DNA of 64,000 bases. It comes from Candidatus Omnitrophota bacterium. Lineage in GTDB: Bacteria; Omnitrophota; Gorgyraeia; JACQQV01. Positions 1-64,000 of the stretch are shown one piece after another. The stretch covers positions 302 through 64,301 of the forward strand of contig JACQQV010000010.1 in assembly GCA_016206785.1 (NCBI GenBank), written 5' to 3'. The position numbers were made by a program, and so were the translations under genes. The notes below the pieces were generated by a model, which was not told where the DNA came from, did no database searches, and saw only the letters and a list, made by a program, of their open reading frames with translations. The stretch's first letter is position 1. Every line of letters begins with the position of its first letter.

Positions 1-484
1 AGGCTACCTCTCACGGGAACGGGGGGCCCGCACGATCAAGATTAAATCTTCTCTTGGGGGACGTTTTCCGAATCGTCCCCAAAAGCAAGCGGGACGCTTC
101 GGAGAAAACGTCCCTGTTTTGGGTGCGATCGCAGCGGGTTCCCCGATCCTCGCGGAAGAAAATCTTGAAGATCACCTCCTGGTAGACGAACGATTCGCCT
201 CCGGAAAAAATATTTTTGCCCTCAAGGTCAAAGGCGAAAGCATGCTCGGCGCAGGCATCCTCCCCGGAGATTATGTCCTTGTACGGCAGCAGTTGAAAGT
301 CGAAAACGGTGAAATCGCTGCTGTCCTCCTTGACGATGAGGCGACCGTGAAGCGGGTCCATTGCTCAAAAACGACGTTGCGCCTCGTGAGCGAAAATCCG
401 GCGATGGCGCCGATAGAGGTGCGGGAAAATGAGAAGCGCGTGCAGATCTTGGGAAAAATAGTTGGTGTTATGCGGAAGTTATAG
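1..484 (+). CDS. lexA: LexA repressor, C-terminal S24 peptidase domain. The N-terminus lies upstream of the window; the frame is open back to nt 2.
   Basis: The translation VPVLGAIAAGSPILAEE...VKGESMLGAGILPGDYVLV...GEIAAVLLDDEATVKR matches the LexA cleavage and dimerisation domain, including the catalytic Ser (GESM) and Lys (TVKR) context. There is no stop upstream in frame. Confidence 0.85.
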   Translation, partial: GYLSRERGARTIKIKSSLGGRFPNRPQKQAGRFGENVPVLGAIAAGSPILAEENLEDHLLVDERFASGKNIFALKVKGESMLGAGILPGDYVLVRQQLKVENGEIAAVLLDDEATVKRVHCSKTTLRLVSENPAMAPIEVRENEKRVQILGKIVGVMRKL

Positions 485-609
485 AAAGACACGAGGCCTT
501 GCCTTAAGACGCATGTGCGCAGGCCGAGCATCAAGCGCAGCAACGCACGCTGGGGGTTGCAAGCGGTGCGGCGAAGGCAAGGCTGAGTGGCTTTCATGAT
601 CGATAAACA

Positions 610-2661
610 ATGCAACGACTTAGTAATCCTCCCAATCCCTACGAATCGTCGTATCGAGAATATCTCGAAGAGCCGCCGCTCACAGAACTGGAGGTTTACG
701 AAGACAATTCGCAAACGATCCTTTCCAAAAATGAGAGCCCCGACCTTTGCTTTACATGGAGCCTCAACCCGTATCGGGGATGCATGCATGGATGCGCTTA
801 CTGCCTATCGGGTGATACACCGATTGCAATGGCAGACGGCCGCACAACACCTCTTGCCGATGTCCGCGTGGGCGACGAAATCTATGGAACCATCCTGCGC
901 GAGAAATACCACTACTTTGTCAAGACACGTGTCCTCGCTCACTGGAGCGTTGTAAAGCCCGCATACCGCGTCACACTCGAAAACGGAGCACAGTTCATTA
1001 CAAGCGGTGACCATCGATTCCTGACGAACCGAGGGTGGAAATATGTCATAGGTACACAACAAGGGCGAACGAGACGACCGCATCTTACAACAAAGAATAA
1101 ACTGATCGGGATAGATCAGTTTACAACGCCGCCCAATGCGGTTCTCGATTATCAAAAAGGATACTTGTGCGGTATGATTCGTGGCGATGGCTTACTCGGA
1201 TCCTATAACTATGATGGACGCAGACGGGCCAAAGATTCACAATACCAGTTTCGGCTCGCACTCATCGACCCAGAACCTCTGCAGCGAGCACAGCGATACC
1301 TGTCAAGATTCGGAGTGTCTACTCACGAATTCTTGTTCCAAAAACCGATCACGGGATACCGACCAATGCATGCAATCCGCACAAATGCCCGCTCTCACGT
1401 TGAACGTGTCAATGAGCTTATTCAATGGCCGATGGAATCAAATATCGACTGGCATAAAGGCTTCTTAGCCGGTATCTTTGATGCAGAAGGCAGCTACAGT
1501 TGCGGGGTGCTTCGCATATGTAACACAAGCACTGTTATCATTAACAGCATCACCGACAGCCTCCGGCGGCTCAGTTTCGACTACGCAATCGAAAAAAGGC
1601 CGAGAGAAAAACCCATTTACAATGTCCGCGTACGGGGTGGCCTCGGAGAGCATCTGCGATTTTTTCATACAACCGATCCGGCCATCACTCGGAAGAAGAA
1701 TATTGCAGGCCAAGCGATTAAGAACCGGGCTCGCCTACGCGTATCCTCCGTTGAAGCCCTCAGGCTTTCGCTACCGCTCTTCGACATGACCACGGGTACA
1801 GGCGACTTCATCGCCAACGGCGTGGTCAGCCACAACTGCTACGCCCGTCCTACGCATGAGTATCTCGGGTTCGGCTCAGGAACCGATTTTCAGACAAAAA
1901 TTGTCGTGAAACCAAAAGCCCCTGAACTCTTGAGAGCCCACTTTCTTAAAAAATCGTGGAAAGGGGAACTGATCCTCTTCTCGGGGAATACCGACTGCTA
2001 TCAACCCCTTGAAGCGTCTTGGCAACTGACGCGCCGGTGTCTCGAAGTCTGCCTTGAATTTCAGAATCCGGTCTCCATCATCACGAAATCTTACCTTGTG
2101 ACACGGGATATAGACCTTCTGAAGGAATTGGATTGCAAGGCATTTGTCCAGATTTTTTTCAGCATCCCTTTCCTCGACGAGGAGGTCTCGCGGCGTCTTG
2201 AGCCCTTCACCGCCACTCCCCGTCGGCGATTTGAAGCGATGAAGCGCTTGTCTTGCGCGGGACTCAAGACAGGGATCTCTCTTGCGCCACTCATCCCAGG
2301 CTTAAACGACGCCGATATGCCGCGTCTCCTTAAGACAGCAAAAGAGTCAGGGGCCTCCTCTGCGTTTACTGCACTTCTCCGTCTTCCGGGGAATGTGAAA
2401 TCGGTTTTCTTAAAAGAACTCGAAACCCATTTTCCACTGAAAGCCAAGAAGGTGATCGATCGCATTCGGGAAGTCCGTGGGGGTCCGCTGTACAATTCCA
2501 ATTTTTTTGAAAGGCAGGAGGGACAAGGAAATTACTGGGACCATCTGGAAAAAACATTTGAGGTGTATCAAAGGAAGTTTGGACTCGACCAGTTTCCGGA
2601 GCCGCCTTCACCCTCCCCCTTTCGTGTTCCTTCGGAACAGAAGGAGTTCGCTTTCTTCTAA
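610..2661 (+). CDS. Radical SAM protein of the SplB / DNA-repair-photolyase-like family (COG1533), interrupted by an intein.
   Basis: The extein reads NPYRGCMHGCAY-[intein]-CYARPTHEYLGFG. Once the intein is removed this restores the CxxxCxxCY radical-SAM motif typical of COG1533. The C-terminal 274 aa form an ordinary radical-SAM barrel. Confidence 0.8.
   Translation: MQRLSNPPNPYESSYREYLEEPPLTELEVYEDNSQTILSKNESPDLCFTWSLNPYRGCMHGCAYCLSGDTPIAMADGRTTPLADVRVGDEIYGTILREKYHYFVKTRVLAHWSVVKPAYRVTLENGAQFITSGDHRFLTNRGWKYVIGTQQGRTRRPHLTTKNKLIGIDQFTTPPNAVLDYQKGYLCGMIRGDGLLGSYNYDGRRRAKDSQYQFRLALIDPEPLQRAQRYLSRFGVSTHEFLFQKPITGYRPMHAIRTNARSHVERVNELIQWPMESNIDWHKGFLAGIFDAEGSYSCGVLRICNTSTVIINSITDSLRRLSFDYAIEKRPREKPIYNVRVRGGLGEHLRFFHTTDPAITRKKNIAGQAIKNRARLRVSSVEALRLSLPLFDMTTGTGDFIANGVVSHNCYARPTHEYLGFGSGTDFQTKIVVKPKAPELLRAHFLKKSWKGELILFSGNTDCYQPLEASWQLTRRCLEVCLEFQNPVSIITKSYLVTRDIDLLKELDCKAFVQIFFSIPFLDEEVSRRLEPFTATPRRRFEAMKRLSCAGLKTGISLAPLIPGLNDADMPRLLKTAKESGASSAFTALLRLPGNVKSVFLKELETHFPLKAKKVIDRIREVRGGPLYNSNFFERQEGQGNYWDHLEKTFEVYQRKFGLDQFPEPPSPSPFRVPSEQKEFAFF
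802..1836 (+). mobile_element. Intein of 345 aa with a LAGLIDADG homing-endonuclease domain, inserted in the Fe-S cluster motif of the radical SAM gene.
   Basis: It starts with CLSGDTPIAMADG (intein block A with Cys1) and ends VVSHN, followed by the +1 Cys at 1837. There are two LAGLIDADG-type motifs, YLCGMIRGDG and FLAGIFDAEGSY. The insertion splits the CX3CX2C motif. Confidence 0.75.
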
Positions 2662-2770
2662 AACGGGGAGGTCAAAAACATGCAGGCAGTGGTTGAACGC
2701 TTCGGATTCAGAATCCGGCTGAAGATGGCTGCCGTGATTCTTTTCTGGTTACTGTTTATCTAAGGGGGGA

Positions 2771-4567
2771 TTAGGAAACTTCAAGAACGGTGTTTTCGCC
2801 GCCGAAGGGATTGGTGACACGGCTCTGGCCAGAAGGATCTGCCTGCCAGACACCGTCCACATAAAATTGGTATTGATAAGAACCGGGAGGGAGAGAAAGT
2901 GTCAGTTTCCAAGCGCCGTTTTTCGTTCTTCTCATCGGGTTCGCTTGAGGATCCCAGTCGTTAAAATCCCCCACCAAGGAAACAGACTTTGCGGAAGGAC
3001 CCTCGAAGCCAAACACGACCGGCTTTCCAGAGACCTCTTCTCTTAAAAATTCCTCAAGTGTCCGGCGCACCTCCCGCATATAGGGAAGTTTTTCTGTCAC
3101 AAACTGACCGATGAGGGAACTCCCTTCTTGAGAGAGATCCATAAAAGAAATGCCGTAGTGGGAAGCGTTCTCCTCATTGATTTTCCAGACCACTTTTCCC
3201 TGTGTCTCGAGACTCGATTTCCGTTTGGGGAAGAGAAGCTTTAAAGAAAGCGGACTCGGTAGTTCGACATTTTCTTTAAGTTCAAAAGAGATGCCCCCGC
3301 AACTTACATTTTTGGGATAGCCATAGAGGAGACGCCCCTGGGGTCCCTGCACCTCCACCGTCAAAGGAAGACCCCGTCTCTCAATGGGAAGGATCGGGAG
3401 GCGTGTCCATTGGCGCCTTTCTTCGCCTACCTCTTTTTCCCGGATCTCTTCGAGAGGCTGATGCTTCATCTCCTCCAACACGTTCTCCAGTTCCCGTCGC
3501 TGCGAGACCTCCTGATTCAGGCGCGTTGAGACTTCACGGAGCTCTTTCAAAAGATCCTCCTGAAGCGTCATTTTTTCATTCAATTCACCCTGAAGGACTC
3601 TGAGCCGATCGGAAAGTCCTGCCCGTTCACTCGCCATCTCCTCCAGGTAGACCGTGCGGGTCTCTACCTCTCTTCTCAATTTGGATCTTTCTTCAAGAAG
3701 CATCTTGGTTTCCTCTTGAACTTTAAGATGAGAGTTTCTCAGCGCATCGAGTTCTTTGCTAAACCGTTCTTCCCGAGAAACCCCTTCTTCCTTCAAGGCA
3801 ATGATCCGTTTCGCCATGTCCCAAGATTGTTGTTTTTCCTGTAATAAACGCTTTCGCATCAAAAACCAGGAAAGGGGCCAAAGGACCCCTCCGAGAATCA
3901 GGAAAAAGAGGACGAAGGAAGGAGTTTTATGCCAGGTGGAAGCGGTTGCGCGAGACCTTTGAGGAACCTCTGAGCGTCGCGTCTCTGTGCGGTGAGGCGG
4001 AGAAAGAGGGGTCATCCTCATCAAAGTCAAAGGAGGGGCCGTCATTTTTGCCATCGCCTCTTGGAATGCCCCTGCGAGGATTTCTTCCCGCTTATACTCT
4101 TGCGACCCTTCCACGGGAAGAGTAGTGAGCATTACTTTTCCTGTAATGAGATCACTCCCCGGGATTTCCTTTGGATGCCGGATCACAAGCACAATCGACT
4201 TGGAGCCTTCAAACACTTCGTAGGTGGTCTTGGCCAAGAGGTTGAAGGTTAACGTCTTGAGGGGTTTTTTTGCGCCGAGGAGAGGATAGCTCCGAAAGTA
4301 AGTCGCCTCGATCCCCTTCACCATCCCTCTCTGAATCGGAACCGACGAAGGGATGTTGCTATAAACGGAACTCTCGAAAAACCGAAAGACGATTTTGGGG
4401 GGATCGGATTGATAGAAATGACGGTAGATCATCGGGCCGGAGGTGTTAATGACCACACGGGTACTTTCGGAAGACTTGGACTCTGTGACGCCAAGCGCCG
4501 ACTGAGACTTAAGAATAAGCATCCCCACCGCCAGAGCGGTGGCAAGGAAAAATCCCTTTCGCATCAT
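2771..4567 (-). CDS. Secreted coiled-coil protein with a PilZ-like domain and a C-terminal CBM48/AMPK-beta glycogen-binding domain.
   Basis: There is an N-terminal signal peptide (MMRKGFFLATALAVGMLIL). A long heptad-like charged segment follows. A NVSCGGISF PilZ-like motif is present. The C-terminus VVFGFEGPSAKSVSLVGDFNDWDP...WKLTLSLPPGSYQYQFYVDGVW is typical of CBM48. Confidence 0.5.
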   Translation of the reverse strand: MMRKGFFLATALAVGMLILKSQSALGVTESKSSESTRVVINTSGPMIYRHFYQSDPPKIVFRFFESSVYSNIPSSVPIQRGMVKGIEATYFRSYPLLGAKKPLKTLTFNLLAKTTYEVFEGSKSIVLVIRHPKEIPGSDLITGKVMLTTLPVEGSQEYKREEILAGAFQEAMAKMTAPPLTLMRMTPLSPPHRTETRRSEVPQRSRATASTWHKTPSFVLFFLILGGVLWPLSWFLMRKRLLQEKQQSWDMAKRIIALKEEGVSREERFSKELDALRNSHLKVQEETKMLLEERSKLRREVETRTVYLEEMASERAGLSDRLRVLQGELNEKMTLQEDLLKELREVSTRLNQEVSQRRELENVLEEMKHQPLEEIREKEVGEERRQWTRLPILPIERRGLPLTVEVQGPQGRLLYGYPKNVSCGGISFELKENVELPSPLSLKLLFPKRKSSLETQGKVVWKINEENASHYGISFMDLSQEGSSLIGQFVTEKLPYMREVRRTLEEFLREEVSGKPVVFGFEGPSAKSVSLVGDFNDWDPQANPMRRTKNGAWKLTLSLPPGSYQYQFYVDGVWQADPSGQSRVTNPFGGENTVLEVS

Positions 4568-4570
4568 TCC

Positions 4571-5272
4571 CTAAAGTTCCCTGACGTGATCATTCTCTTG
4601 AATCGGCTGTTGCGTCCATTCGGGAAGGATCCGACAGGCCGAGATGGTATCGCGCACCTCCTCCACCTGGACCCTCCCAATGTATTGGTCTTCCCGATAG
4701 ATCGTTAGAACCGTTCCGGCATCCAGTTTTGCTTCGGAGCCGAGATCGACTACCACAAACTGGAACTTTTCATTCACGACCAAGACCTTCCCTTCAAGAA
4801 TGGGTGTGGCACTGACGATGATCTGACCGAGGTCCACCTCTTCCGGAGACCGGGCGAGGATCTTGGTCATCTGTGTCCTGAGGGATTTCTTCTCCCCCTG
4901 TGTGATCATGAGTTGGTTATGAAGGGTATTTCTTTCTTTCGCCAGCTTCTGTTTTTCCAGACGCTCTTTTGTGATCTCGTGTTGAAGACGAGTCAGTCTT
5001 TTCTCAACACCTTTGAGCCGTACGAGGGTCATCTGGTTCGTCTGTTTCAGACCCAACAGGTCATGCTCCATTCGTGCAGATCTGTTTTTGTGAGACGAAA
5101 GCGCTTCCTCAAGAACTGTCTTGGACCTTAATGCGCGAAGCAGTGCTTCCTCTGCGGCAAGGCGACGGGTCACTTCCCTTTCTTTCAGCATAAAGAGGAT
5201 ACCGGTTGAAGAAGCGGAGGAAAGGGTGAGAATGATTAAAAGTCTTGTTGTAAACCATTTTCTAAAGTTCAT
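4571..5272 (-). CDS. Membrane-anchored coiled-coil protein of unknown function, probably co-transcribed with 2771..4567.
   Basis: It has an N-terminal TM helix, a central coiled-coil and a C-terminal beta-rich domain. It lies 3 nt upstream of the next gene on the same strand. Confidence 0.4.
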   Translation of the reverse strand: MNFRKWFTTRLLIILTLSSASSTGILFMLKEREVTRRLAAEEALLRALRSKTVLEEALSSHKNRSARMEHDLLGLKQTNQMTLVRLKGVEKRLTRLQHEITKERLEKQKLAKERNTLHNQLMITQGEKKSLRTQMTKILARSPEEVDLGQIIVSATPILEGKVLVVNEKFQFVVVDLGSEAKLDAGTVLTIYREDQYIGRVQVEEVRDTISACRILPEWTQQPIQENDHVREL

Positions 5273-5441
5273 CGGTCAGCCCTCAAACAAAAAAATCCAC
5301 GTTTCCCAAATATTGAGAAACTTGGATCTCTTGACAATTCCAGAAAATGTCTTTGTCGAACCCAAGTGATCCCACCCCCTCACCGGTTCGCGCATTTGGA
5401 GATAATATATCACATGCACAATTTTATGTCAACTCTTTTTT

Positions 5442-6455
5442 TTATAGGGGGTTAGGAACGGATTTTAAACGTTCCACCTTGACTTTCGCCTCTTTCAAAA
5501 GGTGAAGAGAAACGGCATCCATGGAATACCCGTGACTGTAAATCACCTTTTGGATGCCGGTATTGATGATCATCTTGGTACAGATAAGACAGGGAGAGAA
5601 AGTCGTATAGAGAGTCGCTTCTCTAAGATTCGCTCCATGGTAGGCCGCCTGCGTGATGGCATTCTCCTCTCCATGCGAACAGAGACACTCTTCCAAACGG
5701 CTTCCCTGCGACCCGAAACTGTTACACCGAGGGCATCCCCCTTCATTGCAGTTTCTGACTCCGCGGGGGGTCCCATTGTATCCTGTCGAAATGACTCTTC
5801 GGTCCTTCACGATGACGGCGGCGACTTTCCGCTTGATGCAGTTGGAGCGGAGGGCAACGACCTTGGCGATCCCCATGAAATAGTCATCCCAGTCAGGCCT
5901 TGGGTTTTTTTTTGAAAGGGATACCAAGAGTTCCCGGAGAGAGGCCTCGAGGTGGGCAAGGGAGCCGTTGTTCCGGATGACCCGATCCGCCATTCGGAGA
6001 GTTTTTTGGAGCTGTTGGTCTTCTTCGACGTGGCTTTTTGCCTCAAGGCGCTCAAGGCGGATAAACTCCTTCAAACGCTTCGGATCTTTTTCCCGGCCAC
6101 GGCGCCTCACTCGCTCAAAACGGAGCCGTCGCGGCGCCTCCACCCGAAAAAGGACAAAATCGTTTCGGCGGCGAAGCGTCTTTACCTCCCCCGGGTGTCG
6201 GATGGAATCGATCACATAATTTTTGTCAACATCGAGGCATGAGAGAACCCTCTCCGCAAGAACCCCCGGTCCATGCTCCACCCGGAGTCTATTCCCTGCC
6301 TCGATGAGATGTTGGCGGGTCAGTGGTTTCTTCTTGGCACGGAGGTACTTTCGGATCACGTCCGAAAGAGAAAAATAATGAAATCCCCTTTCTTTCAGAA
6401 AGCGGGCCACCTCCCCTTTCCCCGAACCATTTTTGCCTGTCAAACCGATGATCAT
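5442..6455 (-). CDS. Fusion of an N-terminal P-loop nucleotide kinase-like domain with a C-terminal dCMP deaminase (ComEB-type).
   Basis: The N-terminus carries the Walker A GLTGKNGSGKG. The C-terminus has HGEENAI...SPCLICTKMI, the H-A-E...PC-x2-C zinc-binding motifs of the CMP/dCMP deaminase family. Confidence 0.65.
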   Translation of the reverse strand: MIIGLTGKNGSGKGEVARFLKERGFHYFSLSDVIRKYLRAKKKPLTRQHLIEAGNRLRVEHGPGVLAERVLSCLDVDKNYVIDSIRHPGEVKTLRRRNDFVLFRVEAPRRLRFERVRRRGREKDPKRLKEFIRLERLEAKSHVEEDQQLQKTLRMADRVIRNNGSLAHLEASLRELLVSLSKKNPRPDWDDYFMGIAKVVALRSNCIKRKVAAVIVKDRRVISTGYNGTPRGVRNCNEGGCPRCNSFGSQGSRLEECLCSHGEENAITQAAYHGANLREATLYTTFSPCLICTKMIINTGIQKVIYSHGYSMDAVSLHLLKEAKVKVERLKSVPNPL

Positions 6456-6518
6456 GGAGATATTATACTGATCCCCATGCCTCTCGACAAGAGAATTCCT
6501 AAGAAGTATAATAGGGGC

Positions 6519-7598
6519 ATGTCACTGCTTATCGTCATGACCTTCTGCACTCTCGTCGGCCTCGTCCTCTGGATCTTCCTTGAGCTTAAAAAGGTGAAGC
6601 GGGCCCCCCTTAAGGAAGAGCTCCTCAAGGAGACGGATACGAAATTACAGGCTCTTCGCGAAGAATGGGGAAAGACGCTGGATCGCAATACCCAACTCAT
6701 TTCAACCCTGGTCCAGCAAACGGTAAGCCGCATTGACACAGTCTCGAACCAGGTGGGTAGCCGCCTGGACAACGCTGCCCGCGTTGTGGGAGACGTCAAA
6801 CAGCAACTGGGAGCGTTGGAACAGGCCAACCAGCAGATCTACGAAATCGGTAAGCATATCGCTCTTCTCCAAGAAGAACTTCGCGCGCCAAAATTCCGCG
6901 GAGAGATGGGGGAATTCCTGCTTGAGAATCTCCTCGCAAACGTTATGCCCCAGAAAGAATTTTATACGCTGCAGTATGAATTTAAGAGCCGACAAAAAGT
7001 CGATGCGGTGCTCCACATCGGAAACCGCCTTGTTCCCGTCGATGCCAAGTTTCCTCTCGAGGCCTTCCAAAGATTGATCACCTGTGCAACCGAGACGGAA
7101 AAAAAAGCGGCGAAAAAAGAATTCACCCGGGCCGTCAAAGACAAGATTGATGAGATTGCGGCAAAGTACATCCTTCCCGATGAAGGAACCTACGACTTTG
7201 CCATGATGTATATCCCTGCGGAAAATGTCTATTATGAAACGATCACCAAAGACGAGAATTTCGGCGATGAAAAAAGCCTTCTCCAGTACGCCCTCTCCAA
7301 AAAAGTCATCCCTGTCTCCCCTAACACCTTCTATGCCTACCTTAAAGTGATCCTCTTGGGACTCAAAGGTCTTGCGATCGAAAAAGGGGTTCAGGAAATT
7401 ATCGAGACATTGGTTCGATTACGGGGGGATTTTGAAAAATTTCAAGAGGATTTTTCAAAAATTGGAAAGCATCTCACCGATTCAAAAGCGAGTTACGACA
7501 ACGCAGAAAGACGCCTTGAAAAGTTTGGGGATAAACTGAATCAGATTGAAAGTGCTGAGTCTGACGCGGTTCCTTTGAAAATTCCTGATAAGATTTAA
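6519..7598 (+). CDS. rmuC: DNA recombination protein RmuC. The ORF-track start at 6273 overlaps the upstream gene, so the ATG at 6519 followed by a TM helix is preferred.
   Basis: It has an N-terminal TM (MSLLIVMTFCTLVGLVLWIFL), coiled-coil and a conserved RmuC C-terminal region. Confidence 0.75.
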   Translation: MSLLIVMTFCTLVGLVLWIFLELKKVKRAPLKEELLKETDTKLQALREEWGKTLDRNTQLISTLVQQTVSRIDTVSNQVGSRLDNAARVVGDVKQQLGALEQANQQIYEIGKHIALLQEELRAPKFRGEMGEFLLENLLANVMPQKEFYTLQYEFKSRQKVDAVLHIGNRLVPVDAKFPLEAFQRLITCATETEKKAAKKEFTRAVKDKIDEIAAKYILPDEGTYDFAMMYIPAENVYYETITKDENFGDEKSLLQYALSKKVIPVSPNTFYAYLKVILLGLKGLAIEKGVQEIIETLVRLRGDFEKFQEDFSKIGKHLTDSKASYDNAERRLEKFGDKLNQIESAESDAVPLKIPDKI

Positions 7599-7602
7599 TT
7601 CC

Positions 7603-8262
7603 CTATCCCGCATACGCCGTCGGATCCACAAGGGCCGCATTCCGAAAAGCACGCTTCCGCTCGGCGCATTTATTGCACCTCCCGCAATGCTTCTCACCAT
7701 GAGGATCAAAACAGGAGAAGGTCAGTTCCAGAGGAAGGTCCTTCCCTTTCAGCACCACCTCCTTCTTTGAAAGGTGGGAGAAGGGGGTAATGATGTTCAG
7801 GTCGAAACGGAGTCCCTCTGAGAAACTGGCTTCAAGGGTTTCAAAAAAACTGGGCGTAGCGTCTGGGAAGGGGTTACCGCGCAGAATGCCGATGGCAAGC
7901 GTCGGAATGTCTTTGAGGTTGCACCAAACTCCTGCCTTTGCCAAAAGAAAGATGTTTCTTCCCGGAATGTACACCGCGGAATCCTCCGAGGATTCATCCG
8001 GCACCTCTTTCCCGGTCACACTCCAATGGGTCTTTTGTAAATCCTGAATGGGAAGATCCAACGCACTGATCGGCTTCACGGCCGGATGGGCAAGCCGTGC
8101 CAGGAACCGTTTCAGCCACTGCATCTCCATCGCCTCCCATCGAAGTCCGTTCTGGATATAAAGAGGGTGGACTTCACTATACTCCTTGCAGAGTTCCGCA
8201 AGGAGGACCGCGCTATCGATGCCTCCACTTGAAAGAACGGCGACCGCTTCTTTTCTTGCCAT
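7603..8262 (-). CDS. queC: 7-cyano-7-deazaguanine synthase QueC.
   Basis: The PP-loop VLSSGGIDS and the C-terminal zinc cluster CGRCNKCAERK are present. The start is chosen at MARKEAVAVL. Confidence 0.85.
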   Translation of the reverse strand: MARKEAVAVLSSGGIDSAVLLAELCKEYSEVHPLYIQNGLRWEAMEMQWLKRFLARLAHPAVKPISALDLPIQDLQKTHWSVTGKEVPDESSEDSAVYIPGRNIFLLAKAGVWCNLKDIPTLAIGILRGNPFPDATPSFFETLEASFSEGLRFDLNIITPFSHLSKKEVVLKGKDLPLELTFSCFDPHGEKHCGRCNKCAERKRAFRNAALVDPTAYAG

Positions 8263-8335
8263 GAGGATGCCCCTGGGGGATAAGGGTATCAAATTCGTAC
8301 GAAAAAGTCTATCGCTTTTTTGTTATAATACCCCT

Positions 8336-9070
8336 ATGCAGATCAAAGGGAGCGTGGCACTCATCACAGGATCCGCGGGGCGGATCGGCCGTTCCGTGGC
8401 CCTCTCTCTCGCAGAAAAAGGGGCACACCTTGTCATCCACTATCGCTCCTCCGTCAAAGAGGCTGAGGAGACGGTGCGGAGGTGCCATCGATTCGGGGTC
8501 CGTGCCATTTCTCTGCGAGCCGATCTCACCAAGGTGAATGAAGTGGACCTCCTCTTTCAACGGGCGCTCCATACGTTCGGAACCATTGATCTTTTAATCA
8601 ATAACGCGGCTGTTTTTTTCAAAACCCCTCTTTCGACGTGTACCGAAGCGGATTGGGACAATACCTTAGATACCAATCTCAAAGGAAGTTTTCTCTGTGC
8701 CCAGCGGGCGGGAAAGATCATGGCCAAAAAGGGCTTTGGAAAAATCATCAATATTGCGGATTGGAGTGGCATCCGTCCTTACGTTGATTATCTTCCTTAT
8801 TGTGTGTCAAAGGCGGGGGTGATTGCACTCACCAAGGCCTTAGCCCTTGAACTCGCCCCGAAGATCCAGGTCACCTGCATTGCTCCAGGTCCCATCCTTC
8901 TTCCCAAGAATTTTTCGAAGGAAGAGGCGAGAAAAATAAAGGGGAAAGTTCCCCTTAAACGGATTGGTACGCCGGAAGATATCGTCCGGACGGTTCATTT
9001 TTTGGTGGAAGGATCCGATTTCATTACCGGCTCGACACTTGTGGTAGACGGCGGGGAGTTGATTGCGTAG
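8336..9070 (+). CDS. Short-chain dehydrogenase/reductase (SDR), pteridine-reductase/FabG-like, sitting between queC and queD.
   Basis: It has the Rossmann motif ALITGSAGRIGRS, an NNAA motif and a YCVSK catalytic Tyr-Lys. The internal ATG at 8336 is preferred because it avoids overlap with queC. Confidence 0.75.
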   Translation: MQIKGSVALITGSAGRIGRSVALSLAEKGAHLVIHYRSSVKEAEETVRRCHRFGVRAISLRADLTKVNEVDLLFQRALHTFGTIDLLINNAAVFFKTPLSTCTEADWDNTLDTNLKGSFLCAQRAGKIMAKKGFGKIINIADWSGIRPYVDYLPYCVSKAGVIALTKALALELAPKIQVTCIAPGPILLPKNFSKEEARKIKGKVPLKRIGTPEDIVRTVHFLVEGSDFITGSTLVVDGGELIA

Positions 9071-9121
9071 GCGGGTGGCGAGGCGCAAGGGCGCCGAGCC
9101 AGGACCCGCCTGGGGAGATCT

Positions 9122-9523
9122 ATGTATCGGGTGACGCGGGAAATTTATTTTTGTTACGGCCACCGGCTCTTAAACTACGACGGCAAGTGCCGGAATCTGC
9201 ATGGCCATAATGGAAAGGTGGAGGTGGAACTCGCCTCAGAGAAGCTGGATGAGCGGGGAATGGTGTATGACTTCAAGGACATCAAATCAGTCATTCAAAA
9301 ATGGATCGACGAGAATCTGGACCACCGGATGATTTTAAACCGTAAGGACCCGATCCTGCCGGCCCTCCAGAAAGCCAAAGAACCGCTTTATCTTGTCGAT
9401 GAGAATCCGACGGCAGAGACAATCGCAAAACTCATCTATGACTACGCGGATTCCCAGGGTTTCCCTGTGACCGAGGTCCGCCTCTGGGAAACCGAGCACT
9501 CCTTCGCGACCTACCGTAAATAG
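9122..9523 (+). CDS. queD: 6-carboxy-5,6,7,8-tetrahydropterin synthase QueD (PTPS family).
   Basis: The CYGHRLLNYDGKCRNLHGHN zinc and catalytic motif is present. Confidence 0.85.
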   Translation: MYRVTREIYFCYGHRLLNYDGKCRNLHGHNGKVEVELASEKLDERGMVYDFKDIKSVIQKWIDENLDHRMILNRKDPILPALQKAKEPLYLVDENPTAETIAKLIYDYADSQGFPVTEVRLWETEHSFATYRK

Positions 9524-9584
9524 GGACTAAGTCCCTCCTTCTTAGGGGATAGGTCTAAGCGTAAAAGGGACTTAGTCCCGCTTT
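9524..9584. repeat. REP-like palindrome family 2 (GGGACTAAGTCCC - 31 nt - GGGACTTAGTCCC).
   Basis: Two 13-bp self-complementary units lie between the convergent queD and bcp genes. Confidence 0.6.
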
Positions 9585-9586
9585 GC

Positions 9587-10051
9587 CTACCCGAGCGTCT
9601 GGAGGATTTCCTCGATGTGACCGTCGACCTTCACCTTTGGAAAAATCTTTCTGATCTTTCCGTCTTTTCCAATCACGAAAGTTGTCCGCTCAATCCCCAT
9701 AAAAAGCTTTCCGTAGAGAGATTTTTCTTTATAGACCCCGTAGGCGGAGGTCATCTTCTTCTCGGGATCGCTTAAAAGCGTAAAGGGAAGATTGTATTTA
9801 TCACGGAATTTGTCGTGGCTTTCCAATGAATCGTGGCTCACTCCGAGAACGACCGCTTCTTTGGCTAAAATGCGTCTGAGATTATCCCGGAAATCGCACG
9901 CCTCGCGGGTGCAGCCCGGCGTATCGTCCTTGGGGTAGAAATAGAGAATCACATGCTTCCCGCGAAAATCCTTTAAGGCAATTTCTTTCCCTTCCGTCGA
10001 TCTCACCTTAAAATCGGGCGCAAGATCCCCTTCTTTTAATTCTTTCGCCAT
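9587..10051 (-). CDS. bcp: Thiol peroxidase Bcp (peroxiredoxin).
   Basis: It carries FYPKDDTPGCTREACDFRD. Confidence 0.85.
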   Translation of the reverse strand: MAKELKEGDLAPDFKVRSTEGKEIALKDFRGKHVILYFYPKDDTPGCTREACDFRDNLRRILAKEAVVLGVSHDSLESHDKFRDKYNLPFTLLSDPEKKMTSAYGVYKEKSLYGKLFMGIERTTFVIGKDGKIRKIFPKVKVDGHIEEILQTLG

Positions 10052-10065
10052 CGATAACCTCCTTG

Positions 10066-11451
10066 TTATTTTCCTGCAAGTTTCAAAGGGTCAAGAATCT
10101 TACGAACCTTTGCGGGGGGCAGCCCACTTAATTTTGCTGCAGCTTCACGAATCGGGCGATGGGTCCGAACCGCCTCCTTGACAATCTTTGCGGCCTTGAG
10201 GTACCCGATATGAGGATTAAGTGCCGTGGCGAGGGAAACGGTCTTTTCTGCATAAGAAAGGCATTTTGCGCGATTGGCCTGGATACCGTCGATGCATCGG
10301 GTGGCAAAGACCGTCGTGCACTGGGTCAAGAGTTTGATCGATTCCAAAAGGTTGTAGGCAATGAGCGGTATCATGACATTCAGTTCCAGTTGTCCCGCCT
10401 GTGAGGCCATAAGAACCGCTGTATCATGGCCGATCACCTGAAAAGCGACCATATTCGTCATTTCACACATGACCGGATTCACCTTCCCCGGCATGATGGA
10501 GGAACCGGGTTGGACCGGAGGAAGGAGGATCTCATCAAAACCGGTCTGGGGACCTGAACTGAGGAGACGGAGGTCATTCGCGATCTTGGTGAGATCCACC
10601 GCCAAAATTCGGAGGGCGGAAGAGACGTTCAAAAAATCTGCCATATTTTGCATGATCTCAACAAGGTCTTCCGCTTCTCGGAGAGGCCAATGGGTAATCT
10701 CCCGCAAGATCCGCACGACTTTCCGTCGATAGGGAGGATAGGCATTGAGTCCTGTTCCGGCAGCGGTTCCTCCGATATTGAGTTCCAAAAGATCCTCTTT
10801 CGCCTTCCGAATGCGCCGACGCGATTTCCGGATCATCCCTTCGAAGGCACCGAAATCCCTTCCCAGCCGGATCGGAACCGCATCCTGAAGATGGGTCCGC
10901 GCCGATTTCACAATCGAATAAAAAGCGACCGCTTTCCGATGAAAGGAAGATTCCAGGTGTTTGAGAGAACTGTCGAGCGCTTCCAAAAGGGGTAGAGCCG
11001 CCAGACGGATCGCTGTCGGGATCACGTCATTCGTGGACTGGGCTTTGTTCACATGGTCATTCGGGTTCACAAGACGGTAATCCCCCCGACGACCGCGCAA
11101 GATCTCGATCGCCCGATTGGCGATCACTTCGTTCATATTCATATTGAAGGAAGTGCCTGCGCCCGCTTGATAGATATCGACAACAAATTGGTCTTTGAGA
11201 CCTCCGCGTATGATTTCCTGAGAAGCCTTTAGGATCGCACGTGCAATCTTGGGAGAAAGCTGCTTGCATTCCAGGTGAGTCTTACAAGCGGCATACTTGA
11301 TCTGAGCGAGGGCCACGACCATCTCGTGGCGAAGAGTCCGACCGCTGATCGGAAAATTCTCACGGGCACGTTCGGTCTGGATTCCGTAATAGACGTTGGC
11401 AGGTAGGAATTTCTTTCCTAAGGCGTCTTCCTCGATGCGTCGCTTTTTCAT
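10066..11451 (-). CDS. Lyase of the aspartate ammonia-lyase / class II fumarate hydratase family.
   Basis: It has the GSSIMPGKVNP signature and an N-terminus EEDALGKKFLPANVYYGIQTERARENF. Confidence 0.8.
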   Translation of the reverse strand: MKKRRIEEDALGKKFLPANVYYGIQTERARENFPISGRTLRHEMVVALAQIKYAACKTHLECKQLSPKIARAILKASQEIIRGGLKDQFVVDIYQAGAGTSFNMNMNEVIANRAIEILRGRRGDYRLVNPNDHVNKAQSTNDVIPTAIRLAALPLLEALDSSLKHLESSFHRKAVAFYSIVKSARTHLQDAVPIRLGRDFGAFEGMIRKSRRRIRKAKEDLLELNIGGTAAGTGLNAYPPYRRKVVRILREITHWPLREAEDLVEIMQNMADFLNVSSALRILAVDLTKIANDLRLLSSGPQTGFDEILLPPVQPGSSIMPGKVNPVMCEMTNMVAFQVIGHDTAVLMASQAGQLELNVMIPLIAYNLLESIKLLTQCTTVFATRCIDGIQANRAKCLSYAEKTVSLATALNPHIGYLKAAKIVKEAVRTHRPIREAAAKLSGLPPAKVRKILDPLKLAGK

Positions 11452-12443
11452 GATGAGGGTACCGATCCCCCCTTCTTCAGTTGGGAAGCTACTTCCGACA
11501 GGACCATTGCGATTGCACGGTCCCCTCCCTTTTCGATCTTGCAGCCGGCGGTGTCATAATGTCCACCTCCGCCAAATTTCTGTGCAATCGTGGCGACATC
11601 GATCTCCCCGCGCGAACGGAGGCTTACCCGGAGGGTCCCATCTTCCTGTTCCCGAAAGAAGGCGGTCACCCATACCCCCTCAATGGTCCGGATCGCATCG
11701 GCCACATCATCGACATCGCTTTCCTTTCCGCCCAACTCTGCAAAGTCTTCCTGACGCAGGACAGACCATGCAAGTCTTCCCTCGCAATCTAAGATCACAC
11801 GGGAGAGGCTTAGACCAAAGAGACGAAAAGCGGTGACATCCTTTTTCCAAAAGACTTCCTGAACAAAATTTGAAAAGTCGACCCCTTTATTGAGAAGTTC
11901 GGCGCACATGTGGAAGGTGCGGTCGGTCACATTGGGAAGACGAAAAGAACTTGTCTCGACGACAAGCGAGGTCAAAAGACATTTGGCAATCGTCAAATCA
12001 ATTTCCACCCCCAATGCATTGAGGAGGTGATAGACCTCTTCTCCAGCCGCAGCAAGACTTGAGTCAATCAGAAGGTAATCGCCAAAACGATTCCCGACAT
12101 CGTGATGATCGATCTGGAGGATTTTCTTGGAACGGGCGAATGCCTTCTGCGTGGTCCCCAAAAGCTCCAGGGCCCCGCAGTCGACGGAGATGGCGAGATC
12201 AACCCCTTCTTCGTAGGAGGTGAGCACACGGTCTGCCCCTGGAAGGGATTTGTACCTTTCCGGAACGCCGTCTTGACTCACCATGATGACCTCTTTATTC
12301 AGCCGTTCCAATCCAAGCCCTAAGGCGAGGAGCGAACCGATGGTGTCTCCGTCGGGGTTGATGTGACTGGCGACCAAGACTTTTCGGGAACGCTGGATGC
12401 ACTCTGTTGCCTTTTCAAGATCCCGTGCGAGAATAGGTTTCAT
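11448..12443 (-). CDS. nrnA: DHH/DHHA1 phosphoesterase NrnA (bifunctional oligoribonuclease / pAp phosphatase).
   Basis: The motifs HINPDGDTIGS, DHHD and the C-terminal GGGH are present. Confidence 0.75.
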   Translation of the reverse strand: MKPILARDLEKATECIQRSRKVLVASHINPDGDTIGSLLALGLGLERLNKEVIMVSQDGVPERYKSLPGADRVLTSYEEGVDLAISVDCGALELLGTTQKAFARSKKILQIDHHDVGNRFGDYLLIDSSLAAAGEEVYHLLNALGVEIDLTIAKCLLTSLVVETSSFRLPNVTDRTFHMCAELLNKGVDFSNFVQEVFWKKDVTAFRLFGLSLSRVILDCEGRLAWSVLRQEDFAELGGKESDVDDVADAIRTIEGVWVTAFFREQEDGTLRVSLRSRGEIDVATIAQKFGGGGHYDTAGCKIEKGGDRAIAMVLSEVASQLKKGGSVPSS

Positions 12444-12452
12444 GAACGTGGC

Positions 12453-13295
12453 TTAGCGGTAAGCGGTGAGGATATCGTCAAACTTAGGCATCCCCTTGGA
12501 CTCTGCACGATGTACTGTCGCCATCACACTTTCTTCGAAGGTCGGACGACTTTCCTGATAGAAGAGTCCCATATAAAGATGTTCCGTATCCAGTGCGAGT
12601 TTAAAGGCCTCTGCCTTGTCTTTGACATTGTGTGTTGCGGGAACAGAAGCCAGTTTTTGGGGGATCATCTTATAGGTGTCATAAAAAGTGATGCAAGGAG
12701 AGATGGCGTCGATAAAGGCAAATCCTTCGTGCTGCACCGCTTTGACGATCAAATCCACCAATTCCTTCGGTTTCCCTGAATAGGCCCGCGCAACGAAAGT
12801 TGCTCCGTAGGTAATGGCAAAGGCGATCGGGTTGATCGGGGCTTCTACGTTTCCGTAAGGGGTGGAACCGCTCGTGTGGCCGATCTGGCTTGTCGGAGAG
12901 ACCTGCCCCTTCGTAAGACCGTAGGTTTCATTGTCCATAATAATATAGGTGATGTCCAGATTCCGACGGGCTGCATGCGGAATATGCCCACCTCCGATGG
13001 CAAAGCCATCTCCATCGCCGCCCACGGCGACCACCGTCAGTTCCGGATTCGCCAATCTTACTCCCATGCTGACCGGCAAGGTCCGGCCATGCACCACATG
13101 GAATCCATAGGCCTTGACATACGCGGGAAGCCGGCCGGAGCAGCCGATCCCGGAAACAAAAACGAGTTTCGTCGGGTCCAGTTGGAGGGCATGCATCGCC
13201 TTGTAAAGGGCACTCAGCACCCCAAAATCGCCACATCCCGGACACCATACCGGATGAACATCGCTCTTATACGTTTCCAAAGGGATTTCAGCCAT
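12453..13295 (-). CDS. korB: Beta subunit (TPP-binding) of a 2-oxoacid:ferredoxin oxidoreductase.
   Basis: It carries WCPGCGDFGV and GDGDG. Confidence 0.8.
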   Translation of the reverse strand: MAEIPLETYKSDVHPVWCPGCGDFGVLSALYKAMHALQLDPTKLVFVSGIGCSGRLPAYVKAYGFHVVHGRTLPVSMGVRLANPELTVVAVGGDGDGFAIGGGHIPHAARRNLDITYIIMDNETYGLTKGQVSPTSQIGHTSGSTPYGNVEAPINPIAFAITYGATFVARAYSGKPKELVDLIVKAVQHEGFAFIDAISPCITFYDTYKMIPQKLASVPATHNVKDKAEAFKLALDTEHLYMGLFYQESRPTFEESVMATVHRAESKGMPKFDDILTAYR

Positions 13296-15018
13296 GTTGA
13301 TGAACCTCCTTCATCTTCGCTAAAATTTCTTCGGGTGTAAAGGGAAGACCACCGCATTTATTGAGTTGCGCAATCGGTTCAAAGGGGACATGGGCCCGCA
13401 AGAGACTTGCGAACTGTCCTGTAAAATTAATCTCCGGAATGATGAGAACTTTGGCCTTTTTCAAAAAATCCTTAACCCGCTGGGTCGGGAAAGGTTTCAG
13501 AAGCTTCGGATGAAGTGCCCCGACGGAATTTCCTTCTTCCCGGGCCCGCTCTACCGCCTCGCGGATGACTCCCTCCGAGGATCCCCATCCGATAATGGCG
13601 ATCTCCGGTTGCTCCAACCCGTACACCTTTGCAATCTCATTGGACGTTTTCTCAAGCATGCGAAGTTTACGATGACGTTTCTCTGTCATGACCTCATGGT
13701 TGTGCGGTTCGAAGCTAAGTTCCGCCGCCTCGTCATGCTCAAGTCCCGTCGCCGTGTAGAATCCCCCCGCGTCTCCCGGAATGGCCATGGGGCTCACCCC
13801 TGTCTCAGTCAGGATATATCGTTTATAACTTGCCAACTGTTCCGGCGTGGGCCGAAGTCTCTCCCTGACTTCTACACTCTGAAAATTGGACCGTTCCACC
13901 GACGCCATCCGATGAGCCAAATATTGATCCGAAAGGACGAGGACCGGTATCTGATATTCTTCAGCGATATTGAGCGCACGGATAATCCCCTGGAAACAAT
14001 CGGCCACACTGGTCAAGGCCAAGACCACTCTTGGGGAATCACCATGCCCGCCGTAAAGGGCGAGGTTCAAATCTCCCTGTTCTGTCTTGGTGGGTAGTCC
14101 CGTACTCGGCCCGCCGCGTTGACAGTCGATGACGACACAAGGAATCTCCGTCATGGTCGCAAGCCCTAAAAATTCTGTCATAAGCGAAAAACCCGGTCCG
14201 GCCGTTGCCGTCATCGCCTTTTTCCCTGCGAAGGACGCCCCCAAGACCGTTCCGATCGCGGCAATCTCATCTTCGGTCTGCACCACCACACCCCCCACCT
14301 TCGGAAGCTCCCGCGCGAGCCATTCCATGATATCGGTCGCCGGCGTGATCGGATACCCTGCATAAACCTTTAATCCCGCCGCCACAGCACCCAGGGCCAT
14401 CGCTTCATTCCCCGTCATGACGACCACATCTCTTTTGCGGGTCACCGGCTCAAGCCGATACGGGTCCGTCTTTTTCACATGCTGGACCGCATAATCGAAT
14501 CCGGCTTTCAAGGCTTGAATATTTTTGATAAAGACCTCTTCCCCTTTTTTCTTGAATTTTTCTGAAATGAGGCCTTCAAATCTCTCAAGGGGGATATTGA
14601 AAAGTTGCGAAAGGACGCCGAGCGCAACGACATTTTTGCTGAATTTAAGACCGATTCTCTCCACTGCGATCTTGGTGAGAGGCACACCATATCCGATACA
14701 GGAATTGGTGTCTGGGGGAGGCGAGAAACTGTCGCTGTCGTATAGGAGAACGCCGTTTACTTTGAGGAATTTAAAATGACGATCGTACGCCTCTTGGTTA
14801 AAAGCAAGAAGGACATCAATTTTATCTCCTTGGGACAAGAGAAGGTGGTCGCTCACCCTCACTTGAAAATTTGCATGTCCTCCCTTGATTTCCGCCGGAT
14901 AGGTACGAAAGGTGTAGATCTCGTAATCGGCCCGTGCCAGGGCGCGGGTCAGAAGTTCTCCCGTAGAGATGACTCCTTCTCCTCCCTCTCCTCCGATGCG
15001 AAAGACGATGTCATTCAT
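13288..15018 (-). CDS. korA: Alpha subunit of a 2-oxoacid:ferredoxin oxidoreductase (fused gamma/alpha-type).
   Basis: It is an OFOR alpha-subunit homologue overlapping korB by 8 nt. Confidence 0.8.
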   Translation of the reverse strand: MNDIVFRIGGEGGEGVISTGELLTRALARADYEIYTFRTYPAEIKGGHANFQVRVSDHLLLSQGDKIDVLLAFNQEAYDRHFKFLKVNGVLLYDSDSFSPPPDTNSCIGYGVPLTKIAVERIGLKFSKNVVALGVLSQLFNIPLERFEGLISEKFKKKGEEVFIKNIQALKAGFDYAVQHVKKTDPYRLEPVTRKRDVVVMTGNEAMALGAVAAGLKVYAGYPITPATDIMEWLARELPKVGGVVVQTEDEIAAIGTVLGASFAGKKAMTATAGPGFSLMTEFLGLATMTEIPCVVIDCQRGGPSTGLPTKTEQGDLNLALYGGHGDSPRVVLALTSVADCFQGIIRALNIAEEYQIPVLVLSDQYLAHRMASVERSNFQSVEVRERLRPTPEQLASYKRYILTETGVSPMAIPGDAGGFYTATGLEHDEAAELSFEPHNHEVMTEKRHRKLRMLEKTSNEIAKVYGLEQPEIAIIGWGSSEGVIREAVERAREEGNSVGALHPKLLKPFPTQRVKDFLKKAKVLIIPEINFTGQFASLLRAHVPFEPIAQLNKCGGLPFTPEEILAKMKEVHQHG

Positions 15019-15021
15019 CTC

Positions 15022-15750
15022 TTAAAGCCCCAGCCCTTTCAATAAGGTCTCAATCGTTTGGGATGTCCCGATCATCAGAGGGGTGTCCCTCACCACATAA
15101 CGGCTCCCTTCTGTCTCCCGAAGCCGCTGAACCAAATTCTCAAAATCGGAGGGATCATCCGCTTCAAAGGCGAGCATAAATTCCTGATCGCCCAGCCCAA
15201 ACGAATAGGTCGTGTTGAGCCGCACCGTCGGATATTCATGCGCGACCCGCAAATGTTCGTTCATGATCGCCTGGCGTTTTTCAAATGGGAGAAGATACCA
15301 CTCCCGTGACTTCACAAAAGGATAGACAAAGATGAATCTCTTGGGGGGATCGTCCTTTTCAAACGCCTGCTGGTGTGGAAGTGCGTAGGGGGATGGTTTT
15401 TTCATCGCCACAAAACTGTAGGCAAGGGACACATATTTCCCGAAGGGAGTTCGATAAAGGTTCCCCACGAATTCCTGAACCTTTTCAAGGTCTTCCGTAA
15501 TGACCCAAAGGAGAAAATCGACCTCCTGCCGAAGCCCGAGTGTCAGATACGGTCTAATCCTTATCAGGCGTTCGCTCTCCTTGAGGAATCGTTCGAAAGC
15601 GCGGGCCGCTTCCTCTTTTTCCCGCTTCGACTGCTGCCGAAAGAGGGGAACCAACTTAAAAAAGAGAAAATCGACATAGAGGGTCTTTTGAACGGCCTCT
15701 TTTATCGCTTTTTTGACTCCTGTTTCTTGTTTCCCTGTTACCGTCGTCAT
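15022..15750 (-). CDS. Chlorite dismutase family protein (Cld/HemQ-like).
   Basis: The length is about 240 aa and the C-terminal LRETEGSRYV-type motif is present. Confidence 0.5.
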   Translation of the reverse strand: MTTVTGKQETGVKKAIKEAVQKTLYVDFLFFKLVPLFRQQSKREKEEAARAFERFLKESERLIRIRPYLTLGLRQEVDFLLWVITEDLEKVQEFVGNLYRTPFGKYVSLAYSFVAMKKPSPYALPHQQAFEKDDPPKRFIFVYPFVKSREWYLLPFEKRQAIMNEHLRVAHEYPTVRLNTTYSFGLGDQEFMLAFEADDPSDFENLVQRLRETEGSRYVVRDTPLMIGTSQTIETLLKGLGL

Positions 15751-16734
15751 TTAAAGACGCATCCTTTCAAGTTCTTCGTTTGTAAACAGATGCAAAACAG
15801 GCAACCGGCGTTCCCCTTCACGATAAGAGAAAAGAAGTTCCTGTTTCTCGCGTTCCTCCGGCTCTCCGTACCGAAGCGTGAGGCTCGCTACCGCCCGCTC
15901 ACTCTCCAGACTCTCTTCTCCCACGATAAGCGTCGAAGGTCCCGGAAAATCCACAGGGCGGAAAAGGGGCCGCTGAGTTCCGTAATATTCCAAAATATCA
16001 TTCTCTGATTCATTCCTGCCGACGATCAACTTCGTCACGGGATTGAGTCGGAAATGCCTCCCGATCCGCAAAAGTTCCATCTCCTCAATCGTTGGATGAA
16101 CCGAGTGTTCCAGAAGATCCTTCACCCGTCGCGAGAAAGCCTCATCCGTCAAGAGACACCCCCCTGCGGGAGTCGGATAGTTCCGGATCCCTTTTTCCTC
16201 TGCAAGGGCCATCTGAATCCGACGGCTCCGTCCGGAAATCCCCAAGAGTTGTGAGCGATCTACAACCCCTTCTTTCTCCGGGATCGTGGGATCGAGCGCG
16301 TGCGCCGAGAGGGGCCGCAGAATCCTCCCCCTAAGATCGCAGTCCCGTTCAATCGTCTTCAGACTCTCGAGCATCTGCGACTTCGGACGCTGCCCCAGCA
16401 CCTCTCCTGTAATGAGAAACGAGGCGCCGATCTCTTCCATATAGGCCTTCGCCTTCCAGTACATGTGAATCCGGCAATCCACACAGGGATTCATCGCCCG
16501 TCCGTATCCGTATTTCGGATGATGGATCACGTCCAGATAATCCTCCTGCATCTTAAAGACCATGATATGAATGCCAAAGAGCTTCGCGGCGGAATAGGCC
16601 GCGGTCCGGTCGCAGCACCCCCACGGCATCGCAAAATGAAGGCCGATGACCTCGATCCCCTGCTCGAGGACAATCTTCGTGGCCAGCGTGCTGTCGAGGC
16701 CGCCGGAGAGAAGCGAAATCGCTTTTCGATTCAT
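15751..16734 (-). CDS. PP-loop ATP pyrophosphatase, ThiI-like (tRNA thiolation family), without a THUMP domain.
   Basis: The PP-loop SLLSGGLDS is present and ITGEVLGQRPKSQ resembles the ThiI ITGESLGQVASQ motif. Confidence 0.55.
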   Translation of the reverse strand: MNRKAISLLSGGLDSTLATKIVLEQGIEVIGLHFAMPWGCCDRTAAYSAAKLFGIHIMVFKMQEDYLDVIHHPKYGYGRAMNPCVDCRIHMYWKAKAYMEEIGASFLITGEVLGQRPKSQMLESLKTIERDCDLRGRILRPLSAHALDPTIPEKEGVVDRSQLLGISGRSRRIQMALAEEKGIRNYPTPAGGCLLTDEAFSRRVKDLLEHSVHPTIEEMELLRIGRHFRLNPVTKLIVGRNESENDILEYYGTQRPLFRPVDFPGPSTLIVGEESLESERAVASLTLRYGEPEEREKQELLFSYREGERRLPVLHLFTNEELERMRL

Positions 16735-17057
16735 ACTTCGATGGAGATGTCTTCCCCTTCCACCTTGACCGGAAAGGTGGCTGTCCGGATCGAAGATTCG
16801 ACGGGGTTTACGCCGCTGGCCACATCATACTGCCAGCCGTGCCAGGGACAGGTGACCACTGTGCCTTCAAGGTATCCTTCTCCCAATGGACCCCCTTGGT
16901 GGACACAGACATTATCGATCGCATAAAATTTTCCATCGCAATTGAAGAGGGCGATTTCTTTTCCTGAAACTTCAATGACCTTTCCAGAACCGTTCGGGAT
17001 CTCACTCATCTTTGCCACCTTCTGGAATGTTCCCATCTTACCCTCCCTGAAGTTCAA
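16731..17057 (-). CDS. Rieske [2Fe-2S] domain protein (NirD-like small subunit).
   Basis: It carries CVHQGGPLGEG...CPWHGWQYD. Confidence 0.75.
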   Translation of the reverse strand: MNFREGKMGTFQKVAKMSEIPNGSGKVIEVSGKEIALFNCDGKFYAIDNVCVHQGGPLGEGYLEGTVVTCPWHGWQYDVASGVNPVESSIRTATFPVKVEGEDISIEV

Positions 17058-18105
17058 GTCTTATTTCATTACGGGCTTCCACCATGACCTTGAGTTTCGC
17101 AAAGGCCTCCTCGGGGGTACGCGTCTTGAGGCCGCAGTCAGGATCCACATAAATCCGTTCGGGTGGAAAAATCTCGAGTGCCTTTTTGATCCCTTTTTTG
17201 ACCTTTTCTTTCGAATCGGTCTCGTGGCGATGAACATCCAAAACCCCCAGCCCGATTTCCTTGGTAAAAGGCTGTTTTTTGAAAAGATCGAGGAGGGCAA
17301 AATCGCGGTTGGCCAGTTCCAAGTCGATTTGATCCACAGCAAGGCTCAGCATCTGGGGATAGATCTTTTCAAAATCGCCGTAGCAGATATGGGTGATTGT
17401 CTTCGCCTTGAGGCCCTTGGTGACAATCTTCATCGCCTCGATCGCCAGATCAATCTCCTCCGGTCGCGTGGAGACCGCAGGTTCATCAATCTGAATATAC
17501 TTTGCGCCCGCCTTCTCGAGATCGGCTGCTTCCTCATGAATGACTTCTGCAAGGTCCAAGGCAAATGCACGACGGGAAGGATAATATTCATCAAAAGACC
17601 AGTCCATGATGGTATAGGGGCCTGTGAGCATTCCCTTGATCGGCTTTTGGGTCAAAGACTGGGCAAAGGTATACCAGGAAACGGTGATGGGGGTCTTGCG
17701 TCGAATCCTTCCAACGGCAACCGGTTTACGATAATACCGATTTCCATAGGAACGGACGAGTCCGCTGATTTTAAATCCTTCCAGCTGTTCTGCAAAATAG
17801 GTGGCCATATCCCCTCGGTACATCTCACCGTCGACCAAGATATCGAGTCCGATCTCCTCCTGCTTTTGGATGACCTCCCGTGTGGCCTGTTGTTCAAGCT
17901 CATGAAGTTTTCCCTTATCCAGTTTTCCCCGATAAAAGTCGTTTCGTGCCTTTTGAAGATAGTCTGGTTTCGGAAAACTTCCGACACTTGTTGTCAAAAG
18001 GGCGCTCACTGGACACCTCCCCGGGCGTTGCACTGCCGAACAACCTCGACCAACCGAGACAGCTTCGGCGCAATGGAGGCATAAGGGAGAAACTCCAGAC
18101 CGCAA
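17038..18105 (-). CDS. Cobalamin-independent methionine synthase (MetE)-like / UROD-fold protein, single-domain archaeal type.
   Basis: It has the MetE C-terminal-like fold and Zn ligands (H...C...E...C pattern). Confidence 0.6.
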   Translation of the reverse strand: MRSGVSPLCLHCAEAVSVGRGCSAVQRPGRCPVSALLTTSVGSFPKPDYLQKARNDFYRGKLDKGKLHELEQQATREVIQKQEEIGLDILVDGEMYRGDMATYFAEQLEGFKISGLVRSYGNRYYRKPVAVGRIRRKTPITVSWYTFAQSLTQKPIKGMLTGPYTIMDWSFDEYYPSRRAFALDLAEVIHEEAADLEKAGAKYIQIDEPAVSTRPEEIDLAIEAMKIVTKGLKAKTITHICYGDFEKIYPQMLSLAVDQIDLELANRDFALLDLFKKQPFTKEIGLGVLDVHRHETDSKEKVKKGIKKALEIFPPERIYVDPDCGLKTRTPEEAFAKLKVMVEARNEIRLELQGG

Positions 18106-18986
18106 TTGGGGCTCACATAAAGTTGAGGGGTTTTTTCAACCAGTTCCTGAATGAAGTCCTTAAGGATTTTCGGGTTTTCGAGTCTCGTGTTCCGCGCATC
18201 CACACACCCGGCTCCCAATGACTTAGAAATTTTCTTTTTTTTCTTAAGGAGATTCCGATTCCCTTCGCTACTCACAAAATCGAGTCCGATAAAATCCATG
18301 TCGGTGTCCAAAAAGGAATCAAAAATGCCTTCCAGATCTCCAAAATAGGTCCGGATTCCCTTCTTACTCTTTAAACCGGCCATCGCCTTTTGAAGGCCTT
18401 CGATCGCGAGGAGCGCTTTCTCCTTATGAAACACAAGGGCCGGTTCATCAAATTGGAGGATCGTCGCCCCTGCGGCTTCGAGCGCCTTGGCCTCCTGGTT
18501 CAAAATCTCCGCCAGGGTCAACACAAGGGTCCTTTCATTATGGTAAAAGGTATCCTCGGAGAGGGCTGCAAACGTGAAGGGACCTGGGAGGACCGCCTTT
18601 AGGATGTGGGTTGCCTTGGACTTTGCAAAACGAAAATTCTCCACGGTGATTGGGGATTTCCAGAGGAGTTTGCCGACCACGACCGGTTGTCGATAGTAGA
18701 CATTGTTATTAAAGAAACGGGTGAGGCCGTTAATCTTAAACCCCTCGATCTTGGAAGCAAGAGGGGTCACAATATCTTCCCAGAGAAGCTGGCCGTCCGT
18801 AATGATATCGATCCCGAGCGCTTCCTGCTCGCGGATCACCCGCACCGTGTTCTCCTGAAACACCTTCTCAAGGTCCGCATCGATGAGTCTGCCCTCATCG
18901 TGTTGGTGAATAGCCTGTCGGATACTGGGAAGTGACGCGTTTTCTGTAATTTTTGGGTAATTCCCGATCACGGTTGTGAGAATCAT
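18006..18986 (-). CDS. MetE-like / UROD-fold protein, a paralog of the downstream gene.
   Basis: It is similar in size and architecture to 17038..18105 and has a MILTTVIGNYPKI N-terminus. Confidence 0.55.
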   Translation of the reverse strand: MILTTVIGNYPKITENASLPSIRQAIHQHDEGRLIDADLEKVFQENTVRVIREQEALGIDIITDGQLLWEDIVTPLASKIEGFKINGLTRFFNNNVYYRQPVVVGKLLWKSPITVENFRFAKSKATHILKAVLPGPFTFAALSEDTFYHNERTLVLTLAEILNQEAKALEAAGATILQFDEPALVFHKEKALLAIEGLQKAMAGLKSKKGIRTYFGDLEGIFDSFLDTDMDFIGLDFVSSEGNRNLLKKKKKISKSLGAGCVDARNTRLENPKILKDFIQELVEKTPQLYVSPNCGLEFLPYASIAPKLSRLVEVVRQCNARGGVQ

Positions 18987-19237
18987 GCCTTGTCTCCGTC
19001 TTCACCAATCGCCTCCACCGGACACCCTTGCATCGCTACAACACACTGCTTCTCTTCTCCAGGTGTGGTGGGCTGTTTCACTACGTAGGAATAACCCTTC
19101 TCGGCATTCCGCGCAAAATTATCGGGTGCTGTCTGACGGCAAAGGTCGCAGTCGATACACTGATCATCCACATAAAATTTTCCCTGAGGATTCTCCGGAT
19201 ACCGCTGGGCTTTGTTCGCCATCCCCTTCTTCCTCAT
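18983..19237 (-). CDS. Small Cys-rich ferredoxin-like protein.
   Basis: CIDCDLCRQ...C...C fits a single [4Fe-4S]-type cluster motif. Confidence 0.5.
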   Translation of the reverse strand: MRKKGMANKAQRYPENPQGKFYVDDQCIDCDLCRQTAPDNFARNAEKGYSYVVKQPTTPGEEKQCVVAMQGCPVEAIGEDGDKA

Positions 19238-19298
19238 CGCAAAAAGGGTTAATTTTTAATTATAACAATTTCCGGATCCTTTTTCAAGCGAAGGTGTT

Positions 19299-19628
19299 CT
19301 AAACGGTGAAGGAGGATCCGCAACCACAAGAACCTTTGGCATTGGGGTTCTGAATCTGAAAGCCAGAACCGTGTAGGCCATCCCCTACGACATAGTCGAC
19401 GATGGACCCTTGGAGATATGTCCCGCTCTGGGGATCCACAAGGACCTTGAATCCCTCATAAGGGACTTCGGTATCTCCCTCGTGGCGCTCGTCAAAGGTG
19501 AATCCGTAGGACATGCCGGAACAGCCGCCCCCCTCCACTAAGACCCGGAGGGCCTTTCCCTCGAGAGATTTGTCCTGCGTGATGATTTCCCGAACCCGTT
19601 TCTGTGCATTGTCTGTGAGTGTGAGCAC
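19299..19628 (-). CDS. erpA: Fe-S cluster insertion protein of the IscA/ErpA family.
   Basis: It carries GGCSGMSYGF...CGCGSSF. Confidence 0.8.
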   Translation of the reverse strand: MLTLTDNAQKRVREIITQDKSLEGKALRVLVEGGGCSGMSYGFTFDERHEGDTEVPYEGFKVLVDPQSGTYLQGSIVDYVVGDGLHGSGFQIQNPNAKGSCGCGSSFTV

Positions 19629-19643
19629 GTCTCCCTCCTTATG

Positions 19644-20213
19644 TTACCCAATCATCGTGTTCTGTGTGATGGCCTGTTTGTCTTTCTCCTTCAAGAACTC
19701 CGAATCCTCCCGCCATCCGCGCTTGCGCAGTTTCCAGATGGCGAGGATCCTTTCCATGGGCTTCAAATAATCGATAAGAAGAATGCCGTTTAAATGATCC
19801 GTCTCGTGCTGGATAATCCGCGCAAAGAATCCTTTCGCATCAAATTCAAGGGTTTCCCCCTCCAGGCTCCTCCCTTGAACATGGATCTTCTGGGAGCGCT
19901 TCACCTCCACCTCAATGCCGGGGAGGCTTAAGCACCCTTCTCTCCCCACTTCCTCCCCCTCTCGATCCGAAATTTCCGGGTTGATGAGAACCATCGGTCG
20001 AATCGCAGGATCGACACTCGTTCCATCCAGTACAAGGATCCTCTTGGAGATCCCGACCTGTGGCGCGGCAAGTCCCACTCCCCCCTCCGCATACATCGCC
20101 TGGAGCATCTCTTGACCGAGTCGGCGAATCTCGTCGGTAATCTCCTCAATAGGAGCCGCCTTCTGACGCAAAACTTTCGCACCATAGGTGACCAGTTCCA
20201 ACTTTCGTGCCAT
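19644..20213 (-). CDS. def: Peptide deformylase.
   Basis: The motifs GVGLAAPQVG, EGCLSLPG and QHETDHLNG are present. The start is chosen at MARKLELV. Confidence 0.85.
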   Translation of the reverse strand: MARKLELVTYGAKVLRQKAAPIEEITDEIRRLGQEMLQAMYAEGGVGLAAPQVGISKRILVLDGTSVDPAIRPMVLINPEISDREGEEVGREGCLSLPGIEVEVKRSQKIHVQGRSLEGETLEFDAKGFFARIIQHETDHLNGILLIDYLKPMERILAIWKLRKRGWREDSEFLKEKDKQAITQNTMIG

Positions 20214-20229
20214 TCCTTTCTCCATCCCA

Positions 20230-21039
20230 TTAGAGCGCATAGCGCCCACTCACTTTTCTTTGTTCGTACACAAGAGCCTCTGTATAACCGGTCTTCCGGG
20301 CAAACAAAAGAGCCTGATCAAAATCTTGGCCCACCTCTTTAGGCTCATGCGCGTCCGATCCGAAGACGATCGGCACCCCCTGGGTGTAGTATGCCTCCAA
20401 AAGAATCGCGGAAGGATAGATCTCGCCCACCGGTTTGCGAAGCCCTGAGGTGTTGATCTCTACACTCACCCCCGCCTCCTTGAAGCACCGGGCAGTGGCC
20501 TCGATTTCCTGTTCAAGTGCAACGCTGGGCCGATGGCCAAATTTCTTCACAAGGTCTGTATGACCGATAATATCAAAAAAAGAGAGCGTTGCCGATTGGC
20601 GCAAGAGTTTAAAATATTTCCGATAGACCCCGTCTACGTCTTTTCCCTTCCAGCCCTCTTTCTGCTCGGAAATGTCAAACCCCCACCCGTCGATAAAATG
20701 GACGGAGCCGACGACATAATCAAAAGGGTGGGCCTTGATCAATTTCTCCGTTTCCTTTTCAAGATCCGGAAAATAATCCGCTTCGATCCCGAGCTTAATC
20801 CGGATCTTCGGATACTGTTTGCGAAGTCGTTCCACTTCCTCTACATAGTCGGGGAGTTCTTCCAGTGCCATCGTATATCCCGAATCCCTCTTATGGGGAA
20901 AGGGGAGGTGGTCGCTGAATCCTATCTCCGAAAGGCCAACGGAGAGTGCTCGCTCCACATATTCGGTCATCTCCCCCACCGCATGTCCACACCGTTTGGT
21001 ATGAATATGATAATCAATCATTTTTTGGAAGAAGATCAC
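20230..21039 (-). CDS. Histidinol-phosphatase of the PHP family (HisJ/HisK-like).
   Basis: It has the N-terminus MIDYHIHTKRCGHA and PHP-domain metal ligands. Confidence 0.7.
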   Translation of the reverse strand: MIFFQKMIDYHIHTKRCGHAVGEMTEYVERALSVGLSEIGFSDHLPFPHKRDSGYTMALEELPDYVEEVERLRKQYPKIRIKLGIEADYFPDLEKETEKLIKAHPFDYVVGSVHFIDGWGFDISEQKEGWKGKDVDGVYRKYFKLLRQSATLSFFDIIGHTDLVKKFGHRPSVALEQEIEATARCFKEAGVSVEINTSGLRKPVGEIYPSAILLEAYYTQGVPIVFGSDAHEPKEVGQDFDQALLFARKTGYTEALVYEQRKVSGRYAL

Positions 21040-21349
21040 TTTCGCTTACGATATTCACATTGTGGAGAGGAACCTCAACCACGACATCCCCACGAATTTT
21101 GCATTGGCATCCCAACCGGGACTGAAGGGTGATGCCGGTGGCGGTATCCATCCGGTCCGCCTCATCATCCTGCATTTCGGTAAGGTTCTGCATCCCCTCG
21201 CGGATGTAGACGTGGCATGTGGTGCAAGCGCAGTTTCCGCCACAGGCGTGCTCGAGGTGCACGTGGTTCTCCAAGGCCGCCTCCAAAATGGTCTTGCCCG
21301 CTGCCACCTCAAATTCCTTATTAAGAGGCAGGAATTTTATTTTTGGCAA
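21014..21349 (-). CDS. fdx: [2Fe-2S] ferredoxin, ISC-type (adrenodoxin-like).
   Basis: It carries CGGNCACTTCHV....C. Confidence 0.85.
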   Translation of the reverse strand: MPKIKFLPLNKEFEVAAGKTILEAALENHVHLEHACGGNCACTTCHVYIREGMQNLTEMQDDEADRMDTATGITLQSRLGCQCKIRGDVVVEVPLHNVNIVSESDLLPKND

Positions 21350-23177
21350 AGTCTCTGAGTACCTCCTTCACAGGACGTCCCTGAAGTTTTGCCGCAACGG
21401 CACGATTCATGAGCGAGAGGGCAAGGGGTCTCGCGTTTTCCTCGAGCGCTTCGATGGCTCTTAAAATAGCAAAGTGGTCCTCTGTCTTAACAATCGTTTT
21501 AAGACAAACGAGAGACGCTTCAATCGAACGACGTTCTTCTTCAGAAATGAGACTGTCTCCTTCTTTTAAGGCCTTTTCCGTTCCCCGACTCACCACCTCC
21601 GCTTCGTTCCGTGCCTCGATGAGTTGGCGGGCGCGGATATCCCCTTCGGCATATTCATATGATTCTTTCACCAGCCGGTCGACCTCGGAGTCGGTGAGGC
21701 CGTAAGAGGGTTTGACCTGGATCGAGACCTCTTTGCCGCGATGTTGCTCCTGGGCGGATACCTTCAGGATCCCATTGGCATCCACCATAAACTCCACTTC
21801 GATCCGGGGAAGTCCTGCCGGCATCGGTTCGACCTTGATGTCGAATTGGGCAAGACTCCGGTTATCTTTCACGAGCTCCCGTTCCCCTTGAAAAACCCGG
21901 ATCGCTACCGACGTTTGCCCATCGACAAAAGTGGTAAACGACTCCTTTACGGAACAAGGCACTTTTGAATTCCGCTCAATGATTTTGGACATGACGCCGC
22001 CGTAGGTTTCGATCCCGAGCGAAAGAGGAATCACATCCAGAAGGAGCATATCCTGAATGCCTCCGGAAAGGATCTCTCCTTGAACGGCCGCACCCATGGC
22101 CACCACCTCATCCGGATTGAGATCGCAGTGCGGCTCCTTCCCAAAAAAGTGCTTTACACTCTCCAGGACCAAAGGGATCCGTGTGGATCCGCCGACGAGA
22201 ATGACCTCATCAATCTTTTCTCTTGTCAGGCGCGCATCTTTTAAAGAGCGCTCACAGAGGGTAAGGGTGGACGCAACCAGATCCTGAATTAAAAGTTCAA
22301 AATCTTGACGGGTCCATTCCTCCTCGATCCGACGCGATGTCCCTTCCATAGGAATCGAAAGGAGTGCTTTCCCCTTTGCCGAAAGGGTGCACTTTATTTT
22401 CTCCGCCGCGACCCGGGCGATTTCGCGCTGCTGGGGTGTCACTGTCTTTAATGCCCCCCTGTCGAGGCCCCTCTGAAGGGCCGCCTCCGCCATCCGATAG
22501 TCAAAATCGTCTCCACCGAGGGTCGTATTTCCTGCTGTTGCGAGAACCTCAAAAAGTCCGTCCTGCACTTTTAAAATAGAAATGTCGAATGTCCCTCCAC
22601 CGAGATCGTAGACGGCAATGAATCCGCGATTTTTATTCTGCATCCCATAGGCAAGACTTGCGGCCGTCGGTTCATTGATAATCCGGATAACCTCAAGTCC
22701 CGCGATCTTTCCCGCATCTTTGGTGGCTTGCCTTTGGCTGTCGTTAAAATAGGCGGGTACCGTAATCACAACCTGTTCAACCGTCTCTTTGAGATGCATT
22801 TCTGCCTGAACTTTGAGTTCCCGAAGGATAAGGGCCGAAAGTTCTGGAGGGGTATACTCCTTTTTTCCGACAGAAAAGCGAATGACGCCCCCACTGGAAG
22901 GGGCTGTTCGATAGGAAACCTGTTTCAGGGCTTGAGAAACCTCTTCCGTGCCCCGTCCCATGAATCGCTTCACCGAATAGACCGTCTGAGCCGCATGGGT
23001 CACCCGCCTCGCCTTTCCCTTTTCTCCGACGATTGGGCGACCCTCTTCGTCAAAAGAGACGACCGACGGGAGAAGGGTTCTCCTCTCGGCATTCGGAATG
23101 CAGACCGGTTTCCCATCCTTCATCATGGCGATGAGGCTAAAGGTCGTGCCTAAATCAATTCCCAGAATCTTGCTCAT
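21321..23177 (-). CDS. hscA: Fe-S assembly chaperone HscA (Hsp70-type).
   Basis: [14 protein letters not shown] and other Hsp70 ATPase motifs are present, and the gene sits in the isc context. Confidence 0.85.
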
Positions 23178-23207
23178 TGATTCCCTTTGTCGTCATGTTT
23201 GGCTAAC

Positions 23208-23534
23208 TTACGCACTAAATGACACGCCACAGCCGCAACTTTTCTTCGCGTTCGGATTATTAAACTGAAACCCGGATCCCATGAGGCTTGTGGTATAGTC
23301 GAGGAGGGTCCCGTTAAGGTACAGGTAACTTTTCATGTCGACGACGACTTTGATGCCGTTTGTCTCAAAGACCTTATCGGTTTCCTTCGGAGGATTCTCT
23401 TCAAAGGCAAGGTGGTAGGTGAGACCTGAGCAGCCTCCACCTTTTACAGCCATGCGGACCGCAAGACTTGGCTTATGCTCTTTCTCGAGGAGCTGCTTGA
23501 GTTCTTGAACAGCCTTTTCCGTCACGATGATCAT
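23208..23534 (-). CDS. iscA: Fe-S assembly scaffold / carrier IscA.
   Basis: It carries GGGCSGLTY...CGCGVSF. Only the C-terminal 108 aa of ORF 23208..23816 are the IscA reading. Confidence 0.8.
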   Translation of the reverse strand: MIIVTEKAVQELKQLLEKEHKPSLAVRMAVKGGGCSGLTYHLAFEENPPKETDKVFETNGIKVVVDMKSYLYLNGTLLDYTTSLMGSGFQFNNPNAKKSCGCGVSFSA

Positions 23535-23536
23535 GA

Positions 23537-23923
23537 TCAGACCCCCGCCACCTTTTTCTTCCGATAATCCTCGACGGCTGCTTTGATCGCATCCTCCGCC
23601 AAAACCGAACAGTGAATCTTGACCGGTGGAAGCGACAACTCCTTCACAATCTCGGTATTCTTGATCTGGAACGCCTCGTTGATCGTCCTCCCCTTCATCC
23701 ACTCGGTGGCAAGGCTCGAAGAGGCGATCGCACTTCCGCACCCAAAGGTCTTGAAGCGCGCATCGACGATCACGTCGTTTTCCACCTTGATTTGAAGTTT
23801 CATCACGTCTCCACACTCCGGAGCACCCACGATCCCTGTTCCGACATTTTTTTCATTCTTCTCGAAACTGCCGATGTTGCGCGGATGGTTGAAGTGATCA
23901 AGCACTTTCTGTGAGTACGACAT
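23537..23923 (-). CDS. iscU: Fe-S cluster assembly scaffold IscU.
   Basis: It has GAPECGDVMKLQIKV, HCS and CGSAIASSS. Confidence 0.9.
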   Translation of the reverse strand: MSYSQKVLDHFNHPRNIGSFEKNEKNVGTGIVGAPECGDVMKLQIKVENDVIVDARFKTFGCGSAIASSSLATEWMKGRTINEAFQIKNTEIVKELSLPPVKIHCSVLAEDAIKAAVEDYRKKKVAGV

Positions 23924-23935
23924 AGAACCCCTCCT

Positions 23936-25150
23936 TTACTCCCGCTTCCATGTAACGTTCTTTAAATCGATGCCTTCTTTCGCCATATCATAAAGAGGTG
24001 ACATCTCCCGAAGTCTTGTAATGGTTTGAACCACTCTCTTGGCGGTGAAATCAATCTCTTCCTCCGTGTTAAAACGACCAAAACTAAAACGGATTGAGGT
24101 ATGGGCCAGCTCCACCCCAGCCCCCAATGCGATGAGCACATAGGAAGGCTCAAGGGTCGCGGTGGTGCAGGCGGACCCTGAAGAAACGGCAATGTCATTA
24201 ATCCCCATGAGAATCGACTCCCCTTCCACAAACTCAAGACTCATATTGAGAATATTCGGGAGTCTCTGCGTCGGATGTCCGTTCAAATGAACATAGTCCA
24301 AAGAGGATTCAATCGCTGTGCGAAGCTTTTCATTCAACTTCCAGAGTCTTTCCCGCTCCGTCTCCATCTCCGCAAGGGCAAGTTCACACGCCTTTCCAAA
24401 TCCGACAATCGCTGGAACATTGAGGGTGCCGGACCGCATCCCCCGTTCCGCCCCTCCGCCGTCTAAGATCGGGGCAAGACGGACCCTTGGATTTTTCTTC
24501 CGGACATAGAGGGCACCGATCCCCTTAGGTCCATAAATCTTATGGGCGGAAAGGGCCAAAAGATCGATCCCCATCGCCTCCACGTCAATAGGGATATATC
24601 CTTGTGATGCTGCCGCGTCACAGAAATAGAGGATTCCCCTTTCTTTTGCAATCTTCCCAATCTCGGTGACCGGATGAATCGTTCCGATTTCATGATTGCC
24701 ATACATGAGCGCAATTAAAATGGTCTTATCCGTGATCTCTCTCTTGAGCGCTTCGAGATCGGCAAGACCCGTTTTGTCCACCGGGAGGTAGGTCACGCGG
24801 AAGCCGCTCCGTTCCAGCCGGCGGGTGGTATCGATGACCGCCCGGTGTTCCGTTGCTCCGACGATAAGGTGATCCCCTTTTTCCCGATAGATCTCACAGA
24901 TCCCTTTAAGGGCGAGGTTGCACGATTCGGTTCCGCCGGAGGTAAAGACGATTTCTTTGGGATCGCAGTGGATCAGTTGTGAAATCCGCGTCCGTGATTC
25001 ATCCACTTTGCTCTCCGCCTTCCATCCATACGGATGGTTCCGACTGGCAGCGTTTCCATATTCCTCGGAAAAATAAGGAAGCATCTCCTCCAAAACCCGT
25101 GGATCGACACGGGTCGTCGACATGTTGTCCAAAAAAATTGGAAATTTCAT
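23936..25150 (-). CDS. iscS: Cysteine desulfurase IscS.
   Basis: It is class-V aminotransferase NifS/IscS-like with a SSGSACTT active-site loop. Confidence 0.85.
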   Translation of the reverse strand: MKFPIFLDNMSTTRVDPRVLEEMLPYFSEEYGNAASRNHPYGWKAESKVDESRTRISQLIHCDPKEIVFTSGGTESCNLALKGICEIYREKGDHLIVGATEHRAVIDTTRRLERSGFRVTYLPVDKTGLADLEALKREITDKTILIALMYGNHEIGTIHPVTEIGKIAKERGILYFCDAAASQGYIPIDVEAMGIDLLALSAHKIYGPKGIGALYVRKKNPRVRLAPILDGGGAERGMRSGTLNVPAIVGFGKACELALAEMETERERLWKLNEKLRTAIESSLDYVHLNGHPTQRLPNILNMSLEFVEGESILMGINDIAVSSGSACTTATLEPSYVLIALGAGVELAHTSIRFSFGRFNTEEEIDFTAKRVVQTITRLREMSPLYDMAKEGIDLKNVTWKRE

Positions 25151-26325
25151 CTCACACTCCTCACTTCTTGGGGTATAGGAGTTCTGTTCAACTTCCGGAG
25201 TCTCTCAACGACTTTCGGAAAAATATCAAGGACAACCGAAATCTCCTCCTCCCGGTTCCCGATGCCCAACGTCAAAACAACTGTGCCTCGCGCAAGAAGT
25301 TCCGGGACCCCCATGGCCTGAAGGACATGGGAACTCTTCATCGCCTTTGAATTACAGGCAGAGCCGCTGGCGACAGAAATTCCTTCCATATCGAGCGAAA
25401 GAAGAAGCGGTTCACTTTCGACATGGGCAACCGAAATACTCACATGCCCCGGCAGACGCTGCGTGGGATGACCGTTCAAATAAACCTCCTCGACGGAAAT
25501 AAGTCCTTCCATCAGCCGATTCCGCAATTTTAAAAGAGAGGTCGTCCGCTCCTCCATGTGAGAGAGGGCCAGTTCCGCTGCCTTTCCCATCCCCACAATC
25601 GCAGGAAGATTTTCCGTGCCGGAGCGCCGACCCTCCTCCTGGCCGCCTCCGTCGAAGAAAGGGAGCATCTTTGTTCCCTTTCGGACATAAAGGGCCGCTG
25701 CACCGACCGGCCCATAAAATTGATTGGCCGTAAGGGTGAGTGCAGCAACACCTAATTCCGAAACATTCGTCGGAATCGTGCCGCAGGAACTCACAGCATC
25801 CGTATGAAAAAGAATTCCATGCTCCTGAGCCACTTGAGCAATCTCCCGAATCGACTGAAGAGTGCCGACTTCACCATTTGCATGCATGATTGAAATGAGC
25901 ACTGTATCGGGTGCGATCGCCTCACGGACTTTTTGAGGATCCACCCAACCGGCCTGATCTACGGGCACACGTGTCACCCGATACCCCTGCCGTTCCAGAC
26001 GCCGGGCCGCATGCAGAATAGAAAAATGTTCGATGCTCGAAACAACAATATGTCTTCCCTTTTTCTCATGCGCGGCTGCGAGACCTTTCATGGCAAAGTT
26101 ATTCGCTTCCGTCCCGCAGGAAGTAAAAATGATTTCTTCCCCCCTGGCGCCGATGAGAGAGGCGGTCTTCTCCCTCGCCTCCTCGAGCGCCTTCGCATTC
26201 TTCCGTCCCCCACGATGCAGACTCGACGGATTGGCGAATTCTCCGTGGAGGTAGGGCGCCATCGCCTCCCGGACTTCCGGGAGAAGCGGGGTATTGGATG
26301 TATGGTCTAAATAGATCTGTTCCAT
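25147..26325 (-). CDS. nifS: Second cysteine desulfurase (NifS-type) in the same operon.
   Basis: The fold is the same, with an ASGSACNS active-site loop, and the start overlaps iscS by 4 nt. Confidence 0.8.
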   Translation of the reverse strand: MEQIYLDHTSNTPLLPEVREAMAPYLHGEFANPSSLHRGGRKNAKALEEAREKTASLIGARGEEIIFTSCGTEANNFAMKGLAAAHEKKGRHIVVSSIEHFSILHAARRLERQGYRVTRVPVDQAGWVDPQKVREAIAPDTVLISIMHANGEVGTLQSIREIAQVAQEHGILFHTDAVSSCGTIPTNVSELGVAALTLTANQFYGPVGAAALYVRKGTKMLPFFDGGGQEEGRRSGTENLPAIVGMGKAAELALSHMEERTTSLLKLRNRLMEGLISVEEVYLNGHPTQRLPGHVSISVAHVESEPLLLSLDMEGISVASGSACNSKAMKSSHVLQAMGVPELLARGTVVLTLGIGNREEEISVVLDIFPKVVERLRKLNRTPIPQEVRSVR

Positions 26326-26332
26326 GATCTCC

Positions 26333-26821
26333 TCAAATGTGTGGTGTAAGCGGAATCACTTTCCGACCCGCCATCGCGGTAAGCCGTTCCTTCACCCTGT
26401 CTTCCTCTTGGATCAAGAGTTCCAAGTTCGCTTCCGTCAGGAGTTCGTTCACCTTCTTGTAGATATTGACCCAGAGCGCCCGGAGGCCACAGTCGTGGAG
26501 GTCGAGATACATACACCGTTTCTCCCCCTCCATAAAGCGGATGCAGGCGACTTCAAAAACGCCCCCTTCAAGGGTCCAGACAATCTGCCGTGCCGTAATC
26601 TCTCGCGGTGGTTTGGCAAGGACAAACCCGCCTTTCGCACCTCGACGACTTTCAATCAAGCCCGCCCGGAGAAGCTTCCACAAGAGTTTCTGAACATAAT
26701 CCTCTGGAAGATGCTCAATTTGCGCGATCTCATGGGTGGTCGTCGGTTCGCCATTGTCATAATTACGGGCAAGCCGCATGGCGATCCGCAACCCATACTC
26801 GCCTTTGTTGGTAATCCTCAT
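26333..26821 (-). CDS. iscR: Rrf2-family transcriptional regulator (IscR-like).
   Basis: The N-terminal wHTH MRITNKGEYGLRIAMRLA, Cys residues and the position at the head of the isc operon all fit. Confidence 0.8.
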   Translation of the reverse strand: MRITNKGEYGLRIAMRLARNYDNGEPTTTHEIAQIEHLPEDYVQKLLWKLLRAGLIESRRGAKGGFVLAKPPREITARQIVWTLEGGVFEVACIRFMEGEKRCMYLDLHDCGLRALWVNIYKKVNELLTEANLELLIQEEDRVKERLTAMAGRKVIPLTPHI

Positions 26822-26974
26822 CCCTATTCCTCCTAAGAGGTTCTGTAATCCAGACTAAAGTTATCTTCTTTATTAAGTGTACCATGCCAGGGTGATGCTG
26901 TCAAGTATTTCTGTCAGAAATAAGGAGGGAAGGTAAGGGAAGGTATATGACATAACCCATTTAAAATAAAAGGG

Positions 26975-28072
26975 TTACTCAGAAATATACTGAAGCAACA
27001 GCGCCTCAAGTTGGGCGAGGTGACCAATCTTACCGCTATAGATGGTGCGGAAGGCCTGTTCGAAATCACCGGTCTTCAGGAGAATTTCTGTGAATTCCCC
27101 AAAGGGACGGCGTCCATATTGCGTGATGAGAAACTCAATCAGTTTTTCAGACTCCGTATAGAAGAGTTTTTTCTGTTCCACGTCCGCCGGGTAAGAAGTG
27201 CGATGAACCAGTTCTGAGAGAGGGATATGATTTCCATTTCGGGCCGCCTCGAAAAGGAGATCTTCATCGATCCCGATAATGCCTCCTTCGTAATTGGCAA
27301 ATCCTTCGTTAAACCAGGGGGGGATCTGATTTCCCTGGGCCATTTCTTCGAGAAAGATATGGGTCAACTCATGAGGAAAGGCAACTTGTAAATAGGGGAT
27401 AGAAAGACCGTACAAAAAGATTTCCCTCGTCCTCGCCCCCATCGTAAAACCGCCGGTCAATTCAGGCTGGATGCCGAGACTCTTCAGGAAACGGAGCCAT
27501 TGGGACTCCTCGCGCACCACAAAAACTGTATATTTCTTCTTCCGGTCGTAGCCGCGGAGGCGGAGGTCACCCACAATTTTTTCCAAATAATACTCGGCCC
27601 TATCCGCCACCGCCTTTCCTTGAGTCAGATCTTGGTAGTAAACGACGAAATGCTGAGTCTTGCGCACCCACCATTTTCCCTCGGAAAGAATGAGTTGATT
27701 TTCAGTTGTCGGCGTAAGAGGAACTGTTGCGACACCTCGAAGGGGGGGTCTTGGAAGAACGGTTTGCGGGGGAGCCTGCGGTTTCTTATTCCACTCGGCA
27801 CGGAGGGTTTTCCGTTCTTCTTCGGAGGAATAAACGATACGATCGACTTCATTCCTTGAGAACGTCATTGTCGCGGATTGATCAAACTCAACGATCACCT
27901 TTTCTTCATCTTCTTCGACGACGATGCCATAGACAGGGTTTCCGTTTTTGAGGGTGACGGTATCGGCAGAAAGTGGAGAGACGAAAGCGAAGGAAAAGAT
28001 CAAAAAAGGAAGGAGAAATATTCTCAATGACAAATACCAAAATTCAAATGACAAATGAATGACAAAGTACAA
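26975..28072 (-). CDS. Secreted putative zinc metallopeptidase (HExxH), DUF1570-like.
   Basis: It has a signal peptide and an FPHELTHIFLEE HExxH motif. The start codon appears to be TTG. Confidence 0.45.
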   Translation of the reverse strand: MYFVIHLSFEFWYLSLRIFLLPFLIFSFAFVSPLSADTVTLKNGNPVYGIVVEEDEEKVIVEFDQSATMTFSRNEVDRIVYSSEEERKTLRAEWNKKPQAPPQTVLPRPPLRGVATVPLTPTTENQLILSEGKWWVRKTQHFVVYYQDLTQGKAVADRAEYYLEKIVGDLRLRGYDRKKKYTVFVVREESQWLRFLKSLGIQPELTGGFTMGARTREIFLYGLSIPYLQVAFPHELTHIFLEEMAQGNQIPPWFNEGFANYEGGIIGIDEDLLFEAARNGNHIPLSELVHRTSYPADVEQKKLFYTESEKLIEFLITQYGRRPFGEFTEILLKTGDFEQAFRTIYSGKIGHLAQLEALLLQYISE

Positions 28073-28123
28073 ATTCCAAATAACAAAACCTTGACTTTGG
28101 GATTTGTCATTTGGGATTTGGAT

Positions 28124-29347
28124 TTATTTTGTGCTTTGGATTTTGTCATTTGTCATTAGTTCTTTGCCTGCCAGAACGGTAACAAGCCGATCGATCACCT
28201 CGCCCATCACCCGGTCGGGTGTCGAAGCCCCTGAGGTAATTCCTATTTGAATGGGGCCTTCCTTCGCCCATTTGCACGTGACAGTGAGTTCCTTTTTTCC
28301 AACCGGCTTATGGCGGATTGCTTCCCGAGAAATGATGCATGCGGCATCTTCAATATGGTAGGCGCGCGTTTTTAAAACGGCGATTTCGCAGAGATGATTG
28401 GTATTGGAACTGTTGTAACCGCCGACGACGACCATCACGTCGACCCCCTCTTCCAAAAGACTGATTACCGCATCCTGCCGCTCTTGTGTGGCACTACAAA
28501 TCGTGTCGAAAGAGCGGAAATGGGTGTCGAGATTTTCCGGGCCATATTTTTTTGCCATCGTCTCGCCGAAAAGTCTGGCGACTGCCAGTGACTCACTGGA
28601 GAGCATCGTGGTCTGATTGGCGCACCCCACCTGTTCCAAGTCTCTCTCCGGATTAAAGCCGGGCGAAGCGACCCGGCCGAATTTTTTCAAAAAGAGTTCC
28701 TTGGAACCGCCGTTTAACATGTGGCTGCACACCTCTTTCGCTTCGTCGAGATCAAGAAGAACAAGAAATTTTCCGCCCGGAAATTGCGTGGCACGCGAAG
28801 AGGTGGCGCGTGTTTCCTCATGATCGAATTTCCCATGAATAATCGCTGTATAGCCGTCCTGCGCATACCGTTCCACCCGTTTCCAGACATGGACCACCGA
28901 CCCGCAGGTCGTATCGACGAGGATGCACCCTTTCGCCTTCAGTTTCTCAAGATCCGCAACCGGCACCCCGAAAGCAGGAATCAAAACAACCGCATCCGGC
29001 GGGACCGCATCAAATCCTCGCCCGTTCAAAAACGAAATTCCCATCTCTTTCAACCGATTGTTCACCCGGGGATTATGAATGATCTCGCTGGTGAGGTAAA
29101 TTTTCCGTTCCGGAAATTTGAGTCGGGTCTCATACGCGTAGTCAACCGCCTTGTCGACGCCGTAGCAGAAACCGAACTCCTGAGCGAGGCGGATTGTCAG
29201 ATCCCCGGTGCGATACGTGTGCCCCTCCGCCTTCAGTTTCTCCACGAGGGCGCTATGGTAGTCCTCGACCAGGGTCTCTTTGATCTCCCCTTTGAGACCA
29301 AAGCCATGCTTGTAATAGGTAGAATCTGTTGTGTTGGGTGCAGTCAT
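28124..29347 (-). CDS. ispH: 4-hydroxy-3-methylbut-2-enyl diphosphate reductase IspH, long form.
   Basis: It carries FGFCYGVDKAV, SEIIHNPRVN and three conserved Cys. Confidence 0.8.
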   Translation of the reverse strand: MTAPNTTDSTYYKHGFGLKGEIKETLVEDYHSALVEKLKAEGHTYRTGDLTIRLAQEFGFCYGVDKAVDYAYETRLKFPERKIYLTSEIIHNPRVNNRLKEMGISFLNGRGFDAVPPDAVVLIPAFGVPVADLEKLKAKGCILVDTTCGSVVHVWKRVERYAQDGYTAIIHGKFDHEETRATSSRATQFPGGKFLVLLDLDEAKEVCSHMLNGGSKELFLKKFGRVASPGFNPERDLEQVGCANQTTMLSSESLAVARLFGETMAKKYGPENLDTHFRSFDTICSATQERQDAVISLLEEGVDVMVVVGGYNSSNTNHLCEIAVLKTRAYHIEDAACIISREAIRHKPVGKKELTVTCKWAKEGPIQIGITSGASTPDRVMGEVIDRLVTVLAGKELMTNDKIQSTK

Positions 29348-29387
29348 AGTGAAAAAATTATAGCAGATTTAGGAAGAAAACTCAACG

Positions 29388-32300
29388 TCAAATCGCCTGT
29401 TCCACCAGCCTCTCCCTCGGCGACACCCTAGGAACAGGTCTAAGGCGAGTTGGGACTAAGTCCCTTTGAAGCGGAGACCTTCCCCTTTCGAAGGCGGGAC
29501 TTGGTCCCGATTCCTCCAATGCATCCCGCCGCCCGCCGTCCTGGACAGTTCCATCGTCTTTCTGAGTGATGAGGAACTTTACCGCCGCAAATGCTTCTTC
29601 CGCACCCTCTCCTTCTACAGTCAGTCTCACAGCATGACCCCGCTCTGCAGCAAGCATCATGAGCGATAGAATACTTCTCGCATTTGCTGCGCCACTTTTC
29701 CCCGTCACATTCATCAACCGAATTTGAGTTCCATCAAATCGCCGTGCGACCTTCACAATGTCCGTAAGCACCCTTAGGTGAAGACCGAGGAGATTCCTCA
29801 CCACGAACGTTCCTTCAATTTTCTTTTCACCGCCGTCACGGGCGGTCTCCTTCTCTTGGTAGATTGCAAGACTAACCCCAACAGGGAGACCACTTTGGGG
29901 TTTCGGCCAGACTTCTGTTTCTTTGAGGTCGAGGCCCGCAAGGACCGCTGCGAGCCGATGATCTTGGAATGGAATAATCCATTGCGCGGAGAGATAATGG
30001 GTCCCCCAATAAGAGACGGCAGCGACCGATTCCACCTTCATGCGGACGTTGGGATCGTTCGGAATTTCTTCTTCCATCTCTTCAGTCCTCGGCGTGTGAA
30101 GTTCCAAGAGGCTTAAACCGTGCCGGGCATAGGGGGCCCATCGTTTGAAGAACTGGATCAGGTCTGCAAAGAGGACCACGGATGGAACAAGGCGGCCCTT
30201 ACTGGAACCGGAGGTGGTGAGCTGTTGAACGACCAGCGCTACTACCGTTTCGTCATCAACGACATTTTTCCTTAAGAAATTATCCTTTTCAGGAAGATCT
30301 CTTTCCCCTGACGCCTTTAAGGCCTCCCAGAGCGCCCCGCGATCCACTTTTCCTATTTGCTCACGAATAATCTCCATCGCCTTTTCACGACCATGCGTTG
30401 GGTCATCTATAGAAAGCTTGAGATTTCGTTCATGAGGAATAAATTCTTGAGTATGATAAAAGTCTTTCGCCTCAAGTGGACCGACCTCTGGAATCTCTAA
30501 CTTTTTGATGGCCGCAGCAAATTCATCCGGATCGGTGGCATCTCCCCATAGGACTTTAAAGAAAACGCCTTCTAAGTCTCTAAGTTCTTTCGTGAGTGTG
30601 CCCCTCAAGGTATCGAGCGAGTCTTCGTTATAGTCCGAAGCGATCGCCACCAAGGGATGGGTTTTTAGATGCTTTCCCCCCTCTGTGTTCTCGACAATAG
30701 ACTTAACCCGTTCGACCACCAGGTGCCCGGCGCCGGCCCCCGTTGTGGCGATCCCGATCGGCTGTTCTTCAATCGGTAAGTCAAAGATCTTTTTATCGCG
30801 CGCTTTCAGACTTTCAAGATACGCCTCATGGGCACGATCTGACCCTAAGATGTCCAAAAGCCGATGAATATGATTGTCGTCGGAGATCCCCCACGGGTCC
30901 GGATCTCCCCAAAGGATCTCATGGAGGAGTTGGTACGATTTAAGATAGGCGACGGGTACCCCATAACTTCCAAATTTCGAAAGGAGGGCGCGGCCGAGCG
31001 GTGTCAGACGAATGACTTCTCCCTTTTCACCGTCGCGGGTCAGAAATTTCTGAGACTCCAAAAGATCGAAGGCCACATCCAAGAAATCGCGGTTATACCT
31101 TTTCCCAAGCTGCTCAAGATTCAACGTACTGTCTTTTTTAAATTTCTCTAAGACGGAAGGCCCGATCCTGGTAATCTGGTTTTCATGATGTCGATAGAGA
31201 CCGAAGCCGATCGCTGCAAGAGTTGGGCTTCTAATCATTCCAGTCAGATAACTCCGGATCTGTTCGGTAACCCGCTCAGCAATATAGAGTTCTTCTCCTT
31301 TCAAAAGACCCGTAGAGACGTAATGAGAGGCCTCGGGAAGATACCACCCTTTTATACTGAGATCGACAAGTTTGCGATATTCTCTAAGCGCCTCTTCACG
31401 CTTTTTAATTTCGGATTGCTTTCTGGGTGGAGGACCTCGAAAATAATGCGGGTAGTATTCCCTAAAACGTTCAATCGCTTGGATCAGTTCTTCAGGAAGA
31501 TAGCCCCCCTTTGCCATCGTCACAGCAACTTTTCCCTGAGGGGTAAGGGTGTAAGTCGTCCCCTCATCCACCCCTTTCACCCTCACCCATCCCTGAAGCG
31601 CCATGACCCGCATCGCGCCATAAAGATTCCCCATATTTTTCTCGGGCTTCTCAGGATTAAAAATTTCTGCAATGTGTCGAAGGGCTACCTCCTGCTCGCC
31701 TTCCCCAAACAGACCATAGTCTCTTTCCTCCGTCCCAAAAAGTCCTTTCTGAGTAAGATGGAAGAGCGTCGGAATTTCGACAAGGCCGTTGATATCCTGA
31801 AACACCATCGGGAGAATTGACCTCTTCTTGTCTGTAGAAAGAGCCTCTTCAAGTAAAATCTTGCGATGGCCATCTTGAGCCCCTTCCTCCTCCGGGGTAT
31901 ACTCTATACGGAGTTCCGCCTTAATGAGCTCGAGGATCTCTTCCGCATTCTCTCCTTCGACCATGATCTTGAGTTCGTCTCCCTCTTCTGCAGCGAGTAT
32001 CATCAGTTCCATAACGTTCTTGGCATTTGCAACTTCGCCCGTTTTAACATGCATGATGGCAACTTTACTTTTGGACGCATTTACAACCTTGGCAATCATT
32101 CCAGCGGGTCTTGCATGAAGCCCCAGAGGGTTGGTCACTGGAACGATTGCTTCAACCCGCTTCTCGCCACCGTCGGAAGCGCCCTTTCCCTCGCCCCGCC
32201 CCACCTTCTGTTCTCTTTTGGAAAGACCCGCTGCAGGGAATTCCCTTTCGTGCCGCAACTCCTTGAGGACCTGAGACAACTTGCTTCCTGGCGGGAAATG

Positions 32301-35225
32301 GGCCAGGAACCAAGCGCCCCATCGGGAGCCCCACCACTTCTGCCCCACGTCCGCATCGATGATCGCTGCAATTCTCGGAAGCCGCAGACTTCGGATATCT
32401 CGGGTGACACCGACATGGAATTTTTCAATATGGACCTTGTACAATGCCTCTTTTAAGGCATCTGATGGGATCTGGCTTGCCTTCTCCTGAATCGCAAGAA
32501 TCTGCTCGACTTTTTCTCCATGCAAAGTCTTCCCGCCTTTCTTGAAAAGTTCCTTCATCCTTGACCGTGCTACCATAGTGATCTCTTCGTCTGTAAGCAA
32601 AATAATCCTTGAGATCTTAACGACCGCTTCCTTTGGTAAAATACCTGTTTTCTTTACTTCTCCTTCTTTATCCAGATAATAAAGCTCCCGCCACTCTGGA
32701 CGAAGTTCGCGCAAAGGCCGCGTCCCTCCGAAAATCTTTCCACCGATCGCAAAGAGCCGTGTCAATTCATGACTCATTAAAGTCCAGCCTGGATAGAGGC
32801 GTCTACCCGTCATGGGATCTTTCGCCCCAACCAGAAGCCATGTCATATAGGAACGGCCGATTCCTTCTTGACCCACAAGAAGAACCGTCTCCTTTGTCTC
32901 TTCGTTGTAGAGAATATTCCCGTGGAAGACCTCGATGCCCAGGACCTGAGCCAGTTGTTCCCGATTCGGCATCTTCCCTCCTATATACAAGACCTCTTCC
33001 GCAACCTTCATCAGAGGTCCCTCCACGAGTTCTGAAATTTTTGCTCCTCTTTGGACGTCGTTTTGGATCTGTCTGACCCACCGGAGAATCTCGTTTTCCT
33101 CGGAAATGTCACGCCGTGTTAAGAGAGAAAGAACTTTTTTATCTTCTCGAGCAAGATCTTCCGAAACGATTTTGATCCGACGCGTGTGATTTGCCTGCAC
33201 CCTTTCCAAAAAGGACTTAGGAGATTCTTCTGTTTGTGTTACCCACTCTCCGTCTACGAAACGATCTACTTGGACGCCGTCCCGCCCGATAAACCGGAGT
33301 GCAATTCCTGCCCCTCCCTTAGCGACCGGATCATCAAAGTCAGTCCCCATGCTCCTATTTTGAATATTAAAGTTCGGGGCCCCCGTCATGATGGCGGTGA
33401 CTTCATGTCCTCCCTCTCCATCCACCTGGATCGATGGAAGAAATTCCTCAAGATTCAATTTCTGACTGTCCTCTTTCCAACCCGCAGCCATCACCGGTGA
33501 AAGCTCCACATTCATGAGATCATGGAAGACATTTGCCTTGAACGTATCGGTGGTCCGGATCAGTTCCTCCTTCCTATCCCAATCCGAAAAGGAAACTTCT
33601 TTCCCCCCTCCTAAAGCGCCAGGAAGTGAGCCCCCTACATAAAGAACTCCAAATTCATCCAAATGGTAAGTATAAAACCGCATTTTGATCCATTCTTCGG
33701 CAATCTCCCTGAGCCGTGGGTCTTCCCGGAAATTATGAAGATCGAGTTCTGGAATGAGTTTCGTTTCTTCCCCTTCTTCTTGCCGAATCACTTCATCATT
33801 GTAGTAACGAATTTCTTTATTCCTTGCCTCAAGGAAGGCCTCACCACCATACACACTGTCCCAAGCCCCATCCAAACCAGGATAACCCATCATGGTAAAA
33901 AGAAAGACAAGGTCATCCGGTTGGAAGATATAGACCCCTCTTCCTTCAAACTTTTTTTCAAACTCCCGAAGCATGTCATGCACAACAAGAGGAGATCCTC
34001 CGCCAAGCGAGCGACCACGGCTTTTTCCGAACAGGTCTCCCATGAGGATGATCTTATCCACCCGCCGTTCCACCGCTCTCTGGAGCATGAGATTGAGCGC
34101 CCTTGCATCTCCTTTAATATCCCCAATGATAGCCGTTTCCGGAACCTCTGGGTCTCCCTCTCCGTTGATGGTCCGGACGACCCGTTGATACTCTTCTGCC
34201 CGTCGAAGACGTTTGAGCGCCGTGGAAAGATGGATTCTAAAATCTTGCGGGATATTCACATCGGAAAGCGCTTCCTCCGGCCATCCTTTTGGATTGAGGA
34301 GGCGTACAATGGGAGGAATGGCAAGACTCAATGCAAAATTGGTGTAAATCTGGCGGGTGCCTCTCGAGAGATCGATAAAATTTCTCGCAAAACGCCTTTC
34401 AATCTCGTCGACCGTTGCCATATAGCGGTTTAGGAAATCTTTGTCAACGGAAATGACCCCTTTGTCGGAAAGTTGTTCAAGATATTCCTTCAATTTCTCT
34501 CTTTTTGGTTTCTCGATAAGAAGAAGACGCCCCATTTCTCCGAGAAGACCGAAGACTTGAGGAGTAAATCCAATGGCAGAAGATCCGATCAGTTCCGGAT
34601 CGTGACGGATGGCTGAGGAGCGGAGAAGAGTGACCCAGAATTCCCAGAAAATTTCCTCTGGAGGTGCATGGGCAGGGTCTGCAAGGGCTTCATGGACCAG
34701 AACACGCTCGCGGCTTTCTCTGCGGAGGAGTGTTTTCATCCCGCGGGCAAACCTGAAATGATGATGCCGTGCAAGACTTGCAAAAAGCTCCCTTGTCTTC
34801 CGATACGGCTCTTCGTCTTTGTTCAAAAGTTGCGAGAAAAGGGTATAAGGACTTGTTGGAGGTTTGTGAGGAACGAGATAGCCTCTCGCATCAACGGCCT
34901 GAACCCCTTTAAAAATTTCAATTTTTCCCCCAAGAATTTCGGTCGGAAGACCCCGTCCAAGCAAGACATAACTGGAATGGAACTGGGGAGACTTGGCCAG
35001 AGGGCTGACGGTATGTTCACCGCCATCTCTTGCGGATGTCCCAGAAATCGCTTGTCGAAGGGTCGGGTCAAAGGCGGCCGATTTTGGCCTCAACAAAGAA
35101 GAGCCTGGGCAAGGGGAAAAACGTCTCCCCACTGCGGAAGGGAAACGCTCCCCTGCCCAGGCCCAGTCCAAAGGAAGGGTGGTGAAGAGAAAACATTCAA
35201 GTAGGATCAGTGAGATGATGCGCAT
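29388..35225 (-). CDS. Giant (1945 aa) multidomain protein with two HPr-like phosphocarrier domains and a degenerate calcineurin-like phosphoesterase motif. Function unknown.
   Basis: The 5.8-kb ORF is uninterrupted and has a hydrophobic N-terminus. HPr domain 1 reads PVTNPLGLHARPAGMIAKV...ANAKNVMELM and HPr domain 2 reads VVRNLLGLHLRVLTDIVKV...ANARSILSLM. The motif pair IIGDIKGD...ILMGDLFGKSRG resembles the GDxHG/GDxxDRG metallophosphatase motifs with the His replaced. Confidence 0.6.
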   Translation of the reverse strand: MRIISLILLECFLFTTLPLDWAWAGERFPSAVGRRFSPCPGSSLLRPKSAAFDPTLRQAISGTSARDGGEHTVSPLAKSPQFHSSYVLLGRGLPTEILGGKIEIFKGVQAVDARGYLVPHKPPTSPYTLFSQLLNKDEEPYRKTRELFASLARHHHFRFARGMKTLLRRESRERVLVHEALADPAHAPPEEIFWEFWVTLLRSSAIRHDPELIGSSAIGFTPQVFGLLGEMGRLLLIEKPKREKLKEYLEQLSDKGVISVDKDFLNRYMATVDEIERRFARNFIDLSRGTRQIYTNFALSLAIPPIVRLLNPKGWPEEALSDVNIPQDFRIHLSTALKRLRRAEEYQRVVRTINGEGDPEVPETAIIGDIKGDARALNLMLQRAVERRVDKIILMGDLFGKSRGRSLGGGSPLVVHDMLREFEKKFEGRGVYIFQPDDLVFLFTMMGYPGLDGAWDSVYGGEAFLEARNKEIRYYNDEVIRQEEGEETKLIPELDLHNFREDPRLREIAEEWIKMRFYTYHLDEFGVLYVGGSLPGALGGGKEVSFSDWDRKEELIRTTDTFKANVFHDLMNVELSPVMAAGWKEDSQKLNLEEFLPSIQVDGEGGHEVTAIMTGAPNFNIQNRSMGTDFDDPVAKGGAGIALRFIGRDGVQVDRFVDGEWVTQTEESPKSFLERVQANHTRRIKIVSEDLAREDKKVLSLLTRRDISEENEILRWVRQIQNDVQRGAKISELVEGPLMKVAEEVLYIGGKMPNREQLAQVLGIEVFHGNILYNEETKETVLLVGQEGIGRSYMTWLLVGAKDPMTGRRLYPGWTLMSHELTRLFAIGGKIFGGTRPLRELRPEWRELYYLDKEGEVKKTGILPKEAVVKISRIILLTDEEITMVARSRMKELFKKGGKTLHGEKVEQILAIQEKASQIPSDALKEALYKVHIEKFHVGVTRDIRSLRLPRIAAIIDADVGQKWWGSRWGAWFLAHFPPGSKLSQVLKELRHEREFPAAGLSKREQKVGRGEGKGASDGGEKRVEAIVPVTNPLGLHARPAGMIAKVVNASKSKVAIMHVKTGEVANAKNVMELMILAAEEGDELKIMVEGENAEEILELIKAELRIEYTPEEEGAQDGHRKILLEEALSTDKKRSILPMVFQDINGLVEIPTLFHLTQKGLFGTEERDYGLFGEGEQEVALRHIAEIFNPEKPEKNMGNLYGAMRVMALQGWVRVKGVDEGTTYTLTPQGKVAVTMAKGGYLPEELIQAIERFREYYPHYFRGPPPRKQSEIKKREEALREYRKLVDLSIKGWYLPEASHYVSTGLLKGEELYIAERVTEQIRSYLTGMIRSPTLAAIGFGLYRHHENQITRIGPSVLEKFKKDSTLNLEQLGKRYNRDFLDVAFDLLESQKFLTRDGEKGEVIRLTPLGRALLSKFGSYGVPVAYLKSYQLLHEILWGDPDPWGISDDNHIHRLLDILGSDRAHEAYLESLKARDKKIFDLPIEEQPIGIATTGAGAGHLVVERVKSIVENTEGGKHLKTHPLVAIASDYNEDSLDTLRGTLTKELRDLEGVFFKVLWGDATDPDEFAAAIKKLEIPEVGPLEAKDFYHTQEFIPHERNLKLSIDDPTHGREKAMEIIREQIGKVDRGALWEALKASGERDLPEKDNFLRKNVVDDETVVALVVQQLTTSGSSKGRLVPSVVLFADLIQFFKRWAPYARHGLSLLELHTPRTEEMEEEIPNDPNVRMKVESVAAVSYWGTHYLSAQWIIPFQDHRLAAVLAGLDLKETEVWPKPQSGLPVGVSLAIYQEKETARDGGEKKIEGTFVVRNLLGLHLRVLTDIVKVARRFDGTQIRLMNVTGKSGAANARSILSLMMLAAERGHAVRLTVEGEGAEEAFAAVKFLITQKDDGTVQDGGRRDALEESGPSPAFERGRSPLQRDLVPTRLRPVPRVSPRERLVEQAI
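29462..29509. repeat. REP-like palindrome family 2, second locus (GGGACTAAGTCCC ... GGGACTTGGTCCC).
   Basis: It has the same unit and spacing as at 9524. It lies inside the extreme 3' end (low-complexity tail) of the giant ORF. Confidence 0.55.
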
Positions 35226-35485
35226 GGTTTTAAAAGAGTTTCAAATCGGGGTAAACAAAAAACCGAGTTCCATTTTCAGGCAACTCGGCAGTCTATCGTT
35301 CAGATCCGCAGTTTTGTGCCCCAGCCTCTCGGCTGGTTTACCATTCTCTGAAAGGACTTTCTTCCAACTTGAAACTTATGGGGAAAGTATACCTTAGAGA
35401 AGAGGATTTTTCAAGGGAGTATTTATAACTTCTGCGTCTACTAACACATCATAACACTTTAAATTATATATAGATATGAAATGGA

Positions 35486-35926
35486 TTATTTGGGGCCTAT
35501 TTTTTCTCCGGTTTGGAGTCGATTTTGGATCTGTTCGGGCTTAAACCGGCTCACGCGGGCTTCGTTCTTCTGATCACCCTCTCCTAACTTTTTAAGGGGG
35601 ATTGAATGGGTCTCGATCGGCTTCTTGATCGGTTCTCTTTGGGGGGAAGTGGATGCACTTCGTAATTTCTTAGGAGAATGGGTTTCGAGCTTTTTGATAA
35701 GAGTTCTTTCAGGATTGGTTTCAAGCGGTTTCTGAATTGTATCTCCTTTGATCGGTTTCCCCTTTTCTTGCGCGGCAAGGAATCGATCCGCTTTCGCTTT
35801 TTGTTCAGGAGTCTCCGAGACCTTCTTTGTTGTGTCAGATGCTGCGATCGGAATGAACCCTAAAACGAAAAGTAAAACGATTAGGATTCTTTTCAATTCC
35901 AAACGCCTGGGATCGTTCGTTTGCAT
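35486..35926 (-). CDS. Small Lys/Pro-rich repetitive protein with an N-terminal TM or signal segment. Hypothetical.
   Basis: It is low-complexity with KKxETHS-type repeats. The start is uncertain and overlaps the 3' end of the neighbouring gene. Confidence 0.25.
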   Translation of the reverse strand: MQTNDPRRLELKRILIVLLFVLGFIPIAASDTTKKVSETPEQKAKADRFLAAQEKGKPIKGDTIQKPLETNPERTLIKKLETHSPKKLRSASTSPQREPIKKPIETHSIPLKKLGEGDQKNEARVSRFKPEQIQNRLQTGEKIGPK

Positions 35927-36951
35927 GTTGGACAGACACCGGTGGGTGTGAGGAGATCTTTCAAAATCGTATAGCCGTGACGTTCGATGAGAAGCGTCTT
36001 GCAGCCAGGGCAATAGGTGTTTTCATATTTTCCAACTTGGCCCGGCAGATTTCCCGCATAAATAAACTTTAGTCCGGCGGCTTCGCCGATCTGCGCAGCC
36101 CGAAGAAGTGTTTTGGCATTGGTATTGTCCGGTTCCTGCATCTTGTAATCTTTGTGGAAAGCGGTCACATGCCACGGAATTTCCGGTGAAACTGAAACAA
36201 GAAATTTTGCGATCTGCGCAAGTTCCTCATCCGAGTCATTGAAACCCGGGATGGTCAAGGTCACAATCTCCACCCAAAACCCCATCGACTTGAGTCGTTC
36301 GATTGTTTCAAGAACCGTTTTCAACACCCCTCCCAGTTGCCGATACTGTTTATCGTCAAATCCTTTGAGATCCACCTTATAGAGGTCGACCCAGGGGCGG
36401 ATATAACTTAAAACTTCCGGCGTTCCGTTTCCGTTCGAGATATAGGCGCATTTGAGATTTTCTTGCTTGGCGACCTGAAACACCTCCACCGCCCATTCGC
36501 TCGTAATCAACGGCTCGTTGTAGGTACTGGCAATGACCGGGGCATGATATTTTTTGGCAAGACTCACAAGTTCCTTGGGTCTGGTTGGCATCGGATGAGA
36601 AATGACATCCGGATCGCGAAGGACCTGAGAAGTCAAAAAGTTCTGACAATACGGGCAGTGGTAATCACATCCGAGCATACCGAAGGAGAGGGCGTCTCTG
36701 CCAGGAAAGGCATGAAAGAAAGGTTTTTTCTCGATCGGATCGCACTGGAGCGCCCCAACATATCCTGTCGGAACATAGAGAATCCCATCCCGGTTAAACC
36801 GGACTCGGCAGATACCATCCCTTCCCTCCCGAATGAGACACCGGTGGCCACAGGCAAAACAACGGAGTTCCTTATTGGGGAGCTTTTCATAAAGGGCCCC
36901 TTCGTGGGTGTGTCCGGCGAGAAGTTGTTGGAGGGTAAGCGTCTGCGGCAT
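35893..36951 (-). CDS. AmmeMemoRadiSam-system radical SAM enzyme.
   Basis: It has an N-terminal CFACGHRCLIREGRDGIC Cys cluster and the CDYHCPYCQN radical-SAM motif. The C-terminal CPTCKR pair and the 352-aa length are typical of this family. Confidence 0.75.
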   Translation of the reverse strand: MPQTLTLQQLLAGHTHEGALYEKLPNKELRCFACGHRCLIREGRDGICRVRFNRDGILYVPTGYVGALQCDPIEKKPFFHAFPGRDALSFGMLGCDYHCPYCQNFLTSQVLRDPDVISHPMPTRPKELVSLAKKYHAPVIASTYNEPLITSEWAVEVFQVAKQENLKCAYISNGNGTPEVLSYIRPWVDLYKVDLKGFDDKQYRQLGGVLKTVLETIERLKSMGFWVEIVTLTIPGFNDSDEELAQIAKFLVSVSPEIPWHVTAFHKDYKMQEPDNTNAKTLLRAAQIGEAAGLKFIYAGNLPGQVGKYENTYCPGCKTLLIERHGYTILKDLLTPTGVCPTCKRTIPGVWN

Positions 36952-36972
36952 CTTGATACAAGTATACCATAA

Positions 36973-37743
36973 TCAGGCGGGGCTTCGTTTAAACAGAGCG
37001 ACAGCAAGGCTAAGCATCAGGGCTGAAAAGAGAAGATTGAACAGAAGATCAAAAGCGATCGGAAAACGGTGCGCTCCTGAGAGGATCCACCGAAGTTGGT
37101 CCACGCCATACGTGAGAGGATTGAGATGTGTGAGAACCTTAAGCCAGATCGGAATCCCATCCAGCGGAAAAAGCCCGCCGCTTAAGAAAAACATTGGCAT
37201 GATGACGAAATTTGCAATCGTTCCGAATCCCTCAAAAGAGGTCATCCGGCTTGCCAGCACAATCCCCATCGAGGTGCAGGTAAATGCGATGAGGAACATG
37301 GACGGGATGAGAAGCAGGATCTTCTCGAATGTGAGAGGCACATGCACCAGGGGGGCAAACGCGACGACGACCAACCCCTGTAGTACGGCGATCGTACTGC
37401 CGCTTGCGGCCTTTCCAAAAGCGATCGCACTTCTGGAAATGGGGGCCACAAGAATCTCTTTCAAAAACCCAAATTCACGGTCCCAGATGATCGAGATCGC
37501 TGAAAGAAAAGAAGCAAAGATGAGGTTCATCGCGATGACACCGGGGAAAATAAAATGCATATAAGGAACGCCCGCTCCCGAATGAAACACGGGACCCATT
37601 CCCACGCCGAGGAAAAGGAGCCAGAGCATCGGACGGGAGAAGCCGCCTAAAATCTGGGTACGGTCCCTGCGGAAACGGACCAGATCCCGAAGCCATACCG
37701 TGTAGAGGGATTGGAACTCCATTACCGCATCCTCCCGATCCAT
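36973..37743 (-). CDS. ABC-2 type transporter permease.
   Basis: It has six predicted TM helices and the ABC-2 family profile. It lies adjacent to the ATPase with overlap. Confidence 0.75.
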   Translation of the reverse strand: MDREDAVMEFQSLYTVWLRDLVRFRRDRTQILGGFSRPMLWLLFLGVGMGPVFHSGAGVPYMHFIFPGVIAMNLIFASFLSAISIIWDREFGFLKEILVAPISRSAIAFGKAASGSTIAVLQGLVVVAFAPLVHVPLTFEKILLLIPSMFLIAFTCTSMGIVLASRMTSFEGFGTIANFVIMPMFFLSGGLFPLDGIPIWLKVLTHLNPLTYGVDQLRWILSGAHRFPIAFDLLFNLLFSALMLSLAVALFKRSPA

Positions 37744-38513
37744 TTCTTGTGCAGATCCCGCAACTGATCTTTCTGCGAGGCATTCTCCTCGCGAATCTCG
37801 CGGCCGATGAGTTTGACAAAGACATCGTCCAAGGTGTCACTTCCGAGACGCTGTTTGAGTGCGGTGGGTGTGTCCAGTGCAACGATTTTCCCCTCATCGA
37901 TGATCGCGATCCGGTCGCACTGTTCCGCTTCTTCCATATAATGGGTGGTGAGAAAAAGGGTGAGCCCTTCTTTGCTGCGGAGTTCCTTGACGTAGCTCCA
38001 GATGTGATTGCGTGTTTGCGGATCGAGTCCCAGCGTCGGCTCATCCAGGAAAAGAACTTTGGGAGAGTGAAGAAGCCCCCGGACGATTTCGAGGCGCCGT
38101 TTCATCCCTCCCGAAAAGGTCTTGACCAGATCACCACGCCTATCGGATAGACCCACCATCTCCAAGAGCATTTCTCTCCGCTCCTCCGTCTTTTTTTTGG
38201 GAAGGTGATAGAGCATCGCATGGAACTTGAGATTTTCGAGAGCGGTTAACCGTTCGTCCAGGCTAGGGTCTTGGAAAATGATGCCGATCGACCTGCGCAC
38301 TTCGGTGGGATGCTGCACCACATCGTGGCCTGCAACCAGGGCCCTCCCGCTCGTCGGGGTGAGAAGGGTGCAGAGCATATTGATGGTGGTGGTCTTTCCT
38401 GCGCCGTTCGGACCTAAAAAACCGAAGAGCTCCCCCTCCCCCACCTGAAAAGAGATGTCTCGAACGGCGTGGAGAACGCCAAAGTGCTTGACAAGGTTTT
38501 CAACCTGAATCAC
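37722..38513 (-). CDS. ABC transporter ATP-binding protein.
   Basis: Walker A GPNGAGKTT, the signature LSGGMKRRL and Walker B LFLDEPT are present. Confidence 0.85.
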   Translation of the reverse strand: MIQVENLVKHFGVLHAVRDISFQVGEGELFGFLGPNGAGKTTTINMLCTLLTPTSGRALVAGHDVVQHPTEVRRSIGIIFQDPSLDERLTALENLKFHAMLYHLPKKKTEERREMLLEMVGLSDRRGDLVKTFSGGMKRRLEIVRGLLHSPKVLFLDEPTLGLDPQTRNHIWSYVKELRSKEGLTLFLTTHYMEEAEQCDRIAIIDEGKIVALDTPTALKQRLGSDTLDDVFVKLIGREIREENASQKDQLRDLHKKWIGRMR

Positions 38514-38635
38514 AAAGCCTAAAACCTACTCTTTCTTTGCAACTTATTTAAAATAATATGGTTGTGAATGTACGGATAACGGCGGGAAAAAAAATTGGCC
38601 GCCTGAGGCGGCCTTCTAAATTTTTGTGGACTCCG

Positions 38636-39256
38636 TTAGTATAATTCCCTACGACCCAGGATTTTGATAACTACTTTTTTGATCTCACCGATCTGTTTGT
38701 GGACATACGGCTGGCTCAGGGCCCCATGGTCGAGGCCCGCAGCGATTTCTCTTTGGGTATATCCTTCTATGAGCATCTTGTAGATTTCCACCTGCATCGG
38801 CTTTAACTTCTTTAGAATCTCGGATTCGAATTCCTTAAACTCCGTCTCCTCCCGTTCTCTCGATTCGGTCCACCGCTTGAAGAGATCGGACGAGATCTCG
38901 TCAAGACCAACCCCTCTGAAGAATTCTTCCTCTTCTATCTCTTCGGCCTCATCGGAGAGGCGGCGTCCAAGGAGAAACTCCATATCCGAAAGCAGACCAT
39001 AGGGTACTTCCCGTTTCGCCCGCTCCGTATAATAGGTGTCTCTTAGAAAATTATTGATGGCGGAGTCGATCTGAAGGGAGACCCAGCTTTTGAGGGTTAG
39101 CCCGTTCGCGTCATCGACCCTGTATTTCCCGAAGGATTGCCACACCCTGATCCTGCATTCCTGACAGCAGTCCCGGTAATCGTGGTAGTCGGCGACCTTG
39201 TTGGCAACCTTTTTCTGAATCAGCTTTTCGTAATCCTCAACTCTCGTCTCAACCAT
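38636..39256 (-). CDS. Putative sigma-70 family (ECF-like) RNA polymerase sigma factor.
   Basis: There is a region-2-like segment (DYHDYRDCCQECRIRVWQSF) and a C-terminal region-4-like HTH (YTQREIAAGLD...VHKQI). Confidence 0.4.
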   Translation of the reverse strand: MVETRVEDYEKLIQKKVANKVADYHDYRDCCQECRIRVWQSFGKYRVDDANGLTLKSWVSLQIDSAINNFLRDTYYTERAKREVPYGLLSDMEFLLGRRLSDEAEEIEEEEFFRGVGLDEISSDLFKRWTESREREETEFKEFESEILKKLKPMQVEIYKMLIEGYTQREIAAGLDHGALSQPYVHKQIGEIKKVVIKILGRRELY

Positions 39257-39321
39257 CGTTTCACCGTCGAGCTTTCCTAATATAAGTATATCTCACTTTG
39301 GAAGTTTTGTCAATAAGCCAG

Positions 39322-39450
39322 CTACCGATATCGGTACGGCGTTCCTGCGTTGAGAGGGTTCGGCTTTTTAGGCGCTGGCGTTTCAAGAGGCTCACCGCAT
39401 CCCAAAAGCATCGCAGCCAGTAAAAGGATTCCGAGTAGCTTCCGGAACAT
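39322..39450 (-). CDS. Small putative lipoprotein (42 aa), not in the ORF track.
   Basis: A perfect AAGGAGG sits 9 nt upstream of the ATG. MFRKLLGILLLAAMLLGCG has a lipobox LLGC. Confidence 0.35.
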   Translation of the reverse strand: MFRKLLGILLLAAMLLGCGEPLETPAPKKPNPLNAGTPYRYR

Positions 39451-39552
39451 TTTTGCATGCCTCCTTATTTAGGATTATATCCCTCTTGGCATAAAAAGGA
39501 AAGGCCCTCCGGAAGAGTTGAAGCGGAAGGGGAGATATGGTAAGGTAACGGT

Positions 39553-40290
39553 ATGCTTGGCTCTCAACGGGTGGTAAAAAAATTAGGAATGCTCTTCCTA
39601 GACTTGGTCTACCCGACTTCCTGTCCTCTTTGCGGAAAGCGACTTGTTTTCGAGGAGGCGGGAGGCCTTTGTCCTTCCTGTCTTTCACACATTCCCAAGA
39701 ATCTCCCTCCCTTCTGCCCCACCTGCGGGAGAAATTTTATCGGCACAGAGGCGGCGATCCAATGCGGCGCTTGTGAGGGGAGGGCGTTTCTTTTTGAACG
39801 TCTCTGGTTCCTCTATCCCTATGAAGGAAGAGTTCGAGAAGTGCTCCATATCCTCAAATATCGAGGCAGAAAACCACTGGCAAATGCTCTGGCCAATCCC
39901 CTCATCGCTTTCGCAAGGGAGCACCTCAAGACCTTTCACTTTGATTGGATTCTCCCCGTCCCCCTTTTCCGACGGAAAAAGAGGGAGCGACAGTTTAACC
40001 AATCGGAACTCCTTGCCAAAGCACTCGCCCGTTCCCTCACGATCCCCTTTTCCAACGAAAACCTGATACGGAACCGCGCGACTCTCCCCCAAGCGGGCCT
40101 TCCCAAGGAAGAACGTTTTGAGAATGTCCAGGGGGCGTTTCACGTGAGGTACTCTTCTCTTTACGCCCAAAAAAGCCTTCTCCTGATCGACGACATCGTG
40201 ACGACGGGAGCAACGCTTACAGCCTGTGCGGAGGCTCTTCGAAAAGCGGGGGCGGCGAGGATCTCCGTGTTGGCACTGGCAAGAGGATAA
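39553..40290 (+). CDS. comF: ComF family protein (phosphoribosyltransferase domain with an N-terminal zinc finger).
   Basis: It has CPLCG...CPSC...CPTCG...CGAC zinc fingers and a C-terminal PRTase motif LLIDDIVTTGATL. Confidence 0.75.
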   Translation: MLGSQRVVKKLGMLFLDLVYPTSCPLCGKRLVFEEAGGLCPSCLSHIPKNLPPFCPTCGRNFIGTEAAIQCGACEGRAFLFERLWFLYPYEGRVREVLHILKYRGRKPLANALANPLIAFAREHLKTFHFDWILPVPLFRRKKRERQFNQSELLAKALARSLTIPFSNENLIRNRATLPQAGLPKEERFENVQGAFHVRYSSLYAQKSLLLIDDIVTTGATLTACAEALRKAGAARISVLALARG

Positions 40291-40292
40291 CA

Positions 40293-40355
40293 CGTGAACC
40301 CCGTTAGACCTCTCTGGTCTGACGGGATAATGTTGGAGGTCTAACGGGGTGAACA
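40293..40355. repeat. REP-like palindrome family 1, copy 1 (GTGAACCCCGTTAGACCTC ... GAGGTCTAACGGGGTGAAC).
   Basis: It is a 19-bp perfect inverted repeat separated by 25 nt, lying between comF and lptF. The right arm overlaps the lptF GTG start. Confidence 0.7.
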
Positions 40356-41449
40356 TCCTCCAAAACTATATCCTAAAAGAAATCATCGTGGGATTCCTCC
40401 TCGCCATCCTCCTCTTTACCTTCGTGCTCCTCGTCGGGAATCTGGTAAAACTGGTGGAACTGGTGATGACGAAAGGGGTGAATTTCTTTTCTGTCTTGAA
40501 ACTTTTCGGATACCTCATGCCCTCTCTCTTGAATTTCACCATCCCGATGTCCCTTCTCACGAGCACGGTGCTTGTCTTCGGGCGTCTCTCAGCGGATCGG
40601 GAGATTACGGCGATGCGGGCAAGCGGCATCCGACTTTTCAAGCTTTCCTTTCCTGTCATCGTCTTTGGACTCCTCCTCAGTCTTGGATCGCTCGCCTTGA
40701 GCGACCGGCTTCTTCCAAAAACCCATTTTGCTTATCGGAAACTTCTCAAGGAAATTGGAGTGAAAAACCCGACGAGTATTCTTGAGGCAGGAACCTTTAT
40801 CGAAGGATTTGGAAACTACATTCTCTTCATCTACGAGATTGATGATGGGCTTCTTAAAAATATCCGGATCTATCAACCCCAAGAAAACCGCCCTCCCCGA
40901 ACGATCATCGCGAGGAGTGGGCGGATCCTCACTGCTCCAGGAAGCGATGTGATCACGATTAAACTCACGGATGGAACGAGTGACGAACCGAATCCCCAGC
41001 GTCCGGAGACGTTTTATAAACTCAATTTTAGGACCTATCTCATCAATCTCAAACTTTCAAGCGCTTTCAAAGAAAAGACCTTTTCCAAAAAACCAAAAGA
41101 CATGACGATCGGGGAGCTGAGGCGCCAGATCAAAAAATATCGAAAAGAGAGAATTGACACCGCTCCCCTCAGGACGGAAATCCATAAAAAACTTTCCATG
41201 GCGTTTTCAAGCCTTGTCTTTGTCCTGATCGGTCTACCCCTTTCCATCCGCACGGGCCGGAAGGAGTTATCGATCAACTTTGCGATCAGCATGGGGGTCG
41301 CTTTCATCTACTGGATTTTTCTCGCCTTGGGAGAAGCGCTCAGTTTGCGCGGCCTCCTCACCCCTTTCTTCAATATGTGGCTCCCGAATATCCTCCTCGC
41401 TACCGTCGGCATCCTGCTCATGGGTCATGCCTTGGAAGGACGCTCATGA
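40349..41449 (+). CDS. lptF: LPS export ABC permease of the LptF/LptG (YjgP/YjgQ) family.
   Basis: It shows YjgP/YjgQ topology and a GTG start. Its stop overlaps the next start (ATGA). Confidence 0.7.
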   Translation: MNILQNYILKEIIVGFLLAILLFTFVLLVGNLVKLVELVMTKGVNFFSVLKLFGYLMPSLLNFTIPMSLLTSTVLVFGRLSADREITAMRASGIRLFKLSFPVIVFGLLLSLGSLALSDRLLPKTHFAYRKLLKEIGVKNPTSILEAGTFIEGFGNYILFIYEIDDGLLKNIRIYQPQENRPPRTIIARSGRILTAPGSDVITIKLTDGTSDEPNPQRPETFYKLNFRTYLINLKLSSAFKEKTFSKKPKDMTIGELRRQIKKYRKERIDTAPLRTEIHKKLSMAFSSLVFVLIGLPLSIRTGRKELSINFAISMGVAFIYWIFLALGEALSLRGLLTPFFNMWLPNILLATVGILLMGHALEGRS

Positions 41450-42533
41450 AGATCCTCGACCGATACCTGGGGAAGGCCTTTTTCGTCCCCTTCATGATTT
41501 GCATTCTCACCTTTAGTTCGGTGGCGATTGTGATAGATCTCTTCAACCGATTGGATGAGATCTTAAAACTCCATACGCCTCTCACAACTTTGTTGGTCTT
41601 TTACCTCCATTTCATTCCCTTTACCTTTGTCCAAACAAGTCCCATTGCGGTTCTGGTGGCCTGCCTTTACAGCGTCGGCCTTTTAAACAAACACCATGAG
41701 TTGACGGCGATGCGGGCAAGCGGCCTGAGTCTTGCGCGTATCCTTTCTCCCTTACTTTTTCTAGGACTTTTGGTCGGGGCGGTCTCTTTCGTCGTGAATG
41801 AAACGGTCGTGCCATCGGCCATGGTCAAACTCACCGCGATCAAGGAAGAAAAGTTGGAAGTGGGAAAGACCTCAAAAGGCAAAGTGCTAAAGAATGTGGC
41901 GCTCTTTGCGGAGGAAGGAGATCTCTACTATGCCACCACCTTTGAGCCTAAAAAGAAACTTCTGCGAGATCTTGTCATCCTCCGCGACAACGAACAACAT
42001 ATTCCGATCCTCAAGATCCAGGCGCGGGAGGCCCGTTGGGCAGAGGGAAGCTGGATTCTTTCTCGAGGAAGTAAATACCGGCTTGACCTCCACGGAAAGA
42101 TCATCGGGGAACCGATCCTCTTTATCAAGGAAAGGTTTCCTTCTTCGGCGAAACCGGAGGAATTCCTCAAGGCAAGACTTCGGACGGAGATGATGAACAC
42201 CCGGGAACTCCGGGCGTACCTGAAGAAACTCAAGGGAAAGGCGGCTCCCTCCGTGATCCGCCGGATCATGGTGGAACTTCACCAAAAGATTGCTTTTCCT
42301 TTCGTGAACGTCGTCACGATCCTCATCGGATTTCCTTTTGTCTTTCGGGAAAAGAGGGGAACGGGAATCTTAAGAGGCGTCGGCATCAGCGGCGTGTTAA
42401 GTTTTACCTTCTATGCCAGTTTTATCATCACAAGCAATCTGGGAACTCAGGGAATCCTGCTCCCTTGGCTTTCGGTCTGGATTACCCATTTTGTGTTCGG
42501 AGCGGCAGGGATTTTACTTCTGTGGCAGGCCCG

Positions 42534-42537
<4 letters not shown>
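41446..42537 (+). CDS. lptG: LPS export ABC permease of the LptF/LptG family.
   Basis: The start is at MKILDRYLGKAFF, and it is YjgP/YjgQ family. Confidence 0.7.
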
Positions 42538-43785
<1,248 letters not shown>

Positions 43786-43793
<8 letters not shown>

Positions 43794-44937
43794 GCTGGGC
43801 CCCCTTCTTCAGGACCTGAACTTTGTCGAGAGCCTCCCACGTAAAATCTTCATCGGCCCTCCCAAAATGACCGTAGCAGGCGGCCTTTTTATAAATCGGG
43901 CGACGGAGCTTGAGATCCCGGATGATGCCGCGGGGGGTAAGATCGAAATTCTCCCGCACCAGTTTTTTGAGTTTCTCTTCGGAAACCTTTCCTGTTCTTA
44001 AGGTGTTGACCATCACACTCACCGGCTCGGCCACCCCGATCGCATAGGCGAGTTGAATTTCACATTTGTCTGCAAGGCCCGCCGCGACGATATTCTTGGC
44101 AAGGTAGCGCGCCATATAGGTGGCGGAACGGTCCACCTTTGTAGGATCCTTTCCCGAGAAGGAGCCGCCGCCGTGACACCCGTATCCGCCATAGGTATCG
44201 CTGATAATTTTTCTTCCCGTAAGCCCCGTATCTCCCTGCGGTCCCCCCACCACGAAACGCCCTGTCGGGTTAATGTAAATCTTTGTATTTTTATCAATCA
44301 GTCCTTTCGGGATTACTTTGTCAATCACCATTTTTTTAAGGACATCCCGAACCTCTTTGATTTTGACCTTATCGCTATGATGGGCGCTCAGGACAACCGC
44401 CTCGGCCCGTTTTGGGTGGCTATCGATATATTCAATCGTGACTTGGCTCTTCCCATCGGGACGGAGGAAGTCCACCGCCTTCCCTTTCCGAATCTCTGCA
44501 AGGGCATGGGTGAGCTGATGGGCGAGCATAATGGGAAGAGGCATCAGTTCCGGTGTTTCTTTCGTCGCGTACCCGAACATCATCCCCTGGTCCCCTGCGC
44601 CTCCCGTATCGACCCCCAAGGCGATATCCGGGGATTGTTCCTGAATGCTTGTGATGACGCCACAGGTAAGATAATCAAAGCCATAGACCGCATCGGTATA
44701 TCCGATCTCTTTGATCGTGGAGCGTATAATTTTCGGAACGTCGACATAGCAGGTGGTCGTGACCTCCCCCGCCACGACGGCCAACCCTGTGGTGACGAGT
44801 GTCTCACAGGCTACCCGTCCGTTCGGGTCTTTATCGAGAATAGCATCCAGAATGGCATCTGAAATTTGATCGGCAATCTTATCGGGATGGCCTTCTGTGA
44901 CCGATTCAGAAGTAAATAAATAAGTACCGCTCCTCAC
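43786..44937 (-). CDS. metK: S-adenosylmethionine synthase.
   Basis: It carries [13 protein letters not shown] and GGGAFSGKD. Confidence 0.9.
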
Positions 44938-45710
44938 GTGTTAACCTCCTTTTTAAATGCGCCTGCAGCCTTCTGATAGGATGCAAGGTCGCCAATATCA
45001 TACCATGTCCCCGTCGAAGGGTATCCATAGACTGTCTCTTTCTGCGAGAGCCAGCGGAGGAAAAATCCGGGAGCATCTTGCGGCGATCCTCCCTGAAGGT
45101 AGGTGTCTATCTGCCCCAACACCTCTTTTGGGAAATAGTAGACCCCCATCGCAGAAAGGGTCGATTGGGGGTGTTCGGGTTTCTCTTCAAAGGAAACGAT
45201 GCGGCTTTCTCCGTCCAAACCGACAATGCCATACTGTCGCGCCAATGAAAAATCTTTTACATCATACAACATGACAGAGGAAAAGGGGGATTTTTTTTGT
45301 GCGGATTGAACAAAAGGTCGGAGGTCGATGTCGAATAAGTTGTCGCCGGCCACCACCAAAAGGTCCGACCGCACCTTCCGCTCACGGATCGTGAAGCGCA
45401 TGTCCCCGATCGCTCCCAACCTATTGCCCTCATGGGTGGACCCGTCATCCAAGAGGACGAGCGGCTTGGAGGAACGGTATGATTTTTTCCACTTTTCAAA
45501 CTGGGAATAGAATTTATGGTTGACGACGAGGGTGGCGTCGTCTACGCCGTCGATTTTCTCGATATGCCCGAGAATATATTCAAGGACCGGTTTGCCGCCG
45601 ATGTCCAAAAGAGGTTTCGGCTTCGACTGGGTCAAAGGATAAAGGCGCGTCGCGTAACCGGCGGCAAGAATAAGGGACTTCACCCCGTTAGACCTCCAAA
45701 ATGACCCCAT
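44934..45710 (-). CDS. Sugar-phosphate nucleotidyltransferase (NTP_transferase family).
   Basis: It has the [15 protein letters not shown]...KPLL signature. Confidence 0.65.
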
Positions 45711-45737
45711 CAGACGAGAGAGGTCTAACGGGGTTCA
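45680..45737. repeat. REP-like palindrome family 1, copy 2.
   Basis: TCACCCCGTTAGACCTC ... GAGGTCTAACGGGGTTCA lies between the nucleotidyltransferase start and the PGI/PMI stop. Confidence 0.7.
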
Positions 45738-46814
45738 TCGCTTCGCCAACTGCTTTTTCAGGCGTTCGATCCGTTCAACGGGTGTAGGATCGACACGATT
45801 CAAGATCGCCAGGTAGTAACTGACGAGATCTCCCAAATAGATGAGGGAGAAAAGCCGTGACAACCTCCCGCGGCCCGAAGACCAGACCTCCACCGTCTCT
45901 ACCCCTTCTTCCCGACGGAGAAGGGTCTTTGTAATTTCCATCCTCCGCTTGACGCGTTCATGATCGCCCGGATCCCTTAAGAGGAGGATAAGAAGATGCC
46001 GCAAAAGGGGATCGGGCTTGCGCCATCCGACAATCTCATTGTGATTGAGTTCAGGATAGAGATGACTCCAGGAGAGTTGTTTGGAGTTTTCCGCAATTTG
46101 CGTTCGCCAACGGTAGACGACGGCATCTAACCTCTGAACATTGCCATGAATGGCCGGGATGCGCCCCCAAAGATGTCGTGCAAGCCGTTTCGCCGGATTC
46201 TGAGAGAAAGGAACATGCGGGCCGACTTCCTTCTCCCGAAGACGATGGAGCGTCTTCAACAATTCCTGAAATTCAGACTGCCGAAGCGGAAGACGGGCCA
46301 GTCGGCGCAAGAGGACATAGGGTGCGAAGAAAAGATACCCAAGGGCCGTCCGTGGCGGAAGGCCGGAGGGAATGAGAAGATGCGACACACCCTCCCGCTT
46401 CGCCCATTCCATCAATTTTCCGCCGGAACTCACGGCGATGAGGTGGGCCCTTTTTCGGCGGGCTATCTGATACGCGGTGAGTGTTTCTTCCGTATTGCCA
46501 GAATAACTGATTGCAAAAACAAGCGTCTTTGAATTCACAAAAGCAGGAAGGTGGTAAGAACGGTTTACAGCGATCGGAAAAGAGACCTCTTCCTCAAGAA
46601 GAGATTTCACGAGATCCCCCCCAATCGCCGAGCCTCCCATACCGAGGAAAAGAACGTTCTGAAAAGAGAGCGCGCGAGGAAGGGCAAACGCTTTCCCCAA
46701 TGCCCAGGCACGTTCACACTGGGACGGAAATTCACAGAGAAGCTCCAACATGCCTTGGGGATCGAGGCGCTGGAACTTCTTGATCGCTTGAAGCGTATGC
46801 GTGCGACGGGTCAT
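45735..46814 (-). CDS. Bifunctional phosphoglucose/phosphomannose isomerase (SIS domain).
   Basis: It has two SIS-like halves (GMGGSAIGGDL) and a PGI/PMI-type architecture. Confidence 0.7.
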   Translation of the reverse strand: MTRRTHTLQAIKKFQRLDPQGMLELLCEFPSQCERAWALGKAFALPRALSFQNVLFLGMGGSAIGGDLVKSLLEEEVSFPIAVNRSYHLPAFVNSKTLVFAISYSGNTEETLTAYQIARRKRAHLIAVSSGGKLMEWAKREGVSHLLIPSGLPPRTALGYLFFAPYVLLRRLARLPLRQSEFQELLKTLHRLREKEVGPHVPFSQNPAKRLARHLWGRIPAIHGNVQRLDAVVYRWRTQIAENSKQLSWSHLYPELNHNEIVGWRKPDPLLRHLLILLLRDPGDHERVKRRMEITKTLLRREEGVETVEVWSSGRGRLSRLFSLIYLGDLVSYYLAILNRVDPTPVERIERLKKQLAKR

Positions 46815-48559
46815 GGCTCTCCCATAAAAATTTTCTTTGTCATTTTTTCGAGATAGGCTTCAACTTCTCTTCCCGTCGAAAGTGAAAGCGCTTCTTCTGC
46901 AATTTTCTTCGCTTCACCCATCTTGACCGATCGGATGACCCTCTTGATCTCCGGAAGGTTTACCGCGCTTGTGGAAAAACCGTCCAGTCCCAATCCGAGA
47001 AGGATGAGCGCCAGTCGCGGATCACCAGCCATTTCCCCGCACATCCCGACCCATAAATGATGTTTGTGGGCTGTATCAATGATATGCTTCACAAGACGGA
47101 GAACCGCCGGGTGCGCAGGTTCGTACAGATAAGCAATTTTTTCATTCGATCGATCGACGGCGAGGGCATACTGGATGAGATCATTGGTCCCGATGCTGAA
47201 AAAATGGACCTCTTTGGCAAGGAGATCGCAGGTCAAGGCCGCAGAGGGGATTTCGATCATGGCACCCACTTCGATCTTTTCATCGAATGGAATTTTCTCC
47301 CGACGCAACTCCTCCTTCACCTCCCGGAAGAGGGCGTTGGCTTGTCTCAACTCTTCCACCCCTGAAATCATCGGGTACATCACCTTCATTTTTCCCTTGG
47401 CACTCGCTCGCAGGATCGCCCGCAGTTGTACTTTGAAGATATCGGGACGGGCCAGGCAAAACCGGATGGCGCGCCACCCCAAAAAGGGATTCATTTCATT
47501 CGGAATGTCCAATTGAGAGAGAAATTTATCTCCTCCGAGGTCCAACGTTCTCACAATGACGGAATGAGGCTGGACTTCCTGCACCACCTTGTGGTACGAC
47601 TCGAAATGTTCCTCTTCGGTGGGAAGATCTACCCGATTCATGTAAAAATACTCGGTCCGGTAAAGCCCGATTCCCTCTGCGCCATGGGCAATGACCGAAG
47701 GGATTTCATGAGGAAATTCGATATTGGCCGCAAGGGTCACCCGGTGCCCGTCCAAGGTTTCCGCGGGGAGATCCTTCAGTTTGAGAAGACTCCGGCCGAA
47801 TTCCTCAAGACGCTTTTGTTCTTCTGTATACCGACGGATCGTCTCTTCCGTCGGATTGATAATCACAAGGCCCTGCGCACCGTCGATAATGAGGAGATCG
47901 TCCTTGGAGACCCTCTGGGTCACCTCTTCGAGACCGACCACGGCCGGAATCTCAAGCGACTTCGCCATAATCGCCGTGTGAGAGGTGCGCCCCCCGATAT
48001 CCGTGACAAACCCCTTCACGTTCTCTCGATGCATGAGGGCTGTGTCTGAGGGGGAAAGGTCGTAGGCCACCACAATCACAGGTTCCTTGAGATCCTGAAG
48101 GGTCTGCCGCTGTTTTCCCAGGAGGGTCCGTAGGACCCGTTTCCCCACGTCCTCGATATCGGAAGTCCGCTCCCGGATGTATTCGTCTTCAATCTTCGAA
48201 AAGGCATGGATGTATCTTTTCAAGACATCGAGGAAGATATAATCGACGACGACTTTCTCCGCCTTCACGCGTGTGATGACTTCCTCGATCAGGGTGCGAT
48301 CCTCGATGACCAAAAGGTGCGCACTAAAGATTTCTCCTTGCTCCTTCCCCATCTCTTCGAGGATTTTCTTCTGAATACGGAGAATTTCGGCACGCGTCTG
48401 GATCAGGGCATCTTCAAAACGGGCGATCTCACCCGCCACTTCTTCCTCGGCTATCTCCTGCCTCTGAACGCTAAATCCCTCGCTATCGAGAAAAAAAGGG
48501 CGTCCGATGGTCACGCCGGCTGAAGCGGGTATGCCTTTGAGGGTTTCTTCTGGGTTCAC
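46811..48559 (-). CDS. ptsI: Phosphoenolpyruvate-protein phosphotransferase (PTS enzyme I).
   Basis: It contains the EI N-terminal, phospho-His and PEP-utilising domains, including GGRTSHTAIMA. Confidence 0.9.
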   Translation of the reverse strand: MNPEETLKGIPASAGVTIGRPFFLDSEGFSVQRQEIAEEEVAGEIARFEDALIQTRAEILRIQKKILEEMGKEQGEIFSAHLLVIEDRTLIEEVITRVKAEKVVVDYIFLDVLKRYIHAFSKIEDEYIRERTSDIEDVGKRVLRTLLGKQRQTLQDLKEPVIVVAYDLSPSDTALMHRENVKGFVTDIGGRTSHTAIMAKSLEIPAVVGLEEVTQRVSKDDLLIIDGAQGLVIINPTEETIRRYTEEQKRLEEFGRSLLKLKDLPAETLDGHRVTLAANIEFPHEIPSVIAHGAEGIGLYRTEYFYMNRVDLPTEEEHFESYHKVVQEVQPHSVIVRTLDLGGDKFLSQLDIPNEMNPFLGWRAIRFCLARPDIFKVQLRAILRASAKGKMKVMYPMISGVEELRQANALFREVKEELRREKIPFDEKIEVGAMIEIPSAALTCDLLAKEVHFFSIGTNDLIQYALAVDRSNEKIAYLYEPAHPAVLRLVKHIIDTAHKHHLWVGMCGEMAGDPRLALILLGLGLDGFSTSAVNLPEIKRVIRSVKMGEAKKIAEEALSLSTGREVEAYLEKMTKKIFMGEP

Positions 48560-48609
48560 CCCGTTAGACCTCCTGGTTCCCCGTTAGAAATTCGAAAGGT
48601 CTAACGGGG
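48556..48609. repeat. REP-like palindrome family 1, copy 3, with one and a half units.
   Basis: TTCACCCCGTTAGACCTC is followed by the hairpin CCCCGTTAGA-aattcgaaag-GTCTAACGGGG, between the ptsI start and the ptsH stop. Confidence 0.7.
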
Positions 48610-48610
48610 C

Positions 48611-48892
48611 TCATTTTTCCTTTTCTAACTCCACAAGGCCTTTTCCGAGAAGGTCTGAAAGTTCCCTCATGGCGCGCTCGGCGTCTTCTCCCCTGGCAGA
48701 GATCTCCACCTTGCTCCCCTTCTCGCATCCGAGCATGAGAATCCCCATGATCGATTTTCCGTTCACTTCTTCCTTCCCTTTTCGAACCACAATCTCCGAC
48801 TCGAATTTACTCGCAAGTCTCACAAAGACCGCCGCGGGTCTGGCATGAAGGCCCTGTTTATTCTTAATCACCACCGTCTTGCGAACCCACAT
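48611..48892 (-). CDS. ptsH: Phosphocarrier protein HPr.
   Basis: It carries GLHARPAAVFV with His15 and Ser46 (GKS). Confidence 0.9.
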   Translation of the reverse strand: MWVRKTVVIKNKQGLHARPAAVFVRLASKFESEIVVRKGKEEVNGKSIMGILMLGCEKGSKVEISARGEDAERAMRELSDLLGKGLVELEKEK

Positions 48893-48895
48893 CCG

Positions 48896-50932
48896 TTAGC
48901 GTCCCCATTTCAATAAAAGGTCAAAGGTAAGGGTATCCCCTCCTTCAAAAAGGGTCGGTCGGTGGAAGAGGAGCCCCAGTTCTTGATAATTGTGTTCAAG
49001 TCCCTGCTCTGAATCCGAAACCGTTTCGACGGGAAAGTGCCAGAGGCGGAAAGGTGTCGAGAAAGTAAAGGAGAGGGGAAAGCCGTACCACTCATCCTGC
49101 AAGGAAAATTCACGGCATTCCCCTTTTTCACCCGTCCGAACCCATTGCGGATCCCACACAGAAAAATTGAACTCAACACCAAATTTTCCTTCCAAAAGAT
49201 GGGAGGAAAGATTCTGGATCGTGTAGGTCACCGCTAAAGAGGCGTCTTTCTCATTCGGGCGAATCACTTTCTGAAGGCGAACTTTCCGAGAGTCTTCCCC
49301 TTTCCCTACTTCCCCTTCCCGTTCAAGAAGGACGTGAAGTCCTCCTTTCGTCTTCTCCACGCGTGAACGATAAGGGGCGTTGATGAATGAACCTTTCTCT
49401 TCAAAAGCGGCCTTCGCAAACTCCTCCACCGTCACCCCCTCATCCAGAAAGTGATCCAAAAGACAGACGCGCGGATACCAATCGTACGCAAGCAGTTTCT
49501 CGAGGTGAGGCTCTTTAACCTTCACCGCTTCATGAATACTCACCGGTGCGAGGGATTGTTCCGCTTTTTGAAATTCCTGTTTGAGAAGTTTCTCATGATA
49601 GGCCTCTTTTCTTCGCGAGAGGGTATTGATCAGATTGATCCCTTTCTCCTTATCGTCCAGTTCGAAAAGAGAACCTCCCCGCCCTGGGTCAAGAAAAAGG
49701 GTGTAACGAGAAGTGCTCACGATGATCTCTTCTCTTCCATCCTGATCAAAATCGACGCATTGTGCTTCTAACCAGGGGGTCTTGGAGGGATAGCGGGCTG
49801 CCTCCATCGCTTTTTCCGATTCGATGAGATGGTGGTAAAGCGTTGATCTCAAATGCCCGAGATAAAGCCCTCCAAAGATGCCATGCCAGTAGGCGCAGTT
49901 GCATTGCGCTTTATAAAGATGGGTTCTCGCTTCTTCAACGAGCGTTTTATTTTTTAGAGGAGGGTCTTCGGTCTTTGGTCTTTGGTCTATTTCTCTTAGT
50001 TTCTGACTCGCCCAAAGCATCCGTTTGTGGAGGCGATTTCCCTCAGGATACTTCACGAAGAAATTACGGAAATAGCCTCCCGACCACTCCAACATCTCCC
50101 GATAACTGGCGCAAGGGAGATAGACCATCCCTTGGGGAAGTCTCTCTTGGAGGATCTCACTAAATGTTTTGAGTACGATCCAGTCCCTGTTTTCTTCAAG
50201 GACCCTAAAAAACCGTTCAAGCCACTTCTCCCCATAGACCCACTGTTCAGTTTCCGGCCACAACCCGAATTTCTCACCGTCATCTGCAAAAACCTGTAAG
50301 ACATCGGATCCGCCGGAGGAAACCAACGATCGAAAGTGGTCTACCGTTTCTTGGGGTTCTTTAAACGGGATAAGATAACGCAATTTTTCAGAGGCGGGAA
50401 AAATGCGAATCGCTTTCCCCGATTCCTCGGTCATAAAAAAGCCGATGAGATCGCGTTCAGAGAGACCCCCCAGTTTGAAGTGGGTATCGTCCATGATCGT
50501 GTAAGAAAATCCCCCCTCCGAAAATGTCTTGGCCAAAGAAGGCTCCCAGACCCGCTCGGCAAGCCACGCCCCTTTCGGTTCCACTCCGAAGGTTTCCTTC
50601 AAGAAACGGCTCATCCGTGCCAGTTGCCCCAACCGATCTTCCTCGGGAATGATCGGCAGGATCGGTTCATAATAACCGCCGCCTAAAAGTTCAACGGATC
50701 CTCTCGCGACCAGTGCTGCAATCCTTCGGATGAAATGAGGTTTTCTTTCCCGAAGCCAGTCCAGAAGACAACCGCTGTAATGAAGAGAGACTTTGATCAG
50801 GGGATGGGCCTCTAAGACGGTCAAGAAGGGATCGTAAGCCTTTTGAGTGGCTTCCTCAAACACCTGATCGAAGTTTCCGATCGGCTGATGGGAATGGAAC
50901 GCCATTGAAAATAAAATTTTCGGAGACGACAT
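48896..50932 (-). CDS. Glycoside hydrolase family 57 protein (alpha-amylase / 4-alpha-glucanotransferase-like) with a C-terminal DUF1925/1926-type extension.
   Basis: It has the MAFHSHQPIGNF GH57 N-terminal signature and is 678 aa. Confidence 0.7.
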   Translation of the reverse strand: MSSPKILFSMAFHSHQPIGNFDQVFEEATQKAYDPFLTVLEAHPLIKVSLHYSGCLLDWLRERKPHFIRRIAALVARGSVELLGGGYYEPILPIIPEEDRLGQLARMSRFLKETFGVEPKGAWLAERVWEPSLAKTFSEGGFSYTIMDDTHFKLGGLSERDLIGFFMTEESGKAIRIFPASEKLRYLIPFKEPQETVDHFRSLVSSGGSDVLQVFADDGEKFGLWPETEQWVYGEKWLERFFRVLEENRDWIVLKTFSEILQERLPQGMVYLPCASYREMLEWSGGYFRNFFVKYPEGNRLHKRMLWASQKLREIDQRPKTEDPPLKNKTLVEEARTHLYKAQCNCAYWHGIFGGLYLGHLRSTLYHHLIESEKAMEAARYPSKTPWLEAQCVDFDQDGREEIIVSTSRYTLFLDPGRGGSLFELDDKEKGINLINTLSRRKEAYHEKLLKQEFQKAEQSLAPVSIHEAVKVKEPHLEKLLAYDWYPRVCLLDHFLDEGVTVEEFAKAAFEEKGSFINAPYRSRVEKTKGGLHVLLEREGEVGKGEDSRKVRLQKVIRPNEKDASLAVTYTIQNLSSHLLEGKFGVEFNFSVWDPQWVRTGEKGECREFSLQDEWYGFPLSFTFSTPFRLWHFPVETVSDSEQGLEHNYQELGLLFHRPTLFEGGDTLTFDLLLKWGR

Positions 50933-51402
50933 CAGAGTTTGCTTTGATCCTCTTTTCGGATGATGGACAAGATTTCCTCGACGGTCTTTGCCTTTCGAAG
51001 CGTGTTTCTAAAAAATTTGTCCTTTAAGAGTCGTGAAATCCGCGCCAAGGCCTTAAGGTGAGGGCCGGTCGAATCCTCCGGCGCTACCAAAAGGAAGAAA
51101 AGATAGACCGGCTCTCCATCCAGAGATTCAAAATTGACCCCCTTCTGGGAAAGACCGAAGGCCGACACAAGCTCCCGGGCCCCGTCCAATTTTCCATGCG
51201 GAATTCCGATGCCTTGTCCAATTCCCGTCGAGCCCAAGGATTCGCGATTCAAAAGGGACTTGATGAGTTTCCCGCGCTCCTTTTCATCAATTTTCTTTGC
51301 CTCAATTAAAAGGTCGACGAGCTCTTCAATGACTCCTTTCTTGTCTGCGGCCTGTAGATTCGGCGAGATCGCTTTGTCACTCAAAAAATCCATAATTTTC
51401 AT
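50932..51402 (-). CDS. ptsN: PTS EIIA of the fructose/nitrogen type (PtsN-like).
   Basis: It has the GIGIPHGK active-site His and is 156 aa. Confidence 0.8.
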   Translation of the reverse strand: MKIMDFLSDKAISPNLQAADKKGVIEELVDLLIEAKKIDEKERGKLIKSLLNRESLGSTGIGQGIGIPHGKLDGARELVSAFGLSQKGVNFESLDGEPVYLFFLLVAPEDSTGPHLKALARISRLLKDKFFRNTLRKAKTVEEILSIIRKEDQSKL

Positions 51403-51497
51403 TGCAGACTCCTTTTTATTAGTCCAGTTCTACTTCGTATCTCGTGAAGCGTCGTTCGTCAAACGAGATACGCTTCACGAACGACGAGCGACGAAAA

Positions 51498-51572
<75 letters not shown>

Positions 51573-51579
51573 AGAAAAT

Positions 51580-51664
51580 TGGTGGGCGGAAGAGGGCTCG
51601 AACCTCCAAGGATTTCTCCACAAGCTCCTAAGGCTTGCGCGTATACCAATTCCGCCATCCGCCC
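51580..51664 (-). tRNA. tRNA-Leu (TAG).
   Basis: It is 85 nt with a long variable arm, acceptor GGGCGGA/TCCGCCC and anticodon loop CTTAGGA. The CCA is encoded. Confidence 0.8.
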
Positions 51665-51711
51665 TTTTAATCCTCTATCCGCCATCGGTTTGGTGCAAAA
51701 AGGAAGTTCGT

Positions 51712-51783
<72 letters not shown>

Positions 51784-51813
51784 GAAGATCAAAACATATA
51801 TTATAACATAAAT

Positions 51814-51832
51814 GGCGTGCCTGGCAGGACTC
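51814..51832 (-). repeat. 19-nt exact direct duplicate of the 3' end of tRNA-Arg (GCGTGCCTGGCAGGACTCG), 126 nt downstream of the gene.
   Basis: The two copies at 51814..51832 and 51959..51977 are identical. This is an att-like partial tRNA duplication. Confidence 0.6.
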
Positions 51833-51958
51833 GGCGCCCTCCGCTCACTCCGTTCGCTTCGGGTCGGCCCCCCGCCCGCAAACCGCATGCTCCCTATTCG
51901 GTCGCATGCTGCGGGCTCCCTTCGAGTCCCAAAGGGCACGCATCGACGAGAAATTCAG

Positions 51959-52032
51959 CGTGCCTGGCAGGACTCGAACCTGCGACGCCCAGCTTCGAAG
52001 GCTGGCGCTCTGTCCAACTGAGCTACAGGCAC
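51959..52032 (-). tRNA. tRNA-Arg (TCG).
   Basis: The reverse complement is GTGCCTGTAGCTCAGTTGGACAGAGCGCCAGCCTTCGAAGCTGGGCGTCGCAGGTTCGAGTCCTGCCAGGCACG with anticodon loop CTTCGAA. Confidence 0.75.
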
Positions 52033-52036
52033 GTTT

Positions 52037-53425
52037 CTACAATAAGATCCACGTGGCAAGAACAAGATAGGCGCTCGTACTGACCAAATCGGTGGTGGTG
52101 GTAATCAAAGGACCTGTTGCGGTCGCTGGATCGACCCCAAAACGACTTAACACAAAAGGCTCGGCCGCTCCGGCGGTACTGGCGACAATCATGGAGGTGC
52201 ACATCCCCAGTCCAACGACAATAGGAAAAAAGAGTTCAAACCGGTCCCCGTAAAGACTGAACGCCATCACAGCAAGAACGATTCCATAACAAACCCCTAA
52301 CAACACACCGACACGAAACTCTTTAAAAACGGTTCTCGCCATATCCTTCTGCTGGATATGCCCCGTGGCCAGGCTCCGCACCACAATCGTTGCAGACTGT
52401 GCACCGACATTTCCTCCCATCGCTGCAATGAGCGGGAGAAAGGAAGCGAGGGCTACAATTTTACTTAAGGTGAATTCATAATGCTTGATGATGACAGAGA
52501 CCACCAGTTCGCCGATGAGTGTCGTGATGAGCCATGGGAGTCGGAGGCGAGCGATCCGGAATGTAGAACGGGCAGCGATGTCCTCCGCCTTCGTCCCCGC
52601 CATTTTTGCGATGTCCTCTGTCGCTTCCTGTTGAATCACATCGACGATGTCGTCAATGGTGATGATCCCCAAAAGACGGTCGGCCTCGTCCACAACAGGA
52701 ACATCCAAAAGGTCATACTTTGAAAACCATTTTGCCACCTCTTCCCGCGGCATGTCATGCGTAATCTTGATAAGTTCCGCCGGAGACATGAGGTCTCGGA
52801 TCGGCATGTCCGGGGCAGCAAGGAGGAGTTCTTGGAGACTTAAGGTTCCAGTTAACCGATGTTCATCGTCCGTCACATAGACCGAGTAGATGTCCTGCTG
52901 CGCCTGACCTGCCTTTCGCCCTTCTTGGAGTCTCAGAATCGCGTTCTTCGCGGTGAGTTCCTTCTTCAATTCGATAAAATCTGTCGTCATGAACGCACCC
53001 GCCGTCCCTTCCCGATAACTGAGGAGGCGCCGGACATCCTCCACTTCTTCCTTCCGCATCATCCCAAAAAGGCGCTTGACGACCCGTTGCGGAAGATCCT
53101 TGAAGAGCTTCACCCTTTGGTCTGCAGACATCTCGTTCAAAACCTGCGAGACCTCTTCGTTGGCGAGGTTATTCAGGAGGAGGGACTGTTCCTCAAAACG
53201 GAGATTCTCGAAAAGTTCTATCGCTTTTTGTGCAGAGAGGAGTTTAAACACAAGGATCTTTTCGGTAAGGGAGAGGGACTTAAACCCCTCGGCAAGGTCC
53301 AGAGAAGGAACTTTTTTAAGAAAATCCTTTAACTGGGGAAAGTCCTTTTTTTCGAGGAGCTCTTTAATCTCCGGAAGAAAAAGGGCGAGGATTTCGAGGG
53401 ATCGTTGTCCCCTGTGGTTTCTCAT
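52037..53425 (-). CDS. mgtE: Magnesium transporter MgtE.
   Basis: It has an N-domain, tandem CBS domains and a C-terminal 5-TM MgtE domain. Confidence 0.85.
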   Translation of the reverse strand: MRNHRGQRSLEILALFLPEIKELLEKKDFPQLKDFLKKVPSLDLAEGFKSLSLTEKILVFKLLSAQKAIELFENLRFEEQSLLLNNLANEEVSQVLNEMSADQRVKLFKDLPQRVVKRLFGMMRKEEVEDVRRLLSYREGTAGAFMTTDFIELKKELTAKNAILRLQEGRKAGQAQQDIYSVYVTDDEHRLTGTLSLQELLLAAPDMPIRDLMSPAELIKITHDMPREEVAKWFSKYDLLDVPVVDEADRLLGIITIDDIVDVIQQEATEDIAKMAGTKAEDIAARSTFRIARLRLPWLITTLIGELVVSVIIKHYEFTLSKIVALASFLPLIAAMGGNVGAQSATIVVRSLATGHIQQKDMARTVFKEFRVGVLLGVCYGIVLAVMAFSLYGDRFELFFPIVVGLGMCTSMIVASTAGAAEPFVLSRFGVDPATATGPLITTTTDLVSTSAYLVLATWILL

Positions 53426-53431
53426 TATCGG

Positions 53432-54043
53432 TTACCGTGCATAGTCTGGTTCATTCCCCCGCTTCCACTTAATGTTACATCCGATGCTCGGCTTCTGAGT
53501 TGAACTGACCGGCTTCCCCGCAAGGACCGCTTCGATCGCGGCCCGAAGATCTTTGCCTGTGACCGGCTTCCCATTCCCGGGCCGGCTGTCATCGAGCTGG
53601 CCCCGATAGAGGAGCCGCCAAGTTACATCCCCGCCCGAGGCGGGTCCGCCTCCGGCGGAAAAGAGGAAGAAGTCCGGCGTGCAGGCAGCGGTGTAGGTCT
53701 TCGCGACATGCTGCGTTTCATCGTAGCAGAAAGGAAAGGTGAGTCCGAGTGTCTTGGCCATCGTCTTTAAGTTCTCCGGAGCATCGTCCGGATAATTTTG
53801 CGCATCGTTGGAACTAATCGCAATGATCCCGATCTCCCGCTTCGCATAGTCCTTCCCGAGACGCGCCAGTTCCTGCTTCACATGCTGCACATAGGGGCAA
53901 TGCTGGCAGATGAACATGACTAGAAGCGCTTTCTTATCCGCGAAGGTCTTGGGACTCACCCTCTGGCCCGAGACAACGTCCGGGAGGCTAAAGTCGGGTG
54001 CTTGCGTTCCCAATTCAAGCATGGTTGATTCTGTGAGTGACAT
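53432..54043 (-). CDS. Thioredoxin-like / AhpC-TSA family thiol-disulfide oxidoreductase.
   Basis: It has the CQHCPYV CxxC-type motif in a thioredoxin fold. Confidence 0.55.
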   Translation of the reverse strand: MSLTESTMLELGTQAPDFSLPDVVSGQRVSPKTFADKKALLVMFICQHCPYVQHVKQELARLGKDYAKREIGIIAISSNDAQNYPDDAPENLKTMAKTLGLTFPFCYDETQHVAKTYTAACTPDFFLFSAGGGPASGGDVTWRLLYRGQLDDSRPGNGKPVTGKDLRAAIEAVLAGKPVSSTQKPSIGCNIKWKRGNEPDYAR

Positions 54044-54110
54044 AGAGATATTTTAACAACTCGTTGAAAAGACGTCAATTAGGATTTATAATGGTGCGGC
54101 GGAGAAAAGG

Positions 54111-55202
54111 ATGAAACAGAGTCGTCTTGTCTTAAGGATGGTCTTTGCGATTCTCCTCATCGGTACTCAGTCGACCGGTGCAGGTTCCGAATCCCTTCCT
54201 CCCGTTGAAGCGGGACGGTGGGAAGAGGTGGTCAAGGAGGAATTCAACGAACTTCAGTTGTTACAACCCCCCCTCTGGAGAGAGGACAACCCCGACGACG
54301 CCACTCCCTTTTCGGACAACGGAACCTTTTTCCGTAAAAAAAATCCAGCGTTTACCCCTCCTTCCGGGTATCGGATCTCGGCCCCTTTGGGAAAGAATGG
54401 TCTTCTCGCGATTGAGTCCTACTCCCGAATAAAGAAAGATCCAAAGAGCCTTTTTGATATCGTCGAGGACCCTGCGCATCCCGGAAACCGCGTTCTCCGG
54501 ATCGCCTCTCCGGAGCACACAGACGGAACAATCCTTCACACCGGTGCCTTAGGGTCCCGTTATCAGATTTGTGCCCGTGTCGGTTATATGAACTTTGGAA
54601 CGGGGGAGGGCGATAACGGATACAGCGGCGGAGAGCGGGGCGGGCCATGGGTCGACAGCGACGCTACTGAAGAAAACGGTTTCTACTTTGGGGCCATCTA
54701 CCGTTCAAAGCCGATGCCCCATAACAATATCTTTGCCCACCACCAAAGGATTCTCTTTATCGACTCCGACAATAACAAGGAAGGGTGGACAGCGATCTGG
54801 GACCCCGGAAAAGAGGAGTTTGTCAAAAGCGGTGCCCATCCGGTCATGATGGTTGCGGTGGATGGCCGTGGCGAGGAGACAGAAGAGTATGGACCTCCCT
54901 TCCTCTCCTATGCCGCGGGCAAGTGGCAGGAGTCGGGCAAGATCCTCGCGGTCGATGCGTATAAGAAAGACACCTGGTACACCGTCTGTTTTACGCGAAT
55001 GGATAACAGGATTTCGATAAAGATTTCAGGCGACTTTCGGTACGGAGGAAATAAAACGTACGAAGCGATCCAAAAGGATACAAGCCGCGTCTTTCATTTC
55101 AACGATCCCCATTATTGGTTCCTCGGCGACCCGCATACGAATTATTACGAAGGGATGATGCTTGTCGATGACGTAGCACTCAGGATCTGGAAAGCAAAGT
55201 AG
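54111..55202 (+). CDS. Secreted hypothetical protein.
   Basis: It has the signal peptide MKQSRLVLRMVFAILLIGTQSTGAGS. No motif was recognised. Confidence 0.4.
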   Translation: MKQSRLVLRMVFAILLIGTQSTGAGSESLPPVEAGRWEEVVKEEFNELQLLQPPLWREDNPDDATPFSDNGTFFRKKNPAFTPPSGYRISAPLGKNGLLAIESYSRIKKDPKSLFDIVEDPAHPGNRVLRIASPEHTDGTILHTGALGSRYQICARVGYMNFGTGEGDNGYSGGERGGPWVDSDATEENGFYFGAIYRSKPMPHNNIFAHHQRILFIDSDNNKEGWTAIWDPGKEEFVKSGAHPVMMVAVDGRGEETEEYGPPFLSYAAGKWQESGKILAVDAYKKDTWYTVCFTRMDNRISIKISGDFRYGGNKTYEAIQKDTSRVFHFNDPHYWFLGDPHTNYYEGMMLVDDVALRIWKAK

Positions 55203-55211
55203 CAAACGGCG

Positions 55212-55802
55212 TTAAAATTTCACCTTCGGCGCTTCTTTCACGGAAGCGTCCTCCACTTCAAAGAACTCTTCCTTGTGAAAGTTGAAGGTACCCGCAATGA
55301 GATTCGTCGGAAACTGCTCGACCGCCGTGTTCAGTTTCTGCGCCCAATCATTGTAATTGTTGCGTGAAAATGAAATCTTGTTTTCGGTGGACGCGAGTTC
55401 CTCTTGAAGCGACAAAAGATTCTGGTTCGCCTTCAAGTTCGGATAGTTCTCCACAACGGCGAAAAGGGACCGAAGGGACTGTGTGAGCGCCGTCTCCGCC
55501 CTTCCCTGCTCCTTTACGCCGGAGACATCAATCGCCTGCTGACGCGCTTTGATCACATTTTCCAAGACCGTCTTCTCATGGGCGAGATACCCCTTTATCG
55601 TCTCCACAAGATTCGGAATCAGGTCGTATCTTCTTTTCAGTTGCACATCAATCCCTGCCCACGCATTCTTCACTTCATTCCGCACCGAGACAAGTTGATT
55701 GTACATGCTGATCACGGCGATCACCCCTAATACCGCGACAATCAGGATACCCCATAAAATCACCATCGAACCCTCCTTTCTATAACCCCTTTGTATGTTC
55801 AA
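55212..55802 (-). CDS. lemA: LemA family protein.
   Basis: It has an N-terminal TM plus the conserved LemA region (NAWAGIDVQLKRRYDLIPNLVETIKGY). Confidence 0.8.
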   Translation of the reverse strand: MNIQRGYRKEGSMVILWGILIVAVLGVIAVISMYNQLVSVRNEVKNAWAGIDVQLKRRYDLIPNLVETIKGYLAHEKTVLENVIKARQQAIDVSGVKEQGRAETALTQSLRSLFAVVENYPNLKANQNLLSLQEELASTENKISFSRNNYNDWAQKLNTAVEQFPTNLIAGTFNFHKEEFFEVEDASVKEAPKVKF

Positions 55803-57432
55803 TCAGATATTGAACCAGTTCCAGTTCATCCTTCTCAAACCAGATGAGGTTGCAAGAGAAGCAACGGTCCACCTCCACCAGGTAGGCCATCGTATAAAAC
55901 CCTTTAACCATCCACGCGCCACACCGTGGACATTGAAGGGAAGAACGCGCATTCCCGGGGGGCCTAAGCCGGAATTTTTGAAGACCGCTTTTTTGCGCAA
56001 GTTCGGCAAGTCTCTCGATCCTTTCGTCAAAACGGACTTCCCTTCGGATGACAAGGCGGGGCATTTTATTCTCTTCCAAAAGGACCCCCTCACAGAAGAG
56101 GCAGCGCTTCACGATGGCTCCCTCATACGTTTCTTCGACGAGGGATTGTTTGCACGTGGGACAAAGAAGCGCGGAGGCTTGAAATCCCTTGAGTTGCCCC
56201 TCAAAAAAAGGCTTCAAGAGCGGCTCGTCTTTCGCCTGCTTGACGCTTTCTTCTTCGATCCCCTTTAACCAGGTATCCGGTGTAACCCACCCGAGGTGCA
56301 TCAGCTGAGGAAAGGTGAAAGGACCTGCCCACCCTTTCTCTTTTTCCATGACCATCCACTGAGACCCTTTTTTCTCGAAAGCGCTCTCACGCGTTTTCTC
56401 CTTTATTTTTTCCTGGGAAAGAACGTGCTCCTCAATCGCTTGCGCATCGACGTGCGCCATCTGTGTAAGGAGCGCGATGCGCTTGCGGATGGGAGGATGG
56501 GTGGAAAGAAGATCCGCCCAAAATCCTTCCGATTCGTCGACCTCCTCCCGGAGCGGATTCATAATAAAAAGTGATTCAAGATTCGAATCGATGTCTCCAA
56601 ATCCTCTCCAGCCCCTCGAAATCAGAACAAGCGCCTCCGAAAGACTGATCGGGTCCCGGGTGATTTTTACCGCGATCGCATCGGCCCGGAGTTCCCTGTC
56701 TCGCGAGACAAAGAGGCGGATCAGATTATAAAAAAACTGGAGGAGGGTGAGGAGGATGTAGATCAAGGCCAAAAATAAAACGATACCTCCGGCCCTTCCG
56801 GAAATTCGGACGCGGCCGCCTCTAAAGATCTTCCTCATGCCCGAAAGCATCGCTGCATAGATGCCGAAGAAAGAGCAGCCGAGCGTCGTCTGATACGAAT
56901 CACCGGAGACAATATGTCCCACTTCATGTGCAATCACCGCCTGAAGTTGTTGGCGATTGAGTTTCGAAAGGAGGCCCTCCGTGACACCCATCAGTGCATG
57001 TCTATCGTCGTGGGAGAGGGCGAAGGCATTCATCGCCAGAGTCGGAATGACAACGGGGGCAATGATGTATTTATTTCCTGTGGCGACATTCACTTCTTCT
57101 ACAATCGTTTTGAAACGTTGGTGATACGTATCGGCCGGATCCACGGCGATGGCGCCAAGGTTTTGGGTCACAAAGGAGGAAACATGATGAATCGAATAGA
57201 AGGCATGGAGAGTTGCCGCAACGAGCGCAAACAGAAGAACATTCAGAAGCTCGTGGCGGGTGAGGAAAGGAGATCCTCTCCCGAAGAGGTCAGCGGCTTG
57301 AAGCACAAAAAAGGCTTTCGTGACGTTGGCTAAAATGACGGCGATCAAAAAATAAAAAAGAACCACGACGATAAAAAAGACCCAGATCCGCGTGTTCTTC
57401 TGTTTTTCGATCTCTGTATACGTGAGAGTCAT
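55780..57432 (-). CDS. M48-family zinc metallopeptidase (HtpX-like) with C-terminal zinc-ribbon modules, paired with lemA.
   Basis: It has HEVGHIVSGD (HExxH), multiple TM helices and C-terminal CPTCK...CLFCEG and CPRCG...CFSC ribbons. Confidence 0.7.
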   Translation of the reverse strand: MTLTYTEIEKQKNTRIWVFFIVVVLFYFLIAVILANVTKAFFVLQAADLFGRGSPFLTRHELLNVLLFALVAATLHAFYSIHHVSSFVTQNLGAIAVDPADTYHQRFKTIVEEVNVATGNKYIIAPVVIPTLAMNAFALSHDDRHALMGVTEGLLSKLNRQQLQAVIAHEVGHIVSGDSYQTTLGCSFFGIYAAMLSGMRKIFRGGRVRISGRAGGIVLFLALIYILLTLLQFFYNLIRLFVSRDRELRADAIAVKITRDPISLSEALVLISRGWRGFGDIDSNLESLFIMNPLREEVDESEGFWADLLSTHPPIRKRIALLTQMAHVDAQAIEEHVLSQEKIKEKTRESAFEKKGSQWMVMEKEKGWAGPFTFPQLMHLGWVTPDTWLKGIEEESVKQAKDEPLLKPFFEGQLKGFQASALLCPTCKQSLVEETYEGAIVKRCLFCEGVLLEENKMPRLVIRREVRFDERIERLAELAQKSGLQKFRLRPPGNARSSLQCPRCGAWMVKGFYTMAYLVEVDRCFSCNLIWFEKDELELVQYLIEHTKGL

Positions 57433-58544
57433 GGAGGCATTCTTTTCTCGGGAAACAATTGAAGAAGCCCTTCTTCGGTTGCCGGGCAGACCCCACGTTC
57501 CGTAATCAGGGCCGTCACGAGCCGTCGCGGCGTTACATCAAAGGCATAATTCGCCACCTGCGTTTCCCTGGGTGTTAAAAGGACTTTTTTGATTTCTCCA
57601 TCGCAGAGGCCCTGAATATGGGTGACCTCTTCGGCGCGACGCTCCTCGATCAGAATTTCTGAAATGCCCTCCCTCTTTTCCCAATCGATGCTCGTGGAAG
57701 GAAGCGCCACATAAAAAGGGATTCCGTTATCGTGGGCGGCAAGAGCCATGAGATAGGTCCCGATCTTATTGGCGACATCGCCGGTAGCCGTCGTCCGATC
57801 CGAGCCGACGATGGCCAAGTCGATCTTGCGGCGCTGCATCAAATATCCGGATGCATTGTCAACGATGACCGTGTGAGAAACACCATGTTGACCGAGCTCC
57901 CAGGCAGTGAGACTCGCTCCTTGATTGCGCGGTCTCGTCTCATTCACCCAGATATGAAGATCGATCCCTTTGTCGAATGCCTGATACATGGGGGATGTCG
58001 CCGTTCCCCAATCGATGCAGGCCAGCCATCCGGCATTGCAGTGCGTAAGAATATGGACGGCCCCTCCCCCCTTTTTCGCACGAATCGCCTCGATGAGCCG
58101 AAGACCATGTTCTCCAATTCTCCGGCAACTTTCAACATCTTCCTCCGCCATCTTCTGCGCCTCTTCGAAGAGAAGCTGAACCCCTTCCTCTTTCGAGCGC
58201 ATGCGCCTGATAACCTTCAATTGCCGCTCGATCGCCCACTGGAGATTGACCGCCGTCGGTCGTGTGGCCTTGAGCCTGGAGGAGGCGTCCTCCATTATTT
58301 TTTCAAGAGACTGATCCGACGGTGCGTCCAAAAGAGCCAGATACATCCCAAACGCCGCCGCAACGCCGATCAAGGGGGCCCCGCGAAGATGCATCTCTTG
58401 AATCGCGGAAGCGATCTCATCGAGCGTTCTTATTTCTTCGATCACAAATTTGTGGGGAAGATAGCGCTGGTCGATGAGTTGAATGGTGTGAGGGTCACCT
58501 TGTTTGACCCAGAGGCTTCGATAGGGAATGCCATGAATCTTCAT
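57429..58544 (-). CDS. mtnA: S-methyl-5-thioribose-1-phosphate isomerase (eIF-2B alpha/beta/delta family).
   Basis: Family-wide conservation is present, including the N-terminus LIDQRYLPHKFV. Confidence 0.8.
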   Translation of the reverse strand: MKIHGIPYRSLWVKQGDPHTIQLIDQRYLPHKFVIEEIRTLDEIASAIQEMHLRGAPLIGVAAAFGMYLALLDAPSDQSLEKIMEDASSRLKATRPTAVNLQWAIERQLKVIRRMRSKEEGVQLLFEEAQKMAEEDVESCRRIGEHGLRLIEAIRAKKGGGAVHILTHCNAGWLACIDWGTATSPMYQAFDKGIDLHIWVNETRPRNQGASLTAWELGQHGVSHTVIVDNASGYLMQRRKIDLAIVGSDRTTATGDVANKIGTYLMALAAHDNGIPFYVALPSTSIDWEKREGISEILIEERRAEEVTHIQGLCDGEIKKVLLTPRETQVANYAFDVTPRRLVTALITERGVCPATEEGLLQLFPEKRMPP

Positions 58545-58918
58545 TTTCCTGATCTTCGAAAAATACCGCGGATCAGACGTCGGACCGCTGAACCCTCCTC
58601 GTTTGGCGCGGCCCCATCCCAGCCCTCCTTTCTTCCCTTCTCCCAGCCGGGTGGCGTCTTCCCCTGTTTCTCCAATCCGGGGGGAAGTTTGTCTTTCTTG
58701 GAAAGTCCCGGAGGCATCCCGCCGGGGCTTTCTGGCTCACCGGCCAATTCGTCGGCAACCTCCCGAATCACCGACCGCCCGACCTCCTCTCCAGCCCGTT
58801 CTGCCGCAGACGGTCGCGTCCCGGCGTGACCTTTCCCTTTCCCCTTAGGTTGTGCAAACGTCGTCGTTGGCACAAAAAGCCAAACAAGCACCATCATGAA
58901 CACAACGGTCCGTTTCAT
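58541..58918 (-). CDS. Small secreted Gly/Pro/Lys-rich protein. Hypothetical.
   Basis: It has a signal peptide (MKRTVVFMMVLVWLFVPTTTFA) and a low-complexity tail. Confidence 0.35.
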   Translation of the reverse strand: MKRTVVFMMVLVWLFVPTTTFAQPKGKGKGHAGTRPSAAERAGEEVGRSVIREVADELAGEPESPGGMPPGLSKKDKLPPGLEKQGKTPPGWEKGRKEGWDGAAPNEEGSAVRRLIRGIFRRSGK

Positions 58919-60081
58919 CTTTTTTCTCCTCTCTTTCCGTTCACAGGGATCATTTTCAGAAGTCCTTTAGAACGCAACGCCCCAAATAACTCCCGCGCCA
59001 CCCAGACATGTCCCTCAGGACTGAGATGGCCATCTGCAAGCCATAAAGACTCGAAATCGCCTTGCCATTTCAGAAGGGACTGAGAGAGATTTGAAAAGGA
59101 GATACCCTCTCTCTCACAAAATTTTTCCAAGGCAAGATCCAAACGGGGGGTATCCGCATCCGGCATCGCTCGAAGGCTCCGCATCTGACTACGCGCAGGG
59201 AGGATGAGAAGAAAAGGCCTTGCACCGATCTCTTTCACCTCACGGTCCCAAGCTTCTAAAATCGCCAGGGTCAAATGAAAGGCGGGTTGCTTCTCCAGAG
59301 GAACCTTATGTTGGTCCTTTTTTGCCCTCTCCTCCCGATCGGCGCTCCGCCGGAGAAGCGTGGAATAGGTGACGCGTAACCAGTTTGCAGCATGAGAGTG
59401 GGACATGAGGAAACGATATCCAGGTCGATTCTGGACTCTTGAATTGATCACATAATTTCTGTATTTTTTCGACATCTCAACCGTTGCAGGTTGTTGCACT
59501 AATTTCCCTTTCTTCAACTTAAAAAGCTGCGCCTCCCAATTATCTTCCATGTCGTTGTACACAAAAAAGGCGAGGATCACAAGATCGGGTTCGTATCTTT
59601 TCCCAATGCGGCGGAAAAGAATCAGTTCCTGGTCATTCCCATACCCGCGGATCGCCGCGTTAATCGTTTCTACGCCTTTGATGTGCGCTGCCTCGAGAAG
59701 TAACTCGAGTTGCTTCAAATAAGTCTCCTCGAACTCAACCCCTTCGCCCATGCTTATCGAATCACCGAGGAGTAAAATACGAAAAACATGGTTTGGTTTA
59801 TGAAAGGAAGTCTCCCTTTCCCGGATCCCCACTGAATTGGTCTTAAGATGGTACATCCGCACAGAGGTTCCTTTAAAATGGGCCTCCGTATTGGGTTTGA
59901 GTGTGTAGATTATTTCTTGATCGAGCTGTACCCCTTGCGGTCTGATTAAATCTTGCGGAAAGAACAGGCGCAAACAGATCTCTGCGACAAGAAGCGCCAA
60001 GCCCACACCAAACGCCAAAGAGACTATCCTGGCTAGGAAATATCTCCTTATTTTAAAGTTCCTTCCACTTGCCTTTTTCAA
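58915..60081 (-). CDS. Membrane-anchored SGNH/GDSL-family hydrolase.
   Basis: It has an N-terminal TM and an LLLGDSISMGEG GDS(L) block. Confidence 0.55.
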   Translation of the reverse strand: MKKASGRNFKIRRYFLARIVSLAFGVGLALLVAEICLRLFFPQDLIRPQGVQLDQEIIYTLKPNTEAHFKGTSVRMYHLKTNSVGIRERETSFHKPNHVFRILLLGDSISMGEGVEFEETYLKQLELLLEAAHIKGVETINAAIRGYGNDQELILFRRIGKRYEPDLVILAFFVYNDMEDNWEAQLFKLKKGKLVQQPATVEMSKKYRNYVINSRVQNRPGYRFLMSHSHAANWLRVTYSTLLRRSADREERAKKDQHKVPLEKQPAFHLTLAILEAWDREVKEIGARPFLLILPARSQMRSLRAMPDADTPRLDLALEKFCEREGISFSNLSQSLLKWQGDFESLWLADGHLSPEGHVWVARELFGALRSKGLLKMIPVNGKRGEKR

Positions 60082-60703
60082 GGACTTCGATTTGGAGAAT
60101 AGGATGGATCTCCCAGCTAGTGGCAGCCCCTCTCCCGATCAGGTCCAGATGTTGCTGATCCATCATGAGCCACCCGCTGATCCGCACATGGGCGCGGTCA
60201 TCCGCCAGCTTCTGTAATCTCTCATGCTCCCAAGTGGGGTGTCGGTCCTGGATGCGGGGGGTCGTTTCCGTAATCATGGCTTTGGTTCGGTCGTCGTTCG
60301 GAGACTCCGCGAGCAACAGATGAAAATCGCCCTTTGGCGAATAGCAGTTGGCACTCTCTTGTTTGCCGGGGAATCCCTTTACCACATATCCCTCCGTCCG
60401 GACCGCCCGGGCCTCCTGCACCCTGACCTTCTCCAGCGTCTCTTTCGGCCATTCCCTTCTCCACTTCTCCTGAGAAATCCCTCTGGGAATCTCCAACCGG
60501 ATCAAATCGGCCAGCTTCACGTCTTCGAAGTGATCCGGTCTCTCGATCCGGTTTTTGGCCAGGTTTAAGTCGGGATCATTCGGACCCGTAGGCGACACCT
60601 TGCCCTCTGGAGGACAGTTGTTGAATACGTTTTCCAGCTGAGCAAAAGCAGGGATAGAAAATAAAAAAGCGAAGGTTAGAATGACCACATGTAACATTTT
60701 CAT
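60053..60703 (-). CDS. Secreted hypothetical protein.
   Basis: It has the signal peptide MKMLHVVILTFAFLFSIPAFA. Confidence 0.35.
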   Translation of the reverse strand: MKMLHVVILTFAFLFSIPAFAQLENVFNNCPPEGKVSPTGPNDPDLNLAKNRIERPDHFEDVKLADLIRLEIPRGISQEKWRREWPKETLEKVRVQEARAVRTEGYVVKGFPGKQESANCYSPKGDFHLLLAESPNDDRTKAMITETTPRIQDRHPTWEHERLQKLADDRAHVRISGWLMMDQQHLDLIGRGAATSWEIHPILQIEVLEKGKWKEL

Positions 60704-60767
60704 GTTTATCTCGCGGCCAGGGATATTTTAGCAACTACTTGATACTGCGTCAATTTCGAAAAAAGCA

Positions 60768-60797
60768 TTGACTCGATTTTGATTTTCTTGGTAAAAT
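60768..60797 (+). promoter_or_regulatory. Putative sigma-70-type promoter (TTGACT-18 nt-TAAAAT) directly upstream of 60804.
   Basis: The -35 and -10 hexamers have near-consensus spacing and sequence. There is very little leader, so the transcript may be leaderless. Confidence 0.3.
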
Positions 60798-60803
60798 AAA
60801 ACC

Positions 60804-61652
60804 ATGAAAAAATTCGTGATTTTTCTTTTCTTATTTTTTCCCCTTCATCCCGTATCCGCCCAAGAGGAGGGCGTTTTGCCCGATTGGGTTCAACGCGTTG
60901 AATATTCTTTTCAGTTAGAAAGTGATAAAAAACCTATTTTTTATTTTCAGACAGTCCAGCCTTTATATCAAGGCAAAGAGAAGGTCGATGCCATTTTTCT
61001 TCAACCGCGCATAAGCCTTCAGGAGGAGCGTACTCTGTATAATTTAGGCCTAGGCTACCGAAAACTCGCCTCGGAGAACTTGATTTTAGGCGCTAATTTT
61101 TTCGGTGATTATCAAGATGTACATCGTCACGGCCGATTGGGCGTGGGATTGGAGGCTTTAGGCCAGATTTGGGAAAGTCGTGTGAATGCCTATTTCGGCG
61201 GTATTACGAACGATGTGAAGGTGGAGGCCACCAATGCCTCGACCACCGTTGAACGCGTGGCCGACGGCGTGGACTATGAAATCGGCGCGCCGTTTCCCTA
61301 CGTACCGTGGCTTAAACTTTATGGCAGCTGGTTCTGGTTTGATTTTAAGGATTTTGATGACAAGGAGGGATGGAAATCCCGCCTGGAAGCCGCCTTAAAC
61401 AAAAGTTTAAAATTGGAAGTATATACATGGGATGATAATAAAGGCGATCTGGAATACGGCGGACGCCTGCGGCTTCATATGGCTTTTAATACGTTTTCTG
61501 ATTTTTTAACGGGTATAAAATTTTCTGGGGAACCTTTCCCAAAAAAAGATTTAAAGGCCCAGTTGTTGATACCGGTTGAACGACAATTTGAGATTACCGT
61601 CGAAAAGAAGATTGAATCGAACGGCTTTACCGTTGAGGCAGGGAGGTCATAA
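60804..61652 (+). CDS. Secreted protein, possibly an outer-membrane beta-barrel. Hypothetical.
   Basis: It has a signal peptide, an alternating amphipathic beta-strand pattern and a C-terminal aromatic residue. Confidence 0.4.
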   Translation: MKKFVIFLFLFFPLHPVSAQEEGVLPDWVQRVEYSFQLESDKKPIFYFQTVQPLYQGKEKVDAIFLQPRISLQEERTLYNLGLGYRKLASENLILGANFFGDYQDVHRHGRLGVGLEALGQIWESRVNAYFGGITNDVKVEATNASTTVERVADGVDYEIGAPFPYVPWLKLYGSWFWFDFKDFDDKEGWKSRLEAALNKSLKLEVYTWDDNKGDLEYGGRLRLHMAFNTFSDFLTGIKFSGEPFPKKDLKAQLLIPVERQFEITVEKKIESNGFTVEAGRS

Positions 61653-62227
61653 TGCGTCAGGGAACAAAATTATTTTTAAGTAATATGATTTCGGTTTTTT
61701 TAATTTTCGCAATGACACCCCTTACGTGGGCCAATGGGCCGGCCAATGTGTATAAAGTCACGCTGACAAAATTTGAACTTTATAATGGCACATCCTGGGT
61801 GACGATACTTGACGGATCTTCGACCACCATTGATATTGCATCGGCTTCAGCAGGGCAAGCGGCAGGAAGTTTTATCTCTGGAACGACCGTGCCTGATGGG
61901 ACCTATACCCAATCCCGGGTGACCCCTTCAGCCTCCTTTACGATCAAAGGAAATGATGGGGCCGGTAATTTCACGACTGCAACGATTGGTCCCGGTGGAG
62001 GATGTACCCCAACGACGACAGCGTCTCTGGAGGCGCAATGCACAGTCAGTGTCCCCGGGGGCGTTACCGCTGACACAACGACGTTTACCACTCCTATCAA
62101 GATGACCAACGGGGTCGCCAGCCATAAAGTGCGTGTCAGTTTTGATGTGAGCACATCCATCCAGACGGTCTCCGGCGAAATGTTCCCCGCTGCGCCTCTC
62201 GTGACCGTAACAGTCATTGCCTTATAA
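61652..62227 (+). CDS. Secreted Thr/Gly-rich protein. Hypothetical surface or fimbrial-like.
   Basis: It has a signal peptide and Thr/Ser/Gly-rich beta-rich composition, and is translationally coupled to the upstream gene (ATAATG overlap). Confidence 0.4.
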   Translation: MRQGTKLFLSNMISVFLIFAMTPLTWANGPANVYKVTLTKFELYNGTSWVTILDGSSTTIDIASASAGQAAGSFISGTTVPDGTYTQSRVTPSASFTIKGNDGAGNFTTATIGPGGGCTPTTTASLEAQCTVSVPGGVTADTTTFTTPIKMTNGVASHKVRVSFDVSTSIQTVSGEMFPAAPLVTVTVIAL

Positions 62228-63031
62228 TCATGGATATGAACGCGCTGCCCATTGCGTAACGTCTATTTCTTCCTGAGGTGCACCGATACGCTGCATCACC
62301 CCAAGTTTGTAATGACTGCATGTTTTATCAGGCCCCTGCTTCAAGACACCGAAAAAAGAGCGAGGGTAGTGATATTCTTTTGAATAACACGCACTCTCTG
62401 CGATAAAACCAGCCAACCAGGTCGTTGAACGAAATGTTGTTTCGTTGGACAGTCCTATCACAGCCGGGGTCTTTTTGAAGTTGCGCGAGTTTTGATTCGA
62501 CTTCTCAACTTTTCCAATATGTTTCTTAACGAGCGAGAAGCTCCGTTTCGCTTTTATTTCCAGTAACATCAAGGCTGCTTTGACTTCATCAACGAATTGG
62601 GAATCCCCGATAATTTCAACGTTTGCGTAAATCGTCGTACCAACCGCTTCTTTCTTTGAAGGAGTGCTTTCCGGTTCAGGCAATTGCACCAGAGGAAGAG
62701 GGGTGGGGGGTGCAGGTGTATGGGAAGAAGAGCGCTCGCTCATCCTCCCGAACGTGCTAAGAAGGAGAAGGCCCCCAAGAAGGACAAGAACCCCCCAGAG
62801 GAGGACCGGACTCGTCGTCCGCCTTTCCGTCTTCGCGGGCGCCAGTTTTGGAGTGACCTGTTCGGTCAAATTACGACCGCCGCTCTTTTCTATTTGGCCT
62901 CTGGGAAGCCTGCGTCTTTCATTTTCAACCTTTGTAAGCGCATCTGTTATCTTGCCCACCTCTAACCTCGCATGACAGAATGATACACGAAATAAAAAGG
63001 GGGTCACCCTCTTTAGGGTCTCCCCCATCAC
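62228..63031 (-). CDS. Membrane protein. Hypothetical.
   Basis: It has an internal TM segment (VLLWGVLVLLGGLLLL) and a Pro-rich linker. Confidence 0.35.
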   Translation of the reverse strand: MMGETLKRVTPFLFRVSFCHARLEVGKITDALTKVENERRRLPRGQIEKSGGRNLTEQVTPKLAPAKTERRTTSPVLLWGVLVLLGGLLLLSTFGRMSERSSSHTPAPPTPLPLVQLPEPESTPSKKEAVGTTIYANVEIIGDSQFVDEVKAALMLLEIKAKRSFSLVKKHIGKVEKSNQNSRNFKKTPAVIGLSNETTFRSTTWLAGFIAESACYSKEYHYPRSFFGVLKQGPDKTCSHYKLGVMQRIGAPQEEIDVTQWAARSYP

Positions 63032-63074
63032 TCAGAATAGTGTACCAGTTCGCCAAAGAAGTGTCAATACGATA

Positions 63075-63296
63075 CTATTTCCGTATTTCCACCACTTTAT
63101 CCCGGCTCCTGAACCCTGTAATAAACCTAATTTGGCTCTTTGTGACCCCAAAATGGTTTGCCAGGACTTCAATCGCGGCTTTGTTGGCCTTTCCTTTCTC
63201 TGCGGAAGCCGTGACATAGACCTTGAGCCCCCAGCTCTCCTCCAGGATCTTCGTCTGCTTCGCTTTTGGGATCACACGAATGTTTTGGTAGGGCAT
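63075..63296 (-). CDS. DUF167 (YggU/UPF0235) family protein.
   Basis: It is 73 aa and the EKGKANKAAIEVLANHFGV...I motif matches DUF167. Confidence 0.7.
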   Translation of the reverse strand: MPYQNIRVIPKAKQTKILEESWGLKVYVTASAEKGKANKAAIEVLANHFGVTKSQIRFITGFRSRDKVVEIRK

Positions 63297-63400
63297 TCTA
63301 GTCCCGATATGAATACAAATTCGGTAATAAAATTCGGGGGACGCAACACTTATCTTTTAATTAAGTTGTGTGTCCCCGGAATTCTTTCAGGTATTCCTTT

Positions 63401-64000
63401 TCAAGGCGTTAACACAACCTTTAAAGACTCCTTCCCCTCGACCACAAGGTTAAAACCTTCCTGGATCCTCTCCAAAGGGAGCATGTGAGTAATCGCGTCT
63501 TTCACATTTACCTTGCGATGCTGAATAAGGTCTAAAGATTTTTCCAAGTCGACGGGGGCCGCCCCATAGGTGGAGGTGACGGTGATCTCATTTCTCCAGA
63601 AATCCAAAATGGGAATCGGGACATCTTCTTTTGGAATGGCGAAAAAGAGGATAACCCCTTTCCGGTCGATGCACGCGAAGGTCTGGGCCGCCGCCTCGAG
63701 AGCGCCGGTACAGAGGATGACCCGATCCGCCCTCACCTCAAGGGGTTGATTGGCGAAAAAGACCTGATCCGCGCCGAATTCCTTCGCTTTCCTCAGCCGG
63801 TATTCGTGAATATCTGTGGCAAAAACGGTGGTCCCTTGTAATTTGGCGAGCTGGATGTTCAAGAGACCCGATACCCCGCTCCCCACAATCAGTAGGGTAT
63901 GTCCCTTTTTGAGTTGAATCAGCCGCTGACCTCTGATGGCACAGGCCAGGGGCTCGATCAGCGTTCCTTCTTCATAGGTCATAGAGGCCGGCAGTACATA
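63401..64000 (-). CDS. Zinc-dependent medium-chain dehydrogenase/reductase (threonine/sorbitol dehydrogenase-like), C-terminal part only. The N-terminus lies beyond the window end.
   Basis: It has the Rossmann LLIVGSGVSGL and an EPLACAI Zn-ligand region. Confidence 0.65.
   Translation of the reverse strand, partial: YVLPASMTYEEGTLIEPLACAIRGQRLIQLKKGHTLLIVGSGVSGLLNIQLAKLQGTTVFATDIHEYRLRKAKEFGADQVFFANQPLEVRADRVILCTGALEAAAQTFACIDRKGVILFFAIPKEDVPIPILDFWRNEITVTSTYGAAPVDLEKSLDLIQHRKVNVKDAITHMLPLERIQEGFNLVVEGKESLKVVLTP

Follow-up and report, generated by a model that had tools for sequence, protein, structure and literature searches.

Inteins have been recorded before in the radical SAM proteins of COG1533. 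Novikova et al. 2016 (PMC4760082), in their survey, list SplB/COG1533 among the main bacterial intein hosts, with 48 inteins that they place in Actinobacteria only and that their main text presents without an insertion site. This table entry was the only one that we found in the literature on inteins in radical SAM, SplB, DNA repair photolyase or Rv2578c proteins. A curated model also exists: NCBIfam NF038136, the 'intein-containing Rv2578c family radical SAM protein', is exemplified by a protein of Micromonospora sp. CA-249363 (L065), which scores 913 bits against a cut-off of 700 and has junctions reading CVY↓CLAG...VSHN↓CFARN (arrows mark splice junctions). An analogous site, before the last Cys of a Cys triad with Tyr-Ala after it, is occupied in a DUF5131 (Gp37/Gp68) protein on the Streptomyces sp. 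P9-2B-2 plasmid NZ_CP129127 (GCDRVSKGCDN↓C...THN↓CYA).

The locus described here lies in a 64,000-nucleotide stretch of Candidatus Omnitrophota DNA, referred to below as the window. Its intein and that of Micromonospora are homologous, with 54% identity over the full length and the same two LAGLIDADG motifs, and the insertion point is identical: Cys+1, residue 70 of the intein-free homologue P0121, aligns to position 335 of NF038136. The host genes differ, however. The Micromonospora exteins are ~34% identical to the window extein, and the window protein shares only the intein part of NF038136, reaching 457.8 bits where the cut-off is 700. The NCBIfam scans showed no model dedicated to a PA0069 family with an intein. 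The DUF5131 intein sits in another host family and is more distant, being 28% identical to the window intein and 38% identical to that of P0144, which represents a second intein lineage at the radical-SAM site.

The precursor gene and its host family

The public record labels the window protein simply 'radical SAM protein'. The features of the gene and its neighborhood, all on the plus strand, are as follows.

2..484 (+): 3' part of lexA, 160 aa, cut by the window edge; 125 nt upstream of the radical-SAM gene on the same strand, with an AAG cleavage site, GESM and VKR
610..2661 (+): precursor ORF, encoding 683 aa in an unbroken reading frame
610..801 (+): N-extein of the PA0069-family radical SAM protein, aa 1-64; intein-free homologues are collinear from residue 3 on
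781..783, 793..795 and 799..801 (+): C58, C62 and Tyr-1 (Y64), each in 119/119 homologues
802..1836 (+): whole intein, residues 65-409, 345 aa, class 1 (Cys1 ... His344-Asn345), made up of HINT-N, LAGLIDADG endonuclease and HINT-C
802..840 (+): block A, CLSGDTPIAMADG; Cys1 (802..804) is the predicted first-step nucleophile; Cys1 in 118/119, G4 in 119/119 and T6 in 119/119 homologues
1003..1014 (+): block B core S68-G-D-H71, a Ser variant of TxxH; Ser in 116/120 and His in 119/120 homologues
1114..1716 (+): LAGLIDADG homing-endonuclease domain, intein residues ~105-305, modeled as two alpha-beta-beta-alpha-beta-beta-alpha halves
1162..1191 (+): LAGLIDADG motif 1, YLCGMIRGDG, aa 185-194; presumed catalytic Asp129 (1186..1188) in 120/120 homologues
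1462..1491 (+): LAGLIDADG motif 2, FLAGIFDAEG, aa 285-294; presumed catalytic Glu229 (1486..1488) in 119/120 and D227 in 120/120 homologues
1777..1836 (+): blocks F and G, LFDMTTGTGDFIANGVVSHN; Asp328 (1783..1785) and His344-Asn345 (1831..1836), each residue in 120/120 homologues
1837..2661 (+): C-extein, aa 410-683 plus stop codon; Radical_SAM match at 446-575 of the precursor
1837..1839 (+): Cys+1, predicted second splicing nucleophile and third Cys of CX3CX2C, in 120/120 homologues

Antisense ORFs over the intein (805..1155 and 1465..1713 on the minus strand, and others) were set aside as mechanical, the plus-strand frame being conserved in hundreds of homologues. A second intein or a paralogue of the host gene was not found within the window.

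Profile searches identify the host. The precursor matches Pfam Radical_SAM (5.9e-14, above the gathering score) and the PA0069 family model NF033668, the latter with 361.1 bits in two stretches (cut-off 360). Splicing in silico joins these stretches into one uninterrupted match of 379.7 bits (residues 17-333 against profile positions 26-342 of 348) and extends the PF04055 Radical_SAM match to profile positions 2-164 of 166 (63.5 bits). The contiguous CX3CX2C that characterizes the radical SAM superfamily is present solely after in silico splicing (CMHGCAYC-YARP), with the N-extein contributing the first two cysteines in its final residues, C58-M-H-G-C62-A-Y64. The protein scores below the cut-offs of both the Rv2578c family (NF038135, 204.7 bits against 430) and spore photoproduct lyase SplB (TIGR04070, 11.9 bits, E = 0.076, against 400). 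These scores place the host in the PA0069 family of radical SAM proteins, sister to the Rv2578c family. Its initial description as 'SplB-like' is accurate at the level of the COG, but identification as a spore photoproduct lyase is ruled out by the TIGR04070 score.

The insertion point, between Tyr64 and the third Cys, is flanked by NPYRGCMHGCAY upstream and CYARPTHEY downstream. Intein-free homologues run straight through it, reading NPYRGCxHxCAYCYARP: P0121, P0122 and P0123, among others, align in a single stretch across query residues 64/65 and have CxHxCAYCYARP there. Such uninterrupted proteins make up 116 of the top 150 cluster representatives, and intein-free alleles are 58-66% identical to the window extein, compared with 57-58% for the nearest intein-bearing ones. 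The initial annotation had proposed a full-length, 345-residue intein at 802..1836 of ORF 610..2661(+), placed between the second and third Cys of CX3CX2C, beginning with Cys, ending with His-Asn before a +1 Cys, carrying two LAGLIDADG motifs and restoring the cluster motif on excision. Translation reproduces the coordinates exactly, and the collinear alignments, the single PA0069 match after excision, the two motifs and the fold and splicing residues described below bear out the remainder.

Intein and endonuclease architecture

The features of a class-1 intein are all present: Cys1 in block A, a variant of TxxH, a terminal His-Asn with Cys+1, a HINT fold and intein-free homologues that are collinear with the exteins. 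The precursor matches TIGR01445 intein_Nterm (NCBIfam) with 29.4 bits (cut-off 24.5, 1.2e-06), and Pfam Intein_splicing weakly (1e-4, under its cut-off). Block F reads GTGDF and is without the F-block His that is common in many inteins. At the C-terminal junction (VVSHN↓C), all 120 homologues have the His, the Asn and Cys+1. With junction residues kept in 118-120 of 120 relatives, the insert is evidently not a chance pattern. Judged on its sequence, the element is a genuine, intact class-1 intein, for which protein splicing is predicted.

An AlphaFold2 model of the intein (mean pLDDT 92.3, pTM 0.88) supports a HINT fold with the endonuclease placed between blocks B and F. The top Foldseek matches are endonuclease-containing inteins: PI-PfuI (1dq3, 8e-15), the TliVMA intein (7qsu) and PI-SceI (1vde). 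These share the HINT plus two-motif LAGLIDADG architecture (Foldseek E 8e-15 to 6e-13, probability 1.0), but their whole-chain rmsd from the model is 15-16 Å, indicating a different domain orientation. The endonuclease domain superimposes on I-DmoI structures with TM 0.75-0.79 and an rmsd of ~3 Å over ~180 residues. Sequence identity of the window intein to PI-PfuI, PI-SceI, TliVMA and I-DmoI is just 12-19%, and the hosts of the solved inteins, RNR and VMA ATPase, differ from the radical-SAM host of the window. A sequence search of solved structures returned the DnaB mini-intein 4o1r (E = 0.002) as its sole match and no close relative.

Within the endonuclease, the first half begins at helix 115-129 and the second at helix 215-229, and both helices end in an acidic residue, as expected for a monomeric two-motif LAGLIDADG enzyme with its characteristic fold. 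Pfam LAGLIDADG_3 is matched in the precursor (6.9e-07, above the gathering score; 8.2e-08 and 32.8 bits against a cut-off of 22.5 in a second scan). Around motif 1, G120, Y121, G124 and G128 are invariant in 120 homologues, and among the 120 sequences of the window's own lineage there is hardly any variation in either acidic residue or in the glycines of the two motifs. The domain is as conserved as the C-extein (consensus conservation 0.69 and 0.68). The predicted endonuclease target is the intein-less site at the junction, GGATGCATGCATGGATGCGCTTAC↓TGCTACGCCCGTCCTACGCATGAG.

We therefore consider it very likely that this Candidatus Omnitrophota PA0069-family gene carries a class-1 intein with a two-motif LAGLIDADG endonuclease that is probably still active, with splicing, cluster binding and DNA cleavage as predicted activities. 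After translation, Cys1 would undergo an N-S acyl shift at the Tyr64-Cys65 bond, aided by block-B Ser68 and His71, and the resulting thioester would be attacked by Cys+1 in a trans-thioesterification. Cyclization of Asn345, helped by His344 and Asp328, would then free the 39.3-kDa intein, and an S-N shift would leave a normal Tyr-Cys peptide bond. Ligation of ...GCMHGCAY to CYARP... would rebuild the three-Cys [4Fe-4S] site, and therefore the enzyme could be active only once spliced. The precursor has a computed mass of 78.2 kDa, whereas the ligated extein comes to 38.9 kDa and the free intein to 39.3 kDa; a gel-shift test of splicing would be ambiguous because the two products would co-migrate. 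The freed intein, acting through Asp129 and Glu229, is expected to cut intein-less alleles at DNA encoding G-C-x-H-x-C-x-Y↓C-Y/F-A-R, and repair from an intein-bearing copy would copy the element in (homing). Because the host cannot do without its cluster ligands, the target would stay constant, which may be why the intein persists and jumps between distant hosts.

Distribution, mobility and alternative readings

A homologue of the window intein occupies the same site in at least 493 places in a contig collection holding one genome per species. The top 80 loci come from Omnitrophota, Actinomycetota, Acidobacteriota, Beta- and Gammaproteobacteria, Myxococcota, Planctomycetota and Gemmatimonadota, and 77 of them have the identical CX3CX2↓C junction. 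By homology, the intein family is one that spans at least eight phyla and hundreds of bacterial species, and one intein at the same site is common to two diverged host families, PA0069 and Rv2578c, in many phyla. Compared with the main text of Novikova et al. 2016 (PMC4760082), the same intein occurs here also in Omnitrophota, Acidobacteriota, Proteobacteria, Myxococcota, Planctomycetota and Gemmatimonadota, and the insertion point is located within the cluster motif. COG1533 inteins are thus known from beyond Actinobacteria. The proposal in the initial annotation that inteins in radical SAM enzymes are rare, and this arrangement notable, does not survive these counts, the existence of NF038136 or the 48 SplB/COG1533 inteins already listed. 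The family is already catalogued, and the window copy is a well-preserved, ordinary example.

Identity of intein and host are decoupled. Across the two host families, exteins are 35% identical and inteins 56%; the intein holds near 56% as host identity drops to 26-35%, and its conservation exceeds that of the host in 110 of 122 comparisons, in a sample that was chosen by similarity to the intein or the whole precursor and is biased to well-conserved inteins. Strong purifying selection on the intein could add to this plateau. Among the closest hosts (extein ≥80%) the intein is the less conserved of the two, at 77%. Together with its sporadic presence, the decoupling points to a mobile, horizontally spreading element. 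In 66 of 71 cases, the nearest neighbor of an intein belongs to its own host family, and most inheritance is therefore local or vertical. Several relatives would represent decay stages of the homing cycle: P0138 is a 167-aa mini-intein that has lost its endonuclease, and P0144 and P0211 have dead motifs. In the window, composition of the intein matches that of the host gene (GC 51.4% against 50.3%, GC3 54% against 55%), and the intein is therefore an old resident, with no recent homing event demonstrable in this Omnitrophota genome. Phage and plasmid collections searched for vectors gave no close copies (best 26-28% identity); a match there labeled 'radical SAM protein-like' proved to be a mislabeled SNF2-type helicase intein, and the other match was the DUF5131 intein.

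These observations bear on whether the endonuclease still works. An intein that splices but is inactive as a nuclease, kept as a resident since imprecise loss would destroy the host enzyme, would fit the matched composition, the lack of close phage or plasmid copies as current vectors, and the dead motifs or deleted domain of P0144, P0211 and P0138. We nevertheless regard it as unlikely, since an unselected domain would have decayed at divergences of 55-70% identity, and here the acidic residues and motif glycines are nearly invariant in the window's lineage and the domain is as conserved as the C-extein. That the 345 residues are instead a native, unexcised domain of a longer radical-SAM protein, or that the ORF is an insertion-disrupted pseudogene, is scarcely credible. 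The same segment does occur in more than 120 proteins of ~685 aa, which taken alone could suggest a stable architecture, but all the intein signatures are present and conserved at both ends, the segment is predicted to fold as HINT plus LAGLIDADG, many equally distant homologues lack it precisely, and a closely spaced metal-binding motif cannot work when split by 345 aa; the frame, intact throughout, speaks against a pseudogene. Both readings were rejected on these grounds.

A further reading treats the intein as a domesticated conditional switch, in which Fe-S or Zn binding or thiol oxidation blocks the first step of splicing and ties maturation of an SOS-associated enzyme to redox or iron status. 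The unspliced precursor does read C58-X3-C62-X2-C65 (CMHGCAYC↓LSG, the arrow here following intein Cys1), a decoy CX3CX2C with Cys1 as the third ligand, and 118-120 of ~120 relatives keep the cysteines at -7, -3, 1 and +1. The greater conservation of intein than host and the environment-sensitive splicing described for other inteins, such as the P. horikoshii RadA intein (PMC4513877), are also in its favor. So is DNA-damage regulation of the host families: P. aeruginosa has PA0069 among its 15 SOS genes, LexA ChIP-seq gave a peak at Rv2578c, and the window gene directly follows lexA. When 81 related loci with up to 4 kb of flanking sequence were searched by tblastn for the LexA fragment, however, none gave a match; the linkage is therefore local and the SOS connection rests on the PA0069 and Rv2578c literature. 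The decoy motif may itself be incidental, as any Cys1/Cys+1 intein recreates the upstream context. Retention of D129 (120/120) and E229 (119/120) indicates selection for mobility rather than host function, 116 of the 150 top cluster representatives do without the intein, and endonuclease-less and degenerate versions exist, as a parasite would show. On balance we think a conditional switch improbable and prefer the mobile class-1 intein with a probably active endonuclease.

If conditional splicing did occur, it would provide a new case of an iron-sulfur enzyme controlled after translation, with the intein acting as a gate, sensitive to iron-sulfur or redox state, on a radical-SAM repair enzyme of the SOS regulon. 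The endonuclease is a candidate meganuclease whose natural target is conserved across phyla, and it may serve as a broadly usable scaffold. The chief value of the finding is a correction: the public annotation of the window protein should become intein-containing. For the family, the locus belongs to a clean example of a single intein allele spread over at least eight phyla and two diverged host families, in which all stages of the putative homing cycle can be seen.

The intein and its insertion point

The ORF that carries the intein lies downstream of a truncated lexA gene at the window edge:

2..484, + strand: 3′ part of lexA (C-terminal 160 aa), with AAG cleavage site and GESM and VKR catalytic motifs; cut by the window edge
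610..2661, + strand: radical-SAM precursor ORF, ATG start, 683 aa
802..1836, + strand: intein CLSGDT...VVSHN, residues 65–409, 345 aa

Translation agrees exactly with the extent of the insert given in the initial annotation; its flanks read ...NPYRGCMHGCAY on the N-terminal side and CYARPTHEY... on the C-terminal side. The precursor has a calculated mass of 78.2 kDa, the joined exteins of 38.9 kDa and the insert of 39.3 kDa. On the whole precursor, the Pfam models Radical_SAM (5.9e-14, C-terminal part only) and LAGLIDADG_3 (6.9e-07) score above gathering, Intein_splicing is sub-threshold (1e-4) and the NCBIfam model intein_Nterm exceeds its cut-off.

The in-silico spliced extein was used as a query against 1.84 billion cluster representatives. 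Five intein-free homologues (P0121, P0122, P0123, P0127 and P0130; 343–356 aa, 47–51% identity) align in a single stretch over query positions 64/65 and read NPYRGCxHxCAYCYARP at the junction. An uninterrupted CX3CX2C-[YFW]-A-[RK] motif is present in 116 of the top 150 representatives, and about 10 are interrupted at the identical point. The PA0069-family match, divided into two stretches in the precursor (361.1 bits, cut-off 360), becomes one stretch after in-silico splicing (17–333 against profile positions 26–342 of 348; 379.7 bits, same cut-off), and Radical_SAM is extended to profile positions 2–164 of 166. The collinear homologues and restored family matches therefore place the insert between Tyr-1 and the third cysteine of CX3CX2C, confirming the position originally proposed.

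Intein fold and proposed splicing

Conservation of key residues in an alignment of 120 full-length relatives (53–100% identity)
Cys1, first splicing nucleophile: 118/119
Ser68, block B: 116/120
His71, block B: 119/120
Asp129, LAGLIDADG motif 1: 120/120
Glu229, LAGLIDADG motif 2: 119/120
Asp328, F block: 120/120
His344, penultimate residue: 120/120
Asn345, terminal residue: 120/120
Cys+1, second splicing nucleophile: 120/120

The residues key to splicing and endonuclease activity are nearly invariant in this alignment. An AlphaFold2 model, for which 24 intein sequences were aligned, has high confidence (mean pLDDT 92.3, pTM 0.88) and consists of beta-rich N- and C-terminal parts and two alpha-beta-beta-alpha-beta-beta-alpha halves, each opening with a LAGLIDADG helix. 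Its best whole-chain Foldseek matches in the PDB are PI-PfuI, the TliVMA intein and PI-SceI (E 8e-15 to 6e-13), and its endonuclease domain matches I-DmoI (TM ~0.78); by sequence alone, the DnaB mini-intein 4o1r (E = 0.002) is the sole relative with a solved structure. Conserved residues, model and structural matches all support a full-length intein with a two-motif LAGLIDADG endonuclease.

We infer a standard class-1 splicing sequence, in which an N-S shift at Cys1 would be followed by trans-thioesterification to Cys+1, Asn345 cyclisation and an S-N shift. Splicing would join Tyr64 to Cys410 and recreate C58-X3-C62-X2-C, so that the enzyme could bind its [4Fe-4S] cluster only once spliced, and Cys+1 would have a double role, in splicing as a nucleophile and in the cluster as a ligand. 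Once free, the intein may cut intein-less alleles via Asp129 and Glu229, then be copied in by repair.

Because the intein begins with Cys, the unspliced precursor still reads CMHGCAYC, a decoy CX3CX2C that the initial annotation did not mention. Its third cysteine is the splicing nucleophile Cys1, which makes it conceivable that splicing responds to metals or redox state. However, any Cys1/Cys+1 intein would create such a decoy automatically, and conservation of the endonuclease indicates that the element is maintained selfishly; we regard conditional splicing as improbable.

Host family and genomic context

The host scores above the cut-off of the PA0069-family radical SAM model (NF033668) and falls short of both Rv2578c cut-offs (204.7 of 430 bits and 457.8 of 700). 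Since the spore photoproduct lyase model gives no meaningful match (11.9 bits against 400), the earlier description 'SplB-like' holds as a COG-level label only.

The radical-SAM gene starts 125 nt downstream of lexA on the same strand, an adjacency not seen in 81 related loci. In Pseudomonas aeruginosa, PA0069 is listed among the 15 SOS genes (bioRxiv 10.1101/2022.03.14.484287, citing Cirz et al. 2006), and in Mycobacterium tuberculosis a LexA ChIP-seq peak is located at Rv2578c/Rv2579 (PMC3381160). Published work places the host family in the SOS regulon of Pseudomonas and Mycobacterium.

The lexA–radical SAM intergenic region (484..595, +) contains a long imperfect hairpin (22-nt arms, 82% complementary, 68 nt apart; fold energy -54.3 kcal/mol, z-score -3.8 against shuffles) that matches no Rfam family and may be a terminator, attenuator or other structured element. 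Elsewhere in the window are a 598-aa ORF (2771..4567, -) with a signal-like N-terminus, a long coiled-coil-like middle and a C-terminal part that by eye looks like a PilZ and a carbohydrate-binding domain; a c-di-GMP-I-GGC riboswitch variant (35275..35351, -; RF03167, 63.2 bits against a gathering score of 59, full model length); and four clustered tRNA genes (51501..52032, -).

Distribution and transfer between hosts

A scan of 185,579 species, each represented by a single genome, used the intein alignment and located relatives at no fewer than 493 places. The best 80 of these come from Omnitrophota, Actinomycetota (including cultured Micromonospora and Planosporangium), Acidobacteriota, Beta- and Gammaproteobacteria (including Microbulbifer magnicolonia), Myxococcota, Planctomycetota and Gemmatimonadota, and 77 of the 80 have the intein at the CX3CX2/C junction (slashes mark insertion points). 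With 913 bits, a Micromonospora protein matches NF038136, the 'intein-containing Rv2578c family radical SAM protein' model, whose intein shares the site of the window intein, since its position 335 pairs with residue 70 of P0121, the Cys+1 of that protein. The 48 inteins that Novikova et al. 2016 list for SplB/COG1533 are all from Actinobacteria. The initial view that inteins are rare in radical-SAM enzymes is therefore not supported.

Mobility was compared among the 71 best of the at least 493 loci, picked by similarity to the intein. Their exteins fall into an Rv2578c-type family (43 loci) and a PA0069-type family (28 loci), with 55% identity within families and 35% between, whereas inteins are 59% identical within families and 56% between. 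Binned by extein identity, intein identity is flat at 56% where exteins are 25–45% identical, and between very close hosts (exteins 80% or more identical) the intein, at 77%, is conserved less well than the extein. Inteins that diverge faster over short distances and are more similar over long ones fit transfer between hosts better than co-divergence. One discordant case is the window's third-closest intein (60% identity), in L003, an Actinobacteria MAG locus whose host is only 34% identical. As a caveat, the nearest intein neighbor belongs to the same host family in 66 of these 71 loci. Intein-free alleles (P0126, P0128, P0129, P0145, P0167 and P0260; 58–66% identity) are as close to the window extein as its nearest intein-bearing relatives (57–58%). 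Intein GC and GC3 equal those of the host gene, so the intein is an old resident of this genome. Around the insertion, DNA conservation is confined to first and second codon positions (GG-TGY-nnn-CAY-nnn-TGY-nnn-TAY/TGY-TWY-GCn-CGn), as protein-level constraint on the target would produce.

Decay is also seen: P0138 has a 167-aa mini-intein that has lost its endonuclease, and in P0144 and P0211 the acidic residues are gone. The metagenome proteins P0144 and P0248 carry a second, divergent intein lineage (~28–30% identical; CLEPDTPILYADMTW...TSTRTFFAAGLATHN) at the same site in PA0069-family hosts.

On a Streptomyces sp. P9-2B-2 plasmid (L083; NZ_CP129127), a DUF5131 (Gp37/Gp68) protein is split by a LAGLIDADG intein at GCDRVSKGCDN/C...THN/CYA. 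Its 611-aa ORF (2339..4174) is absent from the plasmid's gene table and adjoins a 'three-Cys-motif partner protein TcmP' gene. The plasmid intein is 38% identical to that of P0144, so related inteins occupy look-alike Cys-x-x/Cys-Tyr-Ala sites in two protein families. In Virus Rctr197k (L082; KX853510, 1292..4561), a 'radical SAM protein-like protein' is actually an SNF2-type helicase with an intein 26% identical to the window's; its name appears to have been carried over via the intein part.

The window feature is thus real and was correctly interpreted, and is a member of an already catalogued, widespread intein allele. The identical protein is present in NCBI (Candidatus Omnitrophica MAG) under the sole name 'radical SAM protein'. 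Particular to this case is a PA0069-family host in Omnitrophota; the new information is modest and comprises (i) cross-phylum and cross-family spread, (ii) exact mapping to the cluster motif and (iii) an under-annotated public record.

Follow-up and report, generated by a model that had tools for sequence, protein, structure and literature searches.

The window, a 64,000-nucleotide stretch of a Candidatus Omnitrophota contig, carries on its minus strand one gene that joins two HPr domains, a degenerate metallophosphatase, an HprK/P-like P-loop domain and a methyltransferase in a single chain (Table 1). At NCBI the product is annotated as 'HPr family phosphocarrier protein'. The first-pass annotation had described a single 1945-aa ORF, and this is borne out on the minus strand, where the frame is uninterrupted and neither a stop nor a frameshift occurs across 5.8 kb; read on the plus strand, the same interval is full of stops, and that reading was rejected.

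Table 1. Features of the locus. Positions count from the first nucleotide of the window; residues are those of the giant protein.
Feature	Residues (aa)	Position	Strand	Remarks
Giant ORF		29388..35225	-	1945 aa + stop; NCBI MBI4436113.1, Candidatus Omnitrophota MAG
Sigma-70-like promoter		35386..35414	-	TTGAAA-17-TATACT; 10/12 matches; conserved in L002 and L011
c-di-GMP-I-clan riboswitch aptamer		35275..35351	-	5' leader; best model RF03167 (c-di-GMP-I-GGC)
Intrinsic terminator		35257..35288	-	CCGAGUUGCC...GGAACUCGG then U6; conserved in L002, L003, L008, L011
Conserved leader	1-69	35019..35225	-	Sec-signal-like hydrophobic segment, then WAWAGERFPSAVG, SLLRPKS, final DGG
DGG mark, leader/core border	67-69	35019-35027		
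Alpha-helical domain	70-350	34176..35018	-	Part of conserved core; fold unassigned; low-confidence model
Pseudo-metallophosphatase	351-700	33126..34175	-	Motifs I GDIKG, II GDLFGKSRG, III QPDD, IV YVGGS, V GGHEV
HprK/P-fold P-loop domain (predicted)	~745-900	32526..32993	-	Walker-A-like GQEGIGRS (785-792); LMSHE replaces catalytic LVADD
Helical C-terminal core part and disordered linker	901-1015	32181..32525	-	
DGG mark, core/HPr1 border	1018-1020	32166..32174	-	
HPr domain 1, type A	1023-1108	31902..32159	-	His15, Arg17 kept; Ser46 to Asn
DGH variant mark	1118-1120	31866-31874		
Cargo module	1141-1790	29856..31805	-	AprA-MT1-like methyltransferase: AprA_N, winged helix, Methyltransf_36
DGG mark	1797-1799	29829-29837		
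HPr domain 2, type B	1802-1890	29556..29822	-	His15, Arg17, Ser46 kept
DGG mark	1896-1898	29532-29540		
Pro/Arg-rich tail		29391..29531	-	Conserved end VSPRERLVEQAI-COOH; family motif [EG][QG][SA][IL]-COOH
CBM48 protein		2771-4567		
Nucleotidyltransferase		44934-45710		
PGI		45735-46814		
ptsI		46811-48559		
ptsH		48611-48892		
GH57		48896-50932		
EIIA-Ntr		50932-51402		

The giant gene is real and under purifying selection. The identical protein is present in the NCBI MAG (67.6-kb contig), a near-identical copy with the same architecture occurs in an independent Logan assembly, and an orthologue of 82% identity (P0002) was assembled in at least three other, separate metagenomes, so that the giant gene has been assembled independently several times. 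Against that orthologue, dN/dS is 0.18-0.25 over the core, the pseudo-enzyme domains included. The odd length of the ORF, and a cargo that is not the same in relatives, might suggest an assembly chimera, a frameshift fusion or a decaying pseudogene uniting separate HPr, methyltransferase and other genes. The several independent assemblies together with a dN/dS of about 0.2 argue that the protein is not a chimera, and the unbroken frame, the even GC and GC3 along the whole ORF and module borders that match a conserved peptide mark, not gene ends, make such an origin extremely improbable. A defence-system or phage origin was rejected as well, PADLOC giving only a sub-threshold LmuC signal and IMG/VR no relative.

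The two HPr-like domains proposed in the first reading of the locus are present, with GLHARP at aa 1035 and GLHLRV at aa 1814, a spacing of 779 residues. Both are recognized by PF00381 (aa 1025-1103, E 1.5e-21; about 1804-1887, E 1.7e-19), TIGR01003 is matched at 108.9 bits against a cut-off of 47.9, and the open-faced beta-sandwich fold of HPr was found. Compared with the bona fide ptsH of the same genome, the domains are 32-38% identical. His15 is retained in both and Ser46 in the second only, as had been noted, the first having Asn. Across the family, His15 is kept in 13 of 14 HPr domains and Arg17 in 12. At position 46 of the HPr adjacent to the core, most members have N, D or E (Gly in P0003, Ser in P0005), and the cargo is often followed by a second HPr that retains Ser46; most of the family shows this split. 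Type A HPr is 60% and type B HPr 48% identical in members whose cores share only 22% identity. In GLHARP, His15 and Arg17, and in Ser46 of type B, these domains resemble HPr itself and the HPr domains of PTS multiphosphoryl-transfer proteins (FPr, DhaM, MTP). They differ in that the giant protein has two distinct, separately conserved HPr types, the core-adjacent one lacking Ser46, and in that their partners are a pseudo-phosphatase, an HprK-fold domain and non-PTS enzymes instead of EIIA, EI or DhaM modules.

Immediately upstream of HPr1 lies the domain that the first reading had overlooked. In predicted structures it adopts the fold of the HprK/P catalytic domain (PEPCK-like P-loop): HprK/P ranks first in Foldseek, also with an independent model, and a smaller AlphaFold model (aa 730-1125) confirms this. 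Sequence searches return no Hpr_kinase match in Pfam or NCBIfam and none in the PDB at E <= 10, and hhalign pairs GQEGIGRSY with GDSGIGKSE, LMSHE with LVADD, and HGNIL with HGVLV. The order of elements (HG..., P-loop, acidic pair, G.AP.L) is that of the HprK/P C-terminal catalytic domain (PDB 1ko7, 1jb1, 1knx, 3tqf), and the domain shares a chain with the partner that it would be expected to bind, HPr; the MurE-like N-terminal domain, in contrast, is missing, and the domain is embedded in a core of about 950 aa. Clear differences can also be discerned in the active site. The Walker A lysine is Arg in the window protein, P0012 has GSKGIGVS at this place, and P0008 and P0011 lack the motif; the Asp-Asp pair has become His-Glu, and the LEIRGLGII signature is absent, the region reading WRELYYLD. 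In the distant branch formed by P0008 and P0011 the DD pair is kept and the P-loop lost. Replacement of the Walker A lysine normally kills kinase activity. As the P-loop still has the form GxxGxGRS, binding of phosphate or pyrophosphate, or catalysis, may persist. No separate hprK gene was found among the approximately 45 window ORFs scanned.

The N-terminal part of the core was described earlier as a degenerate metallophosphatase on the strength of the pair GDIKGD and LMGDLFGKSRG, and both motifs are there (aa 368 and 394). Homology was confirmed by the core profile, which, in a library of 1.84 billion proteins, matches P0010, P0014, P0015, P0018, P0019 and P0020 (E 9e-12 to 2e-4) in the regions that Pfam calls Metallophos; a direct match to PF00149 is not obtained, with no Pfam hit to aa 1-1000 even at E 5. 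Motif-by-motif alignment shows the loss of ligands: GDxHG has become GDIKG, GDxxDR GDLFGK, GNHE QPDD and HAG GGS, so that motifs I, III and IV no longer have their His/Asn residues, and only the GH of motif V and the two Asp are left. Compared with the calcineurin-like metallophosphoesterases of that subfamily (PF00149), homology extends over about 300 residues with five alignable motif positions, but the giant-protein domain has replaced metal and phosphate ligands and stays below every Pfam threshold, which suggests a pseudo-enzyme or new chemistry. Foldseek matches it weakly to the YfcE phosphoesterase. By sequence, the core profile has no match in the PDB, and a second alignment matched HPr only; the preceding helical domain (aa 70-350) has no Pfam or PDB sequence match. 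The first AlphaFold model of the whole core had a mean pLDDT of 53 and served as a lead only.

Every member of the family possesses this conserved core of about 950 aa, composed of helical, metallophosphatase-fold and HprK/P-fold P-loop domains and followed directly by HPr, with interchangeable cassettes downstream and in some members upstream. The family is very rare, with five full-length clusters among 1.84 billion representatives, and its members range from 1022 to 3155 aa. In the window protein the cassette is a methyltransferase (PF23525, 120 bits against a cut-off of 27; PF23526, 32 against 27; Pfam E 1e-34) that matches PDB 6b39 by sequence at E 6e-18 across the GxGxG SAM motif region and is 57% identical to its counterpart in P0003. 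In relatives the cargo consists of acyl-CoA dehydrogenases (ACAD), phosphoglucomutase (PGM), or proline dehydrogenase (ProDH) with GNAT. The earlier statement that no known family matches the architecture holds insofar as no curated family covers it, but the 650 aa between the HPr domains are AprA-MT1-like (PF23525/PF23526). Profile and structure-sequence homology relate the module to the AprA MT1-type metal-dependent C-methyltransferases of polyketide loading modules (PDB 6b39, 7uci; PF23525/PF23526/PF23589). Unlike those enzymes, it has no PKS, ACP or GNAT context, HPr domains lie on both sides, and motif I reads TTGAGAG instead of DMGCGDG, the GxGxG region being the part inspected.

What might mark the borders between such exchangeable modules? 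Exposed linkers with an invariant Asp-Gly-Gly lie between modules in all members except the divergent P0005, which has no DGG at all. In P0002 the two HPr types are adjacent, joined as HPr-A-DGG-HPr-B, and in the window protein the methyltransferase cassette sits exactly between the DGH on the HPr1 side and the DGG on the HPr2 side. In the family as a whole, 28 DGG were observed against 5.7 expected (P about 2e-11), an enrichment of about five-fold. A compositional quirk of the organism was rejected, as other window proteins have 2 against 3.8 expected, and so was a DNA-level recombination signal, since the codons differ between sites; this variation points to selection on the peptide. The protein could be viewed as a bacterial polyprotein that a dedicated protease from elsewhere in the genome, such as a C39-type double-glycine peptidase, or the core itself, cuts at DGG (after Gly-Gly or after Asp), freeing leader, core, HPr-like proteins and enzyme. 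C39 peptidases cleave after Gly-Gly. The mark stands at every module border whatever the neighbour, leader/core and cargo/tail borders included, and in the second AlphaFold model (aa 730-1125) the two marks that it spans, DGG 1018-1020 and DGH 1118-1120, fall in linkers with pLDDT below 50 that are probably flexible. Preprints on Omnitrophota giant proteins report that C39 peptidase domains recur in them, and propose that the chains are cleaved after translation (10.1101/2023.11.21.568195; 10.64898/2026.06.07.730766). Against this, no protease was identified within the protein, the peptidases of the window are of MA type and M48 only, and no C39 peptidase was found among the approximately 45 window ORFs scanned; the residues upstream of DGG do not, by inspection, fit the classical double-glycine leader consensus, P0005 has no DGG, and duplication of modules that bring a conserved hinge with them could yield a similar pattern. 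Cleavage at DGG is thus a real possibility, though we consider it somewhat unlikely. It is compatible with the HPr-recognition role for the core that is set out below.

The ends of the protein raise the question of where it resides. The hydrophobic N-terminus and the Pro/Arg-rich tail reported earlier are both present, aa 1-21 being the sole hydrophobic segment. The N-terminus resembles the Sec signal peptides of other window proteins, which implies that the protein may leave the cytoplasm, and hence EI; export would part it from cytoplasmic EI and PEP and from the cargo cofactors SAM, FAD and CoA. In P0004 and the L011 gene, 18-20 aa are inserted between the hydrophobic segment and AWAG, which casts doubt on a simple signal-peptidase site. 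Unrelated giant proteins also carry the conserved C-terminal tag Q[SA][LI] and the leader AWA..P[ST]AVG. Omnitrophota are reported to depend on hosts (PMC10066038), and a signal peptide or TM segments are reported for most of their giant proteins (10.64898/2026.06.07.730766). It is conceivable that a host-dependent or predatory nanobacterium exports or injects the protein as an effector, its HPr and HprK-like modules and metabolic enzymes acting on or inside a partner cell, for instance by engaging that cell's PTS or carbon-catabolite machinery; cofactor-dependent cargo makes sense only inside some cytoplasm. In this case the Sec leader and the conserved C-terminal tag would serve as export signals. 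The support is circumstantial throughout: the locus has neither a linked secretion system nor a linked host-targeting domain, and two members have the leader insertions, so that we regard an effector role as unlikely.

Upstream of the gene, the aptamer scores 63.2 bits with the RF03167 covariance model (gathering score 59, E 1.4e-12), and the same element precedes the tandem giant genes of L002 (61.3 bits against 59). At the gathering threshold it was not detected in the sister loci L003, L005, L008, L010 and L011, where another conserved leader sequence takes its place, and it is therefore present in only two of the seven distinct loci examined. The 5' arm of the terminator is the 3' strand of the aptamer, which identifies the terminator as the expression platform. 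Transcription begins at the sigma-70-like promoter and passes through the riboswitch, and binding of the ligand, c-di-GMP or a related cyclic dinucleotide, would block termination and switch the gene on. Like c-di-GMP-I (GEMM-I) riboswitches, the element exceeds the curated threshold, lies in a 5' leader and overlaps an intrinsic terminator; the downstream gene type, in contrast, is new as far as found, and the ligand of the GGC variant is putative. No diguanylate cyclase was seen among the approximately 45 window ORFs scanned. Surface and lifestyle genes are commonly under c-di-GMP-type riboswitches (PMC7266159), a further point in favour of the effector role. With the riboswitch, the cyclic-dinucleotide regulon gains a new class of genes, and signalling by second messengers is linked to PTS-derived modules in a phylum that is uncultivated and probably host-dependent.

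The first-pass annotation had pointed to the PTS and glycogen genes of the neighbourhood; it missed the riboswitch, the regulator attached to the gene. All the listed genes were located, and no EIIB/C occurs among the window ORFs scanned, but the functional link amounts to proximity at 12-20 kb and these genes lie outside the conserved synteny of the family. Except for the divergent P0005, all traceable members are flanked by a radical-SAM gene and by lytB in loci of Omnitrophota type, with radical SAM/ABC-2 upstream and lytB/peptidase MA/Rrf2/iscS downstream; a scan of GTDB genomes found the P0005 locus only. The annotation's proposal was a cytoplasmic phosphorelay hub, in which EI~P or HPr~P would phosphorylate both His15 residues and thereby regulate the methyltransferase, carbon-storage enzymes or both, with the core as an accessory. 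Consistent with it are ptsI, ptsH and EIIA-Ntr without a permease among the window ORFs scanned, the His15 and Arg17 that nearly all HPr modules keep, the resemblance of the domains to genomic ptsH, and cargo enzymes of cytoplasmic type. The Sec-signal-like N-terminus and the distance to the PTS genes speak against it, and it leaves the invariance of the pseudo-HprK and pseudo-phosphatase unexplained; on balance it is rather unlikely.

We tentatively favour the reading that this is a multi-enzyme protein built of modules, with a pseudo-kinase/pseudo-phosphatase core that binds the HPr modules of the protein itself. HprK/P contacts HPr around helix 1 and Ser46, the contact is antagonised by phosphorylation of His15, and S46D mimics P-Ser-HPr. 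The core would be a non-catalytic or re-purposed hub for HPr recognition, its kinase-like domain having retained the HPr-binding fold and not the kinase chemistry. It could hold or release HPr modules, either in cis or from one subunit to another, and in this way position or gate the attached enzymes. The strong conservation of His15 and Arg17 suggests that the contact is tuned by His15 phosphorylation, which EI might provide if the protein is cytoplasmic, or a partner elsewhere. DGG may additionally serve as a processing site. HPr and its kinase are textbook proteins of carbon regulation, normally separate small components, and here both folds occur in one multi-enzyme chain. Since the kinase chemistry has been dismantled and purifying selection persists, the HPr-HprK interface is probably put to a non-canonical use, in scaffolding, gating or targeting. 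A more elaborate version, by analogy with cohesin and dockerin, makes the pair an assembly device: an HprK-fold hub, catalytically dead and perhaps a hexamer, would capture HPr 'tags' on interchangeable enzymes within a riboswitch-controlled polyprotein, cut at DGG and exported or delivered through Omnitrophota-specific leader and C-terminal sorting, with His15 phosphorylation as the release switch. This version is speculative and decidedly improbable.

Searches of the literature on HPr in giant proteins or polyproteins, on PTS-HPr with Metallophos and on HprK fusions returned nothing relevant. A close parallel is with the 'multi-enzyme metabolic cluster' giant proteins of Omnitrophota (10.64898/2026.06.07.730766; 10.1101/2023.11.21.568195), which share the phylum, the N-terminal signal-like segment and the tiling of unrelated enzyme Pfams (methyltransferase, GNAT, PGM) in one chain, and for which proteolytic processing has been proposed. 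Neither preprint refers to HPr or HprK-like domains, to DGG marks or to a riboswitch, and with its 1945 aa the window protein is ten- to a hundred-fold shorter than the catalogued proteins of at least 10,000 aa. The DGG marks provide concrete candidate cut or hinge sites of the kind that earlier work describes as missing, and the family, with two to three thousand residues and clear borders, is a small and tractable model for the far larger, so far uninterpretable multi-enzyme giants of the phylum.

The giant HPr-bearing proteins join an invariant part, two dismantled enzymes that purifying selection maintains beside an HPr domain, to a variable part made of enzymes, each with an accompanying HPr. 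The 1945-codon ORF of the first-pass annotation runs without interruption on the minus strand (read on the plus strand, the frame is riddled with stops), and GC and GC3 are uniform over its whole length. An exact look-up places the window in a Candidatus Omnitrophota MAG, where the protein, MBI4436113.1, is annotated "HPr family phosphocarrier protein" and nothing further. Because an independent Logan assembly holds a near-identical copy, because the 82%-identical orthologue P0002 was recovered from three or more further metagenomes, and because every core segment has a dN/dS of 0.18-0.25 between the window gene and P0002, a chimera or pseudogene is ruled out for practical purposes. The dS between the two genes is 0.11 in the HprK-like segment but 0.58-0.69 in the flanking segments, which suggests recent recombination or gene conversion inside the gene.

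What does the core consist of? The first 1000 residues of the giant protein gave no Pfam match and no PDB sequence match. A profile built from the core alignment and searched exhaustively against 1.84 billion representatives retrieves, beyond family members, bona fide calcineurin-like phosphoesterases (E 9e-12 to 2e-4), and these matches coincide exactly with Pfam Metallophos regions. The motifs GDIKGD and LMGDLFGKSRG, from which a degenerate metallophosphatase had been proposed, are present; in the alignment GDIHG has become GDIKG, GDYFDR has become GDLFGK, GNHE has become QPDD and HAG has become GGS, the GH of motif V being the sole survivor. The profile matches and replaced motifs together show that the proposal was correct, and by its motifs the domain is a pseudo-enzyme, or at least a metallophosphatase no more. 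The core also contains a P-loop-like GQEGIGRS. Although the first AlphaFold model of the core was poor (mean pLDDT 53), its top Foldseek match was still HPr kinase/phosphatase; a second model, of residues 730-1125 with a 9-sequence alignment, has a mean pLDDT of 77, with 85-94 within the HprK-like domain. Alignment with authentic HprK/P by hhalign pairs HGNIL with HGVLV, GQEGIGRSY with GDSGIGKSE and LMSHE with LVADD, and from this pairing and the Foldseek rank the P-loop domain is assigned the HprK/P fold. The window domain differs from HprK/P in the Walker A lysine, in both catalytic Asp residues and in the LEIRGLGII signature, whereas the distant paralogues P0008 and P0011 retain the DD pair and have lost the P-loop.

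Both proposed HPr domains are recognized by Pfam, and NCBIfam TIGR01003 concurs. As first described, His15 is found in both and Ser46 in the second only, position 46 of the first being Asn; Arg17 is kept in both. HPr1, which adjoins the core, is 38% and HPr2 32% identical to the genomic ptsH product, and they are 41% identical to each other. Between the window protein and P0011, the HPr-A domains (the type of HPr1) are 60% and the HPr-B domains (the type of HPr2) 48% identical, whereas the cores are merely 22% identical, and HPr-A and HPr-B are two separately conserved types. Position 46 is Asn, Asp or Glu in HPr-A of most members and Ser in HPr-B; to judge from this residue, the core-adjacent HPr cannot be phosphorylated on serine. 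The S46D replacement is a mimic of P-Ser-HPr, and phosphorylation of His15 antagonises the interaction of HPr with HprK/P. The most economical candidate interpretation is that the HprK-fold domain would be retained for binding and not for catalysis, as a hub that recognizes HPr and so positions or gates the enzymes joined to it; since His15 and Arg17 are conserved, control would probably be exerted by His phosphorylation of the HPr modules. The EI-fed phosphorelay envisaged in the first-pass annotation may also operate, and is partly compatible with such a hub. The regulatory PTS and glycogen context on which it drew is present in the window (ptsI, ptsH, an EIIA-Ntr-type gene, GH57, PGI, a nucleotidyltransferase and a CBM48 protein), and the PTS genes lie outside the conserved block of the family.

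Among the 1.84 billion representatives the family comprises five full-length clusters at 50% identity, two fragments and three distant members; a word-index search of 5.8 billion sequences returned the same five clusters. The core of about 950 residues followed by an HPr domain is common to all members, and the cargo varies. In the window protein the cargo is a methyltransferase that the first-pass annotation overlooked: the 650 residues between the HPr domains match AprA_N, WH_AprA and Methyltransf_36 (E 1e-34) and, by sequence, the solved AprA MT1 C-methyltransferase 6b39 (E 6e-18). P0003 carries two acyl-CoA dehydrogenases and the same methyltransferase, P0004 a phosphoglucomutase, and P0002 modules without assigned identity; N-terminal to the core are GNAT, HPr and proline dehydrogenase in the divergent P0005 and the methyltransferase in P0008. 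HPr-A and HPr-B are adjacent in P0002, and in the window protein the methyltransferase cassette is inserted exactly between them.

Every traceable member but P0005 is flanked on one side by a radical-SAM gene, which may or may not contain an intein, and on the other by lytB, the wider order being sigma70, ABC-2, radical SAM, giant gene(s), lytB, peptidase MA, Rrf2 and iscS. The inteins contain a LAGLIDADG endonuclease. Beside the window ORF the syntenic radical-SAM gene lacks an intein, and its counterparts at L003-L005 and L011 have one. Tandem HPr-bearing giant genes are found at two loci, a P0012-type paralogue preceding a core-type gene. The source MAG of P0005 carries the label Planctomycetales, and P0005 is surrounded by other multi-enzyme giant ORFs, one of which, at least 3322 residues long, joins methylmalonyl-CoA mutase, acyl-CoA dehydrogenase, PP2C and an oxidoreductase; this locus also encodes ClpB-like AAA proteins and has gene overlaps of 4 nt. 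In public annotation P0011 begins at an internal TTG (6001); a start at the in-frame ATG at 5710 gives it the conserved leader and a length of about 1022 residues.

An Asp-Gly-Gly marks each module border, whatever the flanking domains, in all members save P0005. It occurs 28 times in the family, where 5.7 would be expected (Poisson P about 2e-11), and twice in 43 other window proteins against 3.8 expected; its codons vary from site to site. Two marks fall within the second AlphaFold model (DGG at residues 1018-1020, DGH at 1118-1120), and both lie in low-confidence linkers. The chain may be processed into separate proteins at DGG, which is partly compatible with the hub and agrees with the cleavage proposed, and the C39 double-glycine peptidase domains reported, for Omnitrophota giant proteins (10.1101/2023.11.21.568195; 10.64898/2026.06.07.730766).

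The single N-terminal hydrophobic segment and Pro/Arg-rich tail noted at first reading are both there. DGG-bearing members share a leader, a hydrophobic segment with (E/D)W..AWAG..P(S)SAV and then LLRPK, and a C-terminal [EG][QG][SA][IL]-COOH. P0009, P0016 and P0021, unrelated proteins of 2-2.6 thousand residues whose metallophosphatase is intact and belongs to the same subfamily, have the C-termini VMQAL, FLQSL and VLQSL (QAL/QSL), and P0009 has the leader AWA..PTAVG; since such end signals occur on unrelated giant proteins, they may be a lineage-wide sorting code. The N-terminus of the giant ORF resembles signal peptides of predicted exported window proteins, although two members have an 18-20-residue insertion before AWAG, which makes a simple signal-peptidase site less certain. 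The protein may also be exported or delivered to a partner cell, again partly compatible with an HPr-recognition hub. An N-terminus that looks like a signal peptide and cargo that depends on cofactors are in mutual conflict, as also noted for larger Omnitrophota proteins (10.64898/2026.06.07.730766).

A c-di-GMP-I-clan aptamer, not mentioned in the first-pass annotation, lies 50 nt upstream of the giant ORF ATG, and is itself preceded by a conserved promoter-like TTGAAA-17-TATACT. The 5' arm of the terminator hairpin is the 3' strand of the aptamer, from which we infer a transcriptional ON switch. At L002 the same aptamer precedes the tandem P0012 and P0003 genes, both behind this single riboswitch; the loci of P0002, P0004 and P0011 retain terminator and promoter but have a replaced or disrupted aptamer. 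Those of P0002 and P0004, which lack the GEMM aptamer, share another leader of ~130 nt, GAATGGGATAAGGTCRCGGCAGTGGTTCGAYGG...GAGCGAAGTCGARGGAGACCCCGAGGCAATGAAGCAGACCGAGGAAACCGAGTTGC, with the same terminator. This leader is about 90% identical although the proteins are only ~55% identical, and it matched no Rfam family; it may therefore be another regulatory RNA. The window encodes a 598-residue protein with AMIN, PilZ (c-di-GMP receptor) and CBM48/AMPK glycogen-binding modules, which makes c-di-GMP signalling plausible in this organism and would tie it to glycogen. A strong promoter-like element directly follows the giant ORF stop, and lytB probably has its own promoter.

Coordinates of features in the window, in the giant protein (aa) and at loci of its relatives
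Feature	Sequence	Position	Strand	Detail
Giant ORF	window	29388-35225	-	
HPr1	giant protein	aa 1025-1103		Pfam, E 1.5e-21
HPr2	giant protein	aa about 1804-1887		Pfam, E 1.7e-19
DGG marks	giant protein	aa 67, 1018, 1797, 1896		
DGH variant	giant protein	aa 1118		
HprK-like segment	window	32181-33125		aa 701-1015
c-di-GMP-I-clan aptamer	window	35275-35351	-	Rfam RF03167 (c-di-GMP-I-GGC), 63.2 bits vs gathering 59
Terminator	window	35257-35288	-	hairpin + U6, downstream of aptamer
Promoter-like element	window	29357-29385	-	TTGAGT-17-TGnTATAAT
lytB	window	28124-29347		
AMIN-PilZ-CBM48 gene	window	2771-4567	-	
Syntenic radical-SAM gene	window	35893-36951		
Radical-SAM gene with intein	window	610-2661	+	
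Radical-SAM gene with intein	L003 (P0002)	6206-8626		
Radical-SAM gene with intein	L011 (P0011)	3718-5289		
Tandem giant genes	L002	3565-18229		
Tandem giant genes	L010	3-7116		
Leader without GEMM aptamer	L003 (P0002)	9405-9600		
Leader without GEMM aptamer	L008 (P0004)	9520-9680		
P0011 gene from ATG	L011	5710-8778		
Giant ORFs beside P0005	L001	36-10004, 16590-23404		
tRNA genes	window	51498-52032	-	Gly-GCC, Leu-TAG, Lys-CTT, Arg-TCG
LemA and M48-peptidase/zinc-ribbon pair	window	55212-57432	-	
Inverse-autotransporter protein	window	60804-61652	+	

Each single fold is known (HPr, HprK/P, metallophosphatase, AprA MT), and Omnitrophota multi-enzyme giant proteins have recently been described (10.64898/2026.06.07.730766; 10.1101/2023.11.21.568195). 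Our literature search found no report of the pseudo-phosphatase/HprK-fold/HPr core, of the two conserved HPr types, of the DGG marks, of the leader and tail signals or of the riboswitch link; the family is clearly of interest to those who study the PTS or Omnitrophota. Elsewhere in the window, four tRNA genes lie between ptsN and mgtE, LemA is paired with an M48-peptidase/zinc-ribbon gene, and a short protein has an inverse-autotransporter beta-domain.
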